From NCBI GenBank assembly GCA_002733385.1, contig NVVO01000008.1, forward strand, positions 13,686-59,514: a stretch of 45,829 bases of DNA, read 5' to 3'. Made by a program: the position numbers and the translations under genes. A model generated the notes under the pieces. That model worked only from the letters and a program-made list of their open reading frames with translations. It was not told where the DNA came from and did not search any database. Shown piece by piece: positions 1-45,829 of the stretch. The stretch comes from Robiginitomaculum sp. Its GTDB lineage: Bacteria; Pseudomonadota; Alphaproteobacteria; Caulobacterales; Maricaulaceae. The stretch's first letter is position 1. The number at the start of each line of letters is the position of its first letter.

Positions 1-111
1 AATCTGGACGCGGCCATTGAACAAGCCATGCGCCAGACCCGCCGCTTCGCAAAACGGCAATATACATGGTTGCGAGGCCAAATGCAGGACTGGGAAAAAC
101 TGGCAATATGA
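1..111 (+). CDS. miaA: tRNA dimethylallyltransferase, C-terminal fragment (gene runs off the left edge)
   Basis: Frame 1 reads NLDAAIEQAMRQTRRFAKRQYTWLRGQMQDWEKLAI*. The TRxFAKRQxTWxR motif is the conserved MiaA C-terminal signature. Only 36 codons are visible. Confidence 0.5.
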   Translation, partial: NLDAAIEQAMRQTRRFAKRQYTWLRGQMQDWEKLAI

Positions 112-249
112 ACAAGCATTTCAGATATGGTTCAAAATATAACGATAATTACGCCAAACATGGTATACATTTGGTCAAATAGCTTGTAAACCACCTGCAA
201 TGGCGCGATTATTGCACAGAACTCTAGCGGGCTAAGAGATAATAAAAAC

Positions 250-1650
250 ATGTTTAAATTTGGGAAAAAAAGTGGTTTTGGTCTGGGCTTGGTGCTTGCA
301 TTTGCCCTGAATATTGTGATGAGTGTTATCATGAATATTGCCTTGGTATCGCCCGCCTCTGCTCAGGTTGGACATGACGTCAATAACACGCAACAAACCA
401 GCATGACGACCAATGTAAAGCGTAACGCAACCAGCCGTGAAGCAAGGCGGTTGTTTTTGCAAGCCAAAGCCTTTCACGACGGGATTAACGCAGAAAAAAA
501 CCTGGCAAGGGCCAGATATTATTATTTGAAATCGGCTGGTTTGGGCAATAATGACGCCAGGGTTAATCTTGGATATTTGTATTTTGTCGGCGAAGGCGTA
601 AAGCAAAATTATAGCAAGGCCCATAACTGGTATCTAAGTGCGGCTAGAACCGGCAGTAAAGAAGCGCAAAAGAACCTGGCCATGATGTATAAAAACGGTC
701 TGGGAGTGAAGAAAGACCCGGTGCAAGCGGATCAATGGTTGAAATACGGGCGAGAAATAATCGTTAAAACTATGCAAGAAGCGGTTAAACCCGAGGCGAA
801 AGAAGCACCGAAACCTGTTGCCAAAATTGAAAAACTACCGGTAAAAACTGGGAAATTATCCGTAAATGTCGAGGATAAACCAAGTGAAATCGCCGCATTG
901 GGTGGGAATATGCTTGTTTCCGCACTGCAAATTCAGGACCAAAAATTGCCAAAGCTATCAAACGGGGTAAACCGGACAAATATCAAACCTGCAGGCTTTC
1001 GGCTGAACCCGCAAGCTTCTCAAAAACCAACCGTAAAGAGCGTATCTTTTCAATCCCGCACGGCTTTGAATTTCAGACCGGGCGCGCAAACAACCTTTAA
1101 CTTGCCGACCTGGGTCGGGCATATGCTGGTTTTCTTTTTGTTGCTGTTGTCGGTTGTGGGCAGTATTTGGTTTGTTCGCCAATATGGCGCCTTGTTGGAC
1201 ATTGCCAGGGGGCGGGCATTTGTGGCGGCCTTTTATGCTCATCACCGTGACAGTTTGCGGACGAATTATCTAAAATACCCCGAACGTCAAAATTCTTACA
1301 GTCGCATGGATGACCCGTGGGCTTTGGCAATGTGTGTGTTAATGGTGCGGTATGCGCAGGAAAACAATAAGGCTGATTCCAGATTGGGCGAGCAAAGCCG
1401 TGCAATATTGAAAGCTTACAAAACTGGCTCATTACATGTGCGCACATGTGTTTTTAAATTTGTCGCCACTCTGCAAGGGCGCATCATCTCTGATATTTAT
1501 GCCTATGATTGCGCCAAAACCGACGGGCCTGCGCCTATTCGGTATGCCCAAAAAACCAAATTCCGCAATGTCGTCAACTTACATGAGAGCCGCCCAGACA
1601 GGCAAAATTTTAATAAAGCAGTGTTGCCTATGCGGCCAAGCAATGATTAA
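250..1650 (+). CDS. Sel1-repeat protein with N-terminal signal/TM segment and one internal TM helix
   Basis: 466-aa ORF. Hydrophobic N-terminus ends ...VSPASAQV. Consecutive Sel1-like repeats are present (ARYYYLKSAGLGNNDARVNLGYLY; KAHNWYLSAARTGSKEAQKNLAMMY; KKDPVQADQWLKYG). An internal helix WVGHMLVFFLLLLSVVGSIWFV is followed by a C-terminal domain of about 150 aa with no motif I recognise. Confidence 0.7.
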   Translation: MFKFGKKSGFGLGLVLAFALNIVMSVIMNIALVSPASAQVGHDVNNTQQTSMTTNVKRNATSREARRLFLQAKAFHDGINAEKNLARARYYYLKSAGLGNNDARVNLGYLYFVGEGVKQNYSKAHNWYLSAARTGSKEAQKNLAMMYKNGLGVKKDPVQADQWLKYGREIIVKTMQEAVKPEAKEAPKPVAKIEKLPVKTGKLSVNVEDKPSEIAALGGNMLVSALQIQDQKLPKLSNGVNRTNIKPAGFRLNPQASQKPTVKSVSFQSRTALNFRPGAQTTFNLPTWVGHMLVFFLLLLSVVGSIWFVRQYGALLDIARGRAFVAAFYAHHRDSLRTNYLKYPERQNSYSRMDDPWALAMCVLMVRYAQENNKADSRLGEQSRAILKAYKTGSLHVRTCVFKFVATLQGRIISDIYAYDCAKTDGPAPIRYAQKTKFRNVVNLHESRPDRQNFNKAVLPMRPSND

Positions 1651-1753
1651 GCGGGTGGCGAGAATTTACCTGCTGGCTGCATAAAGATAGCAGGTTTGCA
1701 ACAATTTCATTTGATATTATAGGTGTTTCCCTTATGGGCTGGGCCACGCGCAA

Positions 1754-2500
1754 TTGTGCGCATATGAACGTGAGTACATTTTGAAAACTATCCGCAAATT
1801 TATAAAAAACCGCAGTGTGTTTTTCTGGATTGTCATGGTTCAGGTTTTCGTATTTTCAATCATTACACTTTCGGTAGACTTCAAGCCGCAATCCGTTGCT
1901 GGCTGGTTTGAGACATTTGCCAATTCACCCATAGCTATCCCGGCAATTATCGGAATTTACACCCTGGCTGCATTTGTCAATGCGCCCCAATGGATGTTAC
2001 ATACAGGTGTTGTTTTGACATTTGGCCCGGTCTTGGGTGCAGGAATTGCCTGGGTGGCAACTATGGTTTCGGCCAGCTTTGATTTTTGGCTTGGGCAGCG
2101 CTTGGGTGCAGAACGCATTGACAAAATGAGCGGCGGTGTTTTAGCCAAATTTATGCATCTGATCCGGGATAACGGATTTCTAGCCAGCCTGCTGGTTCGG
2201 ATTGTGCCAACCGGGCCATTTGTCGTCGTAAACTTGGCGGCTGGCGTGACCCGTATGAAATTCACCAGTTTTTTGCTGGGTACCGGCATCGGAATTATTC
2301 CGAAAATAGGCTTGGTCGCTTCCCTGAGCGAAGGCGTAAAAGGAACGGTCACCGGTAAAGGGCCACTTTATATTGCCATTGTCGTCGGTATTGCGCTCGC
2401 CTGGATGGGGATTATTTATATGGTCGGTTCGCGCCTAAAACGTAAAATGGCACAAAAGCGCGACATCGAACGGGCAGGAGCAGATAAATCAATAAAATAG
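1754..2500 (+). CDS. TVP38/TMEM64 (DedA-related, SNARE-associated) family membrane protein
   Basis: 248-aa multi-TM ORF carrying the family core RIVPTGPFVVVNLAAGVTRMKFTSFLLGTGIGIIP. The track start is a TTG. An in-frame TTG at 1781 is an alternative, so the start is uncertain. Confidence 0.65.
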   Translation: MCAYEREYILKTIRKFIKNRSVFFWIVMVQVFVFSIITLSVDFKPQSVAGWFETFANSPIAIPAIIGIYTLAAFVNAPQWMLHTGVVLTFGPVLGAGIAWVATMVSASFDFWLGQRLGAERIDKMSGGVLAKFMHLIRDNGFLASLLVRIVPTGPFVVVNLAAGVTRMKFTSFLLGTGIGIIPKIGLVASLSEGVKGTVTGKGPLYIAIVVGIALAWMGIIYMVGSRLKRKMAQKRDIERAGADKSIK

Positions 2501-2620
2501 CAGGTTTTTTTCACCCACATGTCTTGCTTTTTGTTTATAGTCCGCCCATTAACAACCAGAACCAAATTTTATATGTGCGCCCTCTCAAAACCAGTAAGTA
2601 TGCTCCTGTAGGTATGCTAA

Positions 2621-3703
<1,083 letters not shown>

Positions 3704-3819
3704 TGGGCGTCTTGATGGGATTCTTGAGGTCGTTGAATGGAAATATATACAAAGACGGGTTTTAGGTAATCCGAAACACTTTGGTGTAAATCGGGTGGGC
3801 GCAAAATCGGGAAGAAGTT

Positions 3820-4761
3820 ATGGGAATAAGCGGGTATAATCGTCCGCAACGTCGTCGGAATTTACGGCGCGGCTTGGCCGTATTCTTTATTCTTGCCGGT
3901 TTGATAATCTTGCTTGCCGATCGGCAACAAAAATCCATGCTCGCGTCCGGGCGACTTGCGGCTGATGATTTGAGTTCCAAAATTATGGGTTTTATCGCAA
4001 CCCCGGTTCGCGGTATAGAGGCTATCTATACTGGTGCCAATGCGCGCAGCAATGCTTTTGAGGATGCCGTTGCCTTGCGCAGCGAAGTTGAACGCCTGCG
4101 CGTGTTTGAAAACAAGTTTCTGGATATGCAAATGCGCGTGCGCCGTTTTGAAGAGATGTTGTCTTTTGACAAATCAAGTGAAATCTCCAATAACCGGATA
4201 ATCGCCAGATCTGTGAATGAAAGCAAAGGCCTGTTCGTACATTCTGCACTGATAAATGCAGGTAAAAACAAAGGCGTAAAACCAGGATATGCGGTGATGA
4301 CAACGGACGGGCTGTACGGTCATGTTCTCCGTTCAGGGGCGGTTTCTGCACGGGTATTACTGCTCAATGACATCAATAGCCGGATTTCCGTTATGGACCA
4401 GCGTTCCCAAAGTCGGGCAATATTGGTCGGAACAAACACCAAGCATCCCAAACTTGAATATGTAGCATTGTCGGCGGACTGGCAAATTGGTGATCGGGTT
4501 ATAACTTCGGGAGACGGGGGTGTCCTGCCGCGCGGCCTGCAAATCGGCACAGTGGTGGAGGCCAAATCCGGCGGCTATGCGGTTGAGTTGTTTTATTTGC
4601 AAAAGCCTGTAGATTTGGTTTGGGTATACCCTTTTACCCGGATCGCCAATCCTGACTTGGAAGATGCGGAAAATGAAGCCAAATCTAGTGTAAACAACGA
4701 AAATTCGCGAGTTGAAGATACGGCTCAGCCCACCTTGTCAGACCCCGGAACCTCACAATGA
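3820..4761 (+). CDS. mreC: rod shape-determining protein MreC
   Basis: 313 aa. Basic N-terminus plus one TM helix (LAVFFILAGLIILLA), a coiled-coil stretch (EVERLRVFENKFLDMQMRVRRFEEM), then a beta-rich periplasmic domain. Sits between mreB and mreD. Confidence 0.85.
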   Translation: MGISGYNRPQRRRNLRRGLAVFFILAGLIILLADRQQKSMLASGRLAADDLSSKIMGFIATPVRGIEAIYTGANARSNAFEDAVALRSEVERLRVFENKFLDMQMRVRRFEEMLSFDKSSEISNNRIIARSVNESKGLFVHSALINAGKNKGVKPGYAVMTTDGLYGHVLRSGAVSARVLLLNDINSRISVMDQRSQSRAILVGTNTKHPKLEYVALSADWQIGDRVITSGDGGVLPRGLQIGTVVEAKSGGYAVELFYLQKPVDLVWVYPFTRIANPDLEDAENEAKSSVNNENSRVEDTAQPTLSDPGTSQ

Positions 4762-5288
4762 TTGGCGAAGAACGCACAAATGATTTATTGGCATTTTCCT
4801 ATGCTCTACAGGGGCTTGGATTAGGGATTGTGTTGAGTTTTTTTGCTATGCTTAGCATTGACTTGCCGGGCTGGTTTTTTGGTTTGACTTTCTTGCCCGT
4901 CGCGGCAATTTTTTATTGGCCTGAAAAAGCCTCCTATTCTTGGTCTCTTTTTGCGGTTTTTGTTTTTGGGCTTTTCTTCGATATAGTCAGCGGCGGCCCG
5001 CTTGGGGTCTGGGCCTTGTCTTTGCTGGTCTTATTTATTGTTCTTGGCGGGCGGGCCGAAATAAGGCATGGGCTGACGGGGCATATTGTCGGGTATGCTT
5101 TGTGTGTGGTGTTCGTATTTGTCCTGGTATTGGTGTTTGGCCGATTGTCATTGGGGCACTGGCCACAAATATTTGGCCTACTGATCAATGCACTGGCGAC
5201 AATAGCGGTTTTCCCGTTTTTATATTGGCTGCGTAGCATGTATGTCACGCTGAGAGCTGTGCCAGGGCTAAGCGGGTTGAGAGAATGA
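4758..5288 (+). CDS. mreD: rod shape-determining protein MreD
   Basis: 176-aa polytopic membrane ORF. It overlaps the mreC stop and the mrdA start by 4 nt each (ATGA junctions). The call rests mainly on position and topology. Confidence 0.7.
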   Translation: MIGEERTNDLLAFSYALQGLGLGIVLSFFAMLSIDLPGWFFGLTFLPVAAIFYWPEKASYSWSLFAVFVFGLFFDIVSGGPLGVWALSLLVLFIVLGGRAEIRHGLTGHIVGYALCVVFVFVLVLVFGRLSLGHWPQIFGLLINALATIAVFPFLYWLRSMYVTLRAVPGLSGLRE

Positions 5289-7132
5289 GTGCACAGGACG
5301 ACAACAGCCAGATGATTAACCGGCGTTCGGCCTTGCTGGGGATTGGCGGACTGGGCGCATTTTCGACATTGGCAGGGCGGTTGTATTATCTACAAGTGGT
5401 GCGGGCCGAAGACTATAAGGTGTTGTCTGATAATAACCGGTTTAATTTTAACACTGTAATGCCTGACCGTGGCCAAATTCTGGACAGGAACGGCATAGCT
5501 TTGGCCATGAATAAGCAGGACTTCAGGCTTGTTCTCATCCCTGAACGGGTAAAAGATATTGACGGAACTTTGGCCCGGATAAATGCTATTCTTCCCCTGG
5601 GTCAATCGACACGAAGACGTATCAAGCGCGACATTAACAGCCAAGCCAAATTCATTCCGGTTTTGGTGGATGAACAAATTGACTGGCAAACATTCTCCCG
5701 GTTGAACATTAAAATGCCGGATTTACCAGGCGTCATACCCTTTGAAGGCAAGGCCCGCAATTACCCCCAGCACGGCACATTTGCCCATGTTTTGGGTTAT
5801 GTGGGAAAACCCAGCCCGCAAGCCCTGAAAAATGACAAGGACCCATTAATGCGGCAGCCGACATTTCGTATGGGCAAGACAGGGATTGAGCAATCTTATG
5901 ATCAGCAATTGCGCGGCAAAGCCGGACGTAAAAAAGTTGAAGTTAATGCTGTCGGGCGGATTGTACGCGAATGGGACGACGATAAAATATCTGCCATTGC
6001 AGGGAAAGATGTCTGGTTGACCCTAGATAGCGAATTGCAAAGCTATGGGGCTGAACTGTTCAAAGACGAAAGCGGTGGTGTTGCCGTTATGGATGTGGCG
6101 ACAGGTGAATTGCGTACACTGTTGTCCATGCCAATTTTTGACAATAATCTATTTGTATCTGGTCTGTCGAATGCGCAATTTAAGGCGCTGGATACAGATC
6201 CAAAACGTCCTCAGTTCAACAAGGTGATTGGCGGCGGTTATCCGCCAGCCTCTACTTTCAAAATGGTCGTCATGTTGGCGGCTTTGGCGCACAAGGTTAT
6301 CGACCCCAAAGACAAAATATTCTGCACGGGCAAAACCTTTATTGGCAATCGGGATTTTCATTGCTGGCGGCGAAGAGGCCACGGGCTGGTCAATATGCAC
6401 GAGGCATTGAAACAATCTTGTGATGTTTATTTTTATGAAATAATTCAAAGACTTGGTATGGATAAGGTCAAGCCTTTTGCGGAAAAACTGGGCCTTGGTC
6501 AGGTGTTTAACCTTGGTCTGGGTGGGCAGATACGCGGTATTGTCCCGGATCCGAGCTGGAAGCAAGACAGGCTAGGCACCAAATGGCGCACCGGGGATAG
6601 TTTGAACGCGGCTATCGGGCAAGGGTTTGTTTTAACGACACCTTTGCAGCTTACTGTGATGACGGCCCGGCTTGCCAATGCAAAAATGGCCGTGTCACCA
6701 TTATTAGTGGTCGGTGACAAAATCGAACAGGTGCAAGCATTGGATATAAATCCCGATCATATGGCAATTGTGCAAAAAGCCATGCGGGCCGTATGTGAGG
6801 AACCGGGCGGTACCGCCTATATGCCTAATGGGTTGGGGCTTTTGGGGATTGAACTGGCCGGGAAGACCGGAACGGGGCAGGTCAGGGGCATTTCTACGGC
6901 TGAGCGTCTTTCCGGTGTGCGCAATAATGCGGAACTGCCGTGGAAACTTAGAGACCATTCCATTTTTGTCGGCTATGCGCCATATGAAAACCCTAGATTT
7001 GCGGCTGGGGTTTTGGTAGAACATGGGGGTTCGGGGGCGAGACTGGCCGCCAATATATGCCGAAAAATTCTTGGCAGGGCTCTGGAGCGCGACGGTATTG
7101 GTGCTATAGACAACACAATCGGTGAGAATTAA
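5285..7132 (+). CDS. mrdA: penicillin-binding protein 2 (elongasome transpeptidase)
   Basis: 615 aa. N-terminal TM anchor. Class B PBP motifs STFK (PPASTFKMV), SxD (SCDVYF) and KTGT (LAGKTGTGQV). Lies directly upstream of rodA. Confidence 0.9.
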   Translation: MSAQDDNSQMINRRSALLGIGGLGAFSTLAGRLYYLQVVRAEDYKVLSDNNRFNFNTVMPDRGQILDRNGIALAMNKQDFRLVLIPERVKDIDGTLARINAILPLGQSTRRRIKRDINSQAKFIPVLVDEQIDWQTFSRLNIKMPDLPGVIPFEGKARNYPQHGTFAHVLGYVGKPSPQALKNDKDPLMRQPTFRMGKTGIEQSYDQQLRGKAGRKKVEVNAVGRIVREWDDDKISAIAGKDVWLTLDSELQSYGAELFKDESGGVAVMDVATGELRTLLSMPIFDNNLFVSGLSNAQFKALDTDPKRPQFNKVIGGGYPPASTFKMVVMLAALAHKVIDPKDKIFCTGKTFIGNRDFHCWRRRGHGLVNMHEALKQSCDVYFYEIIQRLGMDKVKPFAEKLGLGQVFNLGLGGQIRGIVPDPSWKQDRLGTKWRTGDSLNAAIGQGFVLTTPLQLTVMTARLANAKMAVSPLLVVGDKIEQVQALDINPDHMAIVQKAMRAVCEEPGGTAYMPNGLGLLGIELAGKTGTGQVRGISTAERLSGVRNNAELPWKLRDHSIFVGYAPYENPRFAAGVLVEHGGSGARLAANICRKILGRALERDGIGAIDNTIGEN

Positions 7133-8271
7133 TGGCCCGCTCTGCCGCATCTGGAACGCTATTTGCGAAACTCATGCAGCTTAACTGGTTGTTACCGGTC
7201 TTGATTATTTTGGTTGGCGCAATAGGCGTACTTGCCATTTATTCGGCCACGGATGGCCAGTGGAACAGTGGGGCGAGCCAGCACCTCACACGTTTGCTAA
7301 TTGGACTAGTTTTCATGGTGGTTATTGCTCTGACAGACATCAGGGTTTGGTTCACCCTTGCATATCCTGGATTTATTTTCGCGCTTATTTTGCTGCTCGG
7401 CGTTGAATTTTTCGGGGTTACGGTGAACGGCGCCCAACGTTGGCTGGATTTGGGGGTTATGCGTATCCAGCCATCGGAATTGATGAAGCTTGCGGCGGTG
7501 ATGGCGTTGGCACGGTTTTATCATGATCTGCCGGCATGGCGCGTATCCAAACCCGTAGGTGTTTTTGGGGCATTGTTGATCGTCTTTGTCCCAGTGATTT
7601 TGATTTTACGCCAACCTGATTTGGGGACGGGCATTATGTTGGCCGTGACAGGTGTGACTTTGATTTTTCTGGCTGGTATAAATTGGCGGGTGATTATCAG
7701 CTCGGCAACACTGGCCGTGATAACCATTCCCTTATTCTTTATTTTCGGGCTTAAAGACTATCAAAGAACACGCATTTTGACATTCCTAAACCCAGAGCAT
7801 GATCCGACCGGTGCCAGCTATCATATTATCCAATCAAAGATTGCCCTGGGAAGCGGCGGTGTCAGCGGCAAGGGTTTTATGGAGGGCAGTCAGGCTTCCT
7901 TGAATTATGTACCGGAAAACCGGACGGATTTTATTTTTACGGTTATCGGTGAAGAATTTGGCCTGATCGGTGGGCTTGGCACCATGGCTTTGTATATTCT
8001 GATCATCTTTGTTTGTTTCTGGCTGGCCAGTCAAATCAAGCAGGCTTTTTCTCAGTTGTTGATCATGGGTTTGACCATGACTTTTAGCCTTTATGTGCTG
8101 ATCAATCTAGCCATGATTATGGGCATGGTGCCTGTGGTTGGTGTGCCATTGCCCTTGATATCCTACGGCGGTACGGTCATGATGACGGTGTTGGCAGGCT
8201 TTGGCATGGTGCTTTCTGCCCATGTGCACCGGGATACGGAATTACCGCGAGGATCCGGTTTGTTGTTATAG
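7132..8271 (+). CDS. rodA: peptidoglycan glycosyltransferase RodA (SEDS family)
   Basis: 379-aa polytopic protein with the FtsW/RodA/SpoVE signature GSQASLNYVPENRTDFIFTVIGEEFGLIGG and C-terminal PLPLISYGGT. Its start overlaps the mrdA stop. Confidence 0.9.
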   Translation: MARSAASGTLFAKLMQLNWLLPVLIILVGAIGVLAIYSATDGQWNSGASQHLTRLLIGLVFMVVIALTDIRVWFTLAYPGFIFALILLLGVEFFGVTVNGAQRWLDLGVMRIQPSELMKLAAVMALARFYHDLPAWRVSKPVGVFGALLIVFVPVILILRQPDLGTGIMLAVTGVTLIFLAGINWRVIISSATLAVITIPLFFIFGLKDYQRTRILTFLNPEHDPTGASYHIIQSKIALGSGGVSGKGFMEGSQASLNYVPENRTDFIFTVIGEEFGLIGGLGTMALYILIIFVCFWLASQIKQAFSQLLIMGLTMTFSLYVLINLAMIMGMVPVVGVPLPLISYGGTVMMTVLAGFGMVLSAHVHRDTELPRGSGLLL

Positions 8272-8280
8272 AGGAAGAAG

Positions 8281-9552
8281 ATGAGACAGTTTTTACGCGT
8301 GTTATTATTGGTACTATTTTTGGTGTTCGCCTTAAGTAGTTGTAAGCTTGTTGACATCGATAAACCTAATAATTCACCCGCAAGCAAAGAGCCAATTGTG
8401 ATAATGATTGGTATTGACGGCTTGGCTTGGGACGCCATAGATCGACACCCCGCCCCGACTTTACAAGCTATGGCACGTGACGGTGTACGGGCTAAATCCC
8501 TGATCCCGACCATGCCGACCAAAACCTTTGTCAATTTTTATTCCTTGGCGACCGGGCTTTATGCGGACGGCACAGGTATCACAGACAATACGCCCTATTC
8601 AAAAAAATATGAGGAGATCATGGCCCGAGACATGCACGGGCAAACCCGGTGGTGGGGCGGAGAGCCGATCTGGGTAACGGCGGAAAAGCAAGGTGTTCGA
8701 ACCGCAGCCATGTTCTGGCTTGGCTCCGAGGCTAAAATCAAAGGCAAACGTCCGACCCATTGGACGGCCTATGACCATTACAAGCCCCACAAAGAACGGG
8801 TGGATCAAGTGCTGGACTGGTTGGCTATGCCTACCCAAGACCAGCCGCGATTTCTGACATTGTATTATTCTGATGTGGACTCGGCCTCTCATAGATATGG
8901 CCCCAAGACACCCGAGGAAGGCAATGCGATTTTGAAAATTGATAAAAGTATCGCCGAGCTTCGCATCGGTATTGAAGATTTGGGTTTAACAGACCGGGTC
9001 AATCTCATAGTCGTTTCAGATCACGGCATGATAAAAATTGACCCTGAATTCATGATATATCTTGATGACTATATTGATCTGGAGGAGGTGTTTATTCCGG
9101 CATTTCACTCAAGCGCAGGGCCGCATAGCGATCCATTTGTCCATATTTATGTGAAAGATGCGGGAAATATCGACCAAGTTTACAATAATCTCAAAAATGC
9201 ACACAAGGGCTTACAAGTTTATAAGCGGGCAGAAATTCCTGCCAATTGGCATTTAAACCATCCCGATAGAACCGGCGATATTTTTGTGGTTGCGGATGGG
9301 GGCGGTATGATTTTTGCGCGCAAGCTAAAGTCCAAATACAAATATGCCGCCAAAGGCATGCATGGTTATGACCGCTTCCACAAGGATATGGGGGCCAGTT
9401 TTATTGCCACTGGCCCGAATTTTAAAAAAGGGGTGAGCGCCGCGCCGTTTGATAATGTCGAAGTTTACGGCATCATTGCAAAAATCCTAAAGCTGGATCC
9501 GGCTCAAACGGACGGGGATATAAAGAACGTAGAATATTTTCTAAACCCGTAA
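8281..9552 (+). CDS. ectonucleotide pyrophosphatase/phosphodiesterase (NPP, alkaline-phosphatase superfamily) lipoprotein
   Basis: 423 aa. Lipobox FALSSC. NPP-type motifs IGIDGLAWD, PTMPTKTFVNFYSLATGLY (nucleophile Thr), YYSDVDSASHRYGP, VSDHGM and GMHGYD. Confidence 0.8.
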   Translation: MRQFLRVLLLVLFLVFALSSCKLVDIDKPNNSPASKEPIVIMIGIDGLAWDAIDRHPAPTLQAMARDGVRAKSLIPTMPTKTFVNFYSLATGLYADGTGITDNTPYSKKYEEIMARDMHGQTRWWGGEPIWVTAEKQGVRTAAMFWLGSEAKIKGKRPTHWTAYDHYKPHKERVDQVLDWLAMPTQDQPRFLTLYYSDVDSASHRYGPKTPEEGNAILKIDKSIAELRIGIEDLGLTDRVNLIVVSDHGMIKIDPEFMIYLDDYIDLEEVFIPAFHSSAGPHSDPFVHIYVKDAGNIDQVYNNLKNAHKGLQVYKRAEIPANWHLNHPDRTGDIFVVADGGGMIFARKLKSKYKYAAKGMHGYDRFHKDMGASFIATGPNFKKGVSAAPFDNVEVYGIIAKILKLDPAQTDGDIKNVEYFLNP

Positions 9553-9564
9553 AACGCCTGCTGA

Positions 9565-10524
9565 TCAGGCTCGCGGGTGTGCGCTTGCATGCACTCTCAT
9601 CAAACCGCTGATATCTACATCCGTATAAATTTGGGTGGATTTTAAACTGGCATGGCCGAGCAATTCCTGGATCGTGCGTAAATCCCCGCCCCCGGCCAGT
9701 AAATGTGTGGCGAAGGAATGGCGCAGGGCATGGGGCGTTGTGGATTGGGGAAGCCCAAGCGCGGCCCTTAGGTTTTGCATGGTTTTTTGTAAACTGCGCG
9801 GGCCGAGCTTGCCACCGCGCACGCCGCGAAACAGCGGCGCCCCGGCTTGCAATATATGGGGGCATAATTGAACATAAGCGGCTACGGCTTTGCCTATGAC
9901 TGGCAAAATCGGCACCAAGCGAGTTTTTTTGCCCTTACCTGTAATGAAAATACTGTCACCAAGCGGGTGGTCTCCGCCTTGCAGGGACAGGGCTTCAGAA
10001 ATACGCAAGCCGGCTCCGTACATGAGCAATAAAACGGCTCGGTCGCGGGCCGCAATCCAGGGGTGGTTTAGATTTGTGATGGTGTTGATCAGGTTCTGGC
10101 TGGCCTTTGGGCTTATGGGCTTGGGCAGAGATTTTTTCGGCTTCGGCCCCTGAATTAAGGTTATGGCGTCATTTTTGACATCCCAATTACGCTCAATATA
10201 ACGAAAAAAAGTGCGCAAAGCTGACAAATTGCGCGCCAAGGATCTAGAGGAGAGGGAACTGCCTGAAACCGCCTGTTGGCCGCGCCGTCTAAAGGCGAGA
10301 TAACTGCGAAAATTTCGAATGTTCAGGGCCGCTAGTTCCGTCAGTCCGACGGGCTTTCCGAGATGCTCAGAAACAAATTGCAAAAATGTAGAAACATCCC
10401 GCTGATAGGCCTGAAGCGTGTGTTCGGACAATCGGCGTTCTGCCCGCAAATGCTGGATGAATTTGCCAAAGATAGCTTCTGTAGTAATTTGACTTGTATG
10501 TGTACTCGGTTTGCGCATATTCAT
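9565..10524 (-). CDS. xerC: tyrosine site-specific recombinase XerC
   Basis: 319 aa. C-terminus HALRHSFATHLLAGGGDLRTIQELLGHASLKSTQIYTDV...HPRA carries the R-H-R-Y catalytic set. The GDLRxIQELLGHAxL stretch resembles XerC more than XerD. Confidence 0.75.
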   Translation of the reverse strand: MNMRKPSTHTSQITTEAIFGKFIQHLRAERRLSEHTLQAYQRDVSTFLQFVSEHLGKPVGLTELAALNIRNFRSYLAFRRRGQQAVSGSSLSSRSLARNLSALRTFFRYIERNWDVKNDAITLIQGPKPKKSLPKPISPKASQNLINTITNLNHPWIAARDRAVLLLMYGAGLRISEALSLQGGDHPLGDSIFITGKGKKTRLVPILPVIGKAVAAYVQLCPHILQAGAPLFRGVRGGKLGPRSLQKTMQNLRAALGLPQSTTPHALRHSFATHLLAGGGDLRTIQELLGHASLKSTQIYTDVDISGLMRVHASAHPRA

Positions 10525-10625
10525 AGAGTGCTGGTCGAATGTTAAGGAAGAATTAGGGGTTCCAATTTTTGTGAAATCAGATGGGTTGCCCCTACAGGGT
10601 TATATTGTTTAATGGTGTGATTTAT

Positions 10626-13058
10626 ATGGAAAATTGGCAAGACATGGTGGTTGGCGGGGAAATGAACTGGTCCATATGGATTTTGCTGTTTGGCGTGGCC
10701 GTTATAGCTTTGTTGATGGGGCTTTCGGTATTGATCAAACGAATATCCCCTTCCAATGCACCTTTGCCCAAGGAGGGTAGGGCAGAAGATGAAGCCCGTG
10801 ATAATTTATTGTCCGCCTTTAATGCCCAGACAACGCCGAGTTTAATTGTAAAGCAGGGAAAACCGGTGTTTTCCAACCCTGCCTATCAGGCTTTGGCGGC
10901 AGAGCTTGGGGTTGATGTGACCGACAATGTTCCGCCCAGCGTCGAGCGATTATTTGCCAAAAAAGAACGGGCCGCGTCTGCGGCTATTTACCGTTTGCAC
11001 CATACGACATCGAGCAATGATATCGGTAAGGAAACCATCCGTACATTGGACGTTGCTGGCAACTACCGGGCTTTTAACGTGCGGGTTTGTTCAATTGAGA
11101 ATGGCCAGCTCTGGCAAATTGAAGATCAGCCGCAGGGTAAGCTAGCGGACATGGATATGCTTTCAGAAGCGCCAATAGGTCTGTTTTCTGTGACCACAGA
11201 CGGCACCGTCATAAAGACAAATTCAGTTTTGCGCGGTTGGCTAGGCTTTGAAGCGGGGGCAATGCCCAATAATATGAAGGCGTTTATCGAAGCCCCCGCA
11301 GCCTTGCTGGACAGCCCGCAAATTCCGGGTCGCACTGTGCGCAGCGATACCCGGCTTATTACACAAAAAGGCGTCGTGTCTCCGGTTGCCATGATGGGGG
11401 GGTGGCACGAAATGGATTCTGGGGATATCTATGCCAGCGTTGCGGTTTATGGTCATTCAGGACTTGGCACCCGCCCGGCAGAGATCGCTGAAACATCTAC
11501 CCCGCAAGATGAAATAAACAGTCCGGCTCCGGCTAATCCATCTGGGGCCGGCGAAGAAGCGGCAATAGCGGATATACCATTTGGTGTCGTGAAACTTGAC
11601 AGTACAGATTTAGACACGGCAGTTGTTTTGGCCGCCAATAAAGAGATGACGAAAATGCTGGGTCGTGAAGTGGACGGCGGTGTTTTATTTAAGTCTTTTT
11701 TCGTGGACGACCTGACCAGTTCAGCTTTTATCGAAGCCGGTATAAATGTGACAAAAGGCCCGGTTGATGTCTATTTGAACGGTAAGAAAGAATGCCCGGT
11801 TGATGTTTATTTTACCAAGCCGGGAGACCAGTCGGAAGAAAGTGGATGTATTGTCTATATTGTTGATGTGCGTAGCAGAAAGGCACTGGAAGACAAACTT
11901 GGACAGTCGCAAAAAATGCAAACCATAGGGCAGTTAACAGGCGGTATTGCCCATGACTTTAACAATCTTTTGGTCGCCATACGATTGAATACAGACATAT
12001 TATTGGGTCGCCACCCGGTCGGAGACCCGTCCTATCCTGAGTTGCAGAGGATCAACCAGACCGTTTCGCGAGCGACTGGCCTCGTGCGAAAACTATTGGC
12101 ATTTTCACGCCAGCAAACCCTGCGTACCGAAGTTCTTGACGTCAATGATACTTTGTCGGAGCTAACATTTTTATTGCAAGATATATTGGTCGAGCGCGTA
12201 AAGTTGGAAGTTGTTCATGGCCGTGGTTTGTTGCCTATTCAAGCCGATAAGGGGCAATTTGAGGTCGTGTTGATGAACCTTTGTGTCAATGCCCGTGACG
12301 CTATGCTTGAAAAGGGCGGTGGTGTCATAGTCCTTAAATCAGCCAAGGTCAGTGATGATGAACTAAAAGCTCAAGATATAGCGCTGCGCAAAACCGGTGG
12401 ATATGTTCGCTTTGATGTTATTGATACTGGAACCGGCATGGACAAGGCGACATTGACAAAAATATTTGAACCGTTTTTTACCACCAAACCGCAAGGCAAG
12501 GGCACAGGGCTTGGCCTGGCAACGGTTAACGGCATTGTCGAGCAATCTGGCGGACATTTGCGTGTGGACAGCAAAATTGGCTACGGCACGACATTCAGCG
12601 TTTATATGCCAACCTCTACGGGGGATGTTAAAAAAATCATTAAGCCGCAGCCGTCTATTGTTGCCGCACGATACAAGCCGTCCGATTTAGCCGGGCAGGG
12701 CACTATTTTATTTGTTGAAGATGAAGACATCGTTCGCGCGCCCGCGGCCAAAATATTACGCAAACGTGGCTATACTGTCATCGAAGCCGACGGCGGCGAT
12801 GAGGCTTATGAAATATTGGCAGCGGGCGAGTATGATTTTGATTTGATGATTTCTGATGTGGTCATGCCAGATATGGGCGGGCCTGAACTGCTTGAAAAGG
12901 CCCGTGATTTGTTGGAGGGGACGCCTGTTGTATTTATTTCCGGGTTCGCTGAGGAAACTTTTTCGGAGCTTTTGTCCAAAGAACCAAATGTGACTTTCAT
13001 GCCAAAACCCTTTTCACTGACCCAATTGGCCGAGAAAGTAAAATCCGTCTTGAGTTAG
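10626..13058 (+). CDS. hybrid sensor histidine kinase/response regulator (CckA-like architecture)
   Basis: One N-terminal TM helix, a PAS-like sensory region, the HisKA box GGIAHDFNNLLVAI, HATPase motifs (NLCVNARDAM, DTGTGM, GKGTGLGLA) and a C-terminal receiver (ILFVEDED...MISDVVMPDMGG...KPF). The track ORF starts at 10581. I prefer the ATG at 10626 (MENWQDM), just before the TM helix. Confidence 0.85.
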   Translation: MENWQDMVVGGEMNWSIWILLFGVAVIALLMGLSVLIKRISPSNAPLPKEGRAEDEARDNLLSAFNAQTTPSLIVKQGKPVFSNPAYQALAAELGVDVTDNVPPSVERLFAKKERAASAAIYRLHHTTSSNDIGKETIRTLDVAGNYRAFNVRVCSIENGQLWQIEDQPQGKLADMDMLSEAPIGLFSVTTDGTVIKTNSVLRGWLGFEAGAMPNNMKAFIEAPAALLDSPQIPGRTVRSDTRLITQKGVVSPVAMMGGWHEMDSGDIYASVAVYGHSGLGTRPAEIAETSTPQDEINSPAPANPSGAGEEAAIADIPFGVVKLDSTDLDTAVVLAANKEMTKMLGREVDGGVLFKSFFVDDLTSSAFIEAGINVTKGPVDVYLNGKKECPVDVYFTKPGDQSEESGCIVYIVDVRSRKALEDKLGQSQKMQTIGQLTGGIAHDFNNLLVAIRLNTDILLGRHPVGDPSYPELQRINQTVSRATGLVRKLLAFSRQQTLRTEVLDVNDTLSELTFLLQDILVERVKLEVVHGRGLLPIQADKGQFEVVLMNLCVNARDAMLEKGGGVIVLKSAKVSDDELKAQDIALRKTGGYVRFDVIDTGTGMDKATLTKIFEPFFTTKPQGKGTGLGLATVNGIVEQSGGHLRVDSKIGYGTTFSVYMPTSTGDVKKIIKPQPSIVAARYKPSDLAGQGTILFVEDEDIVRAPAAKILRKRGYTVIEADGGDEAYEILAAGEYDFDLMISDVVMPDMGGPELLEKARDLLEGTPVVFISGFAEETFSELLSKEPNVTFMPKPFSLTQLAEKVKSVLS

Positions 13059-13127
13059 GCTGTGGTGGACAGTTATTGGGCATAATTCACTCTTGACAAC
13101 GGGCGCGTCATTGCAGATTTACGTCCT

Positions 13128-13937
13128 ATGGAAATTGCCAGTTTTAATGTGAATTCGGTGCGGGTACGTATGCACGGCCTGCCTGTGTGGCTGAAAGAAG
13201 CCAAGCCGGATATTGTTTGTTTGCAAGAAATAAAAACCGTAGACGAAAATTTCCCGACGCAAGCTTTCGAAGACCTTGGCTATAATGTCGCCGTCCACGG
13301 CCAGAAAAGCTATAATGGTGTGGCGGTGCTTTCCAAATTACCATTTGAGGAAGTGAACCCTCGTCTACCTCTTCTGAAATCTAGTGATGACGCAGATGAA
13401 CAGGCGCGTTATCTGGAAGTTGTGGTTTCGGGTAAAACCGGGCCGGTACGCATTGCCAGTATTTATTTACCCAACGGCAATCCGGCCATGGAAGACGGCG
13501 TGCCAAGCGCAAAATATCAATATAAGCTGGACTGGATGGCGCGGCTCAAATCCCATGCACAAAAGCTACTCACCTATGAAGAACCTTTAATTCTAGCCGG
13601 GGATTATAATGTTATCCCGAGCGCTGATGATGTTTATGATGCGTCCCTTTGGGCGGGTGATGCTTTGTTTTTACCCGCGACCCACGCCGCCTATAACGCC
13701 ATTAAATGGCTGGGGCTGACCAGTGCCTATGAGCAGGTTGATGGCCGGGCCCACCAATATACCTATTGGGATTATCAAAGAGGAGCGCGTCCCAAAAATC
13801 ACGGTATCCGTATTGATCATTTGCTGTGTTCCGCTCAAGCCATAGACCATTTGAAATCAGTGCGTATAGATGATTATGTGCGCGACCGCGAAAAGCCGTC
13901 CGACCATGTGCCGATTATTGGCGTGTTTGATTTATAA
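13128..13937 (+). CDS. xthA: exodeoxyribonuclease III (AP endonuclease)
   Basis: 269 aa. Carries IASFNVNSVRVR, PDIVCLQEIK, GDYNVIPS, WDYQRGA...GIRIDHLL and the terminal SDHVP motif, typical of the ExoIII/Ape1 family. Confidence 0.9.
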   Translation: MEIASFNVNSVRVRMHGLPVWLKEAKPDIVCLQEIKTVDENFPTQAFEDLGYNVAVHGQKSYNGVAVLSKLPFEEVNPRLPLLKSSDDADEQARYLEVVVSGKTGPVRIASIYLPNGNPAMEDGVPSAKYQYKLDWMARLKSHAQKLLTYEEPLILAGDYNVIPSADDVYDASLWAGDALFLPATHAAYNAIKWLGLTSAYEQVDGRAHQYTYWDYQRGARPKNHGIRIDHLLCSAQAIDHLKSVRIDDYVRDREKPSDHVPIIGVFDL

Positions 13938-13938
13938 A

Positions 13939-14883
13939 TTATCTTTGGCGTTTTGCGTCTCTTACCCCGTTGATAACATCAAGGACAGCGCCAATTTCCG
14001 TCAGAATTTTTTCGGTGCGTTCGCTTCCGGTTAAGGGTTTGAACATGGAGCCGGCTTCAAATTGGTTGGGAGCTTCGACCGCGATATGAAGCTTGTCTTT
14101 TAAAAACCCGAAGCGAATTTTCTTGCCAGAGACACTGGTTTCCAAATCAACTAATTTTTGCATGAATGTCGGGGTTAGCAAATACCGGGCTTCGACCTGA
14201 TCCGTACCGTAAGCTTCAAAGATTTTTTCAAATTTAGGATCTACCAAGCCGACTCGTTTCATGCCGGCTTTTTTCTTGAAATTAAAAAACCCCGCATCGC
14301 GCAAGACAACGGTTCGGCCTAGAAATTCTCTTTGAAAACCAACTTCAAACAAAATACCGCGAAACGCTGTCCTCCATGTGGTGTTGCCTTTGTTGTCTTT
14401 GTGTCTCGTCTCTAAATGGGCCTCACAAAATGTGAACTCGGTTCCATTAACCGTGCCGCTCATCTGGTCTTCAAAATTTACCCGGTCCCAGCCAGGCAGT
14501 AATTTATTGGTTTTCCATAAACTCAAATCTGGTTCGACGAAATCTTTGGCCTGAAATGACCAGCCTAAAAACGTACAAATATTGCTCATTAATATCTGCT
14601 TGGTTTGGCCACGTAATTTGGACACCATACCATAGAGCACACCAAAACCGCAAAGAATGCCAACGGCACCAACAAAAGCTGCAACCAAAAATATTCCAAA
14701 TTTTAGTGCTATAAAGACGCCAATCAGGACAATGACACCCGCGGTTATAGTGCCGTATTGCTTGCCTTTTGCCAGCTTTTCTTGGCGCTGCAGTTCTTTT
14801 TTTTGCAAGAACGGGTGAATGTTTTGCTCGTAGAATTTGCTAAAGCCTTTGAACTCTGGCCGGGTTTCGTTGAAATTATGCAT
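13939..14883 (-). CDS. DUF3137-like membrane protein
   Basis: 314 aa. Two adjacent TM helices are followed by a soluble domain with F..AHLETRHKD..G.....FRGILFEV and VEARYLLTPTFMQKL, which I recall as DUF3137-type. The family name comes from memory, not from a search. Confidence 0.55.
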   Translation of the reverse strand: MHNFNETRPEFKGFSKFYEQNIHPFLQKKELQRQEKLAKGKQYGTITAGVIVLIGVFIALKFGIFLVAAFVGAVGILCGFGVLYGMVSKLRGQTKQILMSNICTFLGWSFQAKDFVEPDLSLWKTNKLLPGWDRVNFEDQMSGTVNGTEFTFCEAHLETRHKDNKGNTTWRTAFRGILFEVGFQREFLGRTVVLRDAGFFNFKKKAGMKRVGLVDPKFEKIFEAYGTDQVEARYLLTPTFMQKLVDLETSVSGKKIRFGFLKDKLHIAVEAPNQFEAGSMFKPLTGSERTEKILTEIGAVLDVINGVRDAKRQR

Positions 14884-14979
14884 AATAATCTTTTGTGAAT
14901 GGAGGTTTGTATATCCGTTACTCTGTTACCCGTAAACCTGAAATTAAGACTAATACTGTACCCATGTGAGAATGTAACT

Positions 14980-16137
14980 ATGGCGAAATGGGGTCTTATG
15001 TCAAATACACAGCTTGGCAGCTTGTCCGAAAATATAGGCGGCGGTGTGCGCAAATATATTTCCAGTGTATTTGGCCCTGATTGGCCCTATTTGAAACTGT
15101 TGTTTTTAGGTGTTCTCGTGTGGTTTTTACTGGCCCAATTTAGCATGTATCTTGTACCGGACACTTCGAGTACTGGCGGGCAAAATTCCAAACAATATCT
15201 AGAATATGTGGTGCGCAACGGCAAAATTTATTTGGTTTTTGTCATGGCTATCCTGTCGTTCAGGGTCATGGTTGAGGCGAAGAAAACCGATACGGGTCAA
15301 TCCGTACTGGTCTTGATCTTTGGATATTTACGCAGTGTTTGGCAAAAATGGTGGGCTGGGCCAAAAAAAGAGGCCTTGGGCATTCCGGCGTTTCTGTTAC
15401 TGGCTATCATCACATTCGCCCTGTTTTTGTTGTCCTATTCAACCATAAAAACCCGGGTGCCGGATTTTATGCCGTTTAGCTGGGACGTTACATTCATGAA
15501 AATGGACCAAGCCTTGTTTTTTGGTAAAGACGCCTGGCAGCATTTTGCGTTTCTTTATGATTATCCCAAAATTATCCTGTTTATGGATTTTGTCTATGAT
15601 TTATGGGCTGGCATTCTGGTCACGGCCTGGTTTTTCACCTTACGTTACGGCGGCAAGGACAAGCTACGGCGGTATCAATTTATTTTGGCGCTTATGTTGA
15701 TTTGGTTTATCGGCGGCAATATTCTGGCTATCTTATTCTCCACGGCTGGCCCGGTGTATTTTGAAGCTGTAACCGGACTCCCGAGCAGTTTTGATGAACA
15801 AATGGCGGCCCTGTCGGTTATCAATGCCCAAACCCCACTACGGGCATTGGAATATCAGGCATTTTTATGGGATGTGTATGAAAGTCCCGGTGTCGGGCTA
15901 GGCGGCATTGCCGCAATGCCGAGCATGCACAACGCCTCGGCCTTGTTGCTCTATATGATGTTTGCGCGCGGCGTGGTCACACGGATATTGTTTGGCGGGT
16001 TTGTTTTGATCATATTTATCGGTTCATTCATGCTGGCCTGGCATTATGTGGTCGATGCTCTGCTGGTCGTGCCCGTGGTGATTGTCTGCTGGAAACTTGC
16101 GGGTTGGATTGTAAATAAAGTTGCTGTTACGGATTAA
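14980..16137 (+). CDS. PAP2-superfamily (phosphatidic acid phosphatase / sphingolipid-synthase-like) integral membrane protein
   Basis: Polytopic ORF with the C-terminal PAP2 motifs PSMHNASA and AWHYVVDAL (SxH ... HxxxD). The track ORF begins at 14899. The ATG at 14980 (MAKWGLM) leaves a 96-bp divergent promoter region. An ATG at 14998 is also possible. Confidence 0.6.
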   Translation: MAKWGLMSNTQLGSLSENIGGGVRKYISSVFGPDWPYLKLLFLGVLVWFLLAQFSMYLVPDTSSTGGQNSKQYLEYVVRNGKIYLVFVMAILSFRVMVEAKKTDTGQSVLVLIFGYLRSVWQKWWAGPKKEALGIPAFLLLAIITFALFLLSYSTIKTRVPDFMPFSWDVTFMKMDQALFFGKDAWQHFAFLYDYPKIILFMDFVYDLWAGILVTAWFFTLRYGGKDKLRRYQFILALMLIWFIGGNILAILFSTAGPVYFEAVTGLPSSFDEQMAALSVINAQTPLRALEYQAFLWDVYESPGVGLGGIAAMPSMHNASALLLYMMFARGVVTRILFGGFVLIIFIGSFMLAWHYVVDALLVVPVVIVCWKLAGWIVNKVAVTD

Positions 16138-17116
16138 AATTTTTCGCCAAGGCAAATACATCCGCATCCACATTGCCACCTGATAAAATAACCGCGACAT
16201 TTGCGCCGGGTTTTATGTTTTTTGGGCGTGATAAAGCCGCTGCCAATGCTATGGCCCCGCCGGGTTCCAGGGTAATGTCCAGGGTTTGTTTTGCCAGTGC
16301 CATGGCCAGTAAGCATTCTTTATCGGCCAAGGTGAACACCCCGCTCAAATATTTTTTGTTAATGGCAAATGTAATTTCGCCGGGGCTAGGGGCCATCAGG
16401 GCATCACAGAGGGACAGGGGTGCAGGTGTATTGGTTTCGTGCTGGCCTGAGCGCAGTGAGCGGGCATGATCGTCGTAATTTACAGGTTCGCTGCCGTAAA
16501 CTTTGGTGTGAGGGCTATGGGCGCACACGGCAAGATTAGTGCCTGCACACAGCCCACCGCCGCCTATGGGGGTGATGATGGCGTCTAGCCTAACGCCGCG
16601 GGTCTTGTACACGTCTATGATTTCTAGTGCGCATGTGCCTTGCCCGGCGATGACATATTTATCGTCATATGGCGGCACCAATATCCGGTTTTCGGCCTGG
16701 GCAATTCGCGCCGCCAATTTGGCGCGGTCCGTGGTTCTCGGGTCATATTCAATAATTTTTGCACCGTGAGAAAGCGTGCCTTGTTTCTTTTTGCGAGGTG
16801 CATTATCAGGCATGACGATAGTGGCCGAAATGCCCAATTCTTTTGCTGCCAATGCAACACCCTGGGCATGATTACCGGATGAATAGGCGATGACGCCGGC
16901 TTTGCGTTCTTGCTTGGTGAGCAAGGACAGGCGGGAAAAAGCACCCCGATATTTAAACGCCCCGCTTTTTTGCGCGGTTTCGTCTTTCAAATATAAGTTC
17001 AGCCCGCTTATTTTATCAAGCAAATCGTGGCGGACAAGCGGTGTGATGCGGGCATGGCCTTTAAGCCGCCGCGCCGCTGCGACCACATCTTCATAGGTTG
17101 GGATTTCTAAAACCAT
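16127..17116 (-). CDS. PLP-dependent threonine/serine dehydratase family enzyme (short form, no ACT domain)
   Basis: PLP-lysine motif SGAFKYRGAF, SSGNHAQGVA, and glycine loop PIGGGGLCAG. The track ORF extends to 17218. The first 34 codons look non-coding, so I start at the ATG at 17116 (MVLEIPTYEDV). The 3' end overlaps the convergent PAP2 gene by 11 nt. Confidence 0.8.
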   Translation of the reverse strand: MVLEIPTYEDVVAAARRLKGHARITPLVRHDLLDKISGLNLYLKDETAQKSGAFKYRGAFSRLSLLTKQERKAGVIAYSSGNHAQGVALAAKELGISATIVMPDNAPRKKKQGTLSHGAKIIEYDPRTTDRAKLAARIAQAENRILVPPYDDKYVIAGQGTCALEIIDVYKTRGVRLDAIITPIGGGGLCAGTNLAVCAHSPHTKVYGSEPVNYDDHARSLRSGQHETNTPAPLSLCDALMAPSPGEITFAINKKYLSGVFTLADKECLLAMALAKQTLDITLEPGGAIALAAALSRPKNIKPGANVAVILSGGNVDADVFALAKNFNP

Positions 17117-17212
17117 AATATAAACCCTATAATAATCGCCAAACCGGATTGACCTAATAGGCCAGAACGTTAAAACTATATGCAACAAAGAGCATAAAAA
17201 CGGGAGAAATAT

Positions 17213-18847
17213 ATGCAAGGCCTAATGATGCAACAACAGTTGATGATCAGTGATTTAATCGAACATGCTTCGCTTAATCACGCGACCCAGGAAATTGTTT
17301 CTCGTGAAAGCGATGGCAGTGATCACCGCTATACTTGGGCAGAGTGTGCAAGGCGCTCCAAAAAACTGGCCAATGCGCTTTTGGCGGCGGGCGTCAAACC
17401 GGGCGACCGGGTGGCGACAATTGCCTGGAATAATTACCGCCATATTGAAATTTATTACGCCGTTGCCGGCATTGGCGCCATTGTCCATACCATCAATCCG
17501 CGTCTTGACCCCAAGCAGATTGCCTGGATGATTGGTCATGCCGAAGACAGCTATATGTTTTTCGACACCACTTTCGCACCAATCGTACACGGCATTGGCG
17601 GATTTTGTCCAAGCGTTAAAGGCTGGATTGCTATGTGCGACGGCGATAATGTCCCAACCGGTGCGACGGATGTTATTTGTTATGAAGACTTTATCAAAGA
17701 TGCGGACGATACCATTGAGTGGCCGCGTTTTGACGAGAACACCGCATGTTCGCTTTGTTATACATCGGGAACAACGGGCGATCCCAAAGGTGTCTTGTAC
17801 TCCCACCGCTCAACTATTCTCCATGCTTGGGCATCTTGTGCCAAAGATGTGGTCGGTGTTTCGGCCACAGATAGCGTGCTGGCAGTTGTGCCCATGTTCC
17901 ATATTAGCGCTTGGGGGCTTGTCTATTCCTGCGCCATGATGGGCAGTAAGATGGTGATGCCGGGGCCGGGGTTGGACGGTGCTAGCCTGGTTGACATGAT
18001 CCGCAAGGAAGAAGTGACCTATATGCTAGGCGTGCCGACCATATGGATGGGTATTTTGGGACAGTTACGTTCCGAAGGCGGCGAGATGATGGGCAAATTG
18101 CCTTCTGTCAAAGCTGCATTGGTCGGCGGCTCTGCCTTGCCCGAAGTATTGCTGCGGGCCTATGAGGAAGAGCTCGGCATCCCTATGCAACAGGGCTGGG
18201 GCATGACAGAAACCTCGCCTCTGGGTGTGACCAATTCACCCTTGCCGGGTCATGATAAATTGTCACGGGACGAAGAAGTTGCGGTCAAGCTTTTGGCGGG
18301 GCGGGCAATTTTCGGCATTGAAATGCGTATCGTTGACGACGAAGGCGAACTCTTGCCCCGCGATGGTAAAGCCACTGGCCATTTGCATGTGCGCGGGCCG
18401 TGGGTTGCCAATCAATATTTCAAAAAAGAAGACCGTAGCGACTTCACGGATGATGGCTGGTTTGAAACCGGAGATGTTGCAGCTTTGCATCCTAGTGGAC
18501 ATTTGGAAATTACCGACCGCTCCAAAGACGTGATAAAATCCGGCGGCGAATGGATCTCCTCCATTGAGGTTGAAAACGCCGCTATGGACCATCCCCGCGT
18601 TGCTATGGCCGCCTGTATCGGTGCCCACCACGAGAAATGGCAAGAACGGCCCATTCTGATCGTGCAGCCCGTGCCCGGCGCAACACCGGATAAGGACGAA
18701 ATCAAAGCGGCTATTGTGGCTAAATGCGCCAAATGGTGGCTCCCTGACGAAATTTTCTTCAAGGACGAACTACCAATCGGCGCAACAGGCAAGGTGTTGA
18801 AAAAAGATCTAAAAGAAGAGTACAAGGATTTTTCTTTGACCGGGTAG
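17213..18847 (+). CDS. long/medium-chain fatty-acid--CoA ligase (AMP-binding superfamily)
   Basis: 544 aa. AMP-binding motif LCYTSGTTGDPKGVLYSHRS, plus GWGMTETSP, WFETGDVA and the terminal PIGATGKVLKKDL. Confidence 0.85.
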   Translation: MQGLMMQQQLMISDLIEHASLNHATQEIVSRESDGSDHRYTWAECARRSKKLANALLAAGVKPGDRVATIAWNNYRHIEIYYAVAGIGAIVHTINPRLDPKQIAWMIGHAEDSYMFFDTTFAPIVHGIGGFCPSVKGWIAMCDGDNVPTGATDVICYEDFIKDADDTIEWPRFDENTACSLCYTSGTTGDPKGVLYSHRSTILHAWASCAKDVVGVSATDSVLAVVPMFHISAWGLVYSCAMMGSKMVMPGPGLDGASLVDMIRKEEVTYMLGVPTIWMGILGQLRSEGGEMMGKLPSVKAALVGGSALPEVLLRAYEEELGIPMQQGWGMTETSPLGVTNSPLPGHDKLSRDEEVAVKLLAGRAIFGIEMRIVDDEGELLPRDGKATGHLHVRGPWVANQYFKKEDRSDFTDDGWFETGDVAALHPSGHLEITDRSKDVIKSGGEWISSIEVENAAMDHPRVAMAACIGAHHEKWQERPILIVQPVPGATPDKDEIKAAIVAKCAKWWLPDEIFFKDELPIGATGKVLKKDLKEEYKDFSLTG

Positions 18848-18879
18848 GGGGTGTTTTGAACGGTCATTCGCAAAAATTA

Positions 18880-18920
18880 CACAGGCGACCAGCTAGGGGG
18901 AGGGAGGCTGGTCGCCTGTG
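18880..18920. terminator. bidirectional stem-loop between convergent genes
   Basis: A perfect 14-bp inverted repeat, cacaggcgaccagc (18880-18893) / gctggtcgcctgtg (18907-18920), encloses a 13-nt loop. It is followed by two copies of gacattcttttt (T-runs). It sits between the acyl-CoA ligase stop and the stop of the 18978 minus-strand gene. Confidence 0.5.
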
Positions 18921-18977
18921 ATTTGCCCGCCAGACATTCTTTTTCCTCCTGACATTCTTTTTGTGGGGGGGGTGTCG

Positions 18978-19649
18978 CTAAACGGTTTTTGCAGAACCTT
19001 TAGCGGAGAGTTTGTTGATCAGGGCTTCGACTTTATCGGTCAGCTCGCCGACACCAAATTCAATATTATCAGATGTCAGCGTGCCGTAAACCTTGCCGCT
19101 AAAGGTATCAACCAACATGGCTTTAGTGGACGCACGAGGGGAAACCATATTATTATCAATAATAAACCCGGTATTTGCCAAAGCTTTGCCGGCAAAACTA
19201 CCCCACTGGGCATCCGCACCCATACCGTAGATCAACACATAATCCATGCGCAGATCAGACGCGGTCATACGAATTTCGTCGAGCTTGTTGTCGCTATCAC
19301 GCCCGCCCATCATGGGGACTTCGGGGATATTGCGAATGAGCGCCGCCGGACTGACGGGTGCAAATGTGATGCTTGAGCGCATATCAAGACTGGCCCAATC
19401 GCGAAGCTCACTATAGGGCGCGGCGATCAAACGTCCCTTGTCGAGCCGGGCAATGCCGATAGTGGCACCGGGTTTAAGGATTGGTGTGTTTGTATTGGGC
19501 GCAAAAGGTCTGGTCAAAGCCGCTTCCTCAATGACCTTGGATACAGGTTTTTGTGTAGATCCAACTTCGCTCATCAATTGGCTTTTAGCATTGATATTTA
19601 CCGCAAAAACGACGGTGGTTAAGGCGGTGGCGATTAAAAGTTTCAGCAT
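18978..19649 (-). CDS. secreted hypothetical protein
   Basis: I start at the ATG at 19649 (MLKLLIATALTTVVFAVNINA), which has a GGAGGG Shine-Dalgarno 7 nt upstream and gives a clean signal peptide. The track ORF extends to 19739. No recognisable catalytic motif. Confidence 0.55.
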   Translation of the reverse strand: MLKLLIATALTTVVFAVNINAKSQLMSEVGSTQKPVSKVIEEAALTRPFAPNTNTPILKPGATIGIARLDKGRLIAAPYSELRDWASLDMRSSITFAPVSPAALIRNIPEVPMMGGRDSDNKLDEIRMTASDLRMDYVLIYGMGADAQWGSFAGKALANTGFIIDNNMVSPRASTKAMLVDTFSGKVYGTLTSDNIEFGVGELTDKVEALINKLSAKGSAKTV

Positions 19650-19934
19650 GATTTTCCCTCCAATTAGGTGTTGTACAAGGGGCAGGTTGCGCACTCGATG
19701 ATTGTTATATGCAGGGTCAATAGGGCGTGAACTTGCCACGACTGTGCTGATTTCAAGATTTTCACGGCCAATTATGGCGGACTTGCGCGTAAATGCGGCG
19801 AAAACCCGAAATAAGGCAAGAAATATGACCCATACCGGAACTGCTTTGGCGCTATGCCGTCAAACTTTTGTTTTAGTAAGTATTTCCTAACCCTGTAGCG
19901 GTTATGGTCTAGCCTAAAAGGACTGGAACTATAT

Positions 19935-21875
19935 ATGCTTGCTTCAACTGAGAACGCCGGGGGGAAACCCAAAAGGATCGTCACTGCCAAATTAGCATTG
20001 AAACATGTAGAGGTCGGGCGGATCATGTCTGTAGGGTCCTCACAGGTCGTAATCGCGGTCAATAAAACAATTATCCGCAACAATCAGTTGCATTTACTTG
20101 AGCTTGGCACAGTTTTGAAAATTCTGACCAATAGCTCTTTGGTTGTGGCCATGGTTTCAAACTTGAAAGTTGGCGCAGCTGATGATGAAGGTATGAATGA
20201 TGGCTGTATTGCGAATTTAAGCATCCTCGGGGAAATATCGACCAATAAGACAACCCGCGAAACTAAATTTTTTAGAGGCGTAAGGACGTTTCCGGTACTG
20301 AACCAGCCTGCGCTGACCATGAAGTCCGACGAGCTTGAAATGATATTTTCTACGGGGGATACACCCAGTATTGCCGTCGGGCGCATGCAACAGGACGAGA
20401 ATATCGTGGCGCGCGTCAAGACCAATGATTTATTGTCCAAACATTTTGCCATTATTGGTTCTACCGGTTCGGGCAAATCTTGTACGGTCGCATTGGTATT
20501 ACAGGCAATTTTGGACGAAAATCCAAATGCCCATATGGTTTTGTTCGACCCACACAATGAATACAGTAAAAGCTTCGGAGACCTTGCCACTGTGATCGGG
20601 CCAAGAGAATTCGATCTACCCATTTGGTTGTTTGATTTCGAAGAAACGGCTGAACTTTTAACTTCCGAAATTCTTGACCATAAGCGCGAGGAGATTGAAG
20701 TCCTGCATGATGTCATTCTTAAAGCAAAACAACTCTATGACCGGGCAAGAGGAGCGAACGGAATGGGCAGTGTCCCTGCCAAAATGGAAAATCTTGAACA
20801 AGAATTACACCGCGCCGCCGCGCATATTTCATTGGATTCGCCGGTTCCCTATAAAATGCAAGATGTGATCAAGTTGCTGGACTTTTATATGGGCCGGTTG
20901 GAAAACTCCGGTAATATAGGCCCGTATAAACGCTTAAAGCGCCGCATTAACAGCCTTATGGCCGACCCTCGCTATCAATTCATTTTTAGAAACCAGGCCG
21001 CCCCGCGCTCCATACAAGACATTACCGGCACTATATTTCGTATTCCGGTGGCGGGCAAGCCAATGTGTATTCTTGACTTTTCCGGCATACCGTCAGGCAC
21101 GATGAATATTGTCGTCTCCGTCGTCAGCCGCTTGGCATTTGAACTGGCCATGTGGAGCCAACGAAAAATTCCTATTCTTTTGGTGTGCGAGGAAGCCCAT
21201 AGATATATCCCGGCCGACAAATCACTGGGATTTGCGGCGACCCGGCGTTCTATTTCGCGCATTGCCAAGGAAGGGCGTAAATACGGCGTGTCCCTGGCAA
21301 TCATTTCCCAGCGGCCATCTGAACTTGAACCTTCAACCTTGTCACAGTGTAGCACGATTTTCTCAATGCGTCTGGGCAATGAACGCGACCAGAACTTTGT
21401 CCGCGCCGCCATTCCGGACGGGGCTGCGGATTTGTTGTCATTTTTACCGTCGCTCGGTACGGCGGAAACCATGGTGTTTGGAGAAAGCGTCAACTTACCC
21501 ATGCGCGTCGTGCTGGATAATTTGGCCGAAGAGCGCCGACCTCACAGCTCCAGCGCCGAATTCACCAAGTTGTGGAATGAAGATGATGTGTCGCCGGCAT
21601 TTATGGCCAATGTGTTTGAAAGCTGGCGAACCCGCACGAAAGTTCAGCCGGAAACTGCGCCCTCAACACAGCCAAACAAACTACATCCACACCCACAAGC
21701 TAGGCTACAGCCTGTATATCCAAATATTGCCAATCCAACTCCAATTTCTGGACAAAGGCTAGGGGTAGCGCAAGGACAAGGGCAAAGTTTAGTCCCCGCG
21801 CCAGTGCAAGAACCAGTCGGGCAAAGCATAAATGTTAAAAAAATGCTGAACCGGGCGTTTCATAGTAATATTTAG
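19935..21875 (+). CDS. HerA/DUF87-type P-loop ATPase with low-complexity Pro/Gln-rich tail
   Basis: 646 aa. Walker A FAIIGSTGSGKS, Walker B-like PILLVCEEAHRYIP, and GRKYGVSLAIISQRPSEL, typical of HerA/FtsK-like DUF87 ATPases. The last 100 aa or so are P/Q-rich. Confidence 0.7.
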   Translation: MLASTENAGGKPKRIVTAKLALKHVEVGRIMSVGSSQVVIAVNKTIIRNNQLHLLELGTVLKILTNSSLVVAMVSNLKVGAADDEGMNDGCIANLSILGEISTNKTTRETKFFRGVRTFPVLNQPALTMKSDELEMIFSTGDTPSIAVGRMQQDENIVARVKTNDLLSKHFAIIGSTGSGKSCTVALVLQAILDENPNAHMVLFDPHNEYSKSFGDLATVIGPREFDLPIWLFDFEETAELLTSEILDHKREEIEVLHDVILKAKQLYDRARGANGMGSVPAKMENLEQELHRAAAHISLDSPVPYKMQDVIKLLDFYMGRLENSGNIGPYKRLKRRINSLMADPRYQFIFRNQAAPRSIQDITGTIFRIPVAGKPMCILDFSGIPSGTMNIVVSVVSRLAFELAMWSQRKIPILLVCEEAHRYIPADKSLGFAATRRSISRIAKEGRKYGVSLAIISQRPSELEPSTLSQCSTIFSMRLGNERDQNFVRAAIPDGAADLLSFLPSLGTAETMVFGESVNLPMRVVLDNLAEERRPHSSSAEFTKLWNEDDVSPAFMANVFESWRTRTKVQPETAPSTQPNKLHPHPQARLQPVYPNIANPTPISGQRLGVAQGQGQSLVPAPVQEPVGQSINVKKMLNRAFHSNI

Positions 21876-21932
21876 AATTTACTCGCTGGGCATTTCAGTC
21901 TAGGTATAGCCGTAAATAACTTGAGGTGAATT

Positions 21933-22238
21933 ATGTATGCGATTATTCGACAACCAGCCCCAGATGCCTTGCAATCAGGCAGTCATGGCTACGAAAAATG
22001 GGTATTGGAGTTCCCCCGTGACCATAAAATTGTCATTGATCCACTGACCGGAAATACAGGTGCTGCGGATATGATGCAGGAGGTGAAACTCAATTTTGAC
22101 AGCAAAGAAGATGCGATTAGCTATGCCAAAGCCAACAGCATCGCTTTTCAATTGCTGGAACGCAAGCGGCATAAACCAAAGGGGCGTTCCTATAGCGAAA
22201 ACTTTGCCTTTGAGCGTAAATTTCCTTGGACGCATTAA
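21933..22238 (+). CDS. NDUFS4-like ETC complex I subunit conserved-region protein
   Basis: 101 aa. WVLEF......DPLTG.TG..DM..QV.L.F.SKEDAI.YA......F pattern of the alphaproteobacterial NDUFS4 (18-kDa subunit) homologues. Confidence 0.75.
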   Translation: MYAIIRQPAPDALQSGSHGYEKWVLEFPRDHKIVIDPLTGNTGAADMMQEVKLNFDSKEDAISYAKANSIAFQLLERKRHKPKGRSYSENFAFERKFPWTH

Positions 22239-22313
22239 AGGGGGACTCACTAAATAATGGACGCATTAAAGAGGGACACACTAAATAATGAACTCATTAA
22301 AGTGTGGACGCAT
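22227..22313 (+). repeat. 31-bp tandem repeat (about 2.8 units) spanning the stop codon of the NDUFS4-like gene
   Basis: tggacgcattaaagggggactcactaaataa (22227-22257), tggacgcattaaagagggacacactaaataa (22258-22288), then tgaactcattaaag and tggacgcatt. The first unit contains the last codons W-T-H-stop of the gene. Confidence 0.8.
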
Positions 22314-22342
22314 TCGTACGAACACCATATACACCCGCAAAC

Positions 22343-22419
<77 letters not shown>

Positions 22420-23830
22420 TTACTGTAAATGCATCCATATAATCAAATATCTGCCTTATGCTTACCCGAATAATATATCCGTGTCCGCCTCGCCATAATA
22501 TCGCTCCATCTTTAACCTAAATGTTAAAGTGTTGCGACGACCCGTTGAACTCACAGGGAAAAGCCGACGAAAACCAACTCAACAAAAACGGGCAGCATTC
22601 CCCTTACAAACTTTCGCAAAATGCTACGATAATTTCTGATAGTTCCGCAGGCACATCTTCTTGTAAGAAATGCCCGCCGCCTTTGACGATTTGGTGTGGT
22701 TGACCTTTGCAGCCCGGGATGAGTTTTTGGAAAACTTTGTCGGCGTCCTTGGTTATGGGGTCTTGGTCGGAGAAGCTGGTCAGGAAGGGTTTGTCCCACT
22801 TAGAGAGCACTTTCCACGCTTCAACATTGTCCGCCGCACCGTCCATATGGGGGCTGGTCGGAACGAGCGCAGGGAAAATGCGCGCACCGGCTTTATAGCT
22901 CTCATCAGGATAGGGCGCGTTATAGGCGTCTTTGACACCTTCGCCTAAATCGCTCACCGTCGCGCTGTCAATAATGCTGCCGACTGGAAACTCTGGCACA
23001 ACCTTGGCGAATTCACGCCATTTGGTGAACGCTTCGCCAGGGTCGCGGTCACCCGTTGGCAAGAAAGTATTGGCGGCTATGACGCCTGCAAACCGCTTTG
23101 GATATTTCGTGACAAGCCGCAAGCCGAGTAATCCACCCCAGTCTTGGCAAAACAGAACGGAATTGCTCACATCTAACTGTTCAAACCATTCGTTCATCCA
23201 GCAGACATGCCGCGTATAGCTGTAATCCGATGTCTTAGTCGGCTTATCTGATTTCCCAAAACCGATAAGGTCCGGCGCAATAACTCTGTAACCCGCCGCT
23301 GCGACGGCTTTAATCATACGGCGATAAAGAAATGACCAGCTTGGTTCGCCGTGCATCATAATGACAACACGACCATCCCGCGGCCCTGTGTCAACATAGT
23401 GCAGCCGTAGACCATCACCGACCGTCACATAGTTCGGCTTAAAATCATAATCAGGTAAGTTTTTAAATTGGCTATCAGGGGTACGCAAAGCTTTCATGGG
23501 GGATATCTCATTGTTTTCTACCTATTGCACCTTTGCATAATCGAGAGAGTTTGTAGAGTCTAAATTTTCAAGATTGTGGATGTCTGCTATTGGGGACTTT
23601 GAGACATGTAAAATTTGCATACCGACATTAACACACGTCAGGTAAGACGTGTTGTATGCTGCTTATATGGCTGAAGCAAGATTGTAGTTTTGACACATTT
23701 TTAGTCACACTTTGAGAATTGTATAAAATATACTAATAAATACAATAGCTTATACTATGGGTTGTCCGCCTTCTAAGCAGGGGGTTGTAGGTTCAAGTCC
23801 TACCGGAATCGCCATTACTGTAAATGCATC
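22420..23830. mobile_element. islet 1: about 1.4-kb tRNA-Arg-associated integrated remnant with no integrase
   Basis: Bounded by the intact tRNA-Arg and by an exact 63-bp direct repeat: 22373-22435 equals 23768-23830. The repeat covers the anticodon loop through CCA plus 16 nt. The only gene inside is a haloalkane dehalogenase. Confidence 0.6.
22604..23497 (-). CDS. haloalkane dehalogenase (HLD-I, DhlA/DhmA-like alpha/beta hydrolase)
   Basis: 297 aa, alignable by eye along its length with Xanthobacter DhlA. Shared stretches: RTPD..F.NL..Y.F.PNY, HGEPSWSFLYRRMI (DhlA HGEPTWSYLYRKMI), VIAPDLIGFGKSDKP, nucleophile elbow QDWGG, PYPDESYKAGARIFP, and catalytic His in GGHFLQED. Confidence 0.85.
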   Translation of the reverse strand: MKALRTPDSQFKNLPDYDFKPNYVTVGDGLRLHYVDTGPRDGRVVIMMHGEPSWSFLYRRMIKAVAAAGYRVIAPDLIGFGKSDKPTKTSDYSYTRHVCWMNEWFEQLDVSNSVLFCQDWGGLLGLRLVTKYPKRFAGVIAANTFLPTGDRDPGEAFTKWREFAKVVPEFPVGSIIDSATVSDLGEGVKDAYNAPYPDESYKAGARIFPALVPTSPHMDGAADNVEAWKVLSKWDKPFLTSFSDQDPITKDADKVFQKLIPGCKGQPHQIVKGGGHFLQEDVPAELSEIIVAFCESL

Positions 23831-23835
23831 AATAT
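23686..23835 (+). repeat. att-like repeat copy 2: about 80-bp arm plus tRNA-Arg 3' half
   Basis: The core 23768-23830 is identical to 22373-22435. The arm 23686-23767 (agtttgacacat...cacact...ctaataaatacaatagcttatactatgg) is recognisably homologous to 29656-29737. Confidence 0.8.
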
Positions 23836-23937
23836 GTCTGACCTCACACCGATTACCAATATTATGCTGCGTATTCGGTCTGGCGGAGTCCTGAGCCTCG
23901 GGAATCTGTTTTTCAAGTGCGCCACTAACTTAAATTT

Positions 23938-26178
23938 CTAGTTTTCAGTTGCGCAAGCTGCGCGCGTACATACCGGTACGATTAGCCGAGCGTCGATAAT
24001 GTTGATCACACCATCACCATTCAAATCACATACGTCACCGCACCGACTATCGGCAGTACTCAGGTTTTTGTCCGTGAGGAGTAAATTAATATCATTGCTA
24101 TCAACATCACCATCGCCGTCAATATCACCGCGAACAATATCTGGAACATTATTTACAATGACCGACGTTGTCGCTACGCGGACGAACTTTTCAACGACTT
24201 TTACGTTCGCGGGATCAATACCAGCAAACAAAGATTCCCCCTCATTAATTTGACTGCTCGGAGTTGTATTGACCGTGACGTCGAAGGTATAAGTTCCACT
24301 GCCGTCATAATTGCGAAATTCTGCTGTATAGATACCGTCACCAGCTATAAAATCCCCATTGGTTCCGTCATCAAACAGCGGAATATTTACGGGCCCGCCG
24401 TCAGGACGAATAACCGTTGCCGCAACTGCGCCGTTCGTGACCGCGATACCCTCAAATTGTGGGGTCGCTTCTATGATTATCGGGGCGGGAAAGACAATAT
24501 TTTCATCCCGGACACTCGCAAACAGAGCCCCCTTGCCACCGTCCGCAAACGATAAAAATTCCGCTCTGCCATCCGACACGGCATTCGCGGTAAATTCGGC
24601 CATCCATTCACCTGCTGCCGGGCTGGAAATCGTGAACTCAACGGCATTCCCCACATCATTCCGAACAACACCGCCGGAAGCCGTTACATCTGTACCCGCC
24701 GGGTCTAACAGTTTAATTGAGAAGTCATCTGAAGTTTGGGCGCGTGTAAAAATTACCGTAATCGTACTCACGTTATTTTCCACGAAAAGCGGAAAAGATT
24801 GAACTTCCGTATTTTGAAACTGAAGCGTGGGTTGTTGGGCCAATATTCCCTGGTTTGAGGCTTCGGCTGCCAGGCGAGCAAATTGCACTAGCAATTGAAA
24901 ACCATTCTGAACCTGAAAAAATTCTCCTCCGGTTTGTGTTCCGATTGTTTGTAAAGTCGACAATCCAGAACTCGATAGCCCACTGCCGATAGCAACCGAA
25001 ATAACGGCAACCCCTTCATTTTTTATCGACGGGATCACGCTTATGGGATTGGTTCCAGTGTTATGGTCTCCGTCACTGAACAGGATAATTAACTCGTTGC
25101 ACGATCTGGATGTTTGAGAAGTGAGTTGAGTTAAACCTGCCTGCAAACCACCTCCTATATTCGTCAACCCACTAGCGACTAGACTATTTGCGGCAGCATT
25201 CACGCTAGCAACATGTGCAGGTGTCGCCAAAGCAAGGTTAGTGTTAACACCCGCTGAAGAGGAGAATGAAGCCAAGCCTACCGAGTCTTGCGCTTTCAAT
25301 ATATTGGTAAATAGGGTTACACCCTGCTTGGCAAAACCAATACGATTGTCGGTCTGCATACTCCCGGATCGGTCGACAACCAGCATCGTTTTCAAGTTGC
25401 CTGATGCATCCTCGAAAGTGACTGTGTGTGCCGCGGGAGCTGCAGACACAGGTAATGCTTTCGGGGCTATAGCCGGGTATTTTGATTTTGCGATGGTTTC
25501 CCAATCTGACTCATTATTATTAATTGAACTTTGAAATGTATCCCGGTCTGGGTCGTGGTTTGATTTGACGCTCAATTCATTGAGCGTGTACGTTGTACCG
25601 TTCCCATTTGGGCCGCGACCACCTCGCGTAAAATAATTATCCATCAGCGAGTAATTCAATGTCGCTGTCTCAGCGCTGGCAGGCGCATTCTCGGCGTTCC
25701 CCATCGGACCTGAGTATTCGTCAGCGATACTATAGGCATGGTGAACATGTTCATGAGCAATTGTGTAGGAGTCGCCATCTACGCCACTTTTAGCGTTGAA
25801 ATTAGAGTCATAATACAAATTAACATGCTCGCCGCGTGTGCCGTATTTACCGAGTGTTGCGAAAGCTCTGCCGGAACCCGAATTTATCCAGTACTCTGCC
25901 GCTTTTGAAGCGCCGCTATCGTTGATGACACGAATGTTTCCAAATCTGTGCTGATTATCCGTAGCGTCAGCTAAAATTTGACTTCCAGAATTAAAACGTT
26001 CTTTTATGCGTTTAATTTGCGCATCAGAGGCTTTGAATCTTACAGATACGCAAAAATTGAAATGTCCATTACTGGCATCAAATTCACCGGTTCCGGCATT
26101 CGCATGGCCTGTGCCAAGCGGTGATATAATTGCCAGAACGGCAATCGCCGACACGAATGTGAAAAACTTGGACATCAT
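23938..26178 (-). CDS. secreted CLCA-like zinc metalloprotease / von Willebrand A protein with C-terminal dockerin
   Basis: Start at the ATG at 26178 (MMSKFFTFVSAIAVLAIISPLGTGHANA signal peptide) with AGGAG 7 nt upstream. HEHVHHAYSIADEY has the same spacing as the CLCA N-terminal protease motif HEWAHLRWGVFDEY. VWA MIDAS residues are VVDRSGSM ... GLTNIG ... FSDGD. Beta-rich domains follow, including a DDGTNGDFIAGDGIY motif. The last 65 aa are two dockerin repeats (GDIDGDGDVDSNDINLL and CDLNGDGVINIIDARLI). Confidence 0.75.
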   Translation of the reverse strand: MMSKFFTFVSAIAVLAIISPLGTGHANAGTGEFDASNGHFNFCVSVRFKASDAQIKRIKERFNSGSQILADATDNQHRFGNIRVINDSGASKAAEYWINSGSGRAFATLGKYGTRGEHVNLYYDSNFNAKSGVDGDSYTIAHEHVHHAYSIADEYSGPMGNAENAPASAETATLNYSLMDNYFTRGGRGPNGNGTTYTLNELSVKSNHDPDRDTFQSSINNNESDWETIAKSKYPAIAPKALPVSAAPAAHTVTFEDASGNLKTMLVVDRSGSMQTDNRIGFAKQGVTLFTNILKAQDSVGLASFSSSAGVNTNLALATPAHVASVNAAANSLVASGLTNIGGGLQAGLTQLTSQTSRSCNELIILFSDGDHNTGTNPISVIPSIKNEGVAVISVAIGSGLSSSGLSTLQTIGTQTGGEFFQVQNGFQLLVQFARLAAEASNQGILAQQPTLQFQNTEVQSFPLFVENNVSTITVIFTRAQTSDDFSIKLLDPAGTDVTASGGVVRNDVGNAVEFTISSPAAGEWMAEFTANAVSDGRAEFLSFADGGKGALFASVRDENIVFPAPIIIEATPQFEGIAVTNGAVAATVIRPDGGPVNIPLFDDGTNGDFIAGDGIYTAEFRNYDGSGTYTFDVTVNTTPSSQINEGESLFAGIDPANVKVVEKFVRVATTSVIVNNVPDIVRGDIDGDGDVDSNDINLLLTDKNLSTADSRCGDVCDLNGDGVINIIDARLIVPVCTRAACATEN

Positions 26179-26203
26179 GATTGTGCTCCTCAAAATTTAC
26201 GAT

Positions 26204-27055
26204 CTATGGTTGTCGGACTTTAGCATATTCAAAAATACTGAATTGCACTAAACCCGTATCAAATCTAAACATCCCTTCTTTAATTTTTATTCGGTTTATT
26301 GCCCGACCGGAATGTTCGAAAGGAATAAAAATACGAGGCTTATGCAAGCAGGCCTCTAGTGCCGTATTTCCGACAATAGTTTCCAAAGTTCGTTGTTTGA
26401 TGAGACTGTCGGAATTAATCCCTTTGGCACGTCGCGAGCTAACGGTTTCGCACCGCAGTGCGGCATTGACGACGGAAGAGGAGGCGGTGTTTGGCAATTC
26501 TTGCATGTCCCTAAATACGTCTAAAAAATCGTGGATTTGCTTGGATTTAGCGAGGTTCAAACTGCGCATGGAAGCCAAAGCATTGGAAGCGAAATGTGCA
26601 AAATGCACAGTATGAATATCTCCTTCAACCACTCCTGTCGGACGCTTGGCGACCACCATCTCCTTGTTCGTCGCATCGGTCCAGGTGGATAGATAAATCT
26701 GTGCAAGTTCAGGAGTAATCATTTTGTACCGAATGTCTGAAATTGTCAGGCCATTTGGTTGATAGGCGACGATCTGAACACAACCCGTATCTGCAATACT
26801 TATCTGGCGAGCGGTAAAGTCAAGAAGAGGTTTATGATTGAGAATTAGGGTTTTCTTCGGTGCAGGTGAACGCAAGCAATCGGATACTATCCCCTGCAAA
26901 GCCGGTTCGGTTCTCTGGGCGCTAGTAATGGAACTGGCCATGCTGGGTCGACAAGAAACAAGAAACAAGCCAACAAATATAGTTTTCACTATGCTTGGCG
27001 TGCCCAATTTAATTCTGCAGATGAGACCCCGCGCAATATGAGAAAACAATTTCAT
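26204..27055 (-). CDS. hypothetical lipoprotein/secreted protein (operon member)
   Basis: Start at the ATG at 27055 (MKLFSHIARG...), 4 nt after the upstream stop. Hydrophobic segment IFVGLFLVSC (possible lipobox). About 250 aa with no motif I recognise. Its stop lies 25 nt upstream of the dockerin-protein start. Confidence 0.5.
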   Translation of the reverse strand: MKLFSHIARGLICRIKLGTPSIVKTIFVGLFLVSCRPSMASSITSAQRTEPALQGIVSDCLRSPAPKKTLILNHKPLLDFTARQISIADTGCVQIVAYQPNGLTISDIRYKMITPELAQIYLSTWTDATNKEMVVAKRPTGVVEGDIHTVHFAHFASNALASMRSLNLAKSKQIHDFLDVFRDMQELPNTASSSVVNAALRCETVSSRRAKGINSDSLIKQRTLETIVGNTALEACLHKPRIFIPFEHSGRAINRIKIKEGMFRFDTGLVQFSIFEYAKVRQP

Positions 27056-27059
27056 TGTA

Positions 27060-27557
27060 TTACTCAAACTGAACATCGGTGGAGACCGTCAAATAGGATT
27101 CCTTATCGGAGCTAGACTCTATATCGCGGTAGGTCATTTCCCATTTTAGCGGCATCGTTTCGCTCGATTCGATTAAACCGTCGACGATAGAATTTAAGAT
27201 GATGGCTCCTGGTGCCGTTTTCACCACATTTTCAGGCAGGTTCGAAAAAGTAATATCGCTTGATGTAAATTGCATGAATTCTGGAATCTCACGGAGAAAC
27301 AATTTGAAGTCTTTAATGTTTGTATTCGACGTTTTTTCTACAAGGACATCGTAAGTGTATTGTTCTGGTTTGGTTCCGACGCCACCTATGAATTTCAAAG
27401 ATATCTTCAGAGAGAGTGGCTGCAATACGACTGGCGGCGGAGCTTGAATAACAGGTGCAATGGGTGTTTCAGCCCCACCACCACCGCAGGCGGAAGTCAA
27501 ACCTCCAACTACAATCAAAATCCCCATCTTTAATAAATCAAAGTTTTTCACAATCAT
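27060..27557 (-). CDS. small lipoprotein (operon member)
   Basis: 165 aa. Lipobox GGLTSAC followed by a GGGG/Pro-rich linker (APVIQAPPPVV) and a beta-rich domain of about 110 aa. No recognisable family. Confidence 0.55.
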   Translation of the reverse strand: MIVKNFDLLKMGILIVVGGLTSACGGGGAETPIAPVIQAPPPVVLQPLSLKISLKFIGGVGTKPEQYTYDVLVEKTSNTNIKDFKLFLREIPEFMQFTSSDITFSNLPENVVKTAPGAIILNSIVDGLIESSETMPLKWEMTYRDIESSSDKESYLTVSTDVQFE

Positions 27558-27608
27558 CCCTTTGTCTTAATCCGTTAATTTTAACGCAAAAGTGCATGCA
27601 CAACAGAA

Positions 27609-29075
27609 TTAGAACACGATACGTAGCGTCGCTGAACCAATGTGTTGTGTTGTGTTGGAGCCAAACAGCCCTTTATATCCAAAATTTATGCTGGTATCTT
27701 GGCGTATGCCTATACTAATCCCCGGTTCTATCGTGAACATATCACTGTCTATCAAATCGAACTGGGCTCTTATGTCCGGCACCGTCGCCGCCAAATTATC
27801 TGCGAATAAAGCGTTTATTTGAAATTCATCACTAGATGTACTTTGCCAACCCAACCCGAGATGAGGGCGAACTTTAGCACTACCTGACCCGCTGTGCGTT
27901 TTACTGAAATCTACTTTAATATATACTACCGTGCTATTATCAGATGATTGTTGAGCGAAAACCGTCAATACATCTGCACCGGTTTCTTTAAGATCATCGA
28001 TTTCGGTTTTGACCGCGGCTACTGAGGCGGATGGTATAACTGTAATTCCGTTCATTTGCGTTTCATAACTTGCGCGCAACATTACGCTGGTGCTGGTGAC
28101 ATTAAATGGAGTTCTCGAGACCATTCCTCCCAGATTTGCATGTGTAATCCATAGCGCTCCGTCACTATTTGTGCGCGTATAACTTCCGGTCACTACGAAG
28201 GGGTCAAAGTTCCACCCCACAACACCGTTAAACGAAAATCTATCTCCGTCATCAATGGAACTGGTATTCATATAGTTTGTATTAAAACTGCCGGCTGAGA
28301 TACCACCTCCGAGCATCAATCCGCCTTTTAATTGAACCAATCCGCCGCCGAAATAACTTGTAGAATTTTCGTTTACGGCAATTGTGTTGAATTTGGAATC
28401 CGCATAACTACCGCCTACGAACAAACAGGCCTTGTTCCCCGAATTACCGCTGAGTTTTTTTATGAATCTATGATCGCATGACTGGGTAAGATCGGCAAAA
28501 GCAATATTTGCCATCAGGGTTCCGCTGAGGGGTTGAGCAAATTCATCAACTGAAGTGCGGTCAACCAGCATGACCGTCACCCCGTTCAAGATCGGGCTAA
28601 GAGCATTCCCGTCCGCATCAGCAAAGGCGAGGCCCGATAGTGAAAAATTTGCCGCTCCCACATTTTGCGCCAGAAACGTCAGTGACCCCAATGGGAGGGT
28701 ATTGCTTTGCGCGGAATTTAAGTTGGCGGCGCTCTCAAGAGAAACCTCAAAAATTCCCAATTGACCTAGCATCGTTGCATCGGTTCCAAATAGAGAATTT
28801 GCCGGATTTGCACTTAATGCAGGACCGAGACTGTTTCCGAGCAACGACACCAAATTGCTGTCAAACAAAAGTAAAAAGTCATAAGCCCCCAAAGACGGCA
28901 CCCCTGACGCTGTCAAATTCGAAATCAGTAGGGATAAGTCGAAAGTTGTTCCAACTCTGACATATTGTACCTGGGAGTCTAACGATATGGTTTGAGCATT
29001 TGCAGGTAAATATCCTATACAAGTCGAAATCGCCGTCGCAATTACAGCCTTTTTTATGAAATCCGGTTTTTTCAC
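27609..29075 (-). CDS. autotransporter outer-membrane protein with a cohesin-like passenger domain
   Basis: Signal peptide ...STCIGYLPANA/QT. Residues 31-174 or so fit the cohesin pattern (VRVGTTFDLSLLISNL..SLGAYDFLLLFDSNLVSLL ... LGSLTFLAQNVGAANFSLSGLAFADADGNAL). The C-terminal 300 aa or so have alternating beta-strand character and end GSATLRIVF (terminal aromatic), as in autotransporter beta-domains. The GTG at 29075 lies 6 nt from GGAGG. The track start is the GTG at 29081. Confidence 0.65.
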   Translation of the reverse strand: MKKPDFIKKAVIATAISTCIGYLPANAQTISLDSQVQYVRVGTTFDLSLLISNLTASGVPSLGAYDFLLLFDSNLVSLLGNSLGPALSANPANSLFGTDATMLGQLGIFEVSLESAANLNSAQSNTLPLGSLTFLAQNVGAANFSLSGLAFADADGNALSPILNGVTVMLVDRTSVDEFAQPLSGTLMANIAFADLTQSCDHRFIKKLSGNSGNKACLFVGGSYADSKFNTIAVNENSTSYFGGGLVQLKGGLMLGGGISAGSFNTNYMNTSSIDDGDRFSFNGVVGWNFDPFVVTGSYTRTNSDGALWITHANLGGMVSRTPFNVTSTSVMLRASYETQMNGITVIPSASVAAVKTEIDDLKETGADVLTVFAQQSSDNSTVVYIKVDFSKTHSGSGSAKVRPHLGLGWQSTSSDEFQINALFADNLAATVPDIRAQFDLIDSDMFTIEPGISIGIRQDTSINFGYKGLFGSNTTQHIGSATLRIVF

Positions 29076-29214
29076 AAACACCCTCCACCCATGGACGCAT
29101 TGTATTTACCGACGGGGTCAAAGTGAAGCGCCCTTCCAATTTGACATTTCTTCTCTTAACATAAACTCCATAAATTGCAAGCGGATTTACAAATTCTGTC
29201 ACCGAGAACTAGGC

Positions 29215-29650
29215 GGGAACGTGCCGGACGCAACCAAAAGAGGCGGCTTTCGCCAAAAGCTGGTTGCACATGATCTTTTGGAAATTTTACTGGGCGAGGT
29301 CAATCGCCAACTTGAACAAATGCACATCATCATGACTGAGGGGCGGGCAATATCATCGACGCCACATCAATTGAGGCGTCCTGGTCTGGCTCCGGCAAAG
29401 GCGCAGATGGCGGGCCCAGCCTTGATCCTGATGCAGGCTGGCACGTCAAGTCTACAGCAAAGGCAAGCGCAAACCCACCTATGGTTACTCTGTTCATACC
29501 GGGGCCAACGAAGATGGTTTCATCCATCGCCAGACCGTACTACAGGAAATGCCATGATAACAGCAAGCGCCATACGCTATTGCTGGGCGGCGAGGCCGGC
29601 CTATTACCCGATAAAACTGCTATACGGCGCTTAAAAAGGTCTTTTCTGAT
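29215..29650 (+). pseudogene. IS5-family DDE transposase fragment (truncated at both ends, at least 3 frameshifts)
   Basis: Three frames together give GNVPDATKRGGFRQKL..LLEILLGEVNRQLEQ.....EGRAI / IDATSIEASWSGSGKGADGGPSLDPDAGWHVK / GKRKPTYGYSVHTGANEDGFIHRQTV / HDNSKRHTLLLGGEAGLLPDKTA. This matches the IS5-type core (VPD.T..FR, G.I.DAT.I.A, DPDA.W..K, YGY..H, TTGNAHD, ADK.Y). There are no inverted repeats and no N- or C-terminal regions. Confidence 0.7.
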
Positions 29651-29655
29651 ACGAA

Positions 29656-29786
29656 AGTTTGACACATCTTGAACCACACTCTGTAAAAATAGCTAATAAA
29701 CATGAATAAATACAACAACTTAGAATATGGTCAATCTGCCTTCTAAGCAGGGGGTTGTAGGTTCGAGTCCTACCTAAATCGCCATT
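29656..29786 (+). repeat. att-like repeat copy 3: arm plus degenerate tRNA-Arg 3' half
   Basis: 29736-29786 reads ctgccttctaagcagggggttgtaggttcGagtcctaccTAaatcgccatt, with three mismatches to the tRNA. The arm 29656-29735 is homologous to 23686-23767. It abuts the metC stop codon. Confidence 0.75.
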
Positions 29787-30949
29787 TATTTTGAGACCTC
29801 AAGCAGTTCAAGGGCTTTGGCCCAATCGTTTTTCATATCTTCAATATCTTCCAAACCACAAGCGATGCGCACCAATGGACCGCCGAAACCGGGATCAAAA
29901 CTGCGGGTTAATTGCGGGTCACAATGTATGACCAGGCTCTCGAAACCGCCAAAGGAAAAACCTTTGGCAAAAAGTTTCAAACTGTCGAGCAAGCGCAATA
30001 CGTCTTTTTCGCTGCAAGGCTCAAACACAATGCTGAACAAACAGGCCGAGCCGGTAAAATCCCGCTTCCATAAGTCGTGATTGGGGTGGGAGCTTAGGGC
30101 AGGGTGGATCACCCGTTTTATCTTGTCGTGTTTTGCAAACCATTTGGCCAGTGCCAGCGCGGTTTGTTCTTGTTGGTTACAGCGCGTCACTAAAGTACGA
30201 AACCCGCGCAAGACCTGATAGGCATCATCTGGAGAGGTGGAATTACCCAAAGCTATGGCCGCTTTTTCCACTATCCGTGCCAATTTTTTTGTCCGCGATA
30301 TGACCGCGCCAAACAGGACATCACTGTGGCCGCCAAAATATTTGGTGGCGGCGTGAACGGAGATATCCGCACCCAGATCCAGCGGCGCATAGACCAATCC
30401 GGCTGACCATGTGTTGTCGACAATGGTGATGATATCACGGTCTTTCGCCGCTTTGACAATGGCTGGCAAATCCTGAATTTCCAAACTCAAAGAGCCAGGG
30501 CTTTCCAGCAATATGCAAGTCGTATTTTTGCGAAACAGGCTGGAAATATCTCCGCCAATATCCGGAGGGTAATATTGGGTTTCCACACCGAATTTCACCA
30601 GTAATGTATTGCAAAAATGGCGTACCGGGCCGTAGCTGCTGTCGGACACCAATATATGGTCGCCCGCTTTGACATTGGCCAAAATCGACAATGTGTTGGC
30701 GGACAGCCCGCTGGGGGTCAGTGTGCAGCCCGCACCATTTTCCAAAGCGCAAAACGCAACACTTAATGCATCATGTACGGGGGAGCCGTGACGACCATAA
30801 ATCCGGTGTTTGCCGTTATACAGATCGTCTGCTTTGTCAAATAGCAATGTCGAGGCCCGCATAATAGACGGGTTTACACTGGCGCCAGCCTTGATGTCTG
30901 GTCGTCCCACATGGGCAAATTGGGTGGATTTTTTCATAATGTCATCCAA
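29786..30949 (-). CDS. metC: cystathionine beta-lyase
   Basis: 387 aa. Cys/Met-metabolism PLP family with PLP-lysine motif HAATKYFGGHSDV, DNTWSAG and RIACGLEDIEDM. The length and termini look like MetC. Confidence 0.8.
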   Translation of the reverse strand: MDDIMKKSTQFAHVGRPDIKAGASVNPSIMRASTLLFDKADDLYNGKHRIYGRHGSPVHDALSVAFCALENGAGCTLTPSGLSANTLSILANVKAGDHILVSDSSYGPVRHFCNTLLVKFGVETQYYPPDIGGDISSLFRKNTTCILLESPGSLSLEIQDLPAIVKAAKDRDIITIVDNTWSAGLVYAPLDLGADISVHAATKYFGGHSDVLFGAVISRTKKLARIVEKAAIALGNSTSPDDAYQVLRGFRTLVTRCNQQEQTALALAKWFAKHDKIKRVIHPALSSHPNHDLWKRDFTGSACLFSIVFEPCSEKDVLRLLDSLKLFAKGFSFGGFESLVIHCDPQLTRSFDPGFGGPLVRIACGLEDIEDMKNDWAKALELLEVSK

Positions 30950-31929
30950 GGTGGAATGGGCAGGTTTTTTTCGCGCAAAAATGCCGGATTATAGAGCTTG
31001 GACTGATAGCGCGAACCGTAATCACACAACATGGTGACGATTGTTTGGCCCGGCCCCATATCTTTGGTCATGTCCCGGGCAAGTGCAATGGCGCCGGCAA
31101 TATTTATGCCGGACGAACCACCAAGACACATGCCTTCGTTTTCGGTTAAACCGTACAAAATTTCCAAGGCATCTGCATCTTCAATCCGGTAAGCCCGGTC
31201 AACAATTATGCCTTCAAGGTTGGCCGTAATACGGCCCTGACCAATGCCCTCGGTTATGGAGCCACCTTTGGTTTCTAGGACACCGTCTTGGTAATAGGAA
31301 TACAGCTTCGAACCACCGGGGTCGGCAATGCCGATTTGTATGTTAGGGTTTTTGTCTTTAAGCCCCAGTGACACACCGCCCAAAGTTCCGCCAGAACCAA
31401 CCGAACATATAAACCCGTCAACCTTGCCCTGTGTCTGGGCAAAAATTTCCTGGGCGGTGCCTTGTAAATGGGCGTCTCTATTGGCTGTATTGTCAAATTG
31501 GTTGGCCCACAGCGCGCTAGTTTTTTTTGCTAGTCTCCCGGAATAATGCACATAGTTTTCCGGGTTGGAATAGGGCACGGCGTCGACTTCAATCAGCTCC
31601 GCCCCCATCAGGCGGATGGCGTTTTTCTTCTCCTCGGATTGACTGCGCGGTATAACGATCTTGCATCTATACCCGAGCGCTGAACACACCATAGCAAGCC
31701 CGATGCCGGTGTTTCCTGCCGTGCCCTCCACAACCGTTCCGCCCGGCTTTAAAGTGCCCGCCGCCTCTGCGGCTCTTATGATATAAAGCGCGGCCCGATC
31801 TTTGACCGACTGGCCGGGATTGAGGAATTCCGCCTTGCCTAGAATTTCACAGCCCGTAATCTCGGAAGCTTTGTTCAAACGAATAAGCGGCGTATTGCCA
31901 ATCAGGTCGATTATGGTTTGGGCTGTCAT
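30934..31929 (-). CDS. cysteine synthase / cystathionine beta-synthase-like PLP enzyme (CysK family)
   Basis: 331 aa. LIGNTPLIRL, PLP-lysine in NPGQSVKDRAA, GTAGNTGIGLA and GSGGTLGG. It overlaps the metC start by 16 nt, so it is probably co-transcribed. Confidence 0.8.
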   Translation of the reverse strand: MTAQTIIDLIGNTPLIRLNKASEITGCEILGKAEFLNPGQSVKDRAALYIIRAAEAAGTLKPGGTVVEGTAGNTGIGLAMVCSALGYRCKIVIPRSQSEEKKNAIRLMGAELIEVDAVPYSNPENYVHYSGRLAKKTSALWANQFDNTANRDAHLQGTAQEIFAQTQGKVDGFICSVGSGGTLGGVSLGLKDKNPNIQIGIADPGGSKLYSYYQDGVLETKGGSITEGIGQGRITANLEGIIVDRAYRIEDADALEILYGLTENEGMCLGGSSGINIAGAIALARDMTKDMGPGQTIVTMLCDYGSRYQSKLYNPAFLREKNLPIPPWMTL

Positions 31930-32061
31930 CTTCGGCTCTCCTTGAATTCACAGGTAGAGTTTCCGCAGCCAATCTTCAAGTGGTTTTAAGCCCAATCACA
32001 AATGTTTGACTAAAAATTTTGCAAGTCCGTAAAACAAACCGGGATCTACGAACTAAACAAA

Positions 32062-34374
32062 TCACACCCGGCCATAGTTCAAGGCCGCGTCGCACAGGAG
32101 ATAGGCCCGGCCAGTTTCACTTTCGAGTTTTGTGCGGATAGCTTCGCGGCTGACACCCAATTGTTCAAGTGAGCGGTCAAAACGGGTCGCGAATTTGATG
32201 GTTTTCTCACTTAGATCATCATTAACCGCCAAAGATTTTACTAAATGTTCCACCGGATTTTTTAGTCGTGCCTTGACGCATTTACTCATGGCCTCATGAC
32301 CGCTTACGGCCCGGGCATTGCTGGCTTCGATGATGCAACCGTCGTCGACAACCGCATTTACCGATAATCCCAATTGGGCCAAATCAGCCAACAAAACATC
32401 ATCATCGCTTTTGCTTTGTGTTTCGGATACGGCTTTGGGTTTTGACGGGGCGACAATATCAAGACTGGAAGGGGTGTTAGCTTTCGCCTTTGATTTGAAA
32501 ATATTGCGAAACAATCCGCCTGATTTAGATTTGGTATTGCGCTCATTGTCAATTGGGACAGACCTTCGGATGGTTACATCAGCTATATCTGGCAAGTTTG
32601 ATGCTTGCGGCGAGTTTTGCGCGGGTGTTGGTACGTTTGCATCTAAGGCAGGCTCTTCATTTTCTCTCAAAGATGGTTCATTTTTTCTCAAAGAAGGCTC
32701 AGGCGGAATTCTTTCGACATTTTGCCGCAATATATCAGGATCAATCTGGCCATCCACGAGTTCAAGCGGTGCTTGCTCATCAGGCTTTGGAACAGTGGTG
32801 TCCTCGATCATGACATCAAGTTTCTCGGAAGCTGTCTTGGGGGTAGGGGAGAGTTTTCTGTCTTTATCTTCCTGAGTAATTTCAATGAGAGGCTTGAGCC
32901 TGAGCCTGGTGCGCCTCCCAGATTTAGGCCGCTTCTTTTTTCCGACATGACCGGGCGGGCTATTATCCGTATCCGTATCCGTATCCTTATCTTTCTCGCT
33001 TTCATCCGGAACAAGCTCTAAGGACCTAGGTTGTTTATTACCAATTCGGCTTTGCAGTCCGGCCATTTCTTGCTCAATACGGGCGATTTCCTTACGGGTT
33101 AACTCAAGACTGTCTTGCACACGTTGGGCCGCCATATCGCTGATGCTTTGGGCATGTTCCGTGGAATATTGCACCATATCGCGCATTTCTGCGAACCGGG
33201 CCTTGACGGCATTGTCCGCCAAAGATGCAGCCTCGGCCAAAGCTTCAATGGTTTGCTTGCCCGTGCGCGAGGCTTCCGTAAGGCTTTCTGCGCTGGCTTG
33301 GGCAGACAGGGACAAGTCGCGCATTTTGCTCAAACGCTCTTGCATGCTGGCCCCCAAGGATGTTTGCTCATCGCGCAAATGCTCTATCATGGCCGTCAGC
33401 TCACCGGCATGTTTTTTGTAAACAGTATCCAATTCCTCGGAGCGTTGGCGAATAATGTCCCCCAGGCTCTTGATATCTTCGTGGCTGGCACTGAGTGTCG
33501 AGGCGGCTTGAACCGTGTTGGAACGGACAATATCGGACGCTGAATTGATCTTGGCAGTGGCACCTTCGACGCTGATCCGGGCTTCCTTGATTTTTTGCTC
33601 GGCAATCTGCACGGCTTTGGCCAGATTGTCCGTGTGCATGGTCAAGGTGTTGGACAGGCTTTCCATGCTCAAGTCCAGGGTTTGTGTCATATCGATCAGG
33701 GTTTGTTTCTGGACATTGACGCTCTGATTAATGGTGGCAACGGTTTCGCGCACATCACTGTTTGCGGTTTGCATGGTTTCGGCCTGAATTTGCACAGCGT
33801 CGTCCATTGCACCGAGGCGCATAAGGGCGGTTTCAAGCCTGTTGTCCACATGGTCAATTTGCGCCGCAATGGTTTCCGCCATGATTTTACTCTTTCCAAT
33901 GACGGTTTTATCCGGCGTGGTCAGGGCGCTGGCCGCCAGATTAAGGGCATGTGCCTGGCTAGACAGTTTCGCCAATTGTTTGAGACAATATGCCGTCACA
34001 ATAATCAGCAAGATCGGGCCAAGCACCAACACTGCAATGGAGGCCCACTGTAAAGGTGTATTGGTTTGCCAACTATTGGCGACATCCAGAACAATAAACA
34101 ATAATGCACCAACAATGATCAACCACAACAAACTTGCACCAAGCACTGCCCGTTTAATCCAGCCAAAATCAGGGCCGTCGGGCATGGTGGCTTGCATAGG
34201 TTCTCTTTGTTGTGTTGGTATGGGTTTTAAAATATCTACCAGATCTAGGCTATCAATTTCTTTGTCAGGTGTTTTCGCTACATGTGCCCTGCTTATACTG
34301 CCTCTATCTTCAATGCTCCGGGCTTCAATGCCCCCGGCTTCAATACTGGTTATTTTGATTTTTCTATCGACCAC
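32062..34374 (-). CDS. membrane-anchored long coiled-coil protein
   Basis: 770-aa ORF with a GTG start that is uncertain. Two TM helices (LGASLLWLIIVGALLFIVL; IAVLVLGPILLIIVTAYCL) are followed by about 300 aa of heptad-like Ala/Gln/Glu-rich sequence, a charged disordered linker with DTDTDTD, and a compact C-terminal domain of about 110 aa. Confidence 0.6.
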   Translation of the reverse strand: MVDRKIKITSIEAGGIEARSIEDRGSISRAHVAKTPDKEIDSLDLVDILKPIPTQQREPMQATMPDGPDFGWIKRAVLGASLLWLIIVGALLFIVLDVANSWQTNTPLQWASIAVLVLGPILLIIVTAYCLKQLAKLSSQAHALNLAASALTTPDKTVIGKSKIMAETIAAQIDHVDNRLETALMRLGAMDDAVQIQAETMQTANSDVRETVATINQSVNVQKQTLIDMTQTLDLSMESLSNTLTMHTDNLAKAVQIAEQKIKEARISVEGATAKINSASDIVRSNTVQAASTLSASHEDIKSLGDIIRQRSEELDTVYKKHAGELTAMIEHLRDEQTSLGASMQERLSKMRDLSLSAQASAESLTEASRTGKQTIEALAEAASLADNAVKARFAEMRDMVQYSTEHAQSISDMAAQRVQDSLELTRKEIARIEQEMAGLQSRIGNKQPRSLELVPDESEKDKDTDTDTDNSPPGHVGKKKRPKSGRRTRLRLKPLIEITQEDKDRKLSPTPKTASEKLDVMIEDTTVPKPDEQAPLELVDGQIDPDILRQNVERIPPEPSLRKNEPSLRENEEPALDANVPTPAQNSPQASNLPDIADVTIRRSVPIDNERNTKSKSGGLFRNIFKSKAKANTPSSLDIVAPSKPKAVSETQSKSDDDVLLADLAQLGLSVNAVVDDGCIIEASNARAVSGHEAMSKCVKARLKNPVEHLVKSLAVNDDLSEKTIKFATRFDRSLEQLGVSREAIRTKLESETGRAYLLCDAALNYGRV

Positions 34375-34559
34375 TGTCTGCCCTTTATTGCTTAGCCCTA
34401 TCGCTTTATTTGGCTCGTTAAGGAAATAGTTGTGAGTTTATACTATATTGTGCGGCGCGGGAAAAGGTTAAACAATGTATTTAACCAGTCCCGGGTGAAA
34501 TTGCCAAGGTGTTAATGCCATGTGTTGATGGTGAGGCAAAAATGGACAGGGGGGGCCTT

Positions 34560-34796
34560 ATGGCCAAAATTAGCTTGCGTATTAGCGCAAAGGAACAATC
34601 TTATCTGCGTTTGGGGCTTAACCAGCCCGGCGGGAAATTGCCATTGTTCGATAAAAATGGACGGGAAATCAACCACCGGACCATATTGGCATGTATTGAA
34701 AAAGGTTATGTGGAAAAATGGTTCGCCAACCCGCTTAAACCGCAATGGCTTGTTTGCCGTTTGACCAATTCAGGACGCAAGGCGGCAAAAGTCTGA
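34560..34796 (+). CDS. small conserved hypothetical protein
   Basis: 78 aa from the ATG at 34560 (MAKISLRISAKEQSYLRLGLNQPGGKLPLFDK...), with a G-rich SD 5 nt upstream. The track ORF starts earlier, at 34509. Confidence 0.5.
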   Translation: MAKISLRISAKEQSYLRLGLNQPGGKLPLFDKNGREINHRTILACIEKGYVEKWFANPLKPQWLVCRLTNSGRKAAKV

Positions 34797-34799
34797 TAC

Positions 34800-34940
34800 T
34801 TAACCCAAAATACGTAAGATGACCGGTTTTTTTGGTTTTTCATCTTCGCTGTCATCGGATTTGGGTTGGGTTTTAAGACCGAGAAACATGAATGCCAGCA
34901 ACAAGGTTACGCTGAGCAACCATTTTATAAACTTATCCAT
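34800..34940 (-). CDS. possible 46-aa single-pass membrane peptide (below the ORF-track cutoff)
   Basis: Hand translation gives MDKFIKWLLSVTLLLAFMFLGLKTQPKSDDSEDEKPKKPVILRILG*. AGGGGA lies 5 nt upstream of the ATG at 34940. Hydrophobic N-terminal helix and charged tail. Confidence 0.3.
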   Translation of the reverse strand: MDKFIKWLLSVTLLLAFMFLGLKTQPKSDDSEDEKPKKPVILRILG

Positions 34941-35071
34941 AATTTCCCCTCATCAATTTCGCATAACCAAAGTGCATGATTACGGTACATGTCGTATATA
35001 GTGTGTGTTCAGTCAGTAATCAAGTTGGCACATCGTCGATTATTAGTGATTTTGGTGAATTCTTGTTAAGG

Positions 35072-36895
35072 TTAAGGCCAAACAACCCGATAAACCAGCA
35101 ATTGATTGCTCGTATCGGTTTGAATTGGTTGTAACCAGTCAGGGGAATCACCATCACTTAATCTTGCCAACATGCCATTTGGCCCGTATTTTATCATCAA
35201 ACTGGTCTCATTACTGGCCCGACACGCAATCACATAATCTGCCTGCATAGCGATTACGGCATTTTTCGCAATTACTTCGCTCTCAATAAACATGTCAAGG
35301 GCCGCTAATATGCCGCTGGTGTTACGGTGATAGGGCGCAGAGGTAACGCTAAGTTTGGTGAAGTGTAATATGGGAGCCCCTAAATCAATTTGGGTCAGGG
35401 CCGTGCCAACAGGCAGGGTATTAAGAGCGGCCAAGTGGGTCTGGCTCGTACAGGATTGCGCCATATTGCCGGTATTTTCTGCTATGGTTTTTTCCTTGGT
35501 ATTTGCCCCCAAGATAAGCGGTATGGTCACCGGTGCCATGGCAATCATCAAAAACGCGCTAACCAATAGCTTTATGGGTGCAGGTTTAAATCGTCCGGCC
35601 CATTGTAGGGCATTGACCAATAAAAATGTTGCCAGAGGAATTGATAGTGCCGTGGCCAAAAACAATAACCTTGCTTGTAATAGTCCGGCGAGTAGGGATA
35701 AAATAACAAATAATATCAAAGTTCTGTGTGAAAGTCCTAACGATTTATTTTGTTTGCGCGCCGTGATAATATATCCCAATATGGCTAGAATGGGTAAAAT
35801 AATGGCCGCAATGCTAGCAACAAAATCCACTTGTGAAAATTGGATAAAATTCCCCGCCTCTGCAACATTGGAAAGCCAAATTTCTACCAAGCGGCTATCT
35901 AGGCCTGCATAGGGGCCTTTAAGGCATTGCGGGTAGATGGCAATGGTTATGATCAAGGCGACAACGCCTAAAAGACCCGCCACAAGCAATCGGAGCAAGG
36001 GCGTTTTAAGCTTGTGGTCCAGATAGCTTAGCCCCCACAAAACAACGGCGACCAGCAATGTCAATTGCAGATAAACGACGGATAAGGCATCACAGTTTGG
36101 GATAAACCAGTTTCTCGGCGTGGTGCTGACCAAAAGGCTAATGAAGGTTGTGAGCGCCAGACCCAGCCCGAAAAACCGCATTTTTTGTTTTGCCGCATGT
36201 TCAGAAAACACCCAGATCGAGACAACTGCAATACAGGCGGCAGCAACATAGGGGGCGCTTTCAATACCGATATAAAGACCAAGTCCGCATAAAACCCCTG
36301 CGTATATCAATGCTTTAGGATTATTTTCTGATGTAACTATAAGCCAGATCGTAGCCAAGGCCAAAACGATTTGCAGTCCGTGATGATCTATTCGCCCCAT
36401 GCCAAATTGCGCCAAGAGACCAAATGATAAAGCCAGCATAAAAGCGGCAATCAGCGGTGTCGCCCGGTGGTTTGATATTCTCCCTGCAATGGCTGTCGCC
36501 AAATATAGATAGACTAGCAATAAAATGCTTGGATAGGCGATAATTGTCACCAGTTCCGCCTTGGCCTGACCAAGCATCGGGGTCAAAATCTTAATTGGCC
36601 CGCCGACCAATATATCAGAAATACGTGACCAGTGAGAATTCAGCGGCTCTACCGGGTTGAGCCGGTATTGGTGCAAATCGAACCAGCTTTGTCCACCTAG
36701 CCAATCGCGGATTTCCGCCATGCGCATATAATCATCATTGCCAAATAATTCGCCCCGTAATATTTTTGCGCCGTACCGGCTCCAGCTGACAAATAATAGC
36801 AAAAACCAGACCAGAAAAACGCTGCCGTGGCGCTCAATTAAATATTGAGAGCGCGCGGACAATTCGCCGGGCTTATTTTGGGGTGATTTACTCAA
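35072..36895 (-). CDS. large polytopic membrane protein, possibly a GT-C-fold glycosyltransferase
   Basis: 607 aa, at least 12 predicted TM helices plus a C-terminal soluble domain of about 130 aa. The first loop carries an acidic motif, GNDDYMRMAEIRDWLGGQSWFDLHQYRLNP, reminiscent of the GT-C first periplasmic loop. The TTG start overlaps the upstream TGA (TTGA). Confidence 0.4.
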   Translation of the reverse strand: MSKSPQNKPGELSARSQYLIERHGSVFLVWFLLLFVSWSRYGAKILRGELFGNDDYMRMAEIRDWLGGQSWFDLHQYRLNPVEPLNSHWSRISDILVGGPIKILTPMLGQAKAELVTIIAYPSILLLVYLYLATAIAGRISNHRATPLIAAFMLALSFGLLAQFGMGRIDHHGLQIVLALATIWLIVTSENNPKALIYAGVLCGLGLYIGIESAPYVAAACIAVVSIWVFSEHAAKQKMRFFGLGLALTTFISLLVSTTPRNWFIPNCDALSVVYLQLTLLVAVVLWGLSYLDHKLKTPLLRLLVAGLLGVVALIITIAIYPQCLKGPYAGLDSRLVEIWLSNVAEAGNFIQFSQVDFVASIAAIILPILAILGYIITARKQNKSLGLSHRTLILFVILSLLAGLLQARLLFLATALSIPLATFLLVNALQWAGRFKPAPIKLLVSAFLMIAMAPVTIPLILGANTKEKTIAENTGNMAQSCTSQTHLAALNTLPVGTALTQIDLGAPILHFTKLSVTSAPYHRNTSGILAALDMFIESEVIAKNAVIAMQADYVIACRASNETSLMIKYGPNGMLARLSDGDSPDWLQPIQTDTSNQLLVYRVVWP

Positions 36896-38127
36896 TTGAA
36901 CGTATCCAGGCTTTGCTTGGCAGGAATGAGCGGACGGCGGGTTAGATACATAATCAGGCAGACCAGAGACAGGCTGATGACCAGTAATAAACTGTCCAAG
37001 CCAGTGTTCAAGCCGACTTTAAATACGGTCGGGACGGGCAGGGCGGAGTTGTCATAACCGACAATTGCCGCCGCAAAAATATTATTGGCCGTATGCATGC
37101 CAATGGCGGTTTCAAGTCCGCCGTCAATATAGGTGAGAACGCAGGCAAATAGGCCAAAGAAAAAATACCCGGATAAAGCCACGAAAATAGAATGCCGTTT
37201 TACGGTTTCGGCCACTTCAGGATTACCAAGGTGCAGGGCGGCAAACCCGGCGCTTGTCAGCACAAATACGACCCAGGGGTTTTTGATATATTGCGCAAGT
37301 CCTTGGTTTAAATACCCCCGCAAGGCTATTTCCTCGGTGGCGGATTGCAAGGGAATAAACAGCAATGTTACAGGCAAATACATCCAGAATTTGGCCGGAT
37401 CAAACACCAGTTTCACGGGGCTAAGGCCTGTAGCATGGCTGCCATAGGTGACGGCGGTAGCGATGGCCCACACTACCAGTATAGCAAAGAACATGCGGCC
37501 CCAACGAAATTTGAAATGAGCTGTGTGCAGGGATAAAATTGTTCGTTTTTGCACATATTTAACTCCAAGCCACAGACCGATGGCCATGGGCGGGAACATC
37601 AAGAGCACAGATAAGTAAACCAAAGCGCTTTTGGACATCCAGTCATTGAGCATGTCCATGTCATCAGGGTTGGAGCTTGTCATACTAAGATAAATTAAAG
37701 CGGAAAATGAGACAAATGCAGACACGGCTGCAATGGTAAATACGGCTTTGCGGGATTTGGGCGAAAAGCTATTGCTGGTCATATAGAGCAAAAAAGCAAT
37801 CAGAGAAAAGGCGAAAATCACCCTGCCGGTATATTTAAACCCATATTTAAATCTGGTTGCATCGGCGCTACCGGATTGCCCTTCACGTATGTTTTCTACA
37901 AGCATGGCCTCTACAAAGGCCGGGTCAATGGTGAAAATAACCAACCCCATAAGCGCGCCAAACACAATCTGACCATAAAACCATAGCATGACGGCGAACC
38001 AGAATACGGCCAACCATGTCCATAATTTGGTGTTGCTGTCTGTGGCTTGGGTAAAAAAGGCAGAAATGGGTGCCAGCGTTGTTTTATGTGCCTGCATAGG
38101 AATCCCTGAAACGGTTTTCCTAGGCAA
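36892..38127 (-). CDS. CPBP-family (CAAX/Abi) intramembrane glutamic metalloprotease
   Basis: Polytopic protein with the three CPBP motifs: EEIALRGYL (EExxxR), FAALHLGN (FxxxH) and HTANN (HxxxN). The track start is a TTG at 38127. An ATG at 38097 (MQAHKTT) is the alternative. Confidence 0.75.
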   Translation of the reverse strand: MPRKTVSGIPMQAHKTTLAPISAFFTQATDSNTKLWTWLAVFWFAVMLWFYGQIVFGALMGLVIFTIDPAFVEAMLVENIREGQSGSADATRFKYGFKYTGRVIFAFSLIAFLLYMTSNSFSPKSRKAVFTIAAVSAFVSFSALIYLSMTSSNPDDMDMLNDWMSKSALVYLSVLLMFPPMAIGLWLGVKYVQKRTILSLHTAHFKFRWGRMFFAILVVWAIATAVTYGSHATGLSPVKLVFDPAKFWMYLPVTLLFIPLQSATEEIALRGYLNQGLAQYIKNPWVVFVLTSAGFAALHLGNPEVAETVKRHSIFVALSGYFFFGLFACVLTYIDGGLETAIGMHTANNIFAAAIVGYDNSALPVPTVFKVGLNTGLDSLLLVISLSLVCLIMYLTRRPLIPAKQSLDTFN

Positions 38128-38157
38128 TAAAGGGGAAACCGTCTTGCATCAATAGAT

Positions 38158-38189
38158 AAACCGCCGCTCTGAAACCAAAACGGCGGTTT
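38158..38189 (-). terminator. stem-loop downstream of the repeat-protein gene
   Basis: A 9-bp inverted repeat, aaaccgccg (38158-38166) / cggcggttt (38181-38189), encloses a 14-nt loop. It starts 27 nt after the stop at 38216. There is no strong T-tract. Confidence 0.35.
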
Positions 38190-38215
38190 GTCTTCGTTAT
38201 TGCAGACTTGCCGCC

Positions 38216-39043
38216 TTAATATCCCCGATAGCTACAGTTGACGATTTGCTCGCTACCCTGAATGATATAGGTTCCGTCATAAGGGTTTGAACATTGCCTG
38301 ACACTGATAAGCTCTCTATGCCCGTGGTGATTGGCTTCGATCAATACCCGCTCACAAAACGTCGTGGCTTTGTAAGTCCAATAGGACGAATAGCGCGGCT
38401 GATAAAAGCTGTATGGCGAAGATGCCCAACGGTAGCGGCTATATCCCGGCTGCCCGAAGCTGAAATTAATCCCTATGGAGCTGCGGTAATGGGAGCGATA
38501 GCCATTGTGCCTGTTGCTCCAATTTGAGCGGTGAACATTGCGCCGTGCATGATCTCTACGGTGCCTGTCCTGACGCCAATGATCTCTACGGTGTCTATCT
38601 TGACGAGCGTGATCTCTACGGTGTCTATCCTGGCGAGCGTGATCCCTGCGGTGTCGGTTTGGCCTGACATGATCTCGGCGATGCCTGTTTGGTCTGGCAT
38701 GATCCCGTCGATGTTGATTAGGTCTGGCATGGTCCCTGCGGTTCCGGTCACGTCTAGCATGATCCCTACGGTTTCGGTCTGGCCTGGCATGATCCCTGCG
38801 GTTCCGATCTGGCCTAGCGTGATCTCTGCGGTTCCGGTTTGGTCTGGCATTATCTCGACGATTTTTGTCTGGCCTGACCTGGTCACGGCGGAAATTTTCG
38901 CGTACATTATCATCATCTCGAGAAAAACTTGGTTTTGTCGCAGATGCTTCAGGTGCTGACAACAACAGGGGTGCTGAGACCGCGGTCGCCATTGCGAGGA
39001 TTAACGGTTTTGTTAACTTGGGTAATAATTTTATGGACGGCAT
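38216..39043 (-). CDS. secreted protein with about 12 tandem decapeptide repeats (RRDHARPxRx)
   Basis: 275 aa. Signal peptide ...APLLLSAPEASA. Residues 52-172 or so are back-to-back 10-aa units (NRRDHARPDR / HRRDHARQDR variants, 30-nt DNA periodicity). The C-terminal domain of about 100 aa is Tyr/Ser/Arg-rich with 3 Cys. Confidence 0.7.
   Translation of the reverse strand: MPSIKLLPKLTKPLILAMATAVSAPLLLSAPEASATKPSFSRDDDNVRENFRRDQVRPDKNRRDNARPNRNRRDHARPDRNRRDHARPDRNRRDHARRDRNRRDHARPNQHRRDHARPNRHRRDHVRPNRHRRDHARQDRHRRDHARQDRHRRDHWRQDRHRRDHARRNVHRSNWSNRHNGYRSHYRSSIGINFSFGQPGYSRYRWASSPYSFYQPRYSSYWTYKATTFCERVLIEANHHGHRELISVRQCSNPYDGTYIIQGSEQIVNCSYRGY
38528..38890 (-). repeat. 30-bp coding tandem repeat array (about 12 units)
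   Basis: Direct reading shows repeated cggtg(c/t)ct(g/a)t(c/t)c(t/c)g(a/g)cg...gtgatctcta units. All three frames on both strands stay open here, producing the spurious track ORFs 38473-38916 and 38531-38959. Confidence 0.8.
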
Positions 39044-39143
39044 TTCAAACTCCTTTGTTTAGCTTAAACTCAATATATCTTTCCAATATTGAAAGTGTTC
39101 TGAAAGGTCTGTTCATCTGAGGTTTATCCTGCTATTACGGGTT

Positions 39144-39518
39144 ATGGATGCTTCAACACCGAATACAGAAATAGATTTCGAGCATATTAAACAATATGTC
39201 GGTGACGATACCGCCTTGATTAAGGAAGTCTTCGGCCTGTTTAAAAATCAGGTTGAGATGTGGTCACGAGGTATGACGCCTCAGGCCAATGATGATGATT
39301 GGGGCGCAGTGATGCATTCTCTAAAAGGCTCGGCCAGAGCCGTTGGCGCCCACAATCTGGCCGCCTTGTGTGAACAGGGTGAAAAACTAACAGGGTCACT
39401 TGGCGGTCTTGAAACCCGTAAGGCCCACATCCACGATGTTCAATTTAGTATCGAGAAAGTTCTCATTGAAATTGGCCGCTGGGAATATACTCAAACCCTT
39501 GCGTCTATGCGGTCATAA
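39144..39518 (+). CDS. histidine phosphotransfer (Hpt) domain protein
   Basis: 124 aa with the canonical Hpt phospho-His helix AVMHSLKGSARAVGAHNLAALCEQGE. Confidence 0.8.
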   Translation: MDASTPNTEIDFEHIKQYVGDDTALIKEVFGLFKNQVEMWSRGMTPQANDDDWGAVMHSLKGSARAVGAHNLAALCEQGEKLTGSLGGLETRKAHIHDVQFSIEKVLIEIGRWEYTQTLASMRS

Positions 39519-39572
39519 GCCTACAACTTATATGAATTTACGAAACCTGATAACAGCAGACGAGGAGCCGTC

Positions 39573-41123
39573 ATGGGAAAATTTAAACCGAGCCGGGCAC
39601 ACACAACAGTATTTGGCGCATTGATTCGCGCCCGCCGGGAATTTGGCGGCAAGCGTGACGCTATCATTGACGCAGATGACCGGATACTGAGTTATACGGA
39701 TATTGTCCGCGCATCATTTGCCCTGGGCAGCGCCATGAAACCCGGTACAAAGGCGCGCGAAAGGGTTGGTATTCTCTTGCCGACCGGTGCGGGCAGTATT
39801 CTGTCATTTTTTGCTCTACAAGCCACGGGCCGTGTCCCGGCCATGCTGAATTTTACCGCTGGCGCCCATAATCTATTGGCGGCATTTAAAGCCGGACAAA
39901 TTACCAAGGTCATCACCGCGCACAGATTTATTAAAATCGGCCAATTGGAGCCATTGATTGAAAAACTGTCTCCCCATGTGGAGTTCATCTATCTGGAAGA
40001 TGTGCGCGACGCCATGACCTTGAAGAACAAGATTGCGGCCGTGCTTGGCTCCGCTTTTCCGGCCTTGTTCATGGCCAAAACCTCATGGAAAAAGCCGGCG
40101 GTGATTTTGTTTACGTCCGGAACTGAAGGTGACCCAAAAGGTGTGGCCTTGTCCCACGGTAATCTGGTGGCCAATGTCGAGCAAATCATCGCTCATATTG
40201 ATGAATTATACCCTGATACGGATGTGGTGTTTAATCCCTTGCCAACCTTTCATTGCTTTGGCCTGACCGGCGGGGCGTTGTTTCCGCTGTTCGCCGGACT
40301 AAAAGTTGCATTATACCCGTCACCTTTGCATGTGAAAATCATACCCGAGCGCATCAAGAAAGTCGGCACTACTATATTGTTCGCCACAGATACTTTTCTA
40401 AGCCGCTATGTCCGCTCCAGTTCGGACGGAGATTTTAAGACCATAAGATTCGCTGTGTGCGGCGCAGAGCAAGTCCGCGACGAGACCCGCAATCTGGTGC
40501 GCAAAAAATCCGAGATGCTTATTCTTGAAGGTTACGGTGTCACCGAGACCGCGCCGGTTATTGCGGTCAATCAACCGAGCGCCAACAGAAAAGGCACGGT
40601 TGGGCATTTTCTGCCAGGCATGGAACACCGCATCGATCCGGTACCGGGCATTGAACGGGGCGGGCGCTTGTTTGTGCGCGGCCCCAATGTCATGATGGGC
40701 TATATCACCACCGATAACCCCGGGGTTATTCAGGAAGTCGAAGGCGGCTGGCACGATACGGGCGATGTGGTTGAAATTGACGAGGACGGCTATGTGGCCA
40801 TTCGCGGGCGGGTTAAACGCTTTGCCAATATTGGCGGCGAGACGGTGTCGCTGGCCGTAGTGGAAAATTGCGCCTGCGCCGTTTGGCCAGATAATCAGCA
40901 TGTGGCCCTCATTAGGCCAGATCCGAAAAAGGGCGAACAGATTGTCTTGCTGTCGGATTGTCCGGCGGCCAACCGCACTGACCTGCGTACCTGGGCCCAA
41001 AGCCACGGCGTATCAGAACTTTCCCTGCCCCGAAAAGTCGTCATAACTGACGAAATTCCGTTGTTAGGGACAGGAAAAGTTGATTATGCAGGCTCTGCCA
41101 AGAAACTGGACGAGCTGTTATAA
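39573..41123 (+). CDS. AMP-binding acyl-(ACP/CoA) synthetase, Aas C-terminal-domain-like
   Basis: 516 aa. ILFTSGTEGDPKGVALSHGNLVANV, EGYGVTETAP, WHDTGDVVEIDEDGY and the terminal LLGTGKVDY. Confidence 0.8.
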   Translation: MGKFKPSRAHTTVFGALIRARREFGGKRDAIIDADDRILSYTDIVRASFALGSAMKPGTKARERVGILLPTGAGSILSFFALQATGRVPAMLNFTAGAHNLLAAFKAGQITKVITAHRFIKIGQLEPLIEKLSPHVEFIYLEDVRDAMTLKNKIAAVLGSAFPALFMAKTSWKKPAVILFTSGTEGDPKGVALSHGNLVANVEQIIAHIDELYPDTDVVFNPLPTFHCFGLTGGALFPLFAGLKVALYPSPLHVKIIPERIKKVGTTILFATDTFLSRYVRSSSDGDFKTIRFAVCGAEQVRDETRNLVRKKSEMLILEGYGVTETAPVIAVNQPSANRKGTVGHFLPGMEHRIDPVPGIERGGRLFVRGPNVMMGYITTDNPGVIQEVEGGWHDTGDVVEIDEDGYVAIRGRVKRFANIGGETVSLAVVENCACAVWPDNQHVALIRPDPKKGEQIVLLSDCPAANRTDLRTWAQSHGVSELSLPRKVVITDEIPLLGTGKVDYAGSAKKLDELL

Positions 41124-41130
41124 ATTCGCT

Positions 41131-41667
41131 TTAACGCGATTTCAAATATTTAAGCATGGTATCAGCATCTGACACTTCGAACGGGTCGGTCGGGCAATCA
41201 TCGGAGAACCCCGCTTCCGAGAACATTTTGGTGATTTTCGTATCCTCGACCAGCATGGAATAACGCCACGAACGCGCCCCAAAACCAACATTGTTTTTGT
41301 CGACCAATGCGCCCATGTGCCGGGTAAATGTACCGCTTCCGTCGGGGAGCAAGAACACGTTTTTACGGTTTTGGCTCAATCCCCATTGATACATGACGAA
41401 CGCATCATTGACCGACAAACAGATGATTTCGTCTATGCCCTGGGCTTTAAACTCGTCGTAAAGTTCCTCATAGCGCGGCAAATGTGATGTTGAGCAGGTC
41501 GGGGTAAAGGCACCGGGCAGGGCAAAGAGTACGACATTTTTGCCTTTAAAAATGTCGTCTGACGTGATTTGTTGCCATTTGAACGGATTGTCACCGCCAA
41601 CGCTTTCATCGCGAACGCGGGTCATAAAGGTTACATTAGGAACGTGTGTAGGCATAGTTTTCTCCAA
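41131..41667 (-). CDS. peroxiredoxin (Prx5/PrxD type)
   Basis: 178 aa. Peroxidatic Cys in LFALPGAFTPTCS, with SVNDAFVM downstream. An ATG at codon 5 (MPTHVP) is an alternative start. Confidence 0.85.
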   Translation of the reverse strand: MEKTMPTHVPNVTFMTRVRDESVGGDNPFKWQQITSDDIFKGKNVVLFALPGAFTPTCSTSHLPRYEELYDEFKAQGIDEIICLSVNDAFVMYQWGLSQNRKNVFLLPDGSGTFTRHMGALVDKNNVGFGARSWRYSMLVEDTKITKMFSEAGFSDDCPTDPFEVSDADTMLKYLKSR

Positions 41668-41753
41668 TATTAGAATGATTCTAAAGTTATATAAGTGTTT
41701 GAATTAAGACTGCAAGGACAAAAATGTCGCAGGTTAAACTGTCAGGGCAGGAT

Positions 41754-42086
41754 TTAGAGAGAAAAGCTGGTGCCACAACCACAGGCCGCCTTGGCATTAG
41801 GGTTGTGTATTTTAAAAGCAGAACCAATGAGCTCTCTAACATAATCAATCTGGCTGTCTTTAAGAAAGCCTTGTGATATTTCGTCAATCAGGATCTTCGC
41901 ACCGTCCAGCTCAATTATGAGATCATCTGCATTGGGCCTATCGGCGAAATCAAAGGCATATTGAAACCCGGAACAGCCACCGCCGTTTACGGCTACCCGC
42001 AAAAACCTGTCGCCAGACTGTTTGGCCATAATAGCATTGATTTGTTTGGCCGCAGATTGGCTCATGGAGATTTTTGGGTCAGTCAT
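41754..42086 (-). CDS. erpA: iron-sulfur cluster insertion protein (HesB/IscA/ErpA family)
   Basis: 110 aa. LRVAVNGGGCSGFQY and the C-terminal CGCGTSFSL cysteine motif. Confidence 0.8.
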   Translation of the reverse strand: MTDPKISMSQSAAKQINAIMAKQSGDRFLRVAVNGGGCSGFQYAFDFADRPNADDLIIELDGAKILIDEISQGFLKDSQIDYVRELIGSAFKIHNPNAKAACGCGTSFSL

Positions 42087-42150
42087 TTAACACTCGCCTA
42101 TTGTTATATCTTCCTTGTATATAGAGAATGATTCCAAAAGGTGAAGTAAT

Positions 42151-43362
42151 TTGACAAAATATTCTCCAAAACCCGCCATATTTTCTCCCAAGCGAGAAAG
42201 AGCGATTTATGCCAGCGATCCGGACAAGTCTCGGGGGCGCAGAATAAAACAGGTGGGTAAATCCGAACGTACCTTGTTTCAACATGATAAAGACCGCATC
42301 ATTCATGCATCCGCCTTTCGCCGTCTCAAAGGCAAGACGCAAGTATTTGTCGCCCATGAGGGCGACACTTACCGCACCCGCCTGACCCATTCCCTTGAGG
42401 TCGCGCAAATCGCCCGTTCCATCGCCCGTGTGCTTGGCTTGGATGAAGATCTGGCCGAATGCTTGGCTCTGGCCCATGACCTTGGCCATCCGCCCTTTGG
42501 CCATAGCGGCGAAACCGCTTTGCAAAAAGTCATGGCTCCTTACGGCGGCTTCGATCACAATGCTCAAACATTGCGTATAGTCGAGACTTTGGAGGGGCGA
42601 TACGCAGATTTTGACGGGCTGAACCTAAGCTGGGAGACTTTAGAGGGCATAGCCAAACATAATGGCCCGCTGCTTGATGATGAACGCGCGGAGGACAGCT
42701 TGCCGTGGGCAATGCGCGAACTTGAAGATTGGCGACGGCTAGAACTGCACACCTTTGCCGGGCCGGAGGCTCAAGTTGCGGCTCTGGCTGATGATATTGC
42801 CTATAACAATCACGATATTGACGACGGGCTGGGCGCAGGACTGTTTTCCATTGAAGATGTTTGCCAGGTACCTGTTGTGGGTAGGGTGTTTAAAGATGTG
42901 AAAGCCCGGCATCCAGACATTGCCCATGATCGGCTTATTCACGAGGTTATTCGTGATTTAATCGGCTATATGGTGGCGGATTTGCTCAAGGAAAGCCGCG
43001 CCCGGCTTACCCATCACAAGCCAGCAAGTGCAGATGAAATTCGCCAGCTAAGTCGGCCAGTTATAGCATTTTCCGACCCGTTTCGCGCCGATGAAAAGCC
43101 TTTACGGGCTTTTTTGTTCGAAAACATGTATCGCCACTACAAGGTCAACCGCATGATGGGGCAGGCGGTGCGGGTGGTTGAAGAATTGTTCGGCCTGTTT
43201 ATTGATGATCCAAGCTTGTTGCCCACTGATATATTTATACAATGTAATGGGCCTAAGACACCTGAAACCGCTCGGGTTATTTGTGACTATATTGCCGGTA
43301 TGACTGACCGTTTTGCCATAGAAGAACACAGAAAACTGTTTTCCGTCACCGGCTATTTGTAA
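42151..43362 (+). CDS. dgt: deoxyguanosinetriphosphate triphosphohydrolase-like HD-domain protein
   Basis: 403 aa, TTG start. FQHDKDRIIHSAAFRRL-type N-terminus, RTRLTHSLEVAQIAR, LAHDLGHPPFGH, DDIAYNNHDIDDG and the C-terminal DYIAGMTDRFA. Confidence 0.85.
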   Translation: MTKYSPKPAIFSPKRERAIYASDPDKSRGRRIKQVGKSERTLFQHDKDRIIHASAFRRLKGKTQVFVAHEGDTYRTRLTHSLEVAQIARSIARVLGLDEDLAECLALAHDLGHPPFGHSGETALQKVMAPYGGFDHNAQTLRIVETLEGRYADFDGLNLSWETLEGIAKHNGPLLDDERAEDSLPWAMRELEDWRRLELHTFAGPEAQVAALADDIAYNNHDIDDGLGAGLFSIEDVCQVPVVGRVFKDVKARHPDIAHDRLIHEVIRDLIGYMVADLLKESRARLTHHKPASADEIRQLSRPVIAFSDPFRADEKPLRAFLFENMYRHYKVNRMMGQAVRVVEELFGLFIDDPSLLPTDIFIQCNGPKTPETARVICDYIAGMTDRFAIEEHRKLFSVTGYL

Positions 43363-43445
43363 CCTTTCGTTAACCGTGAGGGTGGCAAAATAAACGATGG
43401 TAATGATAATGACCAAGGCACAGACTTAATCTAAGAGGACCTAAA

Positions 43446-44177
43446 ATGGAAAACGAGCCACAAGACGCTTATTTACCCGCAACTGGCACGGAAACGCTGC
43501 ATCCTTTTGATGTCCGGGCCCAGTCGGGACGCATGGGCATGGTGAAGTTTTTCGGCGTAGTCATCCTGGTGCTGGTTTTGGTTTTCGTGGTGGTGAAATT
43601 ATTTGCCTCTGGTACCCGTGACCGGGATAGTACGCCGAACATTCTAGCAGATAATACACCCTATAAAGAAGTCCCGTTAAATCCAGGCGGCGCAAAAACT
43701 CCTAACCAAGATAAAGAAATATTCGAAGTTTCAAACAAGCCGGAAAAGCAGTTGGTAATAAAAACCGCGCCTATAGCCGAAGAACCGCTGCCAAAACCTA
43801 AATCCCGCCCGGTTGCGAATGTGATTATCAAACAGCCAGGAGATGCGAGCAACCAGCCAGTCAAGCCCGAGCCTGCCAATGATCCAGCCACCAAACCAGC
43901 TAATGTCAAACCCACATTGGCCTATGGTGATTATGTGGTGCAAGTGGCATCCCTGCGCTCCCAGGCACAGGCCGAACAGACCTGGGAAAGGCTAAGTGCC
44001 AATATGGGAGAGTTGCTGACATCCGCCCATTTTGCCGATATCAAACGTATCGATCTCGGCGAACGCGGCATATATTACCGCCTGCGTGTCAACGGACTTG
44101 CCAACAAACAGGCGGCGACACTTCTATGTTCACAATTTAAAAACCTAGAACAAGACTGTATTGTTACAAGGAAATGA
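43446..44177 (+). CDS. SPOR-domain (septal peptidoglycan-binding) protein
   Basis: 243 aa. One TM helix, a Pro/Lys-rich linker, and a C-terminal SPOR fold pattern YVVQVASLRSQAQAEQTWERL ... IYYRLRVNGL.NKQAATLLC. Confidence 0.75.
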   Translation: MENEPQDAYLPATGTETLHPFDVRAQSGRMGMVKFFGVVILVLVLVFVVVKLFASGTRDRDSTPNILADNTPYKEVPLNPGGAKTPNQDKEIFEVSNKPEKQLVIKTAPIAEEPLPKPKSRPVANVIIKQPGDASNQPVKPEPANDPATKPANVKPTLAYGDYVVQVASLRSQAQAEQTWERLSANMGELLTSAHFADIKRIDLGERGIYYRLRVNGLANKQAATLLCSQFKNLEQDCIVTRK

Positions 44178-45202
44178 ATACAACATCACCCATAAATGCC
44201 GCAATATTCGGCCTGGCAGGCCCGGAATTACGGGCAGGGGAGGCTGCGTTTTTTCGGGACTGTAACCCGTTTGGTTTTATTTTATTTGCCCGTAATGTGG
44301 AAACACCGGAACAAGTGAAAAAGCTATGTGCGGATTTGCGACATGCCATTGGTCGCAATGTCCTTATATTTGTTGATCAAGAAGGTGGGCGGGTGCAAAG
44401 ATTGGGGCCGCCCCATTGGCGCAAAGCCACATATGCCTATGATTTTGGCGAGTTATACAGCAATAACACCCAAAATTCCCTGCGGGCTATATGGCTAAAT
44501 TTTCGCCTTATGGCCGAAGAATTGCGCACTGTCGGCATTACGGCTAACTGCGCCCCCGTCCTGGATTTACCCGTGTTTGGTGCCGACCCAATAATCTCTG
44601 ACCGGGCTTTTTCGCGGGACCCCGATGCCATGATCCATATGGCACAAGCCTGTATTTCAGGGTTGACGGCCGGGGGCGTTGCGGCTGTGATCAAGCATAT
44701 TCCCGGACATGGCCGGGCCAATGTTGATAGTCACAAGGCATTGCCGGTAATTGATGAACCGATTGAGGAATTGTCCAAGACTGATTTTCTACCTTTTAAG
44801 GCCTTGAACGAGGTGCCTATGGCCATGACAGCCCATGTTATTTTGGAACAGATAGATGCGAAAAACCCAGTAACCGTATCAAAACTTGCATTTGATAAAA
44901 TCATACGCGGCGTACTTGGCTATGATGGTTTGGTGATGAGCGATGATTTGGATATGAAAGCCTTAAAAGGTGATCTGACGGATTTGACCCGGAGCTGTCT
45001 AGGGGCAGGCTGCGATATTGTTTTGCAATGTGATGGAAATTTGGCCAATATGGTTAAAGTCGCCAAAGGGCTGAAGCCTCTTGAGGGGGATAGCTTACGC
45101 CGGGCTAAGCTGGCCGAAACTGCGACTGCAGGGTATGAAGAATTTGACCTTGAGGCCGGACTGGATGAATATACGGCTATTATGACACAATTGGGTAGTT
45201 AG
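44174..45202 (+). CDS. nagZ: beta-N-acetylhexosaminidase (GH3, peptidoglycan recycling)
   Basis: 342 aa. VDQEGGRVQRL, KHIPGHGRANVDSHKALP and GLVMSDDLDMKAL. It overlaps the SPOR gene stop by 4 nt. Confidence 0.85.
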   Translation: MNTTSPINAAIFGLAGPELRAGEAAFFRDCNPFGFILFARNVETPEQVKKLCADLRHAIGRNVLIFVDQEGGRVQRLGPPHWRKATYAYDFGELYSNNTQNSLRAIWLNFRLMAEELRTVGITANCAPVLDLPVFGADPIISDRAFSRDPDAMIHMAQACISGLTAGGVAAVIKHIPGHGRANVDSHKALPVIDEPIEELSKTDFLPFKALNEVPMAMTAHVILEQIDAKNPVTVSKLAFDKIIRGVLGYDGLVMSDDLDMKALKGDLTDLTRSCLGAGCDIVLQCDGNLANMVKVAKGLKPLEGDSLRRAKLAETATAGYEEFDLEAGLDEYTAIMTQLGS

Positions 45203-45227
45203 GTGGCTGGTTAGGTGGATGGTTAAT

Positions 45228-45829
45228 ATGAGTACGGATTTTCAAGACGAGCTTGAATTTGAAGCTGCCGACGATGCCGCCGAGGAAGGCCGGGGGCTTG
45301 TGCTGGATATTGACGGGTATGAAGGTCCCTTGCATTTGCTATTGGAGTTGGCCCGGCGCCAGAAAGTCGATTTGGCCCGCATATCTATTTTAGAGCTGGC
45401 TGACCAATATGTTGATTTTATCGAAAATGCCAAAGATTTACGCATAGAACTTGCTGCGGATTATTTGGTCATGGCGTCCTGGCTGGCTTATCTGAAATCA
45501 CGGTTGATTTTGCCAAAAACCGAAGGGGAAGAACAACTGCCCGAAGCCGAAGAACTGGCTGCACATTTGGCATTTCGCTTGCAAAGGCTGGACGGTATGC
45601 GCCGGGCGGCTGACGGTTTGTTCAAGCTAAAAATAACCGGGCAAAGCATTTTTGTGCGCGGCGCACCCGAAGGTCTGCGCTCACGAACCACGCCGCTTTA
45701 CAAGGCCGAGTTATTTGACATGATCAAGGCCTACGGCGAAACCCGCTCGCAAGCCGCCATGCGCCATCATAAAATACCCAAGCCGTTGGTGTTGGCTTTG
45801 GACGAAGCTCGCCGTAGGCTTGAACGGGT
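45228..45829 (+). CDS. scpA: segregation and condensation protein A, N-terminal part (runs off the right edge)
   Basis: Not in the ORF track because there is no stop in the window. From the ATG at 45228: MSTDFQDELEF...LVLDIDGYEGPLHLLLELARRQKVDLARISILELADQYVDFI...ELAADYLVMASWLAYLKSRLILPK, the classic ScpA N-terminus. Confidence 0.8.
   Translation, partial: MSTDFQDELEFEAADDAAEEGRGLVLDIDGYEGPLHLLLELARRQKVDLARISILELADQYVDFIENAKDLRIELAADYLVMASWLAYLKSRLILPKTEGEEQLPEAEELAAHLAFRLQRLDGMRRAADGLFKLKITGQSIFVRGAPEGLRSRTTPLYKAELFDMIKAYGETRSQAAMRHHKIPKPLVLALDEARRRLER

Follow-up and report, generated by a model that had tools for sequence, protein, structure and literature searches.

A four-gene operon on a tRNA-Arg islet

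The window analysed here is a 45,829-nucleotide stretch of contig NVVO01000008.1 from Robiginitomaculum sp. It contains an operon of four co-directional minus-strand ORFs, running from 29081 to 23938 (Table 1). The genes are separated by 51 nucleotides, then 4 nucleotides (or a 17-nucleotide overlap), and then 10 to 25 nucleotides. An earlier note on this DNA had described four closely spaced genes of one orientation, and the ORF list agrees with it; the operon and its domains are confirmed as observed there. The operon was seen, with identical proteins, in four independent metagenome contigs, which excludes an assembly artefact. The gene 4 protein is 100% identical to that of the MAG Robiginitomaculum sp. 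COA91_04880.

The operon is bracketed by two copies of the tRNA-Arg 3' end, where chance would give 0. The copies at 29738 and 23768 also share upstream sequence, with approximately 45 nucleotides preceding the former being 82% identical to those preceding the latter. An IS5-family transposase pseudogene is located between the 5' end of the operon and the right boundary. Its stitched frames share 58.9% identity with an IS5 transposase from a Marinomonas algicola plasmid (E 3e-38), and it has no match in Pfam. No integrase is present in the islet. The flanking repeats and the transposase remnant inside them bear out the placement of the operon on a tRNA-Arg islet, as had been proposed.

Table 1. 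Features of the operon and its surroundings (positions in the window; residues of the respective protein).
Feature	Position	Strand	Remarks
tRNA-Arg(TCT)	22343-22419	+	Integration target; ARAGORN
tRNA-Arg 3'-end direct repeat, left islet boundary	23768-23816	+	Exact over 35 nt tested
Gene 4 ORF	23938-26193	-	751 aa; 746 aa from 26178; signal peptide (1-33), HExxH region, VWA, beta-rich region, C-terminal dockerin
Gene 4 dockerin, residues 687-751	23941-24135	-	Two Ca-loop/helix repeats and four Cys, end CTRAACATEN
Gene 4 choice-of-anchor X motif, residues 604-641	24271-24384	-	NF041940, 42.9 bits, cut-off 25 (NCBIfam)
Gene 4 VWA domain, residues 269-435	24889-25389	-	Pfam VWA, 61.5 bits
Gene 4 HExxH...DEY zinc-protease motif, CLCA type, residues 147-160	25714-25755	-	HEHVHHAYSIADEY; family alignment
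Gene 3 ORF	26204-27076	-	290 aa; 283 aa from 27055; exported, LVSC lipobox-like; partner upstream of CLCA-like cargo
Gene 2 ORF	27060-27557	-	165 aa; exported, possibly lipoprotein (LTSAC)
Gene 1 ORF	27609-29081	-	490 aa from GTG; 488 aa from 29075 in public calls
Gene 1 autotransporter beta-domain, residues 224-490	27612-28412	-	PF03797; outer-membrane barrel
Gene 1 linker, residues 176-223	28413-28556	-	Gene 1 domain layout
Gene 1 cohesin-fold passenger, residues ~30-175	28557-28994	-	AlphaFold2, Foldseek, family profile
Gene 1 signal peptide, residues 1-29	28995-29081	-	Hydrophobic N-terminus ending in ANA, followed by Q
IS5-family transposase pseudogene	29230-29620	+	At least 3 frameshifts; between operon 5' end and islet boundary
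tRNA-Arg 3'-end direct repeat, right islet boundary	29738-29786	+	3 mismatches in 35 nt tested

Domains of the encoded proteins

The C-terminal part of gene 1 has the expected Pfam match to Autotransporter (PF03797), which covers residues 224-469 with 53.7 bits (cut-off 26, E 3.3e-14) and 247 of the 255 model positions (8-254). The protein ends in LRIVF, with a terminal F. Single-sequence AlphaFold2 gave a pLDDT of 31, and the strand number and linker helix of the barrel are not resolved.

The passenger had been described as cohesin-like and expected to match Pfam Cohesin (PF00963). It does not match that family even at E ≤ 1, and its sequence alone matches no PDB cohesin at the sequence level. 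Its predicted fold does. An AlphaFold2 model from a 136-sequence alignment has a pLDDT of 93.9 and a pTM of 0.86, and cohesins account for every one of its top 50 Foldseek matches in the PDB (E 1.4e-9 to 2e-6, TM 0.64-0.84). The family profile of the passenger matches the PDB cohesins 5lxv_A and 2jh2, PF00963 is matched by 27 of its 39 closest relatives, and the positions conserved in the family alignment are kept. The approximately 145-residue passenger is supported as a cohesin by modelled fold and by family, but not by a Pfam match of its own.

Gene 2 has neither a Pfam nor an NCBIfam match. A homologue occupies the equal operon position in locus L001 (BLASTP E 2.5e-5, also found by HMM); besides the window, gene 2 was found only in the closest relative. 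Immediately upstream of the cargo-family gene, a gene 3 homologue is found in loci L001, L002, and L003, and likewise in the Acidobacteriota/Opitutia loci L006, L007, L008, L011, and L012 (HMM E 1e-26 to 1e-35; 7.6e-6 for L012). Gene 3 is read as a conserved partner of the CLCA-like protein that predates this operon form, whereas a role for genes 2 and 3 as chaperone or inhibitor is only a guess.

Gene 4 encodes the putative cargo. Residues H147, E148, H151, and D158 of its HExxH motif are invariant across 16 cargo-family members, and E159 is nearly so. The VWA domain, predicted earlier and found by Pfam, contains a complete MIDAS (D274, S276, S278, T344, D374), and its best PDB match is the VWA domain of human CLCA1 (6pyo, E 5.9e-9). 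The CLCA-type label stands for these regions and for a partial match to TIGR00868 (hCaCC/CLCA; 103 bits, residues 205-643, cut-off 900), but the Pfam CLCA N-terminal family reaches only 12.4 bits, below threshold. The cargo homologue P0107 matches that family with 27.3 bits.

The tail of gene 4 carries the dockerin repeats DIDGDGDVDSND...DLNGDGVINIID. The expected match to Pfam Dockerin_1 (22.4 bits, E 1.5e-4) falls 0.5 bit under the gathering cut-off of 22.9, but the tail matches the PDB dockerins 5lxv_B and 2y3n_B at E of about 3e-3. The subtype has four conserved Cys and a CTRxxC tail. A profile of five members matches 2y3n_B at E 3.5e-8, along with more than eight other dockerins; calmodulin EF-hands are matched as well, with E between 1e-4 and 1e-3.

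The missing integrase, the frameshifted IS5 pseudogene abutting the operon, and the three mismatches in one boundary repeat could mark a decaying mobile-element remnant in which some genes, for example the autotransporter, no longer function; the autotransporter domain scores only 53.7 bits, against 202 bits in the cohesin-autotransporter fusion P0237. This is very improbable given that none of the four closely packed ORFs is disrupted, that four metagenome assemblies contain identical proteins, and that conserved positions are kept in the cohesin, the HExxH motif, the MIDAS, and 80 invariant columns of the cargo alignment. The autotransporter also aligns end to end, at 39% identity, with P0122, a full-length gene 1 homologue that is likewise an autotransporter.

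Pairing of cohesin and dockerin genes at other loci

The passenger family contains at least 739 sequence clusters, which are mostly PEP-CTERM proteins of approximately 200 residues; similarity of the passenger to this cohesin-like PEP-CTERM family reaches E 1.6e-15. A PEP-CTERM tail is present in 124 of the 150 best-listed clusters, and the autotransporter-anchored form in three of the 150 listed. Judged from this survey of sequences, the window holds a rare autotransporter-anchored variant of a larger, mostly PEP-CTERM-anchored cassette, which the earlier note had not foreseen. Further fusions of this kind are P0122 and P0237, the latter with a Pfam Cohesin match of 29.8 bits. The second such locus, L018, is truncated and gives no information on a dockerin partner.

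A dockerin of the window subtype ends a neighbouring gene in all nine cohesin-family loci in which the C-terminus of a neighbour is readable. The cargo homologues P0002 and P0004 end in the same Cys-rich dockerin and are followed immediately by a cohesin-like PEP-CTERM gene of approximately 200 codons. Loci L020/21, L023, L025, L026, L027, and L028 were retrieved by cohesin similarity alone, and there too a neighbouring gene ends in a dockerin (Dockerin_1 in Pfam with 27.9 bits for L020 and 29.6 bits for L023, and on record for L027). The cargos at the cohesin-retrieved loci are unrelated: a metallophosphoesterase, a He_PIG repeat protein, an ExeM/NucH nuclease (645 bits), a 278-residue protein, and a 1207-residue protein. 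Paired loci as a whole include CLCA-like protease, ExeM/NucH nuclease, purple-acid-type phosphatase, and Ig-repeat proteins, with at least five unrelated cargo types and with differing gene order and anchor type. No cohesin-like ORF was found in the available sequence, up to 10 kb to each side, at 13 cargo-family loci without this dockerin subtype. Locus L017, also of the cargo family, has a dockerin and no cohesin nearby.

Since the dockerin cargos are unrelated and no cohesin-like gene was found nearby at the sampled loci where this dockerin is missing, a direct functional link is hard to avoid. The dedicated pair inferred earlier from the shared operon thus gains strong independent support from a search for co-occurrence, while binding itself remains inferred. 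This comparative pairing, a result from gene neighbourhoods, is the decisive evidence for the system.

It is nevertheless conceivable, if quite unlikely, that the passenger serves more generally in adhesion or glycan binding, as a beta-sandwich of cohesin fold, and that the tail is merely an EF-hand-type module stabilised by calcium, the two being co-operonic and non-binding. The failed Pfam Cohesin match, the calmodulin matches of the dockerin profile, and locus L017 would all fit. Peer et al. (2009, FEMS Microbiol Lett 291:1) reportedly catalogued non-cellulosomal cohesin and dockerin modules, and that review is said to record many genomes with dockerins or cohesins that lack an evident partner. 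Such a coincidence would have to recur at nine of nine readable loci, across unrelated cargos, orders, and anchors, and is hard to reconcile with the lack of cohesin-like genes near cargo homologues without this dockerin. The best PDB match of the dockerin profile is, moreover, a true dockerin spanning both repeats.

A putative outer-membrane tethering system

The operon probably encodes a non-cellulosomal cohesin-dockerin tethering system for the Gram-negative outer membrane, in which binding, calcium dependence, and surface location are inferred. The gene 1 product would be exported by Sec, and its beta-domain, to judge from the domain content, would enter the outer membrane and pass the single 145-residue cohesin module to the cell surface in the manner of a type Va autotransporter. 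The gene 4 product is predicted to be soluble and Sec-exported, and combines a CLCA-like HExxH metalloprotease region with a VWA/MIDAS domain for adhesion. To cross the outer membrane it would need a further route, as yet unidentified and probably type II secretion. Its disulfide-containing dockerin would be its sole anchor. Calcium-dependent docking to the displayed cohesin would retain the protease/adhesin on the cell and prevent its loss to sea water. The pair would belong to a widespread cassette, cargo-dockerin followed by cohesin-anchor, usually with a PEP-CTERM/exosortase signal, whose place an autotransporter barrel appears to have taken in this operon and in two further lineages. The cassette probably reached this genome on a decayed tRNA-Arg-integrated element. 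The earlier interpretation is supported in this form, with its structural elements all verified and binding and surface exposure inferred.

Two further observations count against tethering. The cohesin and dockerin genes of the window are not adjacent, with two genes in between, and nothing in the window accounts for outer-membrane crossing by a folded cargo of approximately 75 kDa. A scan of 20 other large ORFs, each located 3' of position 13100, showed no secretion-system family. The pair might then bind without stable surface display, as periplasmic or transient partners with a role, for example, in secretion or quality control, or with the passenger cleaved and the complex released to matrix or vesicles. 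Many autotransporter passengers undergo cleavage, and PEP-CTERM proteins, the form of most best-listed relatives, end up matrix-associated and not strictly cell-bound. This also appears unlikely. An autotransporter barrel does not carry a folded 75-kDa partner, so that periplasmic pre-assembly would stop passenger export. The four conserved dockerin Cys suggest an oxidising extracellular setting, and engineered autotransporter-cohesins stay cell-bound and capture external dockerin proteins.

In these engineered systems, an Archaeoglobus fulgidus cohesin autodisplayed on E. coli captures a dockerin-tagged protein (PMC9705933), as do Ag43-displayed scaffoldins in Pseudomonas putida (bioRxiv 10.1101/2020.05.13.093500), which indicates that the tethering topology is workable. 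Their architecture is identical to that of the window: signal peptide, cohesin, and autotransporter barrel, with a docked dockerin-tagged enzyme. They are synthetic and receive the dockerin protein from outside, whereas the window is natural, with one operon and a cargo predicted to be self-exported.

The anchoring cohesins of cellulosomes (for example Clostridium thermocellum OlpA, OlpC, SdbA; PDB 3ul4, 4dh2, 2bm3) likewise combine an envelope-fixed single cohesin with a calcium-binding two-repeat dockerin at the C-terminus of a secreted protein. The passenger model superposes on them (3ul4_A E 1.4e-9, TM 0.70-0.77) despite 13-19% sequence identity. They belong to Gram-positive anaerobes, use SLH repeats or sortase, and carry carbohydrate-active enzymes or scaffoldins; the window belongs to an aerobic marine alphaproteobacterium and has an outer-membrane autotransporter barrel, a CLCA-like protease/VWA cargo, and a dockerin with four Cys and a CTRxxC tail. 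Non-cellulosomal cohesins (C. perfringens NagJ/GH84C 2jh2, 2w1n, 2o4e; A. fulgidus 2xdh), also outside cellulose degradation, are among the best structural matches (ranks 2, 4, and 5) and the best profile matches of the passenger. These come from Gram-positive bacteria or archaea without an outer-membrane anchor, whereas the window family is a distinct, mostly PEP-CTERM-tailed clade. Gene 1 is homologous to the PEP-CTERM/exosortase members of that clade but has the beta-domain in place of the PEP-CTERM tail.

The cargo shares with metazoan CLCA (hCLCA1) and bacterial CLCA-like VWA proteins the order HExxH...DEY, VWA/MIDAS, and beta-rich region, but scores far under the TIGR00868 cut-off and adds a dockerin. 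Like other 'choice-of-anchor' families (NF041940 and relatives), the cargo family swaps its ends, among them DUF11, Calx-beta, PPC, FG-GAP, a T9SS signal, a PEP-CTERM-like tail, and dockerin. The dockerin would be one more anchoring option, a protein-protein plug that needs a separate socket and not a sorting signal read in sortase-like fashion. No description of the two-gene cassette was found in the literature. If the operon does tether its cargo as proposed, this apparently undescribed system would be a natural Gram-negative counterpart of the plug-and-socket system of the cellulosome.

The four-gene operon and its islet

Four minus-strand ORFs, separated by 51, 4, and 10–25 nucleotides, are present in the window as the earlier note had claimed (coordinates are listed in the table). 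Gene 1 occurs with an identical product in four independent metagenome contigs, and the four-gene order is the same in both of the metagenome contigs of sufficient length. In a Robiginitomaculum sp. MAG (Alphaproteobacteria, order Maricaulales), the protein COA91_04880 has the same sequence as the gene 4 product (100% identity). The operon is flanked by ordinary housekeeping genes (NDUFS4-like, cysteine synthase, Cys/Met PLP enzyme, and acyl-CoA ligases). Promoter and terminator scans gave a yield no better than that of shuffled sequence.

Genes 2 and 3 belong to no recognisable family in Pfam or NCBIfam. A gene 2 homologue recurs only in L001, one of the loci of relatives fetched for comparison. 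Gene 3 homologues are located directly upstream of genes of the cargo family (homologues of gene 4) in five loci from Acidobacteriota and Opitutia (L006, L007, L008, L011, and L012), with HMM E values of 1e-26 to 1e-35, and 7.6e-6 in L012. Because they precede cargo genes even in dockerin-less loci of these groups, gene 3 and the CLCA-like gene appear to be an older core to which the cohesin/dockerin pair was added. CLCA-like proteins of bacteria thus have, in the gene 3 family, an uncharacterised partner that does not depend on the pair.

Features of the window and of the dockerin-bearing neighbours of cohesin-like genes in related loci
Feature	Sequence	Position	Strand	Details
Gene 1	Window	27609–29081	minus	ORF, 490 aa
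Gene 2	Window	27060–27557	minus	ORF, 165 aa
Gene 3	Window	26204–27076	minus	ORF, 290 aa, or 283 aa from 27055
Gene 4	Window	23938–26193	minus	ORF, 751 aa, or 746 aa from 26178
tRNA-Arg(TCT)	Window	22343–22419		Found by tRNA search
tRNA-Arg 3' end, copy 2	Window	23768–23816		Exact over the 35 nucleotides tested
tRNA-Arg 3' end, copy 3	Window	29738–29786		3 mismatches in the same 35 nucleotides
Alpha/beta-hydrolase	Window	22604–23497	minus	Abhydrolase_1, 79.5 bits; only gene of the first islet
IS5-family transposase pseudogene	Window	29230–29620		At least 3 frameshifts; operon islet
Purple-acid-phosphatase-like metallophosphoesterase	L020/L021			Dockerin_1, 27.9 bits
He_PIG repeat protein	L023			Dockerin_1, 29.6 bits; cohesin of L023, 28.5 bits, over threshold
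Truncated gene	L025			Dockerin C-terminus
ExeM/NucH-family extracellular endonuclease	L026	2675–5581		NF033681, 645 bits; ends in ...LCTRARCATN; followed by a cohesin-like PEP-CTERM gene
278-aa protein	L027			Pfam dockerin
1207-aa protein	L028	3537–7160		C-terminal dockerin-like loops; divergent from the next feature
977-aa five-cohesin scaffoldin-like protein	L028	8001–10934		Divergent from the 1207-aa protein

The 3' end of the tRNA-Arg gene is present in three copies, against none in shuffled sequence. The stretches of approximately 45 nucleotides before the two partial copies share 82% identity. These copies define two tandem islets, 22420–23767 (22420–23816 with its closing repeat) and 23817–29786. 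The proposed location of the operon on a tRNA-Arg islet holds, as it is bracketed by copies 2 and 3, with no integrase ORF between the repeats and only a weak dip in GC content (0.42–0.48 inside versus approximately 0.48–0.52 outside). At the far end of the first islet, the tRNA 3' end is copied exactly, with 16 nucleotides of the downstream sequence in addition, and for this reason this islet looks more recent than the operon islet. The stitched frames of the IS5 pseudogene show 58.9% identity in tblastn to the IS5 transposase of a Marinomonas algicola plasmid (E 3e-38); the remnant is not recognised by Pfam. The element is old and decayed, and the four operon ORFs are intact.

L002 was considered as a possible ancestral, non-island position of the cargo gene. 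Between 8842 and 16080, this locus, which is from a distant relative, contains a gene 3-like gene and a dockerin-less cargo (split into 86 and 708 aa) beside Cys_Met_Meta_PP and PALP genes, comparable to the cysK/metC right flank of the window, but with the opposite orientation, without a tRNA, and at a nucleotide identity of only about 65%. The arrangement in L002 may represent a recurrent insertion neighbourhood.

Several other features of the window were recorded. A 31-nucleotide unit, TGGACGCATTAAAGGGGGACTCACTAAATAA, is found as a tandem duplicate with 94% identity at 22227–22288, between the NDUFS4-like gene and the tRNA-Arg. Two large ORFs without a Pfam match, 32062–34374 (770 aa) and 35072–36895 (607 aa), and an Rce1-like/CPBP intramembrane protease at 36892–38127 follow one another, and the same succession is present in contig L029. 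A HerA-like DUF87 ATPase (19935–21875, 134 bits) ends in a long tail rich in proline and glutamine, and upstream of the ATPase, at 18918–19739, are overlapping ORFs of doubtful status.

The passenger and barrel of gene 1

The gene 1 passenger had been proposed to be a cohesin and was expected to match Pfam Cohesin (PF00963). No PF00963 match to the window passenger was found at E ≤ 1. A phmmer search of the passenger against the PDB returned only a spurious phage tail protein (E 0.024), and a word-indexed protein search returned nothing. The kinship of the passenger is visible only by exhaustive HMMER search, by family profiles, and in a structure model.

Exhaustive HMMER search identified at least 739 clusters of relatives at E ≤ 1e-3 and 39 at E ≤ 1e-10. 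PF00963 is matched by 27 of these 39 closest relatives (best E 4.3e-8) and PEP-CTERM by 18. A typical member of this cohesin-like family is approximately 200 aa in length and is composed of a signal peptide, a cohesin-like domain, and a PEP-CTERM tail; by a simple pattern, a PEP-CTERM-type tail is present in 124 of the best 150 clusters. The window ORF matches the family HMM with an E value of 7e-46. The family profile in turn finds the Ruminococcus flavefaciens ScaC cohesin (5lxv_A, E 0.0019) in the PDB, as well as the cohesin of Clostridium perfringens NagJ. Besides the scaffoldin-like protein of L028, multi-cohesin proteins in the family are P0201, with six modules, and P0240, with four.

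An AlphaFold2 model of the passenger, built from a 136-sequence alignment, is mainly beta with 11 strands (pLDDT 93.9, pTM 0.86). The top 50 Foldseek matches of this model in the PDB are all cohesins (E 1.4e-9 to 2e-6, probability 1.00, TM 0.64–0.84), and they span type I, type II, and the non-cellulosomal cohesins of C. perfringens and A. fulgidus. As modelled, the passenger is a beta-sandwich with the cohesin fold; the family is cohesin-related, and the window sequence itself is too diverged for Pfam. The fold was therefore as proposed, while the predicted Pfam match was not obtained. Lack of any significant cohesin HMM or structural match would have refuted the proposal; this did not occur, because of the Foldseek cohesin matches and the Cohesin matches at the level of the family (27 of the 39 relatives).

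The remainder of gene 1 agrees with the autotransporter topology suggested for it. PF03797 (Autotransporter) matches residues 224–469 with 53.7 bits (cut-off 26), covering model positions 8–254 of 255, and the terminal residue is F. The N-terminus, which is part of the same polypeptide as the passenger, is hydrophobic, ends in ANA|Q, and aligns with the N-terminal segments of homologues; it was read as signal-peptide-like from the sequence, without a dedicated predictor. The architecture of the barrel rests on Pfam alone, since a single-sequence AlphaFold2 model of the whole product reached a pLDDT of only 31. A phmmer search of the barrel against the PDB gave only noise.

The gene 1 product has no PEP-CTERM signal and contains the autotransporter domain in its place. 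Autotransporter fusions make up three of the 150 best clusters: the window protein, P0122 (39% identical to the gene 1 product over its full length), and P0237 (Pfam Cohesin, 29.8 bits, cut-off 24.1; Autotransporter, 202 bits). As PEP-CTERM is the usual anchor, the window is a rare outer-membrane-barrel variant of a general cassette. At 4178–5596 in L018, the gene after P0122 encodes a lipoprotein that contains a DUF1194/VWA domain and whose C-terminus is lost at the contig end. Full-length homologues of this lipoprotein (P0271, P0273, and P0274) contain HExxH, and L018 thereby repeats the theme of VWA plus metalloprotease. Four homologues of the lipoprotein end differently or are partial. One further member of the cohesin-like family, P0185 (387 aa), ends in Gly/Asp-rich RTX-like repeats in place of PEP-CTERM, which may be another anchoring or secretion option.

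The gene 4 cargo and its dockerin

The body of the gene 4 product had been described as a CLCA-type protease/VWA protein. The VWA domain is clear (Pfam, 61.5 bits), and its best PDB match is the VWA domain of human CLCA1 (6pyo, E 5.9e-9). The MIDAS is complete (D274, S276, S278, T344, and D374) and shows little or no variation among 16 family members. The product also contains the motif HEHVHHAYSIADEY (HEHVH...DEY), in which H147, E148, H151, and D158 are invariant in the 16 members. The expected match to the CLCA N-terminal family was not reached: PF08434 scores 12.4 bits against a cut-off of 25.6, although the homologue P0107 does reach this family, with 27.3 bits. TIGR00868 (hCaCC/CLCA) aligns with residues 205–643 at 103 bits, far below its full-length cut-off of 900. 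The cargo family is large and the C-terminal modules of its members are many and different, consistent with an NCBIfam match to "choice-of-anchor X" in the gene 4 product.

The dockerin is composed of the last 65 residues of the gene 4 product and contains two DxDxDG-type loops with a helix after each. The two textbook repeats noted earlier were read directly as DIDGDGDVDSND followed by INLLL and DLNGDGVINIID followed by ARLIV, each a 12-residue calcium-type loop plus helix. Pfam Dockerin_1 (PF00404) gives 22.4 bits (E 1.5e-4), 0.5 bit under its gathering cut-off of 22.9, so that the repeats stand and the Pfam assignment is borderline; partners of the same subtype in L020 and L023 reach 27.9 and 29.6 bits. 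In the PDB, the closest dockerins are 5lxv_B and 2y3n_B, at approximately 3e-3.

The subtype was defined by aligning the window dockerin with four dockerins from related loci. The loop residues are invariant in the five members, a DAR motif is present in the second helix, and a Cys-rich CTRxxC tail is found in most of them. At E 3.5e-8, the profile of this alignment matches 2y3n_B over both repeats, and it also finds more than eight further dockerins. Calmodulin-type EF-hands rank below the dockerins, save for one calmodulin entry at 5.2e-5 among them. No second dockerin motif is present elsewhere in the window. In approximately 380 kb of fetched loci, the dockerin loop pattern was found beyond the partner genes only in L017.

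Pairing of cohesin and dockerin genes and the proposed tethering

P0002 and P0004, the two closest cargo relatives (47–50% identity), are the only ones with the same Cys-rich dockerin. In both cases, the next gene downstream encodes a cohesin-like protein of approximately 200 aa with a PEP-CTERM-type tail (E 1e-10 to 1e-11 against the window passenger). No cohesin-like ORF was found near cargo relatives without this dockerin subtype in any of 13 loci, within fetched DNA of up to 10 kb on each side. These 13 are the locus of P0003 (L002) and twelve genome loci (Acidobacteriota, Opitutia, Kuenenia, Parabeggiatoa, and others).

The loci L020/L021, L023, and L025–L028 were retrieved by cohesin similarity alone. 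A dockerin-bearing neighbour is present in all nine loci of the cohesin-like family with a readable neighbour, the window included. Among these loci, the cargos fall into at least five unrelated types, the genes come in two orders, and three kinds of anchor are represented. Cargos so far are CLCA-like proteases/adhesins, ExeM/NucH nucleases, purple-acid-type phosphatases, and Ig-repeat proteins. Shewanella ExeM has a GlyGly-CTERM anchor where the nuclease of L026 has its dockerin. The case that the passenger and the dockerin would be a cognate receptor-ligand pair is strong, but it is one of guilt by association, with no binding data.

Cohesin-dockerin pairing is textbook for the cellulosomes of Gram-positive anaerobes. 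Outside cellulosomes, cohesin-like and dockerin-like modules are, to our knowledge, mostly orphans without known partners or roles; Peer and co-workers reportedly catalogued such non-cellulosomal modules in 2009. A cellulosome combines a multi-cohesin scaffoldin with carbohydrate-active enzymes, whereas the window encodes one cohesin and a protease/VWA cargo. A cellulosome-like reading was rejected on account of the single cohesin and the absence of a carbohydrate-active enzyme, and the earlier note was right to exclude such an enzyme as the cargo.

What has been shown extends to the domains and the fold, the structure of the operon, the recurrence of the pairing in genomic loci, and the boundaries of the islets. 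The steps of tethering are inferred. The gene 1 product would be inserted in the outer membrane with its cohesin exposed. The cargo would be exported by Sec and fold with disulfides; its route over the outer membrane is unidentified, type II secretion being the probable one, and a scan of 20 other large ORFs of the window revealed no secretion-system family. The cargo would then dock on the cohesin with calcium, by which the protease/adhesin would be kept at the cell surface. There is no evidence of binding or localisation; binding of the pair, with tethering of the cargo to the cell surface, is put forward as probable. Such display is feasible: autotransporter-displayed cohesins capture dockerin-tagged proteins in engineered E. 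coli and P. putida systems (PMC9705933; bioRxiv 10.1101/2020.05.13.093500).

Literature searches found no paper in the library searched joining cohesin, dockerin, and PEP-CTERM, or dockerin and PEP-CTERM. A search for cohesin domain or dockerin with exosortase returned only a review of ANME archaea. Among the papers listed for cohesin, dockerin, and autotransporter, those with both modules in the title or abstract were engineering work or its reviews, with no natural pair. On this basis, the mechanism is taken as known, and what is taken as new is the mode of anchoring, the classes of cargo, and a cassette conserved in Gram-negative bacteria.

We incline, with reserve, to the broader reading that the window is one case of a widespread, undescribed form of cohesin-dockerin exoenzyme tethering in Gram-negative bacteria. 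The socket would have interchangeable anchors (usually PEP-CTERM/exosortase, sometimes an autotransporter barrel, sometimes a multi-cohesin scaffoldin-like protein), and the neighbouring gene would encode a cargo with the matching CTRxxC-type dockerin. A defined cohesin clade would then be paired gene by gene with a defined dockerin subtype in diderm bacteria, with proteases, nucleases, and phosphatases as cargos. A large family of PEP-CTERM proteins that at present have no function would thereby gain receptor-ligand pairs open to testing, and the function of CLCA-like proteins in bacteria would become easier to approach. Evolution would have reached the same autotransporter-cohesin design as synthetic biologists did for surface display, and could offer natural, orthogonal, disulfide-stabilised pairs already suited to the Gram-negative envelope, binding being inferred. 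If true, the arrangement would be a general means of retaining extracellular enzymes, parallel to the cellulosome, for scavenging protein, DNA, and phosphate, and Gram-negative bacteria of sea and soil may hold costly exoenzymes at the cell surface in this way.

Follow-up and report, generated by a model that had tools for sequence, protein, structure and literature searches.

A predicted CLCA-type metalloprotease with a dockerin tail, encoded in one cluster with a cohesin-autotransporter in Robiginitomaculum sp.

CLCA proteins regulate mucus and chloride secretion and are studied in medicine; the mechanism of the CLCA protease has been seen structurally only recently. Bacterial homologues have already been described: Lenart et al. 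2013 (PMC3650047) reported bacterial and archaeal CLCA homologues, together with CLCA_X, in a survey that found them in no more than a handful of strains and was based on Pfam CLCA_N. The hosts were aquatic free-living bacteria, including alphaproteobacteria (Citreicella/Salipiger), and the prokaryotic proteins have a CLCA-type metallohydrolase (MH) domain followed by VWA and beta-rich domains, as does the protein considered here. The word “dockerin” does not occur in that paper. CLCA_X has an HExxHxxxD motif, whereas the family treated here has a DEY motif; a Salipiger thiooxidans relative (30% identity) belongs to this family, but the clade is almost invisible to the CLCA_N model, which matches 2 of 34 relatives.

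The gene lies in a stretch of 45,829 nt from Robiginitomaculum sp. (the window; Table 1). The open reading frame originally placed at 23938-26193 is real, encoding 751 aa on the minus strand from a TTG, and residues are numbered on this frame throughout. The true start is likely the ATG at 26178 rather than the TTG at 26193, because inspection of the sequence finds AGGAG 7 nt 5' of that ATG and a 100% identical public protein from a Robiginitomaculum sp. MAG (P0072, named “hypothetical protein”) comprises 746 aa; residue numbers in the annotated protein would therefore be 5 lower (E148 = E143). The signal peptide is probably cleaved after ANA. The protease is devoid of a pro-domain: the conserved domain begins right behind the signal peptide, with family conservation setting in at AG.G.F. 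The AF2 model of the protease has an overall pLDDT of 86.4 and a pTM of 0.85, with pLDDT below 50 at residues 22-31 and in the dockerin.

Sequence comparison identifies the protein as a divergent bacterial homologue of the animal CLCA proteins (“CLCAsins”), with about 23-25% identity to CLCA1. BLASTP against human CLCA1 (hCLCA1) gives one collinear HSP (aa 60-639 against 50-675, E=2e-24) in which the zinc motifs pair residue for residue, and hhalign aligns the family profile to hCLCA1 over 560 columns (99.95%, E=6.9e-38), stopping at hCLCA1 residue 680. Collinearity spans the MH, VWA, beta-jellyroll and inhibitory beta-sandwich domains in the CLCA order MH-VWA-BSR-inhibitory domain, where BSR denotes the beta-sheet-rich jellyroll. 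The N-terminal domain also matches by itself: its profile aligns with hCLCA1 22-295 in hhalign (97.9%, E=4.8e-13, against E>=0.019 for shuffled controls) and scores 71.3 bits in HMMER. The hCLCA1 reference sequence used here agrees with 17 of 17 residue numbers in the CLCA1 cryo-EM preprint and with the alignment to the CLCA1 VWA structure 6pyo.

The protein stays below the thresholds of the curated models. TIGR00868 matches aa 205-643 (model positions 247-682) at E=1e-29, with a score of 103 bits that lies below the curated threshold of 900.85. Pfam CLCA (PF08434) reaches 12 bits against a threshold of 25.6, in a partial match to aa 56-101 that leaves HExxH outside; the N-terminal 265 aa alone give a sub-threshold partial match to the same model (E=0.15) and, in a PDB sequence search, no meaningful match. 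Only 2 of 34 relatives match PF08434; P0116, a relative at 38% identity, has a Pfam CLCA match. Foldseek matches of the full-length model are dominated by VWA proteins. A narrow family profile (A2) run against the PDB matched designed TIM barrels alone, which we treat as an artefact because the matches consist of repeated short DATD-like stretches, none of which passes on its own.

In the AF2 model the MH domain has the order beta-beta-alphaA-beta-beta-beta-alphaB, and alphaB (138-154) bears HEHVH. This active-site helix carries the extended motif HExxHxxxGxxDEY, save for Ser155 at the position that is Gly in 42 of 50 relatives; as first proposed, the motif has CLCA spacing, HEHVHHAYSIADEY aligning with HEWAHLRWGVFDEY of hCLCA1. 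Among 50 relatives H147, H151, D158 and Y160 are invariant, and E148 and E159 are at least 94% conserved. If ligand roles are transferred from the CLCA1 cryo-EM preprint (bioRxiv 10.1101/2025.10.18.683246), E148 is the predicted general base and H147, H151 and D158 are the predicted ligands of the catalytic zinc. The third ligand had been sought in the last glutamate of HExxH...E; by homology to the CLCA1 structure it would instead be D158, with E159 corresponding to a ligand of the second zinc. The candidate Met-turn methionine, M184, is invariant in both relative sets (50/50 and 34/34). The second zinc of CLCA1 is held by E168, C187, C250 and H255 (same preprint); the equivalent positions here are E159, N169, S208 and H213, so that two of the four ligands are replaced (N169 and S208). 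Positions 169/208/213 read CCH in 32 of 50 and 26 of 34 relatives, and NSH is confined to the window protein and its closest relatives. The single Cys of the window MH domain is C48.

The VWA domain aligns with 6pyo in sequence (E=5.9e-9, MIDAS motif aligned) and in Foldseek (TM 0.82 normalised to target). The MIDAS is complete, as anticipated: D274, S276 and S278 in DRSGS (aa 274-278), T344 in GLTNIG and D374 in SDGD are all kept on alignment to 6pyo, with D274, S276, T344 and D374 invariant and S278 at least 90% conserved in two family alignments. Neither of the two outcomes named beforehand as fatal to the original prediction, an HExxH region without a profile match to CLCA or another zincin family and a VWA without a MIDAS, was observed. 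The beta-sandwich regions expected behind it resolve into two domains. The BSR domain is all-beta (pLDDT > 85), collinear with hCLCA1 about 478-598 and contained in the TIGR00868 match; the following sandwich, homologous to the CLCA1 inhibitory domain, includes a “choice-of-anchor X” motif (NF041940, 2.8e-11, aa 604-641). Its Ca2+-site residues are strongly conserved, D608 and D614 being invariant and D619 present in at least 90% of relatives. The beta6-beta7 loop lies where CLCA1 has its own but has 26 residues against 48 and is left unaligned by hhalign; its motif G-E-x-L-F stands against S-G|A-L-Y at the CLCA1 autocleavage site, and its pLDDT of at least 92 in the AF2 model is only suggestive.

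Table 1. Features of the protease gene and its cluster in the window. Residue numbers of the protease follow the 751-aa frame.
Feature	Position (nt)	Strand	Extent and basis
CLCA-type metalloprotease-VWA-dockerin CDS	23938..26178	-	746 aa counted from ATG at 26178
Sec signal peptide MMSKFFTFVSAIAVLAIISPLGTGHANA	26095..26178	-	read from sequence
MH domain, compact CLCA-type metzincin-like	25444..26094	-	aa 34-250; hhalign, HMMER
Zinc motif HEHVHHAYSIADEY	25714..25755	-	aa 147-160; pairs with HEWAHLRWGVFDEY of hCLCA1
M184, candidate Met-turn methionine (LMDN)	25642..25644	-	pairs with hCLCA1 M238 (hhalign)
NELSVKSNHDPD motif	25546..25581	-	counterpart of hCLCA1 VEFC250TEQNH255NKE, second-zinc ligands
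VWA domain	24859..25407	-	aa 263-445; Pfam VWA 1.6e-16
BSR jellyroll-like domain	24508..24858	-	about aa 446-562
Beta-sandwich homologous to CLCA1 inhibitory domain	24139..24507	-	about aa 563-685
Ca2+-site residues D608, D614, D619	24322-24378	-	pair with D644/D650/D655 of hCLCA1
Beta6-beta7 loop	24187-24264	-	aa 644-669; conserved G652-E653-x-L-F
Dockerin	23941..24135	-	aa 687-751; Pfam Dockerin_1, PDB dockerin matches
290-aa protein, possible lipoprotein (LVSC)	26204..27076	-	25 nt upstream of protease gene
165-aa protein, N-terminal signal/lipoprotein-like sequence	27060..27557	-	17-nt overlap with next gene
Cohesin-autotransporter protein	27609..29081	-	490 aa; three genes upstream of protease
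Cohesin module	28542-29003	-	aa 27-180 of the 490-aa protein, behind signal peptide
Type Va beta-barrel	27612-28412	-	aa 224-490 of the 490-aa protein, behind linker; terminal ...RIVF

In place of the FnIII-like domain and C-terminal oligomerisation region of CLCA1 stands a dockerin of 65 residues. This assignment of the tail is borne out by two F-hand repeats, DIDGDGDVDSND (690-701) and DLNGDGVINIID (723-734), and by matches to the PDB dockerins 5lxv_B and 2y3n_B at E about 0.003; the Pfam Dockerin_1 (PF00404) score is borderline (22.4 bits for the whole protein and 23.8 for the fragment, cut-off 22.9). The last 35 residues contain four Cys (718, 722, 742 and 747), one fewer than originally counted, and these are a feature of a conserved dockerin subtype rather than a separate addition: the tail ends in the subtype motif VCTRAACATEN, and the same tail occurs at six other loci, where it adjoins cohesin genes.

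The presumed partner of this dockerin is encoded nearby, in a cluster of four closely packed genes that share a strand and are spaced by 51, -17 and 25 nt. The AF2 model of its cohesin module (pLDDT 92.5) has a cohesin fold: the top 50 Foldseek matches in the PDB are all cohesins, with E down to 1.5e-9 and a query-normalised TM of 0.60-0.76 (target-normalised up to 0.80), and the best structural matches are type I and type II cohesins. Alone, the window module has no Pfam match at E<=10; PF00963 is found in 6 of 57 homologues, among which PEP-CTERM also occurs, and the family profile matches the PDB cohesins 3l8q, 5lxv_A and NagJ at 4e-4 to 0.05. The barrel matches Pfam Autotransporter (PF03797) at 3.3e-14 over aa 224-469 (53.7 bits, cut-off 26) and, as a C-terminal domain with a terminal aromatic residue, fits the 12-strand barrel of type Va autotransporters. 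Just one other full-length relative of the cohesin-autotransporter fusion was found among 1.84 billion representative proteins; at locus L047, which carries a second cohesin-autotransporter, the next gene runs off the contig end. Neither small protein has a recognizable family, the 290-aa protein lacking Pfam, NCBIfam and PDB matches and the 165-aa protein family and PDB matches; both have homologues at the same position in locus L043 (E=3e-4, a weak match, and E=2e-6, respectively). For the small proteins, as for the cohesin and the dockerin subtype, NCBIfam offers no named model. The window holds one dockerin and one cohesin only, it shows no system that would export the protease across the outer membrane, and a scan for promoters and terminators performed at chance level (14 found against 11.4 expected, and 5 against 6.6).

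The pairing of cohesin and dockerin recurs. At all seven loci checked (the window, L043, L044, L045, L046, L048 and L049), the cohesin family adjoins genes that end in the same dockerin subtype. The loci carry unrelated cargos, and the cohesin is anchored by an autotransporter barrel in the window and by PEP-CTERM elsewhere. L043 has a CLCA-like cargo that is 50% identical, together with counterparts of both small neighbour genes; a partial 112-aa gene at its start, considered as an autotransporter relative, proved unrelated. In a tblastn survey of 42 family loci no conserved neighbours were found except at L043, and the small genes therefore appear tied to the dockerin-bearing subclade rather than to the whole family.

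We posit that the protein is probably a secreted CLCA-type zinc metalloprotease/adhesin, tethered through its dockerin to the surface cohesin-autotransporter and kept latent by a loop. After export by the Sec signal peptide, the catalytic domain would hold zinc through H147, H151 and D158, with E148 as the base and M184 in the Met-turn, and the VWA domain with its complete MIDAS would bind a ligand in a metal-dependent manner; the beta-jellyroll, the Ca2+-binding sandwich equivalent to the CLCA1 inhibitory domain and the dockerin would follow. The dockerin would bind, with Ca2+, the cohesin presented at the outer membrane by the autotransporter; the enzyme would therefore be held non-covalently at the cell surface. 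The binding of the dockerin to its putative cognate cohesin is suggested by gene adjacency at the seven loci, and the idea of a tethered protein put forward in the original prediction gains strength from a cohesin encoded within the cluster. By analogy with CLCA1, the loop at aa 644-669 probably fills the active-site cleft and could render the enzyme latent, and self-cleavage might take place near E653/S654. We infer that the protein would pass the outer membrane and act catalytically on a substrate.

On a broader reading, which we hold with slightly less than even confidence, the locus may exemplify a natural cohesin-dockerin surface-display system of Gram-negative bacteria that has not been described before. 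Its parts would be (i) a cohesin of about 150 residues on PEP-CTERM or, in two known cases, on an autotransporter barrel, (ii) a cohesin gene beside one or two cargos with a Cys-containing dockerin (...LLCTRPRCATQ) and (iii) cargos that are unrelated enzymes or adhesins, here a CLCA-type protease.

The tether is open to dispute. The enzyme could instead be freely secreted or periplasmic, its dockerin serving as a Ca2+-stabilised tail or binding some other partner; it is common for dockerins outside cellulosomes to have no known partner, the Pfam dockerin score is borderline and an outer-membrane export route is not evident in the window. We regard this as unlikely, given that the cluster itself encodes a module of cohesin fold, that its family lies beside the same dockerin subtype at 7/7 loci with unrelated cargos and that the partner has surface anchors, a barrel here and PEP-CTERM elsewhere. 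A different doubt concerns catalysis, since the protein might act mainly as an adhesin that binds ligand through the VWA MIDAS and the beta-sandwich, with a silent or structural metallohydrolase-like domain. Many CLCA-family members have substituted active sites (Lenart et al., PMC3650047), and in the window protein itself two ligands of the structural second zinc are gone and Ser replaces the motif Gly. Yet H147, E148, H151, D158, Y160 and M184 are all intact and vary little or not at all among 84 relatives, a pattern that an active enzyme under selection would be expected to show, and a mainly adhesive role is decidedly improbable.

The last alternative bears on ancestry: the N-terminal domain could be a peptidase of the M64 igalysin type, rather than a CLCA-type catalytic domain, that chance has joined to a CLCA-like VWA module. 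M64 shares the HExxH...DEY motif, 1 of 34 relatives matches Pfam Peptidase_M64 at 8e-4, and in about half of the relatives Cys stands two positions ahead of the Met-turn Met, which the CLCA1 preprint ascribes to igalysins and archaemetzincins (bioRxiv 10.1101/2025.10.18.683246). The window protein, however, has no Pfam M64 match, and profile A2, at equal database size, finds hCLCA1 at E=5.3e-6 and no PDB M64 chain at E<=10. Past the Met-turn, EFC-x4-H and SxWExI align to C250/H255 and STWEVI of CLCA1; Cys 182 covaries with Cys 230 (CC in 23 of 50), which is more disulfide-like than an M64-type site; and collinearity with CLCA1 runs unbroken into the VWA domain. A chance fusion of this kind seems very improbable indeed, and a CLCA-type protease held by its dockerin remains our preferred reading.

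The family spans at least 10 phyla, with 42 species-representative genomes and more than 146 protein clusters, and is much broader than the survey of Lenart et al. showed. BLASTP places hCLCA1 at about equal distance from 77 bacterial relatives (23-28% identity); no subclade is therefore clearly closest to animals. If the MH-VWA-BSR-inhibitory-domain architecture is indeed widespread in soil and aquatic bacteria, the published idea of an animal-to-prokaryote acquisition would be weakened, and a bacterial origin of the animal CLCA family would be left open. A compact, cysteine-poor, non-glycosylated homologue with its catalytic site, MIDAS and Ca2+ site preserved, and with a short loop as candidate inhibitor, could be a tractable model for regulation of a CLCA-type protease by loop and VWA domain. 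The recurrent dockerin subtype and surface-anchored cohesin hint at a general means of loading enzymes non-covalently onto the outer membrane.

Set against known systems, the window protein shares with metazoan CLCA1 the MH-VWA-BSR-inhibitory-domain order, HExxHxxx(G)xxDEY, the Met-turn Met, the EFC-x4-H motif (here ELS-x4-H), the MIDAS, the three Ca2+-site Asp and the lack of a pro-domain behind the signal peptide. The differences include the MH domain, whose C-terminal subdomain is much shorter (24 residues from DEY to Met, about 70 in CLCA1), and the three disulfides of the CLCA1 “thumb”, which are missing. M64 igalysins (e.g., PDB 3P1V) resemble it in HExxH...DEY, secretion and the missing pro-domain but lack VWA, BSR and inhibitory-domain modules, and their second zinc is bound by a Glu together with three Cys near the Met-turn and alphaC, unlike in the window protein, whose downstream motifs fit CLCA. 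The locus also shares with cellulosomes a dockerin with two F-hand repeats and a cohesin beta-sandwich. The partner has a single cohesin and therefore provides no multi-enzyme scaffold, unlike cellulosomes; the cargo is a protease/adhesin instead of a carbohydrate-active enzyme; the dockerin subtype differs in its four Cys and ...LCTRxxCA terminus; and anchoring relies on a beta-barrel or PEP-CTERM where cellulosomes use SLH or sortase. The closest parallel to the fusion itself is engineered: cohesin-autotransporter display of dockerin-tagged enzymes in E. coli and P. putida has the same design, independently arrived at, whereas the system described here is natural and belongs to a Gram-negative alphaproteobacterium.

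The 751-residue, minus-strand open reading frame placed here by the original prediction is present in the ORF listing, with its zinc motif, DRSGS sequence and dockerin tail at the positions claimed; the cysteine cluster said to comprise five residues among the last 35 has four (718, 722, 742 and 747). The TTG start is probably spurious, a product of mechanical ORF calling, and an ATG at 26178 is favored, because AGGAG lies 7 nt ahead of it and an identical public protein (P0072, from a Robiginitomaculum sp. MAG and named 'hypothetical protein') has 746 residues. Residue numbers throughout are those of the 751-residue ORF, in keeping with the original prediction; the annotated protein has 746. 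The window is ordinary alphaproteobacterial chromosome, bearing mreBCD-pbp2-rodA, a xerC/D-like recombinase and an NDUFS4-like gene. Elsewhere in it, a 770-aa ORF (32062-34374, minus strand) has no significant family match, its sole weak match being ATG17-like (E=0.007), and at 35072-38127 (minus strand) a PMT_2-like glycosyltransferase ORF (weak, E=3e-4) overlaps the stop of an Rce1-like CAAX protease-family gene; these two may form a membrane protein modification pair.

Domain libraries recover the protein unevenly. Pfam VWA covers aa 271-433 (1.6e-16), the 37-residue NCBIfam domain choice-of-anchor X covers aa 604-641, and TIGR00868 (NCBIfam, 'calcium-activated chloride channel protein 1') matches only aa 205-643 (E=1e-29; model positions 247-682 of 863), at 103 bits far from its curated cut-off of 900.85. 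Dockerin_1 is borderline (22.4 bits with the whole protein, 23.8 with the C-terminal third alone, cut-off 22.9). No Pfam or NCBIfam match covers the HExxH region, and Pfam CLCA gives E=0.15, confined to aa 56-101. A word-indexed search with aa 34-265 returned 18 homologues, mostly fragments, in which H-E-x-x-H-H...D-E-Y and L-M-D-N are invariant.

Comparison with human CLCA1 (hCLCA1) supports the proposed interpretation of the ORF. The 914-aa hCLCA1 query agrees with the cryo-EM preprint on this protein (bioRxiv 10.1101/2025.10.18.683246) in the identity and number of 17 of 17 residues quoted there (H156, E157, H160, D167, E168, Y169, C187, M238, C250, H255, six disulfide cysteines and A695); it is also consistent with the alignment to 6pyo, the CLCA1 VWA domain. 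BLASTP yields a single collinear alignment (aa 60-639 with hCLCA1 50-675, E=2e-24), and hhalign with a 34-member family profile spans 560 columns (99.95% probability, E=6.9e-38). The N-terminal domain by itself (aa 34-250 with hCLCA1 22-295) aligns at 97.9% and E=4.8e-13, against E>=0.019 for all of ten target shuffles; the HExxH region thus matches CLCA in both BLASTP and domain-level hhalign, as the claimed motif alignment implied. This domain is nearer to CLCA than to the igalysins, since a narrow family profile matches hCLCA1 at E=5.3e-6, at a database size equal to that of the PDB search, and retrieves no M64 chain from the PDB at E<=10. Among 34 relatives, Pfam CLCA matches 2 and Peptidase_M64 matches 1 (E<1e-3).

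Features of the gene cluster, residue correspondences with hCLCA1, and cohesin/dockerin pairs on other contigs (L043 to L046, L048 and L049)
Feature	Nucleotides	Strand	Residues	Remark
CLCA-type protease ORF	23938..26193	-	751 aa	ORF listing
Zinc motif HEHVHHAYSIADEY	25714-25755	-	aa 147-160	sequence
DRSGS, VWA MIDAS		-	aa 274-278	sequence
Dockerin	23941-24135	-	aa 687-751	two F-hand repeats, DIDGDGDVDSND and DLNGDGVINIID
Small gene	26204-27076	-	290 aa	possible LVSC lipobox; between cohesin-autotransporter and protease
Small gene	27060-27557	-	165 aa	17-nt overlap with 290-aa gene
Cohesin-autotransporter	27609..29081	-	490 aa	first gene of cluster
HEHVH...DEY				aligned to hCLCA1 HEWAH...DEY
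Met-turn			M184	aligned to hCLCA1 M238
NELS208VKSNH213				aligned to hCLCA1 VEFC250TEQNH255
SDWETI				aligned to hCLCA1 STWEVI
Cohesin/dockerin pair, L043	4575-5219
Cohesin/dockerin pair, L044	8001-10882
Cohesin/dockerin pair, L045	6518-8582
Cohesin/dockerin pair, L046	6937-8579
Cohesin/dockerin pair, L048	5180-6636
Cohesin/dockerin pair, L049	1-6582

In CLCA1, the catalytic zinc is held by H156, H160 and D167, and a second zinc by E168 together with C187, C250 and H255 (bioRxiv 10.1101/2025.10.18.683246). The HExxH...E motif originally proposed therefore stands in its HExxH and DEY alignment but not in its third ligand, which by homology would be D158 rather than E159, because D167 of CLCA1 serves the catalytic zinc and E168 the second. 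At positions 169/208/213 the combination C/C/H occurs in 32 of 50 and in 26 of 34 relatives; N/S/H is found in the window protein and in those closest to it, among them P0071, which also bears a dockerin. From this we infer the loss of the structural second-zinc site in the subclade. At 182 and 230, Cys residues occur together in 23 of 50 relatives, a covariation suggestive of a disulfide; the corresponding residues of the window protein are S and D. Its stretch from DEY to the Met-turn is 24 residues long, versus about 70 in CLCA1, so the disulfide-rich 'thumb' of CLCA1 is absent. One subclade of the bacterial family (L028, L029, L031, L032, L034, L036, L040 and L041) has long insertions rich in Cys, of up to about 250 aa, that separate DEY from the Met-turn (DEYDEQ.RFGG.CGIGPGF..., with matches near 10001-10800 at most loci), which are reminiscent of the enlarged C-terminal subdomain in animal CLCA1; in several of its members Q replaces the E of DEY.

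The VWA MIDAS is indeed intact, as claimed: its DxSGS, T and D align with those of 6pyo, the best sequence match among solved structures (5.9e-9), and are invariant or nearly so across the family. The Ca2+ site of the CLCA1 inhibitory domain (D644, D650 and D655; bioRxiv 10.1101/2025.10.18.683246) aligns with D608, D614 and D619, of which the first two are invariant among relatives and D619 is kept in at least 90%; this stretch is the choice-of-anchor X domain. The FnIII-like tail of CLCA1 is missing.

CLCA1 also has a beta6-beta7 extension of 48 residues, which blocks the active site and is cleaved between G694 and A695 (bioRxiv 10.1101/2025.10.18.683246). In the bacterial family this place is taken by a loop some 26 residues long, in which a nearly invariant G652-E653 is followed by x-L-F. 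The pattern of a small residue and G or E, then a small residue, Leu and an aromatic, resembles S-G and A-L-Y on either side of the CLCA1 cut; hhalign left both unaligned. In a full-length AlphaFold model (pLDDT 86.4, pTM 0.85) the loop has a pLDDT of at least 92, a value suggestive of a docked rather than free loop. Foldseek with this model returns VWA proteins, including 6pyo at TM 0.82 (target-normalized), from a PDB set lacking the CLCA1 cryo-EM model.

The family is broad. Scanning one genome per species by pattern gave 42 loci, with hosts that include Acidobacteriota (many Pyrinomonadaceae), Opitutia, Planctomycetota, Myxococcota, Actinomycetota, Chloroflexota, Bacteroidota, Nostoc and Salipiger thiooxidans, among others, and a profile search gave >146 protein clusters; the whole architecture is common to full-length relatives. 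One relative, P0116, is 38% identical to the window protein and has a precomputed PF08434 match. C-terminal appendages vary widely (P0019-P0138 and the 34-member set): DUF11 repeats, Calx-beta, DUF4214, FG-GAP, PPC, T9SS Por_Secre_tail, FN3 and dockerin. This variety agrees with the name 'choice-of-anchor' given to the domain ahead of them.

The protease gene is the last of four on one strand (23938..29081), separated by 51, -17 and 25 nt. The first encodes an autotransporter beta-domain (aa 224-469, 3.3e-14) behind an N-terminal module (aa 27-180) that has no Pfam match and whose homologues form a large family of proteins of roughly 200 aa, of which 6 of 57 match Pfam Cohesin and 10 of 57 PEP-CTERM. 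The profile of this family finds 3l8q in the PDB at 4e-4, then 5lxv_A and NagJ cohesins; the AlphaFold model of the module (pLDDT 92.5) retrieves cohesins as all top 50 Foldseek matches (E down to 1.5e-9, TM 0.60-0.76, query-normalized). Homologues, profile and predicted fold together identify the module as a cohesin, and the window holds exactly one cohesin and one dockerin. Exhaustive HMMER against 1.84 billion representatives found one further full-length relative (P0197, 39% identity, aa 25-485), the remaining matches being roughly 200-aa cohesins or the barrel only; the natural fusion is thus very rare. The P0197 gene (L047, 2478-3935) is followed by a lipoprotein gene with an N-terminal VWA, cut by the contig end. 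Pfam, NCBIfam and the PDB contain no match to either small gene, and promoter and terminator scans found nothing beyond chance. G+C is 0.434 at 26001-28000 (spanning both small genes and the beginning of the cohesin-autotransporter) versus 0.47-0.51 over most of the window, a mild compositional oddity of the cluster.

Cohesin and dockerin are adjacent at 7 of 7 loci: the window, L043 and five further cohesin-family loci on longer contigs (L044, L045, L046, L048 and L049). L043 encodes P0071, the nearest dockerin-bearing relative (50% identity), with weak homologues of both small genes in the same positions (E=2e-6 and 3e-4) and, downstream, a cohesin of 214 aa that ends in PEP-CTERM and shares 30% identity with that of the window. 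At all five further loci the adjacent gene, or two such genes at L049, terminates in the dockerin subtype of the window (two F-hands, with C..C frequently preceding the second repeat, and a terminus ...L(L/V)CT(R/F)x(R/K/A)C(A/V)..., e.g. ...LLCTRPRCATQ). Cohesins at the six loci outside the window are about 200 aa long, most with a C-terminal PEP-CTERM-type tail. The five further loci carry unrelated cargos: a myxococcal Cys-rich repeat protein, a BNR-like protein in Methylomonas, small proteins downstream of DUF676/PGAP1 lipase-like genes, a giant CARDB/TSP3 protein and, with no family match, a 729-aa protein. The arrangement looks like a general cohesin-dockerin display system of Gram-negatives.

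We posit, as the best-supported scenario, that the protein is exported via Sec as a CLCA-type zinc protease/adhesin, that its MIDAS would bind a ligand, and that its dockerin would bind the neighboring surface-displayed cohesin, holding the protease on the outer membrane. By analogy with CLCA1, the beta6-beta7 loop may confer latency, possibly with self-cleavage near E653/S654.

Bacterial proteins that join a CLCA-like protease to a VWA were already known, since Lenart et al. 2013 (PMC3650047) reported homologues of typical architecture in a few aquatic bacteria, Citreicella (now Salipiger) among them, and proposed animal-to-bacteria transfer; the cryo-EM preprint (bioRxiv 10.1101/2025.10.18.683246) repeats that idea and terms CLCAsins a eukaryotic family. 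All bacterial members tested lie at about the same distance from hCLCA1 (23-28% identity), and therefore no direction of transfer is favored. The searchable literature holds no natural cohesin-autotransporter fusion, such fusions appearing solely as engineered display systems, and no paper combining cohesin, dockerin and PEP-CTERM. What is new is (i) a compact subfamily that Pfam CLCA mostly misses and whose bacterial spread is much wider than reported, (ii) the loss of second-zinc ligands in the window-protein subclade, and (iii) a dockerin in place of the FnIII tail, with its putative cognate cohesin on an autotransporter. The main value of the system lies in offering a probable natural cohesin-dockerin surface tether together with a simple bacterial model of CLCA.

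Follow-up and report, generated by a model that had tools for sequence, protein, structure and literature searches.

What would an alphaproteobacterium gain from exporting a lone cohesin on an autotransporter barrel? Cohesin-dockerin pairing is among the strongest protein-protein interactions known, and it has been studied almost wholly in the cellulosomes of Gram-positive bacteria; the non-cellulosomal cases mostly have no assigned function. The question is raised by one gene in the window, by which we mean the whole 45,829-nucleotide stretch of DNA analysed. The host belongs to an aerobic-type marine alphaproteobacterial lineage.

The gene and the architecture of its product

The first-pass annotation placed an open reading frame at 27609..29081 and read it as an autotransporter with a cohesin-like passenger. 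The frame lies at that position, on the minus strand, and comes to 490 aa when counted from its first GTG, at 29081. The GTG at 29075 is the more likely start, because GGAGG sits 6 nt upstream of it and because PHS39971.1 has exactly the resulting 488-aa sequence. The whole gene (COA91_04895) then spans 27609..29075 on the minus strand, with its stop codon at 27609-27611, and its product is annotated as 'hypothetical protein' in a Robiginitomaculum sp. MAG. All peptide strings quoted in the annotation (VGTTFDLSLLISNL, LGAYDFLLLFDSNLVSLL, GIFEVSLES, ETGADVLTV and the terminal LRIVF) occur in the translation, as does its two-cysteine linker, SCDHRF...NKAC. The reading frame is intact and 99.8% identical among three assemblies, and a homologue has the same architecture at 47% identity, which argues for purifying selection. 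A degenerate IS-like stretch lies immediately upstream of the gene. Promoter and terminator scans did not score above shuffled controls, and a suspected tRNA-like end near 29750-29800 was dropped when ARAGORN gave no confirmation.

The 488-aa polypeptide runs from signal peptide through cohesin and linker to barrel, the order found in type Va autotransporters. Its hydrophobic N-terminus (residues 1-27; 28995..29075, minus strand), a helix in the AlphaFold2 model, ends in the Sec cleavage motif ANA/QT, the site already picked out from the sequence. The passenger is as short as had been claimed: a folded domain of ~145 residues, followed by a linker of ~50 residues. The cohesin module (residues 28-173; 28557..28994, minus strand) is its sole folded domain.

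The fold of this domain was modelled with AlphaFold2 from a 124-sequence alignment. Residues 29-172 form an all-beta domain at pLDDT 90-98; a single-sequence run of the whole protein gave a mean pLDDT of 31. When the modelled passenger was compared with the PDB by Foldseek, the top 50 matches were cohesins without exception (50/50), with no carbohydrate-binding module and no other sandwich fold among them. TM scores lay between 0.61 and 0.84 among single-module cohesin chains and were lower for multi-module entries; the values include 0.84 for 2vo8, 0.82 for 6kgd_A, and 0.80 for both 1aoh_A (CipA) and the Archaeoglobus fulgidus cohesin 2xdh. The best cohesin matches superposed at an rmsd of 2.5-3.3 Å over ~150 columns, at 10-18% sequence identity to solved cohesins. 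Model and matches agree on a nine-stranded jelly-roll beta-sandwich. The first-pass annotation had staked its reading on a cohesin-type fold at residues ~31-174, and that is the fold that emerged.

Sequence comparison reached the same family by way of relatives. The passenger itself has no match to Pfam Cohesin (PF00963) at E≤1, and a phmmer search of PDB sequences with the window protein returned noise only (a tail protein and antibody fragments, E>0.08). PF00963 matches were found in 21 of the 42 closest passenger homologues (best E=4.3e-8), and two homologues, P0074 and P0263, carry a precomputed match. A profile of the passenger family retrieved only cohesins from the PDB (E=6e-4 to 9e-3), including 5lxv_A (E=6e-4) and the NagJ cohesin. 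These results support the assignment of the modelled passenger as a cohesin module; the assignment is transitive and structural because the window protein itself falls below threshold on the Pfam Cohesin model.

The linker (residues 174-221; 28413..28556, minus strand) is modelled at pLDDT <50. In an alignment it carries a conserved AQPL-G motif and a Cys200...Cys217 pair that is also kept in the closest homologue, P0002. A helix at residues 189-200, predicted at similarly low confidence (pLDDT <50), is presumably the pore-spanning helix.

The type Va beta-barrel occupies residues 222-488 (27612..28412, minus strand). Pfam PF03797 matches residues 224-469 at E=3.3e-14 and 53.7 bits, where the cut-off is 26 bits, and the alignment takes in profile positions 8-254, or 247 of 255. 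No other OMP family appears on the window protein in Pfam even at E≤1, so the claim that this domain belongs to a type V secretion family and not to the porins or other OMPs, on which the earlier reading also hung, holds. P0002 in addition passes NCBIfam TIGR01414 (autotrans_barl; 28.1 bits, cut-off 16). A C-terminal aromatic beta-signal closes the window protein (...ATLRIVF), P0002 (GIHF) and P0074 (VRVPF). In the barrel model, whose pLDDT is ~50-89, there are 11 long strands; residues 180-246, the site of the would-be first strand, have no resolved structure in it. A two-sequence profile of linker and barrel had zero matches in the PDB at E≤1, and the barrel, which is divergent as judged by sequence, is therefore not assignable to any particular solved autotransporter.

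When the passenger by itself was searched exhaustively with HMMER, 567 homologues emerged at E≤1e-3, which places the observation far beyond chance; a word-indexed search found only the window protein itself. Sequence clusters with the cohesin-autotransporter fusion numbered just four among 5.8 billion. The description of the fusion as unusual is accurate as to its rarity but not as to uniqueness, given the three further clusters. The great majority of passenger homologues are proteins of ~200 aa that consist of a signal peptide, a cohesin and a PEP-CTERM-like tail. These PEP-CTERM/exosortase-sorted surface proteins share the cohesin family of the window protein, and where they end in a sorting tail it has an autotransporter barrel; it is, in effect, the same cohesin on another anchor. 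Assignment of the PEP-CTERM relatives to the flocculation protein PepA family was rejected, as their NCBIfam matches fall below threshold and cover nothing but the sorting tail.

The gene cluster and its dockerin

The autotransporter gene is the first of four same-strand genes in an operon-like cluster with gaps of 51, 4 and 25 nt, and this layout is kept in two further metagenome contigs. PHS39970.1 (27060..27557, minus strand), a protein of 165 aa whose signal LTSAC is of the lipoprotein type, begins 51 nt past the autotransporter gene. PHS39969.1 (26204..27055, minus strand), of 283 aa, in which LVSC may be a lipobox, begins 4 nt past the gene for PHS39970.1. Neither has a family match, and PHS39969.1 has no counterpart in the P0002 locus (L004).

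Three genes downstream of the autotransporter gene, in the same tight cluster, lies the gene for PHS39968.1 (23938..26178, minus strand), a secreted 746-aa 'hypothetical protein' with a signal peptide, a zinc-protease-like HExxH motif (HEHVHH; 25738-25755, minus strand), a VWA domain (24895-25383, minus strand; Pfam VWA, 61.5 bits), an Ig-like region and a C-terminal dockerin. The VWA domain contains the MIDAS motif DRSGS (25360-25374, minus strand), and its nearest solved relative is that of human CLCA1 (6pyo, E=5.8e-9). A weak match of the N-terminus to CLCA_N (PF08434, E=0.11) gives some slight sequence support to a CLCA-like N-terminal region, which we keep as a lead. The first-pass annotation made no mention of a dockerin-bearing gene in this cluster.

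The dockerin module (23941..24147, minus strand) comprises two Ca-binding loop-helix segments and a Cys-rich tail. Segment 1 (DIDGDGDVDSND; 24091-24126, minus strand) is followed by INLLL, and segment 2 (DLNGDGVINIID; 23992-24027, minus strand), 33 residues later, by ARLIV. Both are 12-residue EF-hand-like loops with Asp or Asn at positions 1, 3, 5 and 12 that lead into a helix, and they form the only such pair in the window. Pfam Dockerin_1 (PF00404) scores the module at 22.4 bits (E=1.5e-4), 0.5 below the 22.9 cut-off. In the PDB it matches two dockerins best, 5lxv_B at E=8.2e-5 and 2y3n_B at E=8.5e-5, and calmodulins rank behind them. One solved cohesin-dockerin complex, 5lxv, is thus matched on both sides: chain A by the passenger-family profile and chain B by the dockerin of PHS39968.1.

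The same pairing recurs elsewhere. A dockerin gene lies directly upstream of the cohesin-autotransporter fusion at two other loci, one with two tandem dockerins (L005, 34.5 bits) and one at 24.1 bits (L003). Directly upstream of PEP-CTERM-type relatives we found a dockerin on a purple-acid-phosphatase-like enzyme (L007, 27.9 bits) and one on an Ig-domain protein (L009, 29.5 bits), and a fifth locus (L011) has a dockerin loop pair upstream of its PEP-CTERM-type relative. The dockerins of L005, L003, L007 and L009 are above the Pfam cut-off. Every independent locus with enough flank (5/5) pairs cohesin with dockerin, and in an alignment of the five loci the Ca-ligand Asp residues are all kept between their dockerins and that of PHS39968.1. 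The P0002 locus speaks neither for nor against the pairing, because the VWA gene that follows P0002 runs off the contig before any C-terminus; orthology of its product with PHS39968.1 was rejected, with no significant BLASTP similarity between the two.

Proposed function and competing explanations

The tools show which domains are present, how the passenger folds, how the genes are arranged and that dockerin genes repeatedly accompany this cohesin family. A dockerin-bearing gene in the cluster would give the fusion a function. We consider it fairly probable that the product of the fusion gene is an 'anchoring scaffoldin' of the outer membrane, in minimal form, that captures dockerin-tagged cargo, with PHS39968.1 as the candidate. 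The 488-aa protein would be exported by Sec, and its C-terminal 12-strand-type barrel would enter the outer membrane and thread the short passenger outward as type Va autotransporters do. The passenger would then fold as one cohesin near the cell surface on its ~50-residue linker, and would be expected to stay attached and surface-exposed. There it would capture a secreted dockerin-bearing protein through Ca2+-dependent cohesin-dockerin binding. The prime candidate is PHS39968.1, with its HExxH motif and VWA domain, whose dockerin is predicted, on genomic evidence, to bind the cohesin, and the outcome would be a metal-dependent adhesin or protease placed on the cell surface. Several observations count against this scheme. 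PHS39968.1 has a Sec signal only, and the window shows no system that could export it across the outer membrane, so that the cargo would have to leave by a route encoded elsewhere, for example type II secretion. Its dockerin scores slightly under the Pfam cut-off, and the barrel is divergent and modelled at moderate confidence. The dockerin gene is also separated from the cohesin gene by two intervening genes, whereas in the other loci the two are adjacent. The protein would in any case work like an anchoring scaffoldin and is not a cellulosome component: the cluster contains no glycoside hydrolase or CBM, and the cargo is an HExxH and VWA protein.

There is a small chance that the surface cohesin binds dockerins but that its VWA neighbour is not the partner, or not the sole one, and that other dockerins of the same genome or those of neighbouring cells are bound instead, leading to aggregation or biofilm cohesion. 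Only one dockerin is encoded in the window, yet the window covers just 46 kb of the genome, and in it two genes stand between the dockerin gene and the cohesin gene. The kind of cargo varies greatly from locus to locus (PKD, phosphatase, Ig and VWA proteins), and cellulosome cohesins frequently accept many dockerins. Against this, the dockerin gene sits in the same tight same-strand cluster and the adjacency recurs in five independent loci, as expected of cognate pairs.

Somewhat less likely again is a re-used beta-sandwich: a passenger that needs no dockerin and serves by itself for adhesion or glycan binding, with a nearby dockerin that is coincidental or serves another purpose. The sub-threshold score on the Pfam Cohesin model, the 10-18% identity to solved cohesins and the versatility of beta-sandwich folds would all fit such a role, as would the predominance, among the relatives, of small surface proteins with a PEP-CTERM tail and no assigned function. 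The structural matches oppose it, being cohesins throughout the top 50 and in no case a carbohydrate-binding module or other sandwich; the repeated adjacency of dockerin genes is hard to account for otherwise, and the PepA matches of the relatives lie in the sorting tail, outside the domain.

It is very improbable that the passenger is cut off to give a soluble cohesin or that the gene is a decaying, non-functional remnant: many autotransporters do release their passengers, and the gene is preceded by the degenerate IS-like stretch, but it is hard to see what a cohesin would do as a free, monovalent protein, and the reading frame is intact, with 99.8% identity in three assemblies and a homologue of the same architecture at 47% identity.

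The preferred reading, a barrel-anchored cohesin with a dockerin-tagged cargo, would provide a Gram-negative test case in which the anchor, the cohesin receptor and a candidate dockerin ligand are all encoded within 5 kb. The wider pattern may count for more than this one gene. The related small cohesins, of which over 500 were found, mostly have PEP-CTERM tails and are often encoded directly downstream of a dockerin gene, which points to a general, modular mode of surface decoration in Gram-negative bacteria. It is quite possible, if still tentative, that these organisms possess a cohesin-dockerin system of surface display that is widespread but has gone undescribed, in which members of a small-cohesin family are held by interchangeable anchors (mostly PEP-CTERM/exosortase, rarely a type Va barrel) and each cohesin gene is accompanied by a gene for its dockerin-tagged cargo, be it an adhesin, a phosphatase, a protease or a PKD protein. 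In that case the window would contain the first natural scaffoldin with an autotransporter as its anchor and a CLCA-like metalloprotease-VWA protein as its cargo, and a function could be assigned to many PEP-CTERM 'hypothetical proteins'.

Comparison with known systems

The anchoring scaffoldins of Gram-positive bacteria (OlpA, OlpB and SdbA of C. thermocellum) likewise fix one or a few cohesins to the surface for dockerin proteins, and the OlpA type I cohesin (PDB 3ul4, TM 0.79) is the top Foldseek match of the passenger by E-value. They differ in being anchored to the wall via SLH domains or sortase, whereas the alphaproteobacterial window protein has an outer-membrane type Va barrel; its candidate cargo is a VWA/HExxH protein instead of a carbohydrate-active enzyme, and its cohesin shares only 10-18% sequence identity with theirs. 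Among type Va autotransporters, P. aeruginosa EstA also has a globular, non-beta-helical passenger, a GDSL esterase of ~300 aa. The two proteins are alike in their monomeric PF03797-family barrel and compact passenger, which in EstA stays on the cell. The EstA passenger is an enzyme, whereas that of the window protein, among the shortest, is a predicted protein-binding module of ~145 aa without enzyme activity.

Cohesins and dockerins outside cellulosomes were reportedly surveyed by Peer et al. in 2009, a study cited in PMC6461901. They include the NagJ/NagH toxin complexes of C. perfringens (PDB 2ozn), whose NagJ cohesin is matched by our passenger-family profile, and A. fulgidus 2xdh, matched by our model (TM 0.80). 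A hypothetical 'planctosome' of Planctomycetes would tether peptidases to the outer membrane, with a lamin-tail domain as the proposed anchor (PMC6461901). Neither an autotransporter barrel nor a PEP-CTERM tail serves as the anchor in any of these, although the survey may list an autotransporter fusion.

The closest parallels are engineered. YfaL-AfuCoh76 in E. coli (PMC9705933) and Ag43-CtCoh/AcCoh in P. putida (bioRxiv 10.1101/2020.05.13.093500) export cohesins that bind dockerin-tagged proteins on the cells of both hosts, which speaks for the feasibility of the proposed natural system. Their design is identical: a signal peptide, a cohesin passenger and a type Va translocator that docks a separately made dockerin protein. 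With a cohesin as its only exported part and a cluster-mate that carries a dockerin, the window protein appears to be a naturally occurring counterpart of the E. coli display. In the engineered displays, clostridial or archaeal cohesins are joined artificially to enterobacterial barrels, and the dockerin protein is added externally; the window gene, unlike them, is natural, has its own barrel and lies in one cluster with its candidate partner. This suggests that a cohesin on an autotransporter, as built by synthetic biologists, already exists in nature, and at 488 aa in total the compact natural anchor might make an efficient display scaffold.

The cohesin passenger and its autotransporter barrel

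The open reading frame at 27609..29081 (minus strand) is uninterrupted and encodes 490 aa when counted from the first GTG. The GTG at 29075, which has a GGAGG 6 nt upstream, is the likelier start codon, and PHS39971.1 ('hypothetical protein COA91_04895', from a Robiginitomaculum sp. MAG) corresponds exactly to the resulting 488-aa product. Every peptide string quoted from this ORF in the first-pass annotation is present in the translation, and a copy with a single-residue difference occurs in two JGI metagenome contigs. Since the neighboring proteins are exact matches to the same MAG, the host is a marine alphaproteobacterium of the order Maricaulales; the CckA-type kinase and MreB/PBP2/RodA genes elsewhere in the window are compatible with this assignment.

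The passenger has no direct sequence match in Pfam, NCBIfam or PDB. Residues 31-220 (490-aa numbering), used as the query in an exhaustive HMMER search, recovered 567 relatives at E≤1e-3; among the 42 closest, 21 match Cohesin (PF00963), 14 carry a PEP-CTERM tail, and 2 have an autotransporter barrel. When a 24-sequence profile of the domain was compared to the PDB, the sole matches were cohesins, those of R. flavefaciens ScaC (5lxv_A, E=6e-4) and C. perfringens NagJ. AlphaFold2, using a 124-row alignment, modeled residues 29-172 as an all-beta domain (pLDDT 90-98). A Foldseek search of the PDB with this model gave cohesins for all of the top 50 matches (TM up to 0.84, rmsd 2.5-3.3 Å), with the OlpA cohesin first by E-value. 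Three homologous proteins of 800-1140 aa (P0010, P0123 and P0150) contain 4-5 tandem related cohesins separated by Pro/Thr-rich linkers and a C-terminal membrane segment, an architecture that resembles scaffoldins; P0123 additionally contains a dockerin-like segment.

The C-terminal half matches the Pfam Autotransporter model (PF03797) almost end to end at 53.7 bits (E=3.3e-14; cut-off 26 bits), with no match to a porin or other OMP family even at E≤1. At the C-terminus stands LRIVF, a beta-signal with the customary aromatic last residue, and the nearest homologue, P0002, is also above the NCBIfam TIGR01414 threshold. The AlphaFold2 barrel model has 11 long strands at moderate confidence, consistent with a predicted 12 strands plus pore helix, and leaves linker residues 174-221 without resolved structure; comparison of a barrel profile to PDB sequences found no solved relative. 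By sequence criteria the protein is a type Va autotransporter whose passenger is unusually short and non-beta-helical. Because of the Pfam barrel, profile and structure results, both parts of the first-pass proposal, a cohesin passenger and a type V barrel, withstood the tests set for them.

Autotransporter passengers seldom contain cysteines. The linker (28413-28556, minus strand) contains a conserved AQPL-G motif and a cysteine pair, C200/C217, 17 residues apart; the observation takes in two homologues, P0002, which has the same pair, and P0074. Dockerins of this group likewise have flanking cysteine pairs.

A dockerin-bearing protein in the same gene cluster

The cohesin-autotransporter gene heads a run of four same-strand genes separated by only 51, 4 and 25 nt, a layout kept in two other contigs. 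The first-pass annotation was right about the fusion architecture and overlooked the dockerin-bearing gene in this cluster. The second and third genes (27060-27557 and 26204-27055, both minus strand) are small, have lipoprotein-like signals (LTSAC and LVSC, respectively) and no family match, and are without counterparts in L004, the locus of a relative; they possibly serve export or assembly of the cargo.

The fourth gene (23938..26178, minus strand) encodes PHS39968.1, a 746-aa 'hypothetical protein' that has a Sec signal peptide and contains an HEHVHH motif. Its VWA domain scores 61.5 bits and keeps the DxSxS MIDAS motif intact; among solved structures, human CLCA1 (6pyo, E=5.8e-9) is the nearest relative of this domain. 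Two Ca-loop/helix segments are the defining feature of a dockerin. The C-terminus of PHS39968.1 contains DIDGDGDVDSND-INLLL followed 33 residues on by DLNGDGVINIID-ARLIV, and scores 22.4 bits against Pfam Dockerin_1, 0.5 bit under the cut-off. In the PDB, its last 83 residues best match the dockerins 5lxv_B and 2y3n_B (E about 8e-5), with calmodulins behind. The passenger family and the cargo C-terminus thus match the two sides of one solved cohesin-dockerin complex, 5lxv. This dockerin-like loop pair is the only one in the 46-kb window.

PHS39968.1 resembles eukaryotic CLCA proteins, with a HEHVHHAYSIADEY motif upstream of its VWA domain; CLCA_N is the sole Pfam family touched by its N-terminal region, at a sub-threshold E=0.11. 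One possibility is a self-processing metalloprotease-VWA protein of bacteria, similar to CLCA.

Outside the four genes, the ~700 bp at 29100-29790, between the autotransporter gene and a Cys/Met-metabolism gene, hold only short overlapping ORFs. One (29056..29634, plus strand) reads like a frameshifted IS5-type transposase remnant, and in the JGI contigs a 137-aa gene is called on the opposite strand; the region may be one boundary of a cluster that was inserted here. A 770-aa ORF (32062-34374, minus strand) and a 412-aa ORF (14899-16137, plus strand) matched nothing in Pfam or NCBIfam at the thresholds applied.

Recurrence of the cohesin-dockerin gene pair

Cohesin-autotransporter fusions are rare: four clusters at 90% identity (P0001, P0002, P0074 and P0263) among 5.8 billion sequences, with a further genomic copy in L003, a gammaproteobacterial MAG. 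The cohesin family is paired with a dockerin gene in all 5 independent loci with enough flank (the window, L003/L005, L006/L007, L009 and L011). In L005, the autotransporter anchor (P0263) lies directly downstream of a 637-aa PKD-repeat protein with two tandem N-terminal dockerins (Dockerin_1, 34.5 bits), and an equivalent PKD protein (24.1 bits) directly precedes the anchor in L003. In three loci the cohesin has a PEP-CTERM tail (L011) or a PEP-CTERM-like tail (L006/L007 and L009), and the gene directly upstream encodes a purple-acid-phosphatase-like enzyme with a C-terminal dockerin (L006/L007, 27.9 bits), an Ig-domain protein with a C-terminal dockerin (L009, 29.5 bits), or a protein ending in a dockerin loop pair (L011, loop pair only). 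L004, in which an autotransporter anchor (P0002) is followed by a VWA lipoprotein gene interrupted by the contig end, is uninformative on pairing, with no detectable orthology between that lipoprotein and the window cargo. Across the dockerin alignment all Ca-ligand Asp residues are conserved, and most members have flanking cysteine pairs, as expected of proteins oxidized outside the cytoplasm. 'Dockerin cargo then cohesin anchor' looks like a general gene pair in Gram-negative metagenomes.

The PEP-CTERM cohesins are ~200 aa and related to the window passenger; the arrangement is located at L006 7391-8436, L007 5253-7927, L009 7978-10618 and L011 655-1457. Near the P0263 gene, a 165-aa fragment (L005 5476-5973, minus strand) matches only the C-terminal part of an autotransporter barrel and adjoins a reverse-transcriptase (RVT_1) gene (6287-7630, plus strand); insertion of a retroelement or group II intron may have broken up a barrel gene here.

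A putative anchoring scaffoldin and known systems

The fusion is real and its first-pass interpretation is supported; with the candidate dockerin partner and the gene pairing seen across the family, what was an oddity of architecture becomes a surface-display system open to testing. The protein is most likely a minimal anchoring scaffoldin for the Gram-negative envelope. Following Sec export and barrel insertion, the short passenger would be threaded outward and retained, and its single cohesin, on a ~50-residue tether, would take hold of a protein tagged with a dockerin, the binding being Ca2+-dependent. PHS39968.1, with its HExxH motif and VWA domain, is the leading candidate for this partner; its capture would give the cell surface a metal-dependent adhesin or protease. 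The cargo would have its own route across the outer membrane; no export system for it is visible in the window. The analysis establishes the identities of the domains, the fold, the order of the genes and their repeated pairing; cohesin-dockerin binding and surface exposure are the least certain steps of this display reading. Rival readings are that the cohesin has other or additional dockerin partners or mediates contact between cells; that its fold now serves an adhesin independent of dockerins; and that the passenger is released or the gene is decaying. The anchoring design is feasible. Engineered fusions of a cohesin to the autotransporter YfaL on E. coli (PMC9705933) or Ag43 on P. putida (bioRxiv 10.1101/2020.05.13.093500) undergo export, and they bind proteins that carry a dockerin tag.

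In the literature covered by the search, the papers that bring cohesins and autotransporters together are nearly all engineering studies, and none links PEP-CTERM to cohesin and dockerin; where a 2025 cellulosome review mentions display on Gram-negative cells, the example is an engineered one. Precomputed Pfam annotations of P0074 and P0263 already display the domain combination; the novelty is the reading of the fusion, the sequences themselves being already in databases. Cohesins and dockerins are known to occur widely outside cellulosomes (Peer et al. 2009, as cited in PMC6461901). The present system is not a cellulosome, since it is without a carbohydrate-active enzyme or CBM. For Planctomycetes, an outer-membrane 'planctosome' has been hypothesized, with an anchor that differs from that of the cohesin-autotransporter. 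Clostridial scaffoldins are anchored by SLH domains or sortase, and the window protein would work likewise through its barrel.
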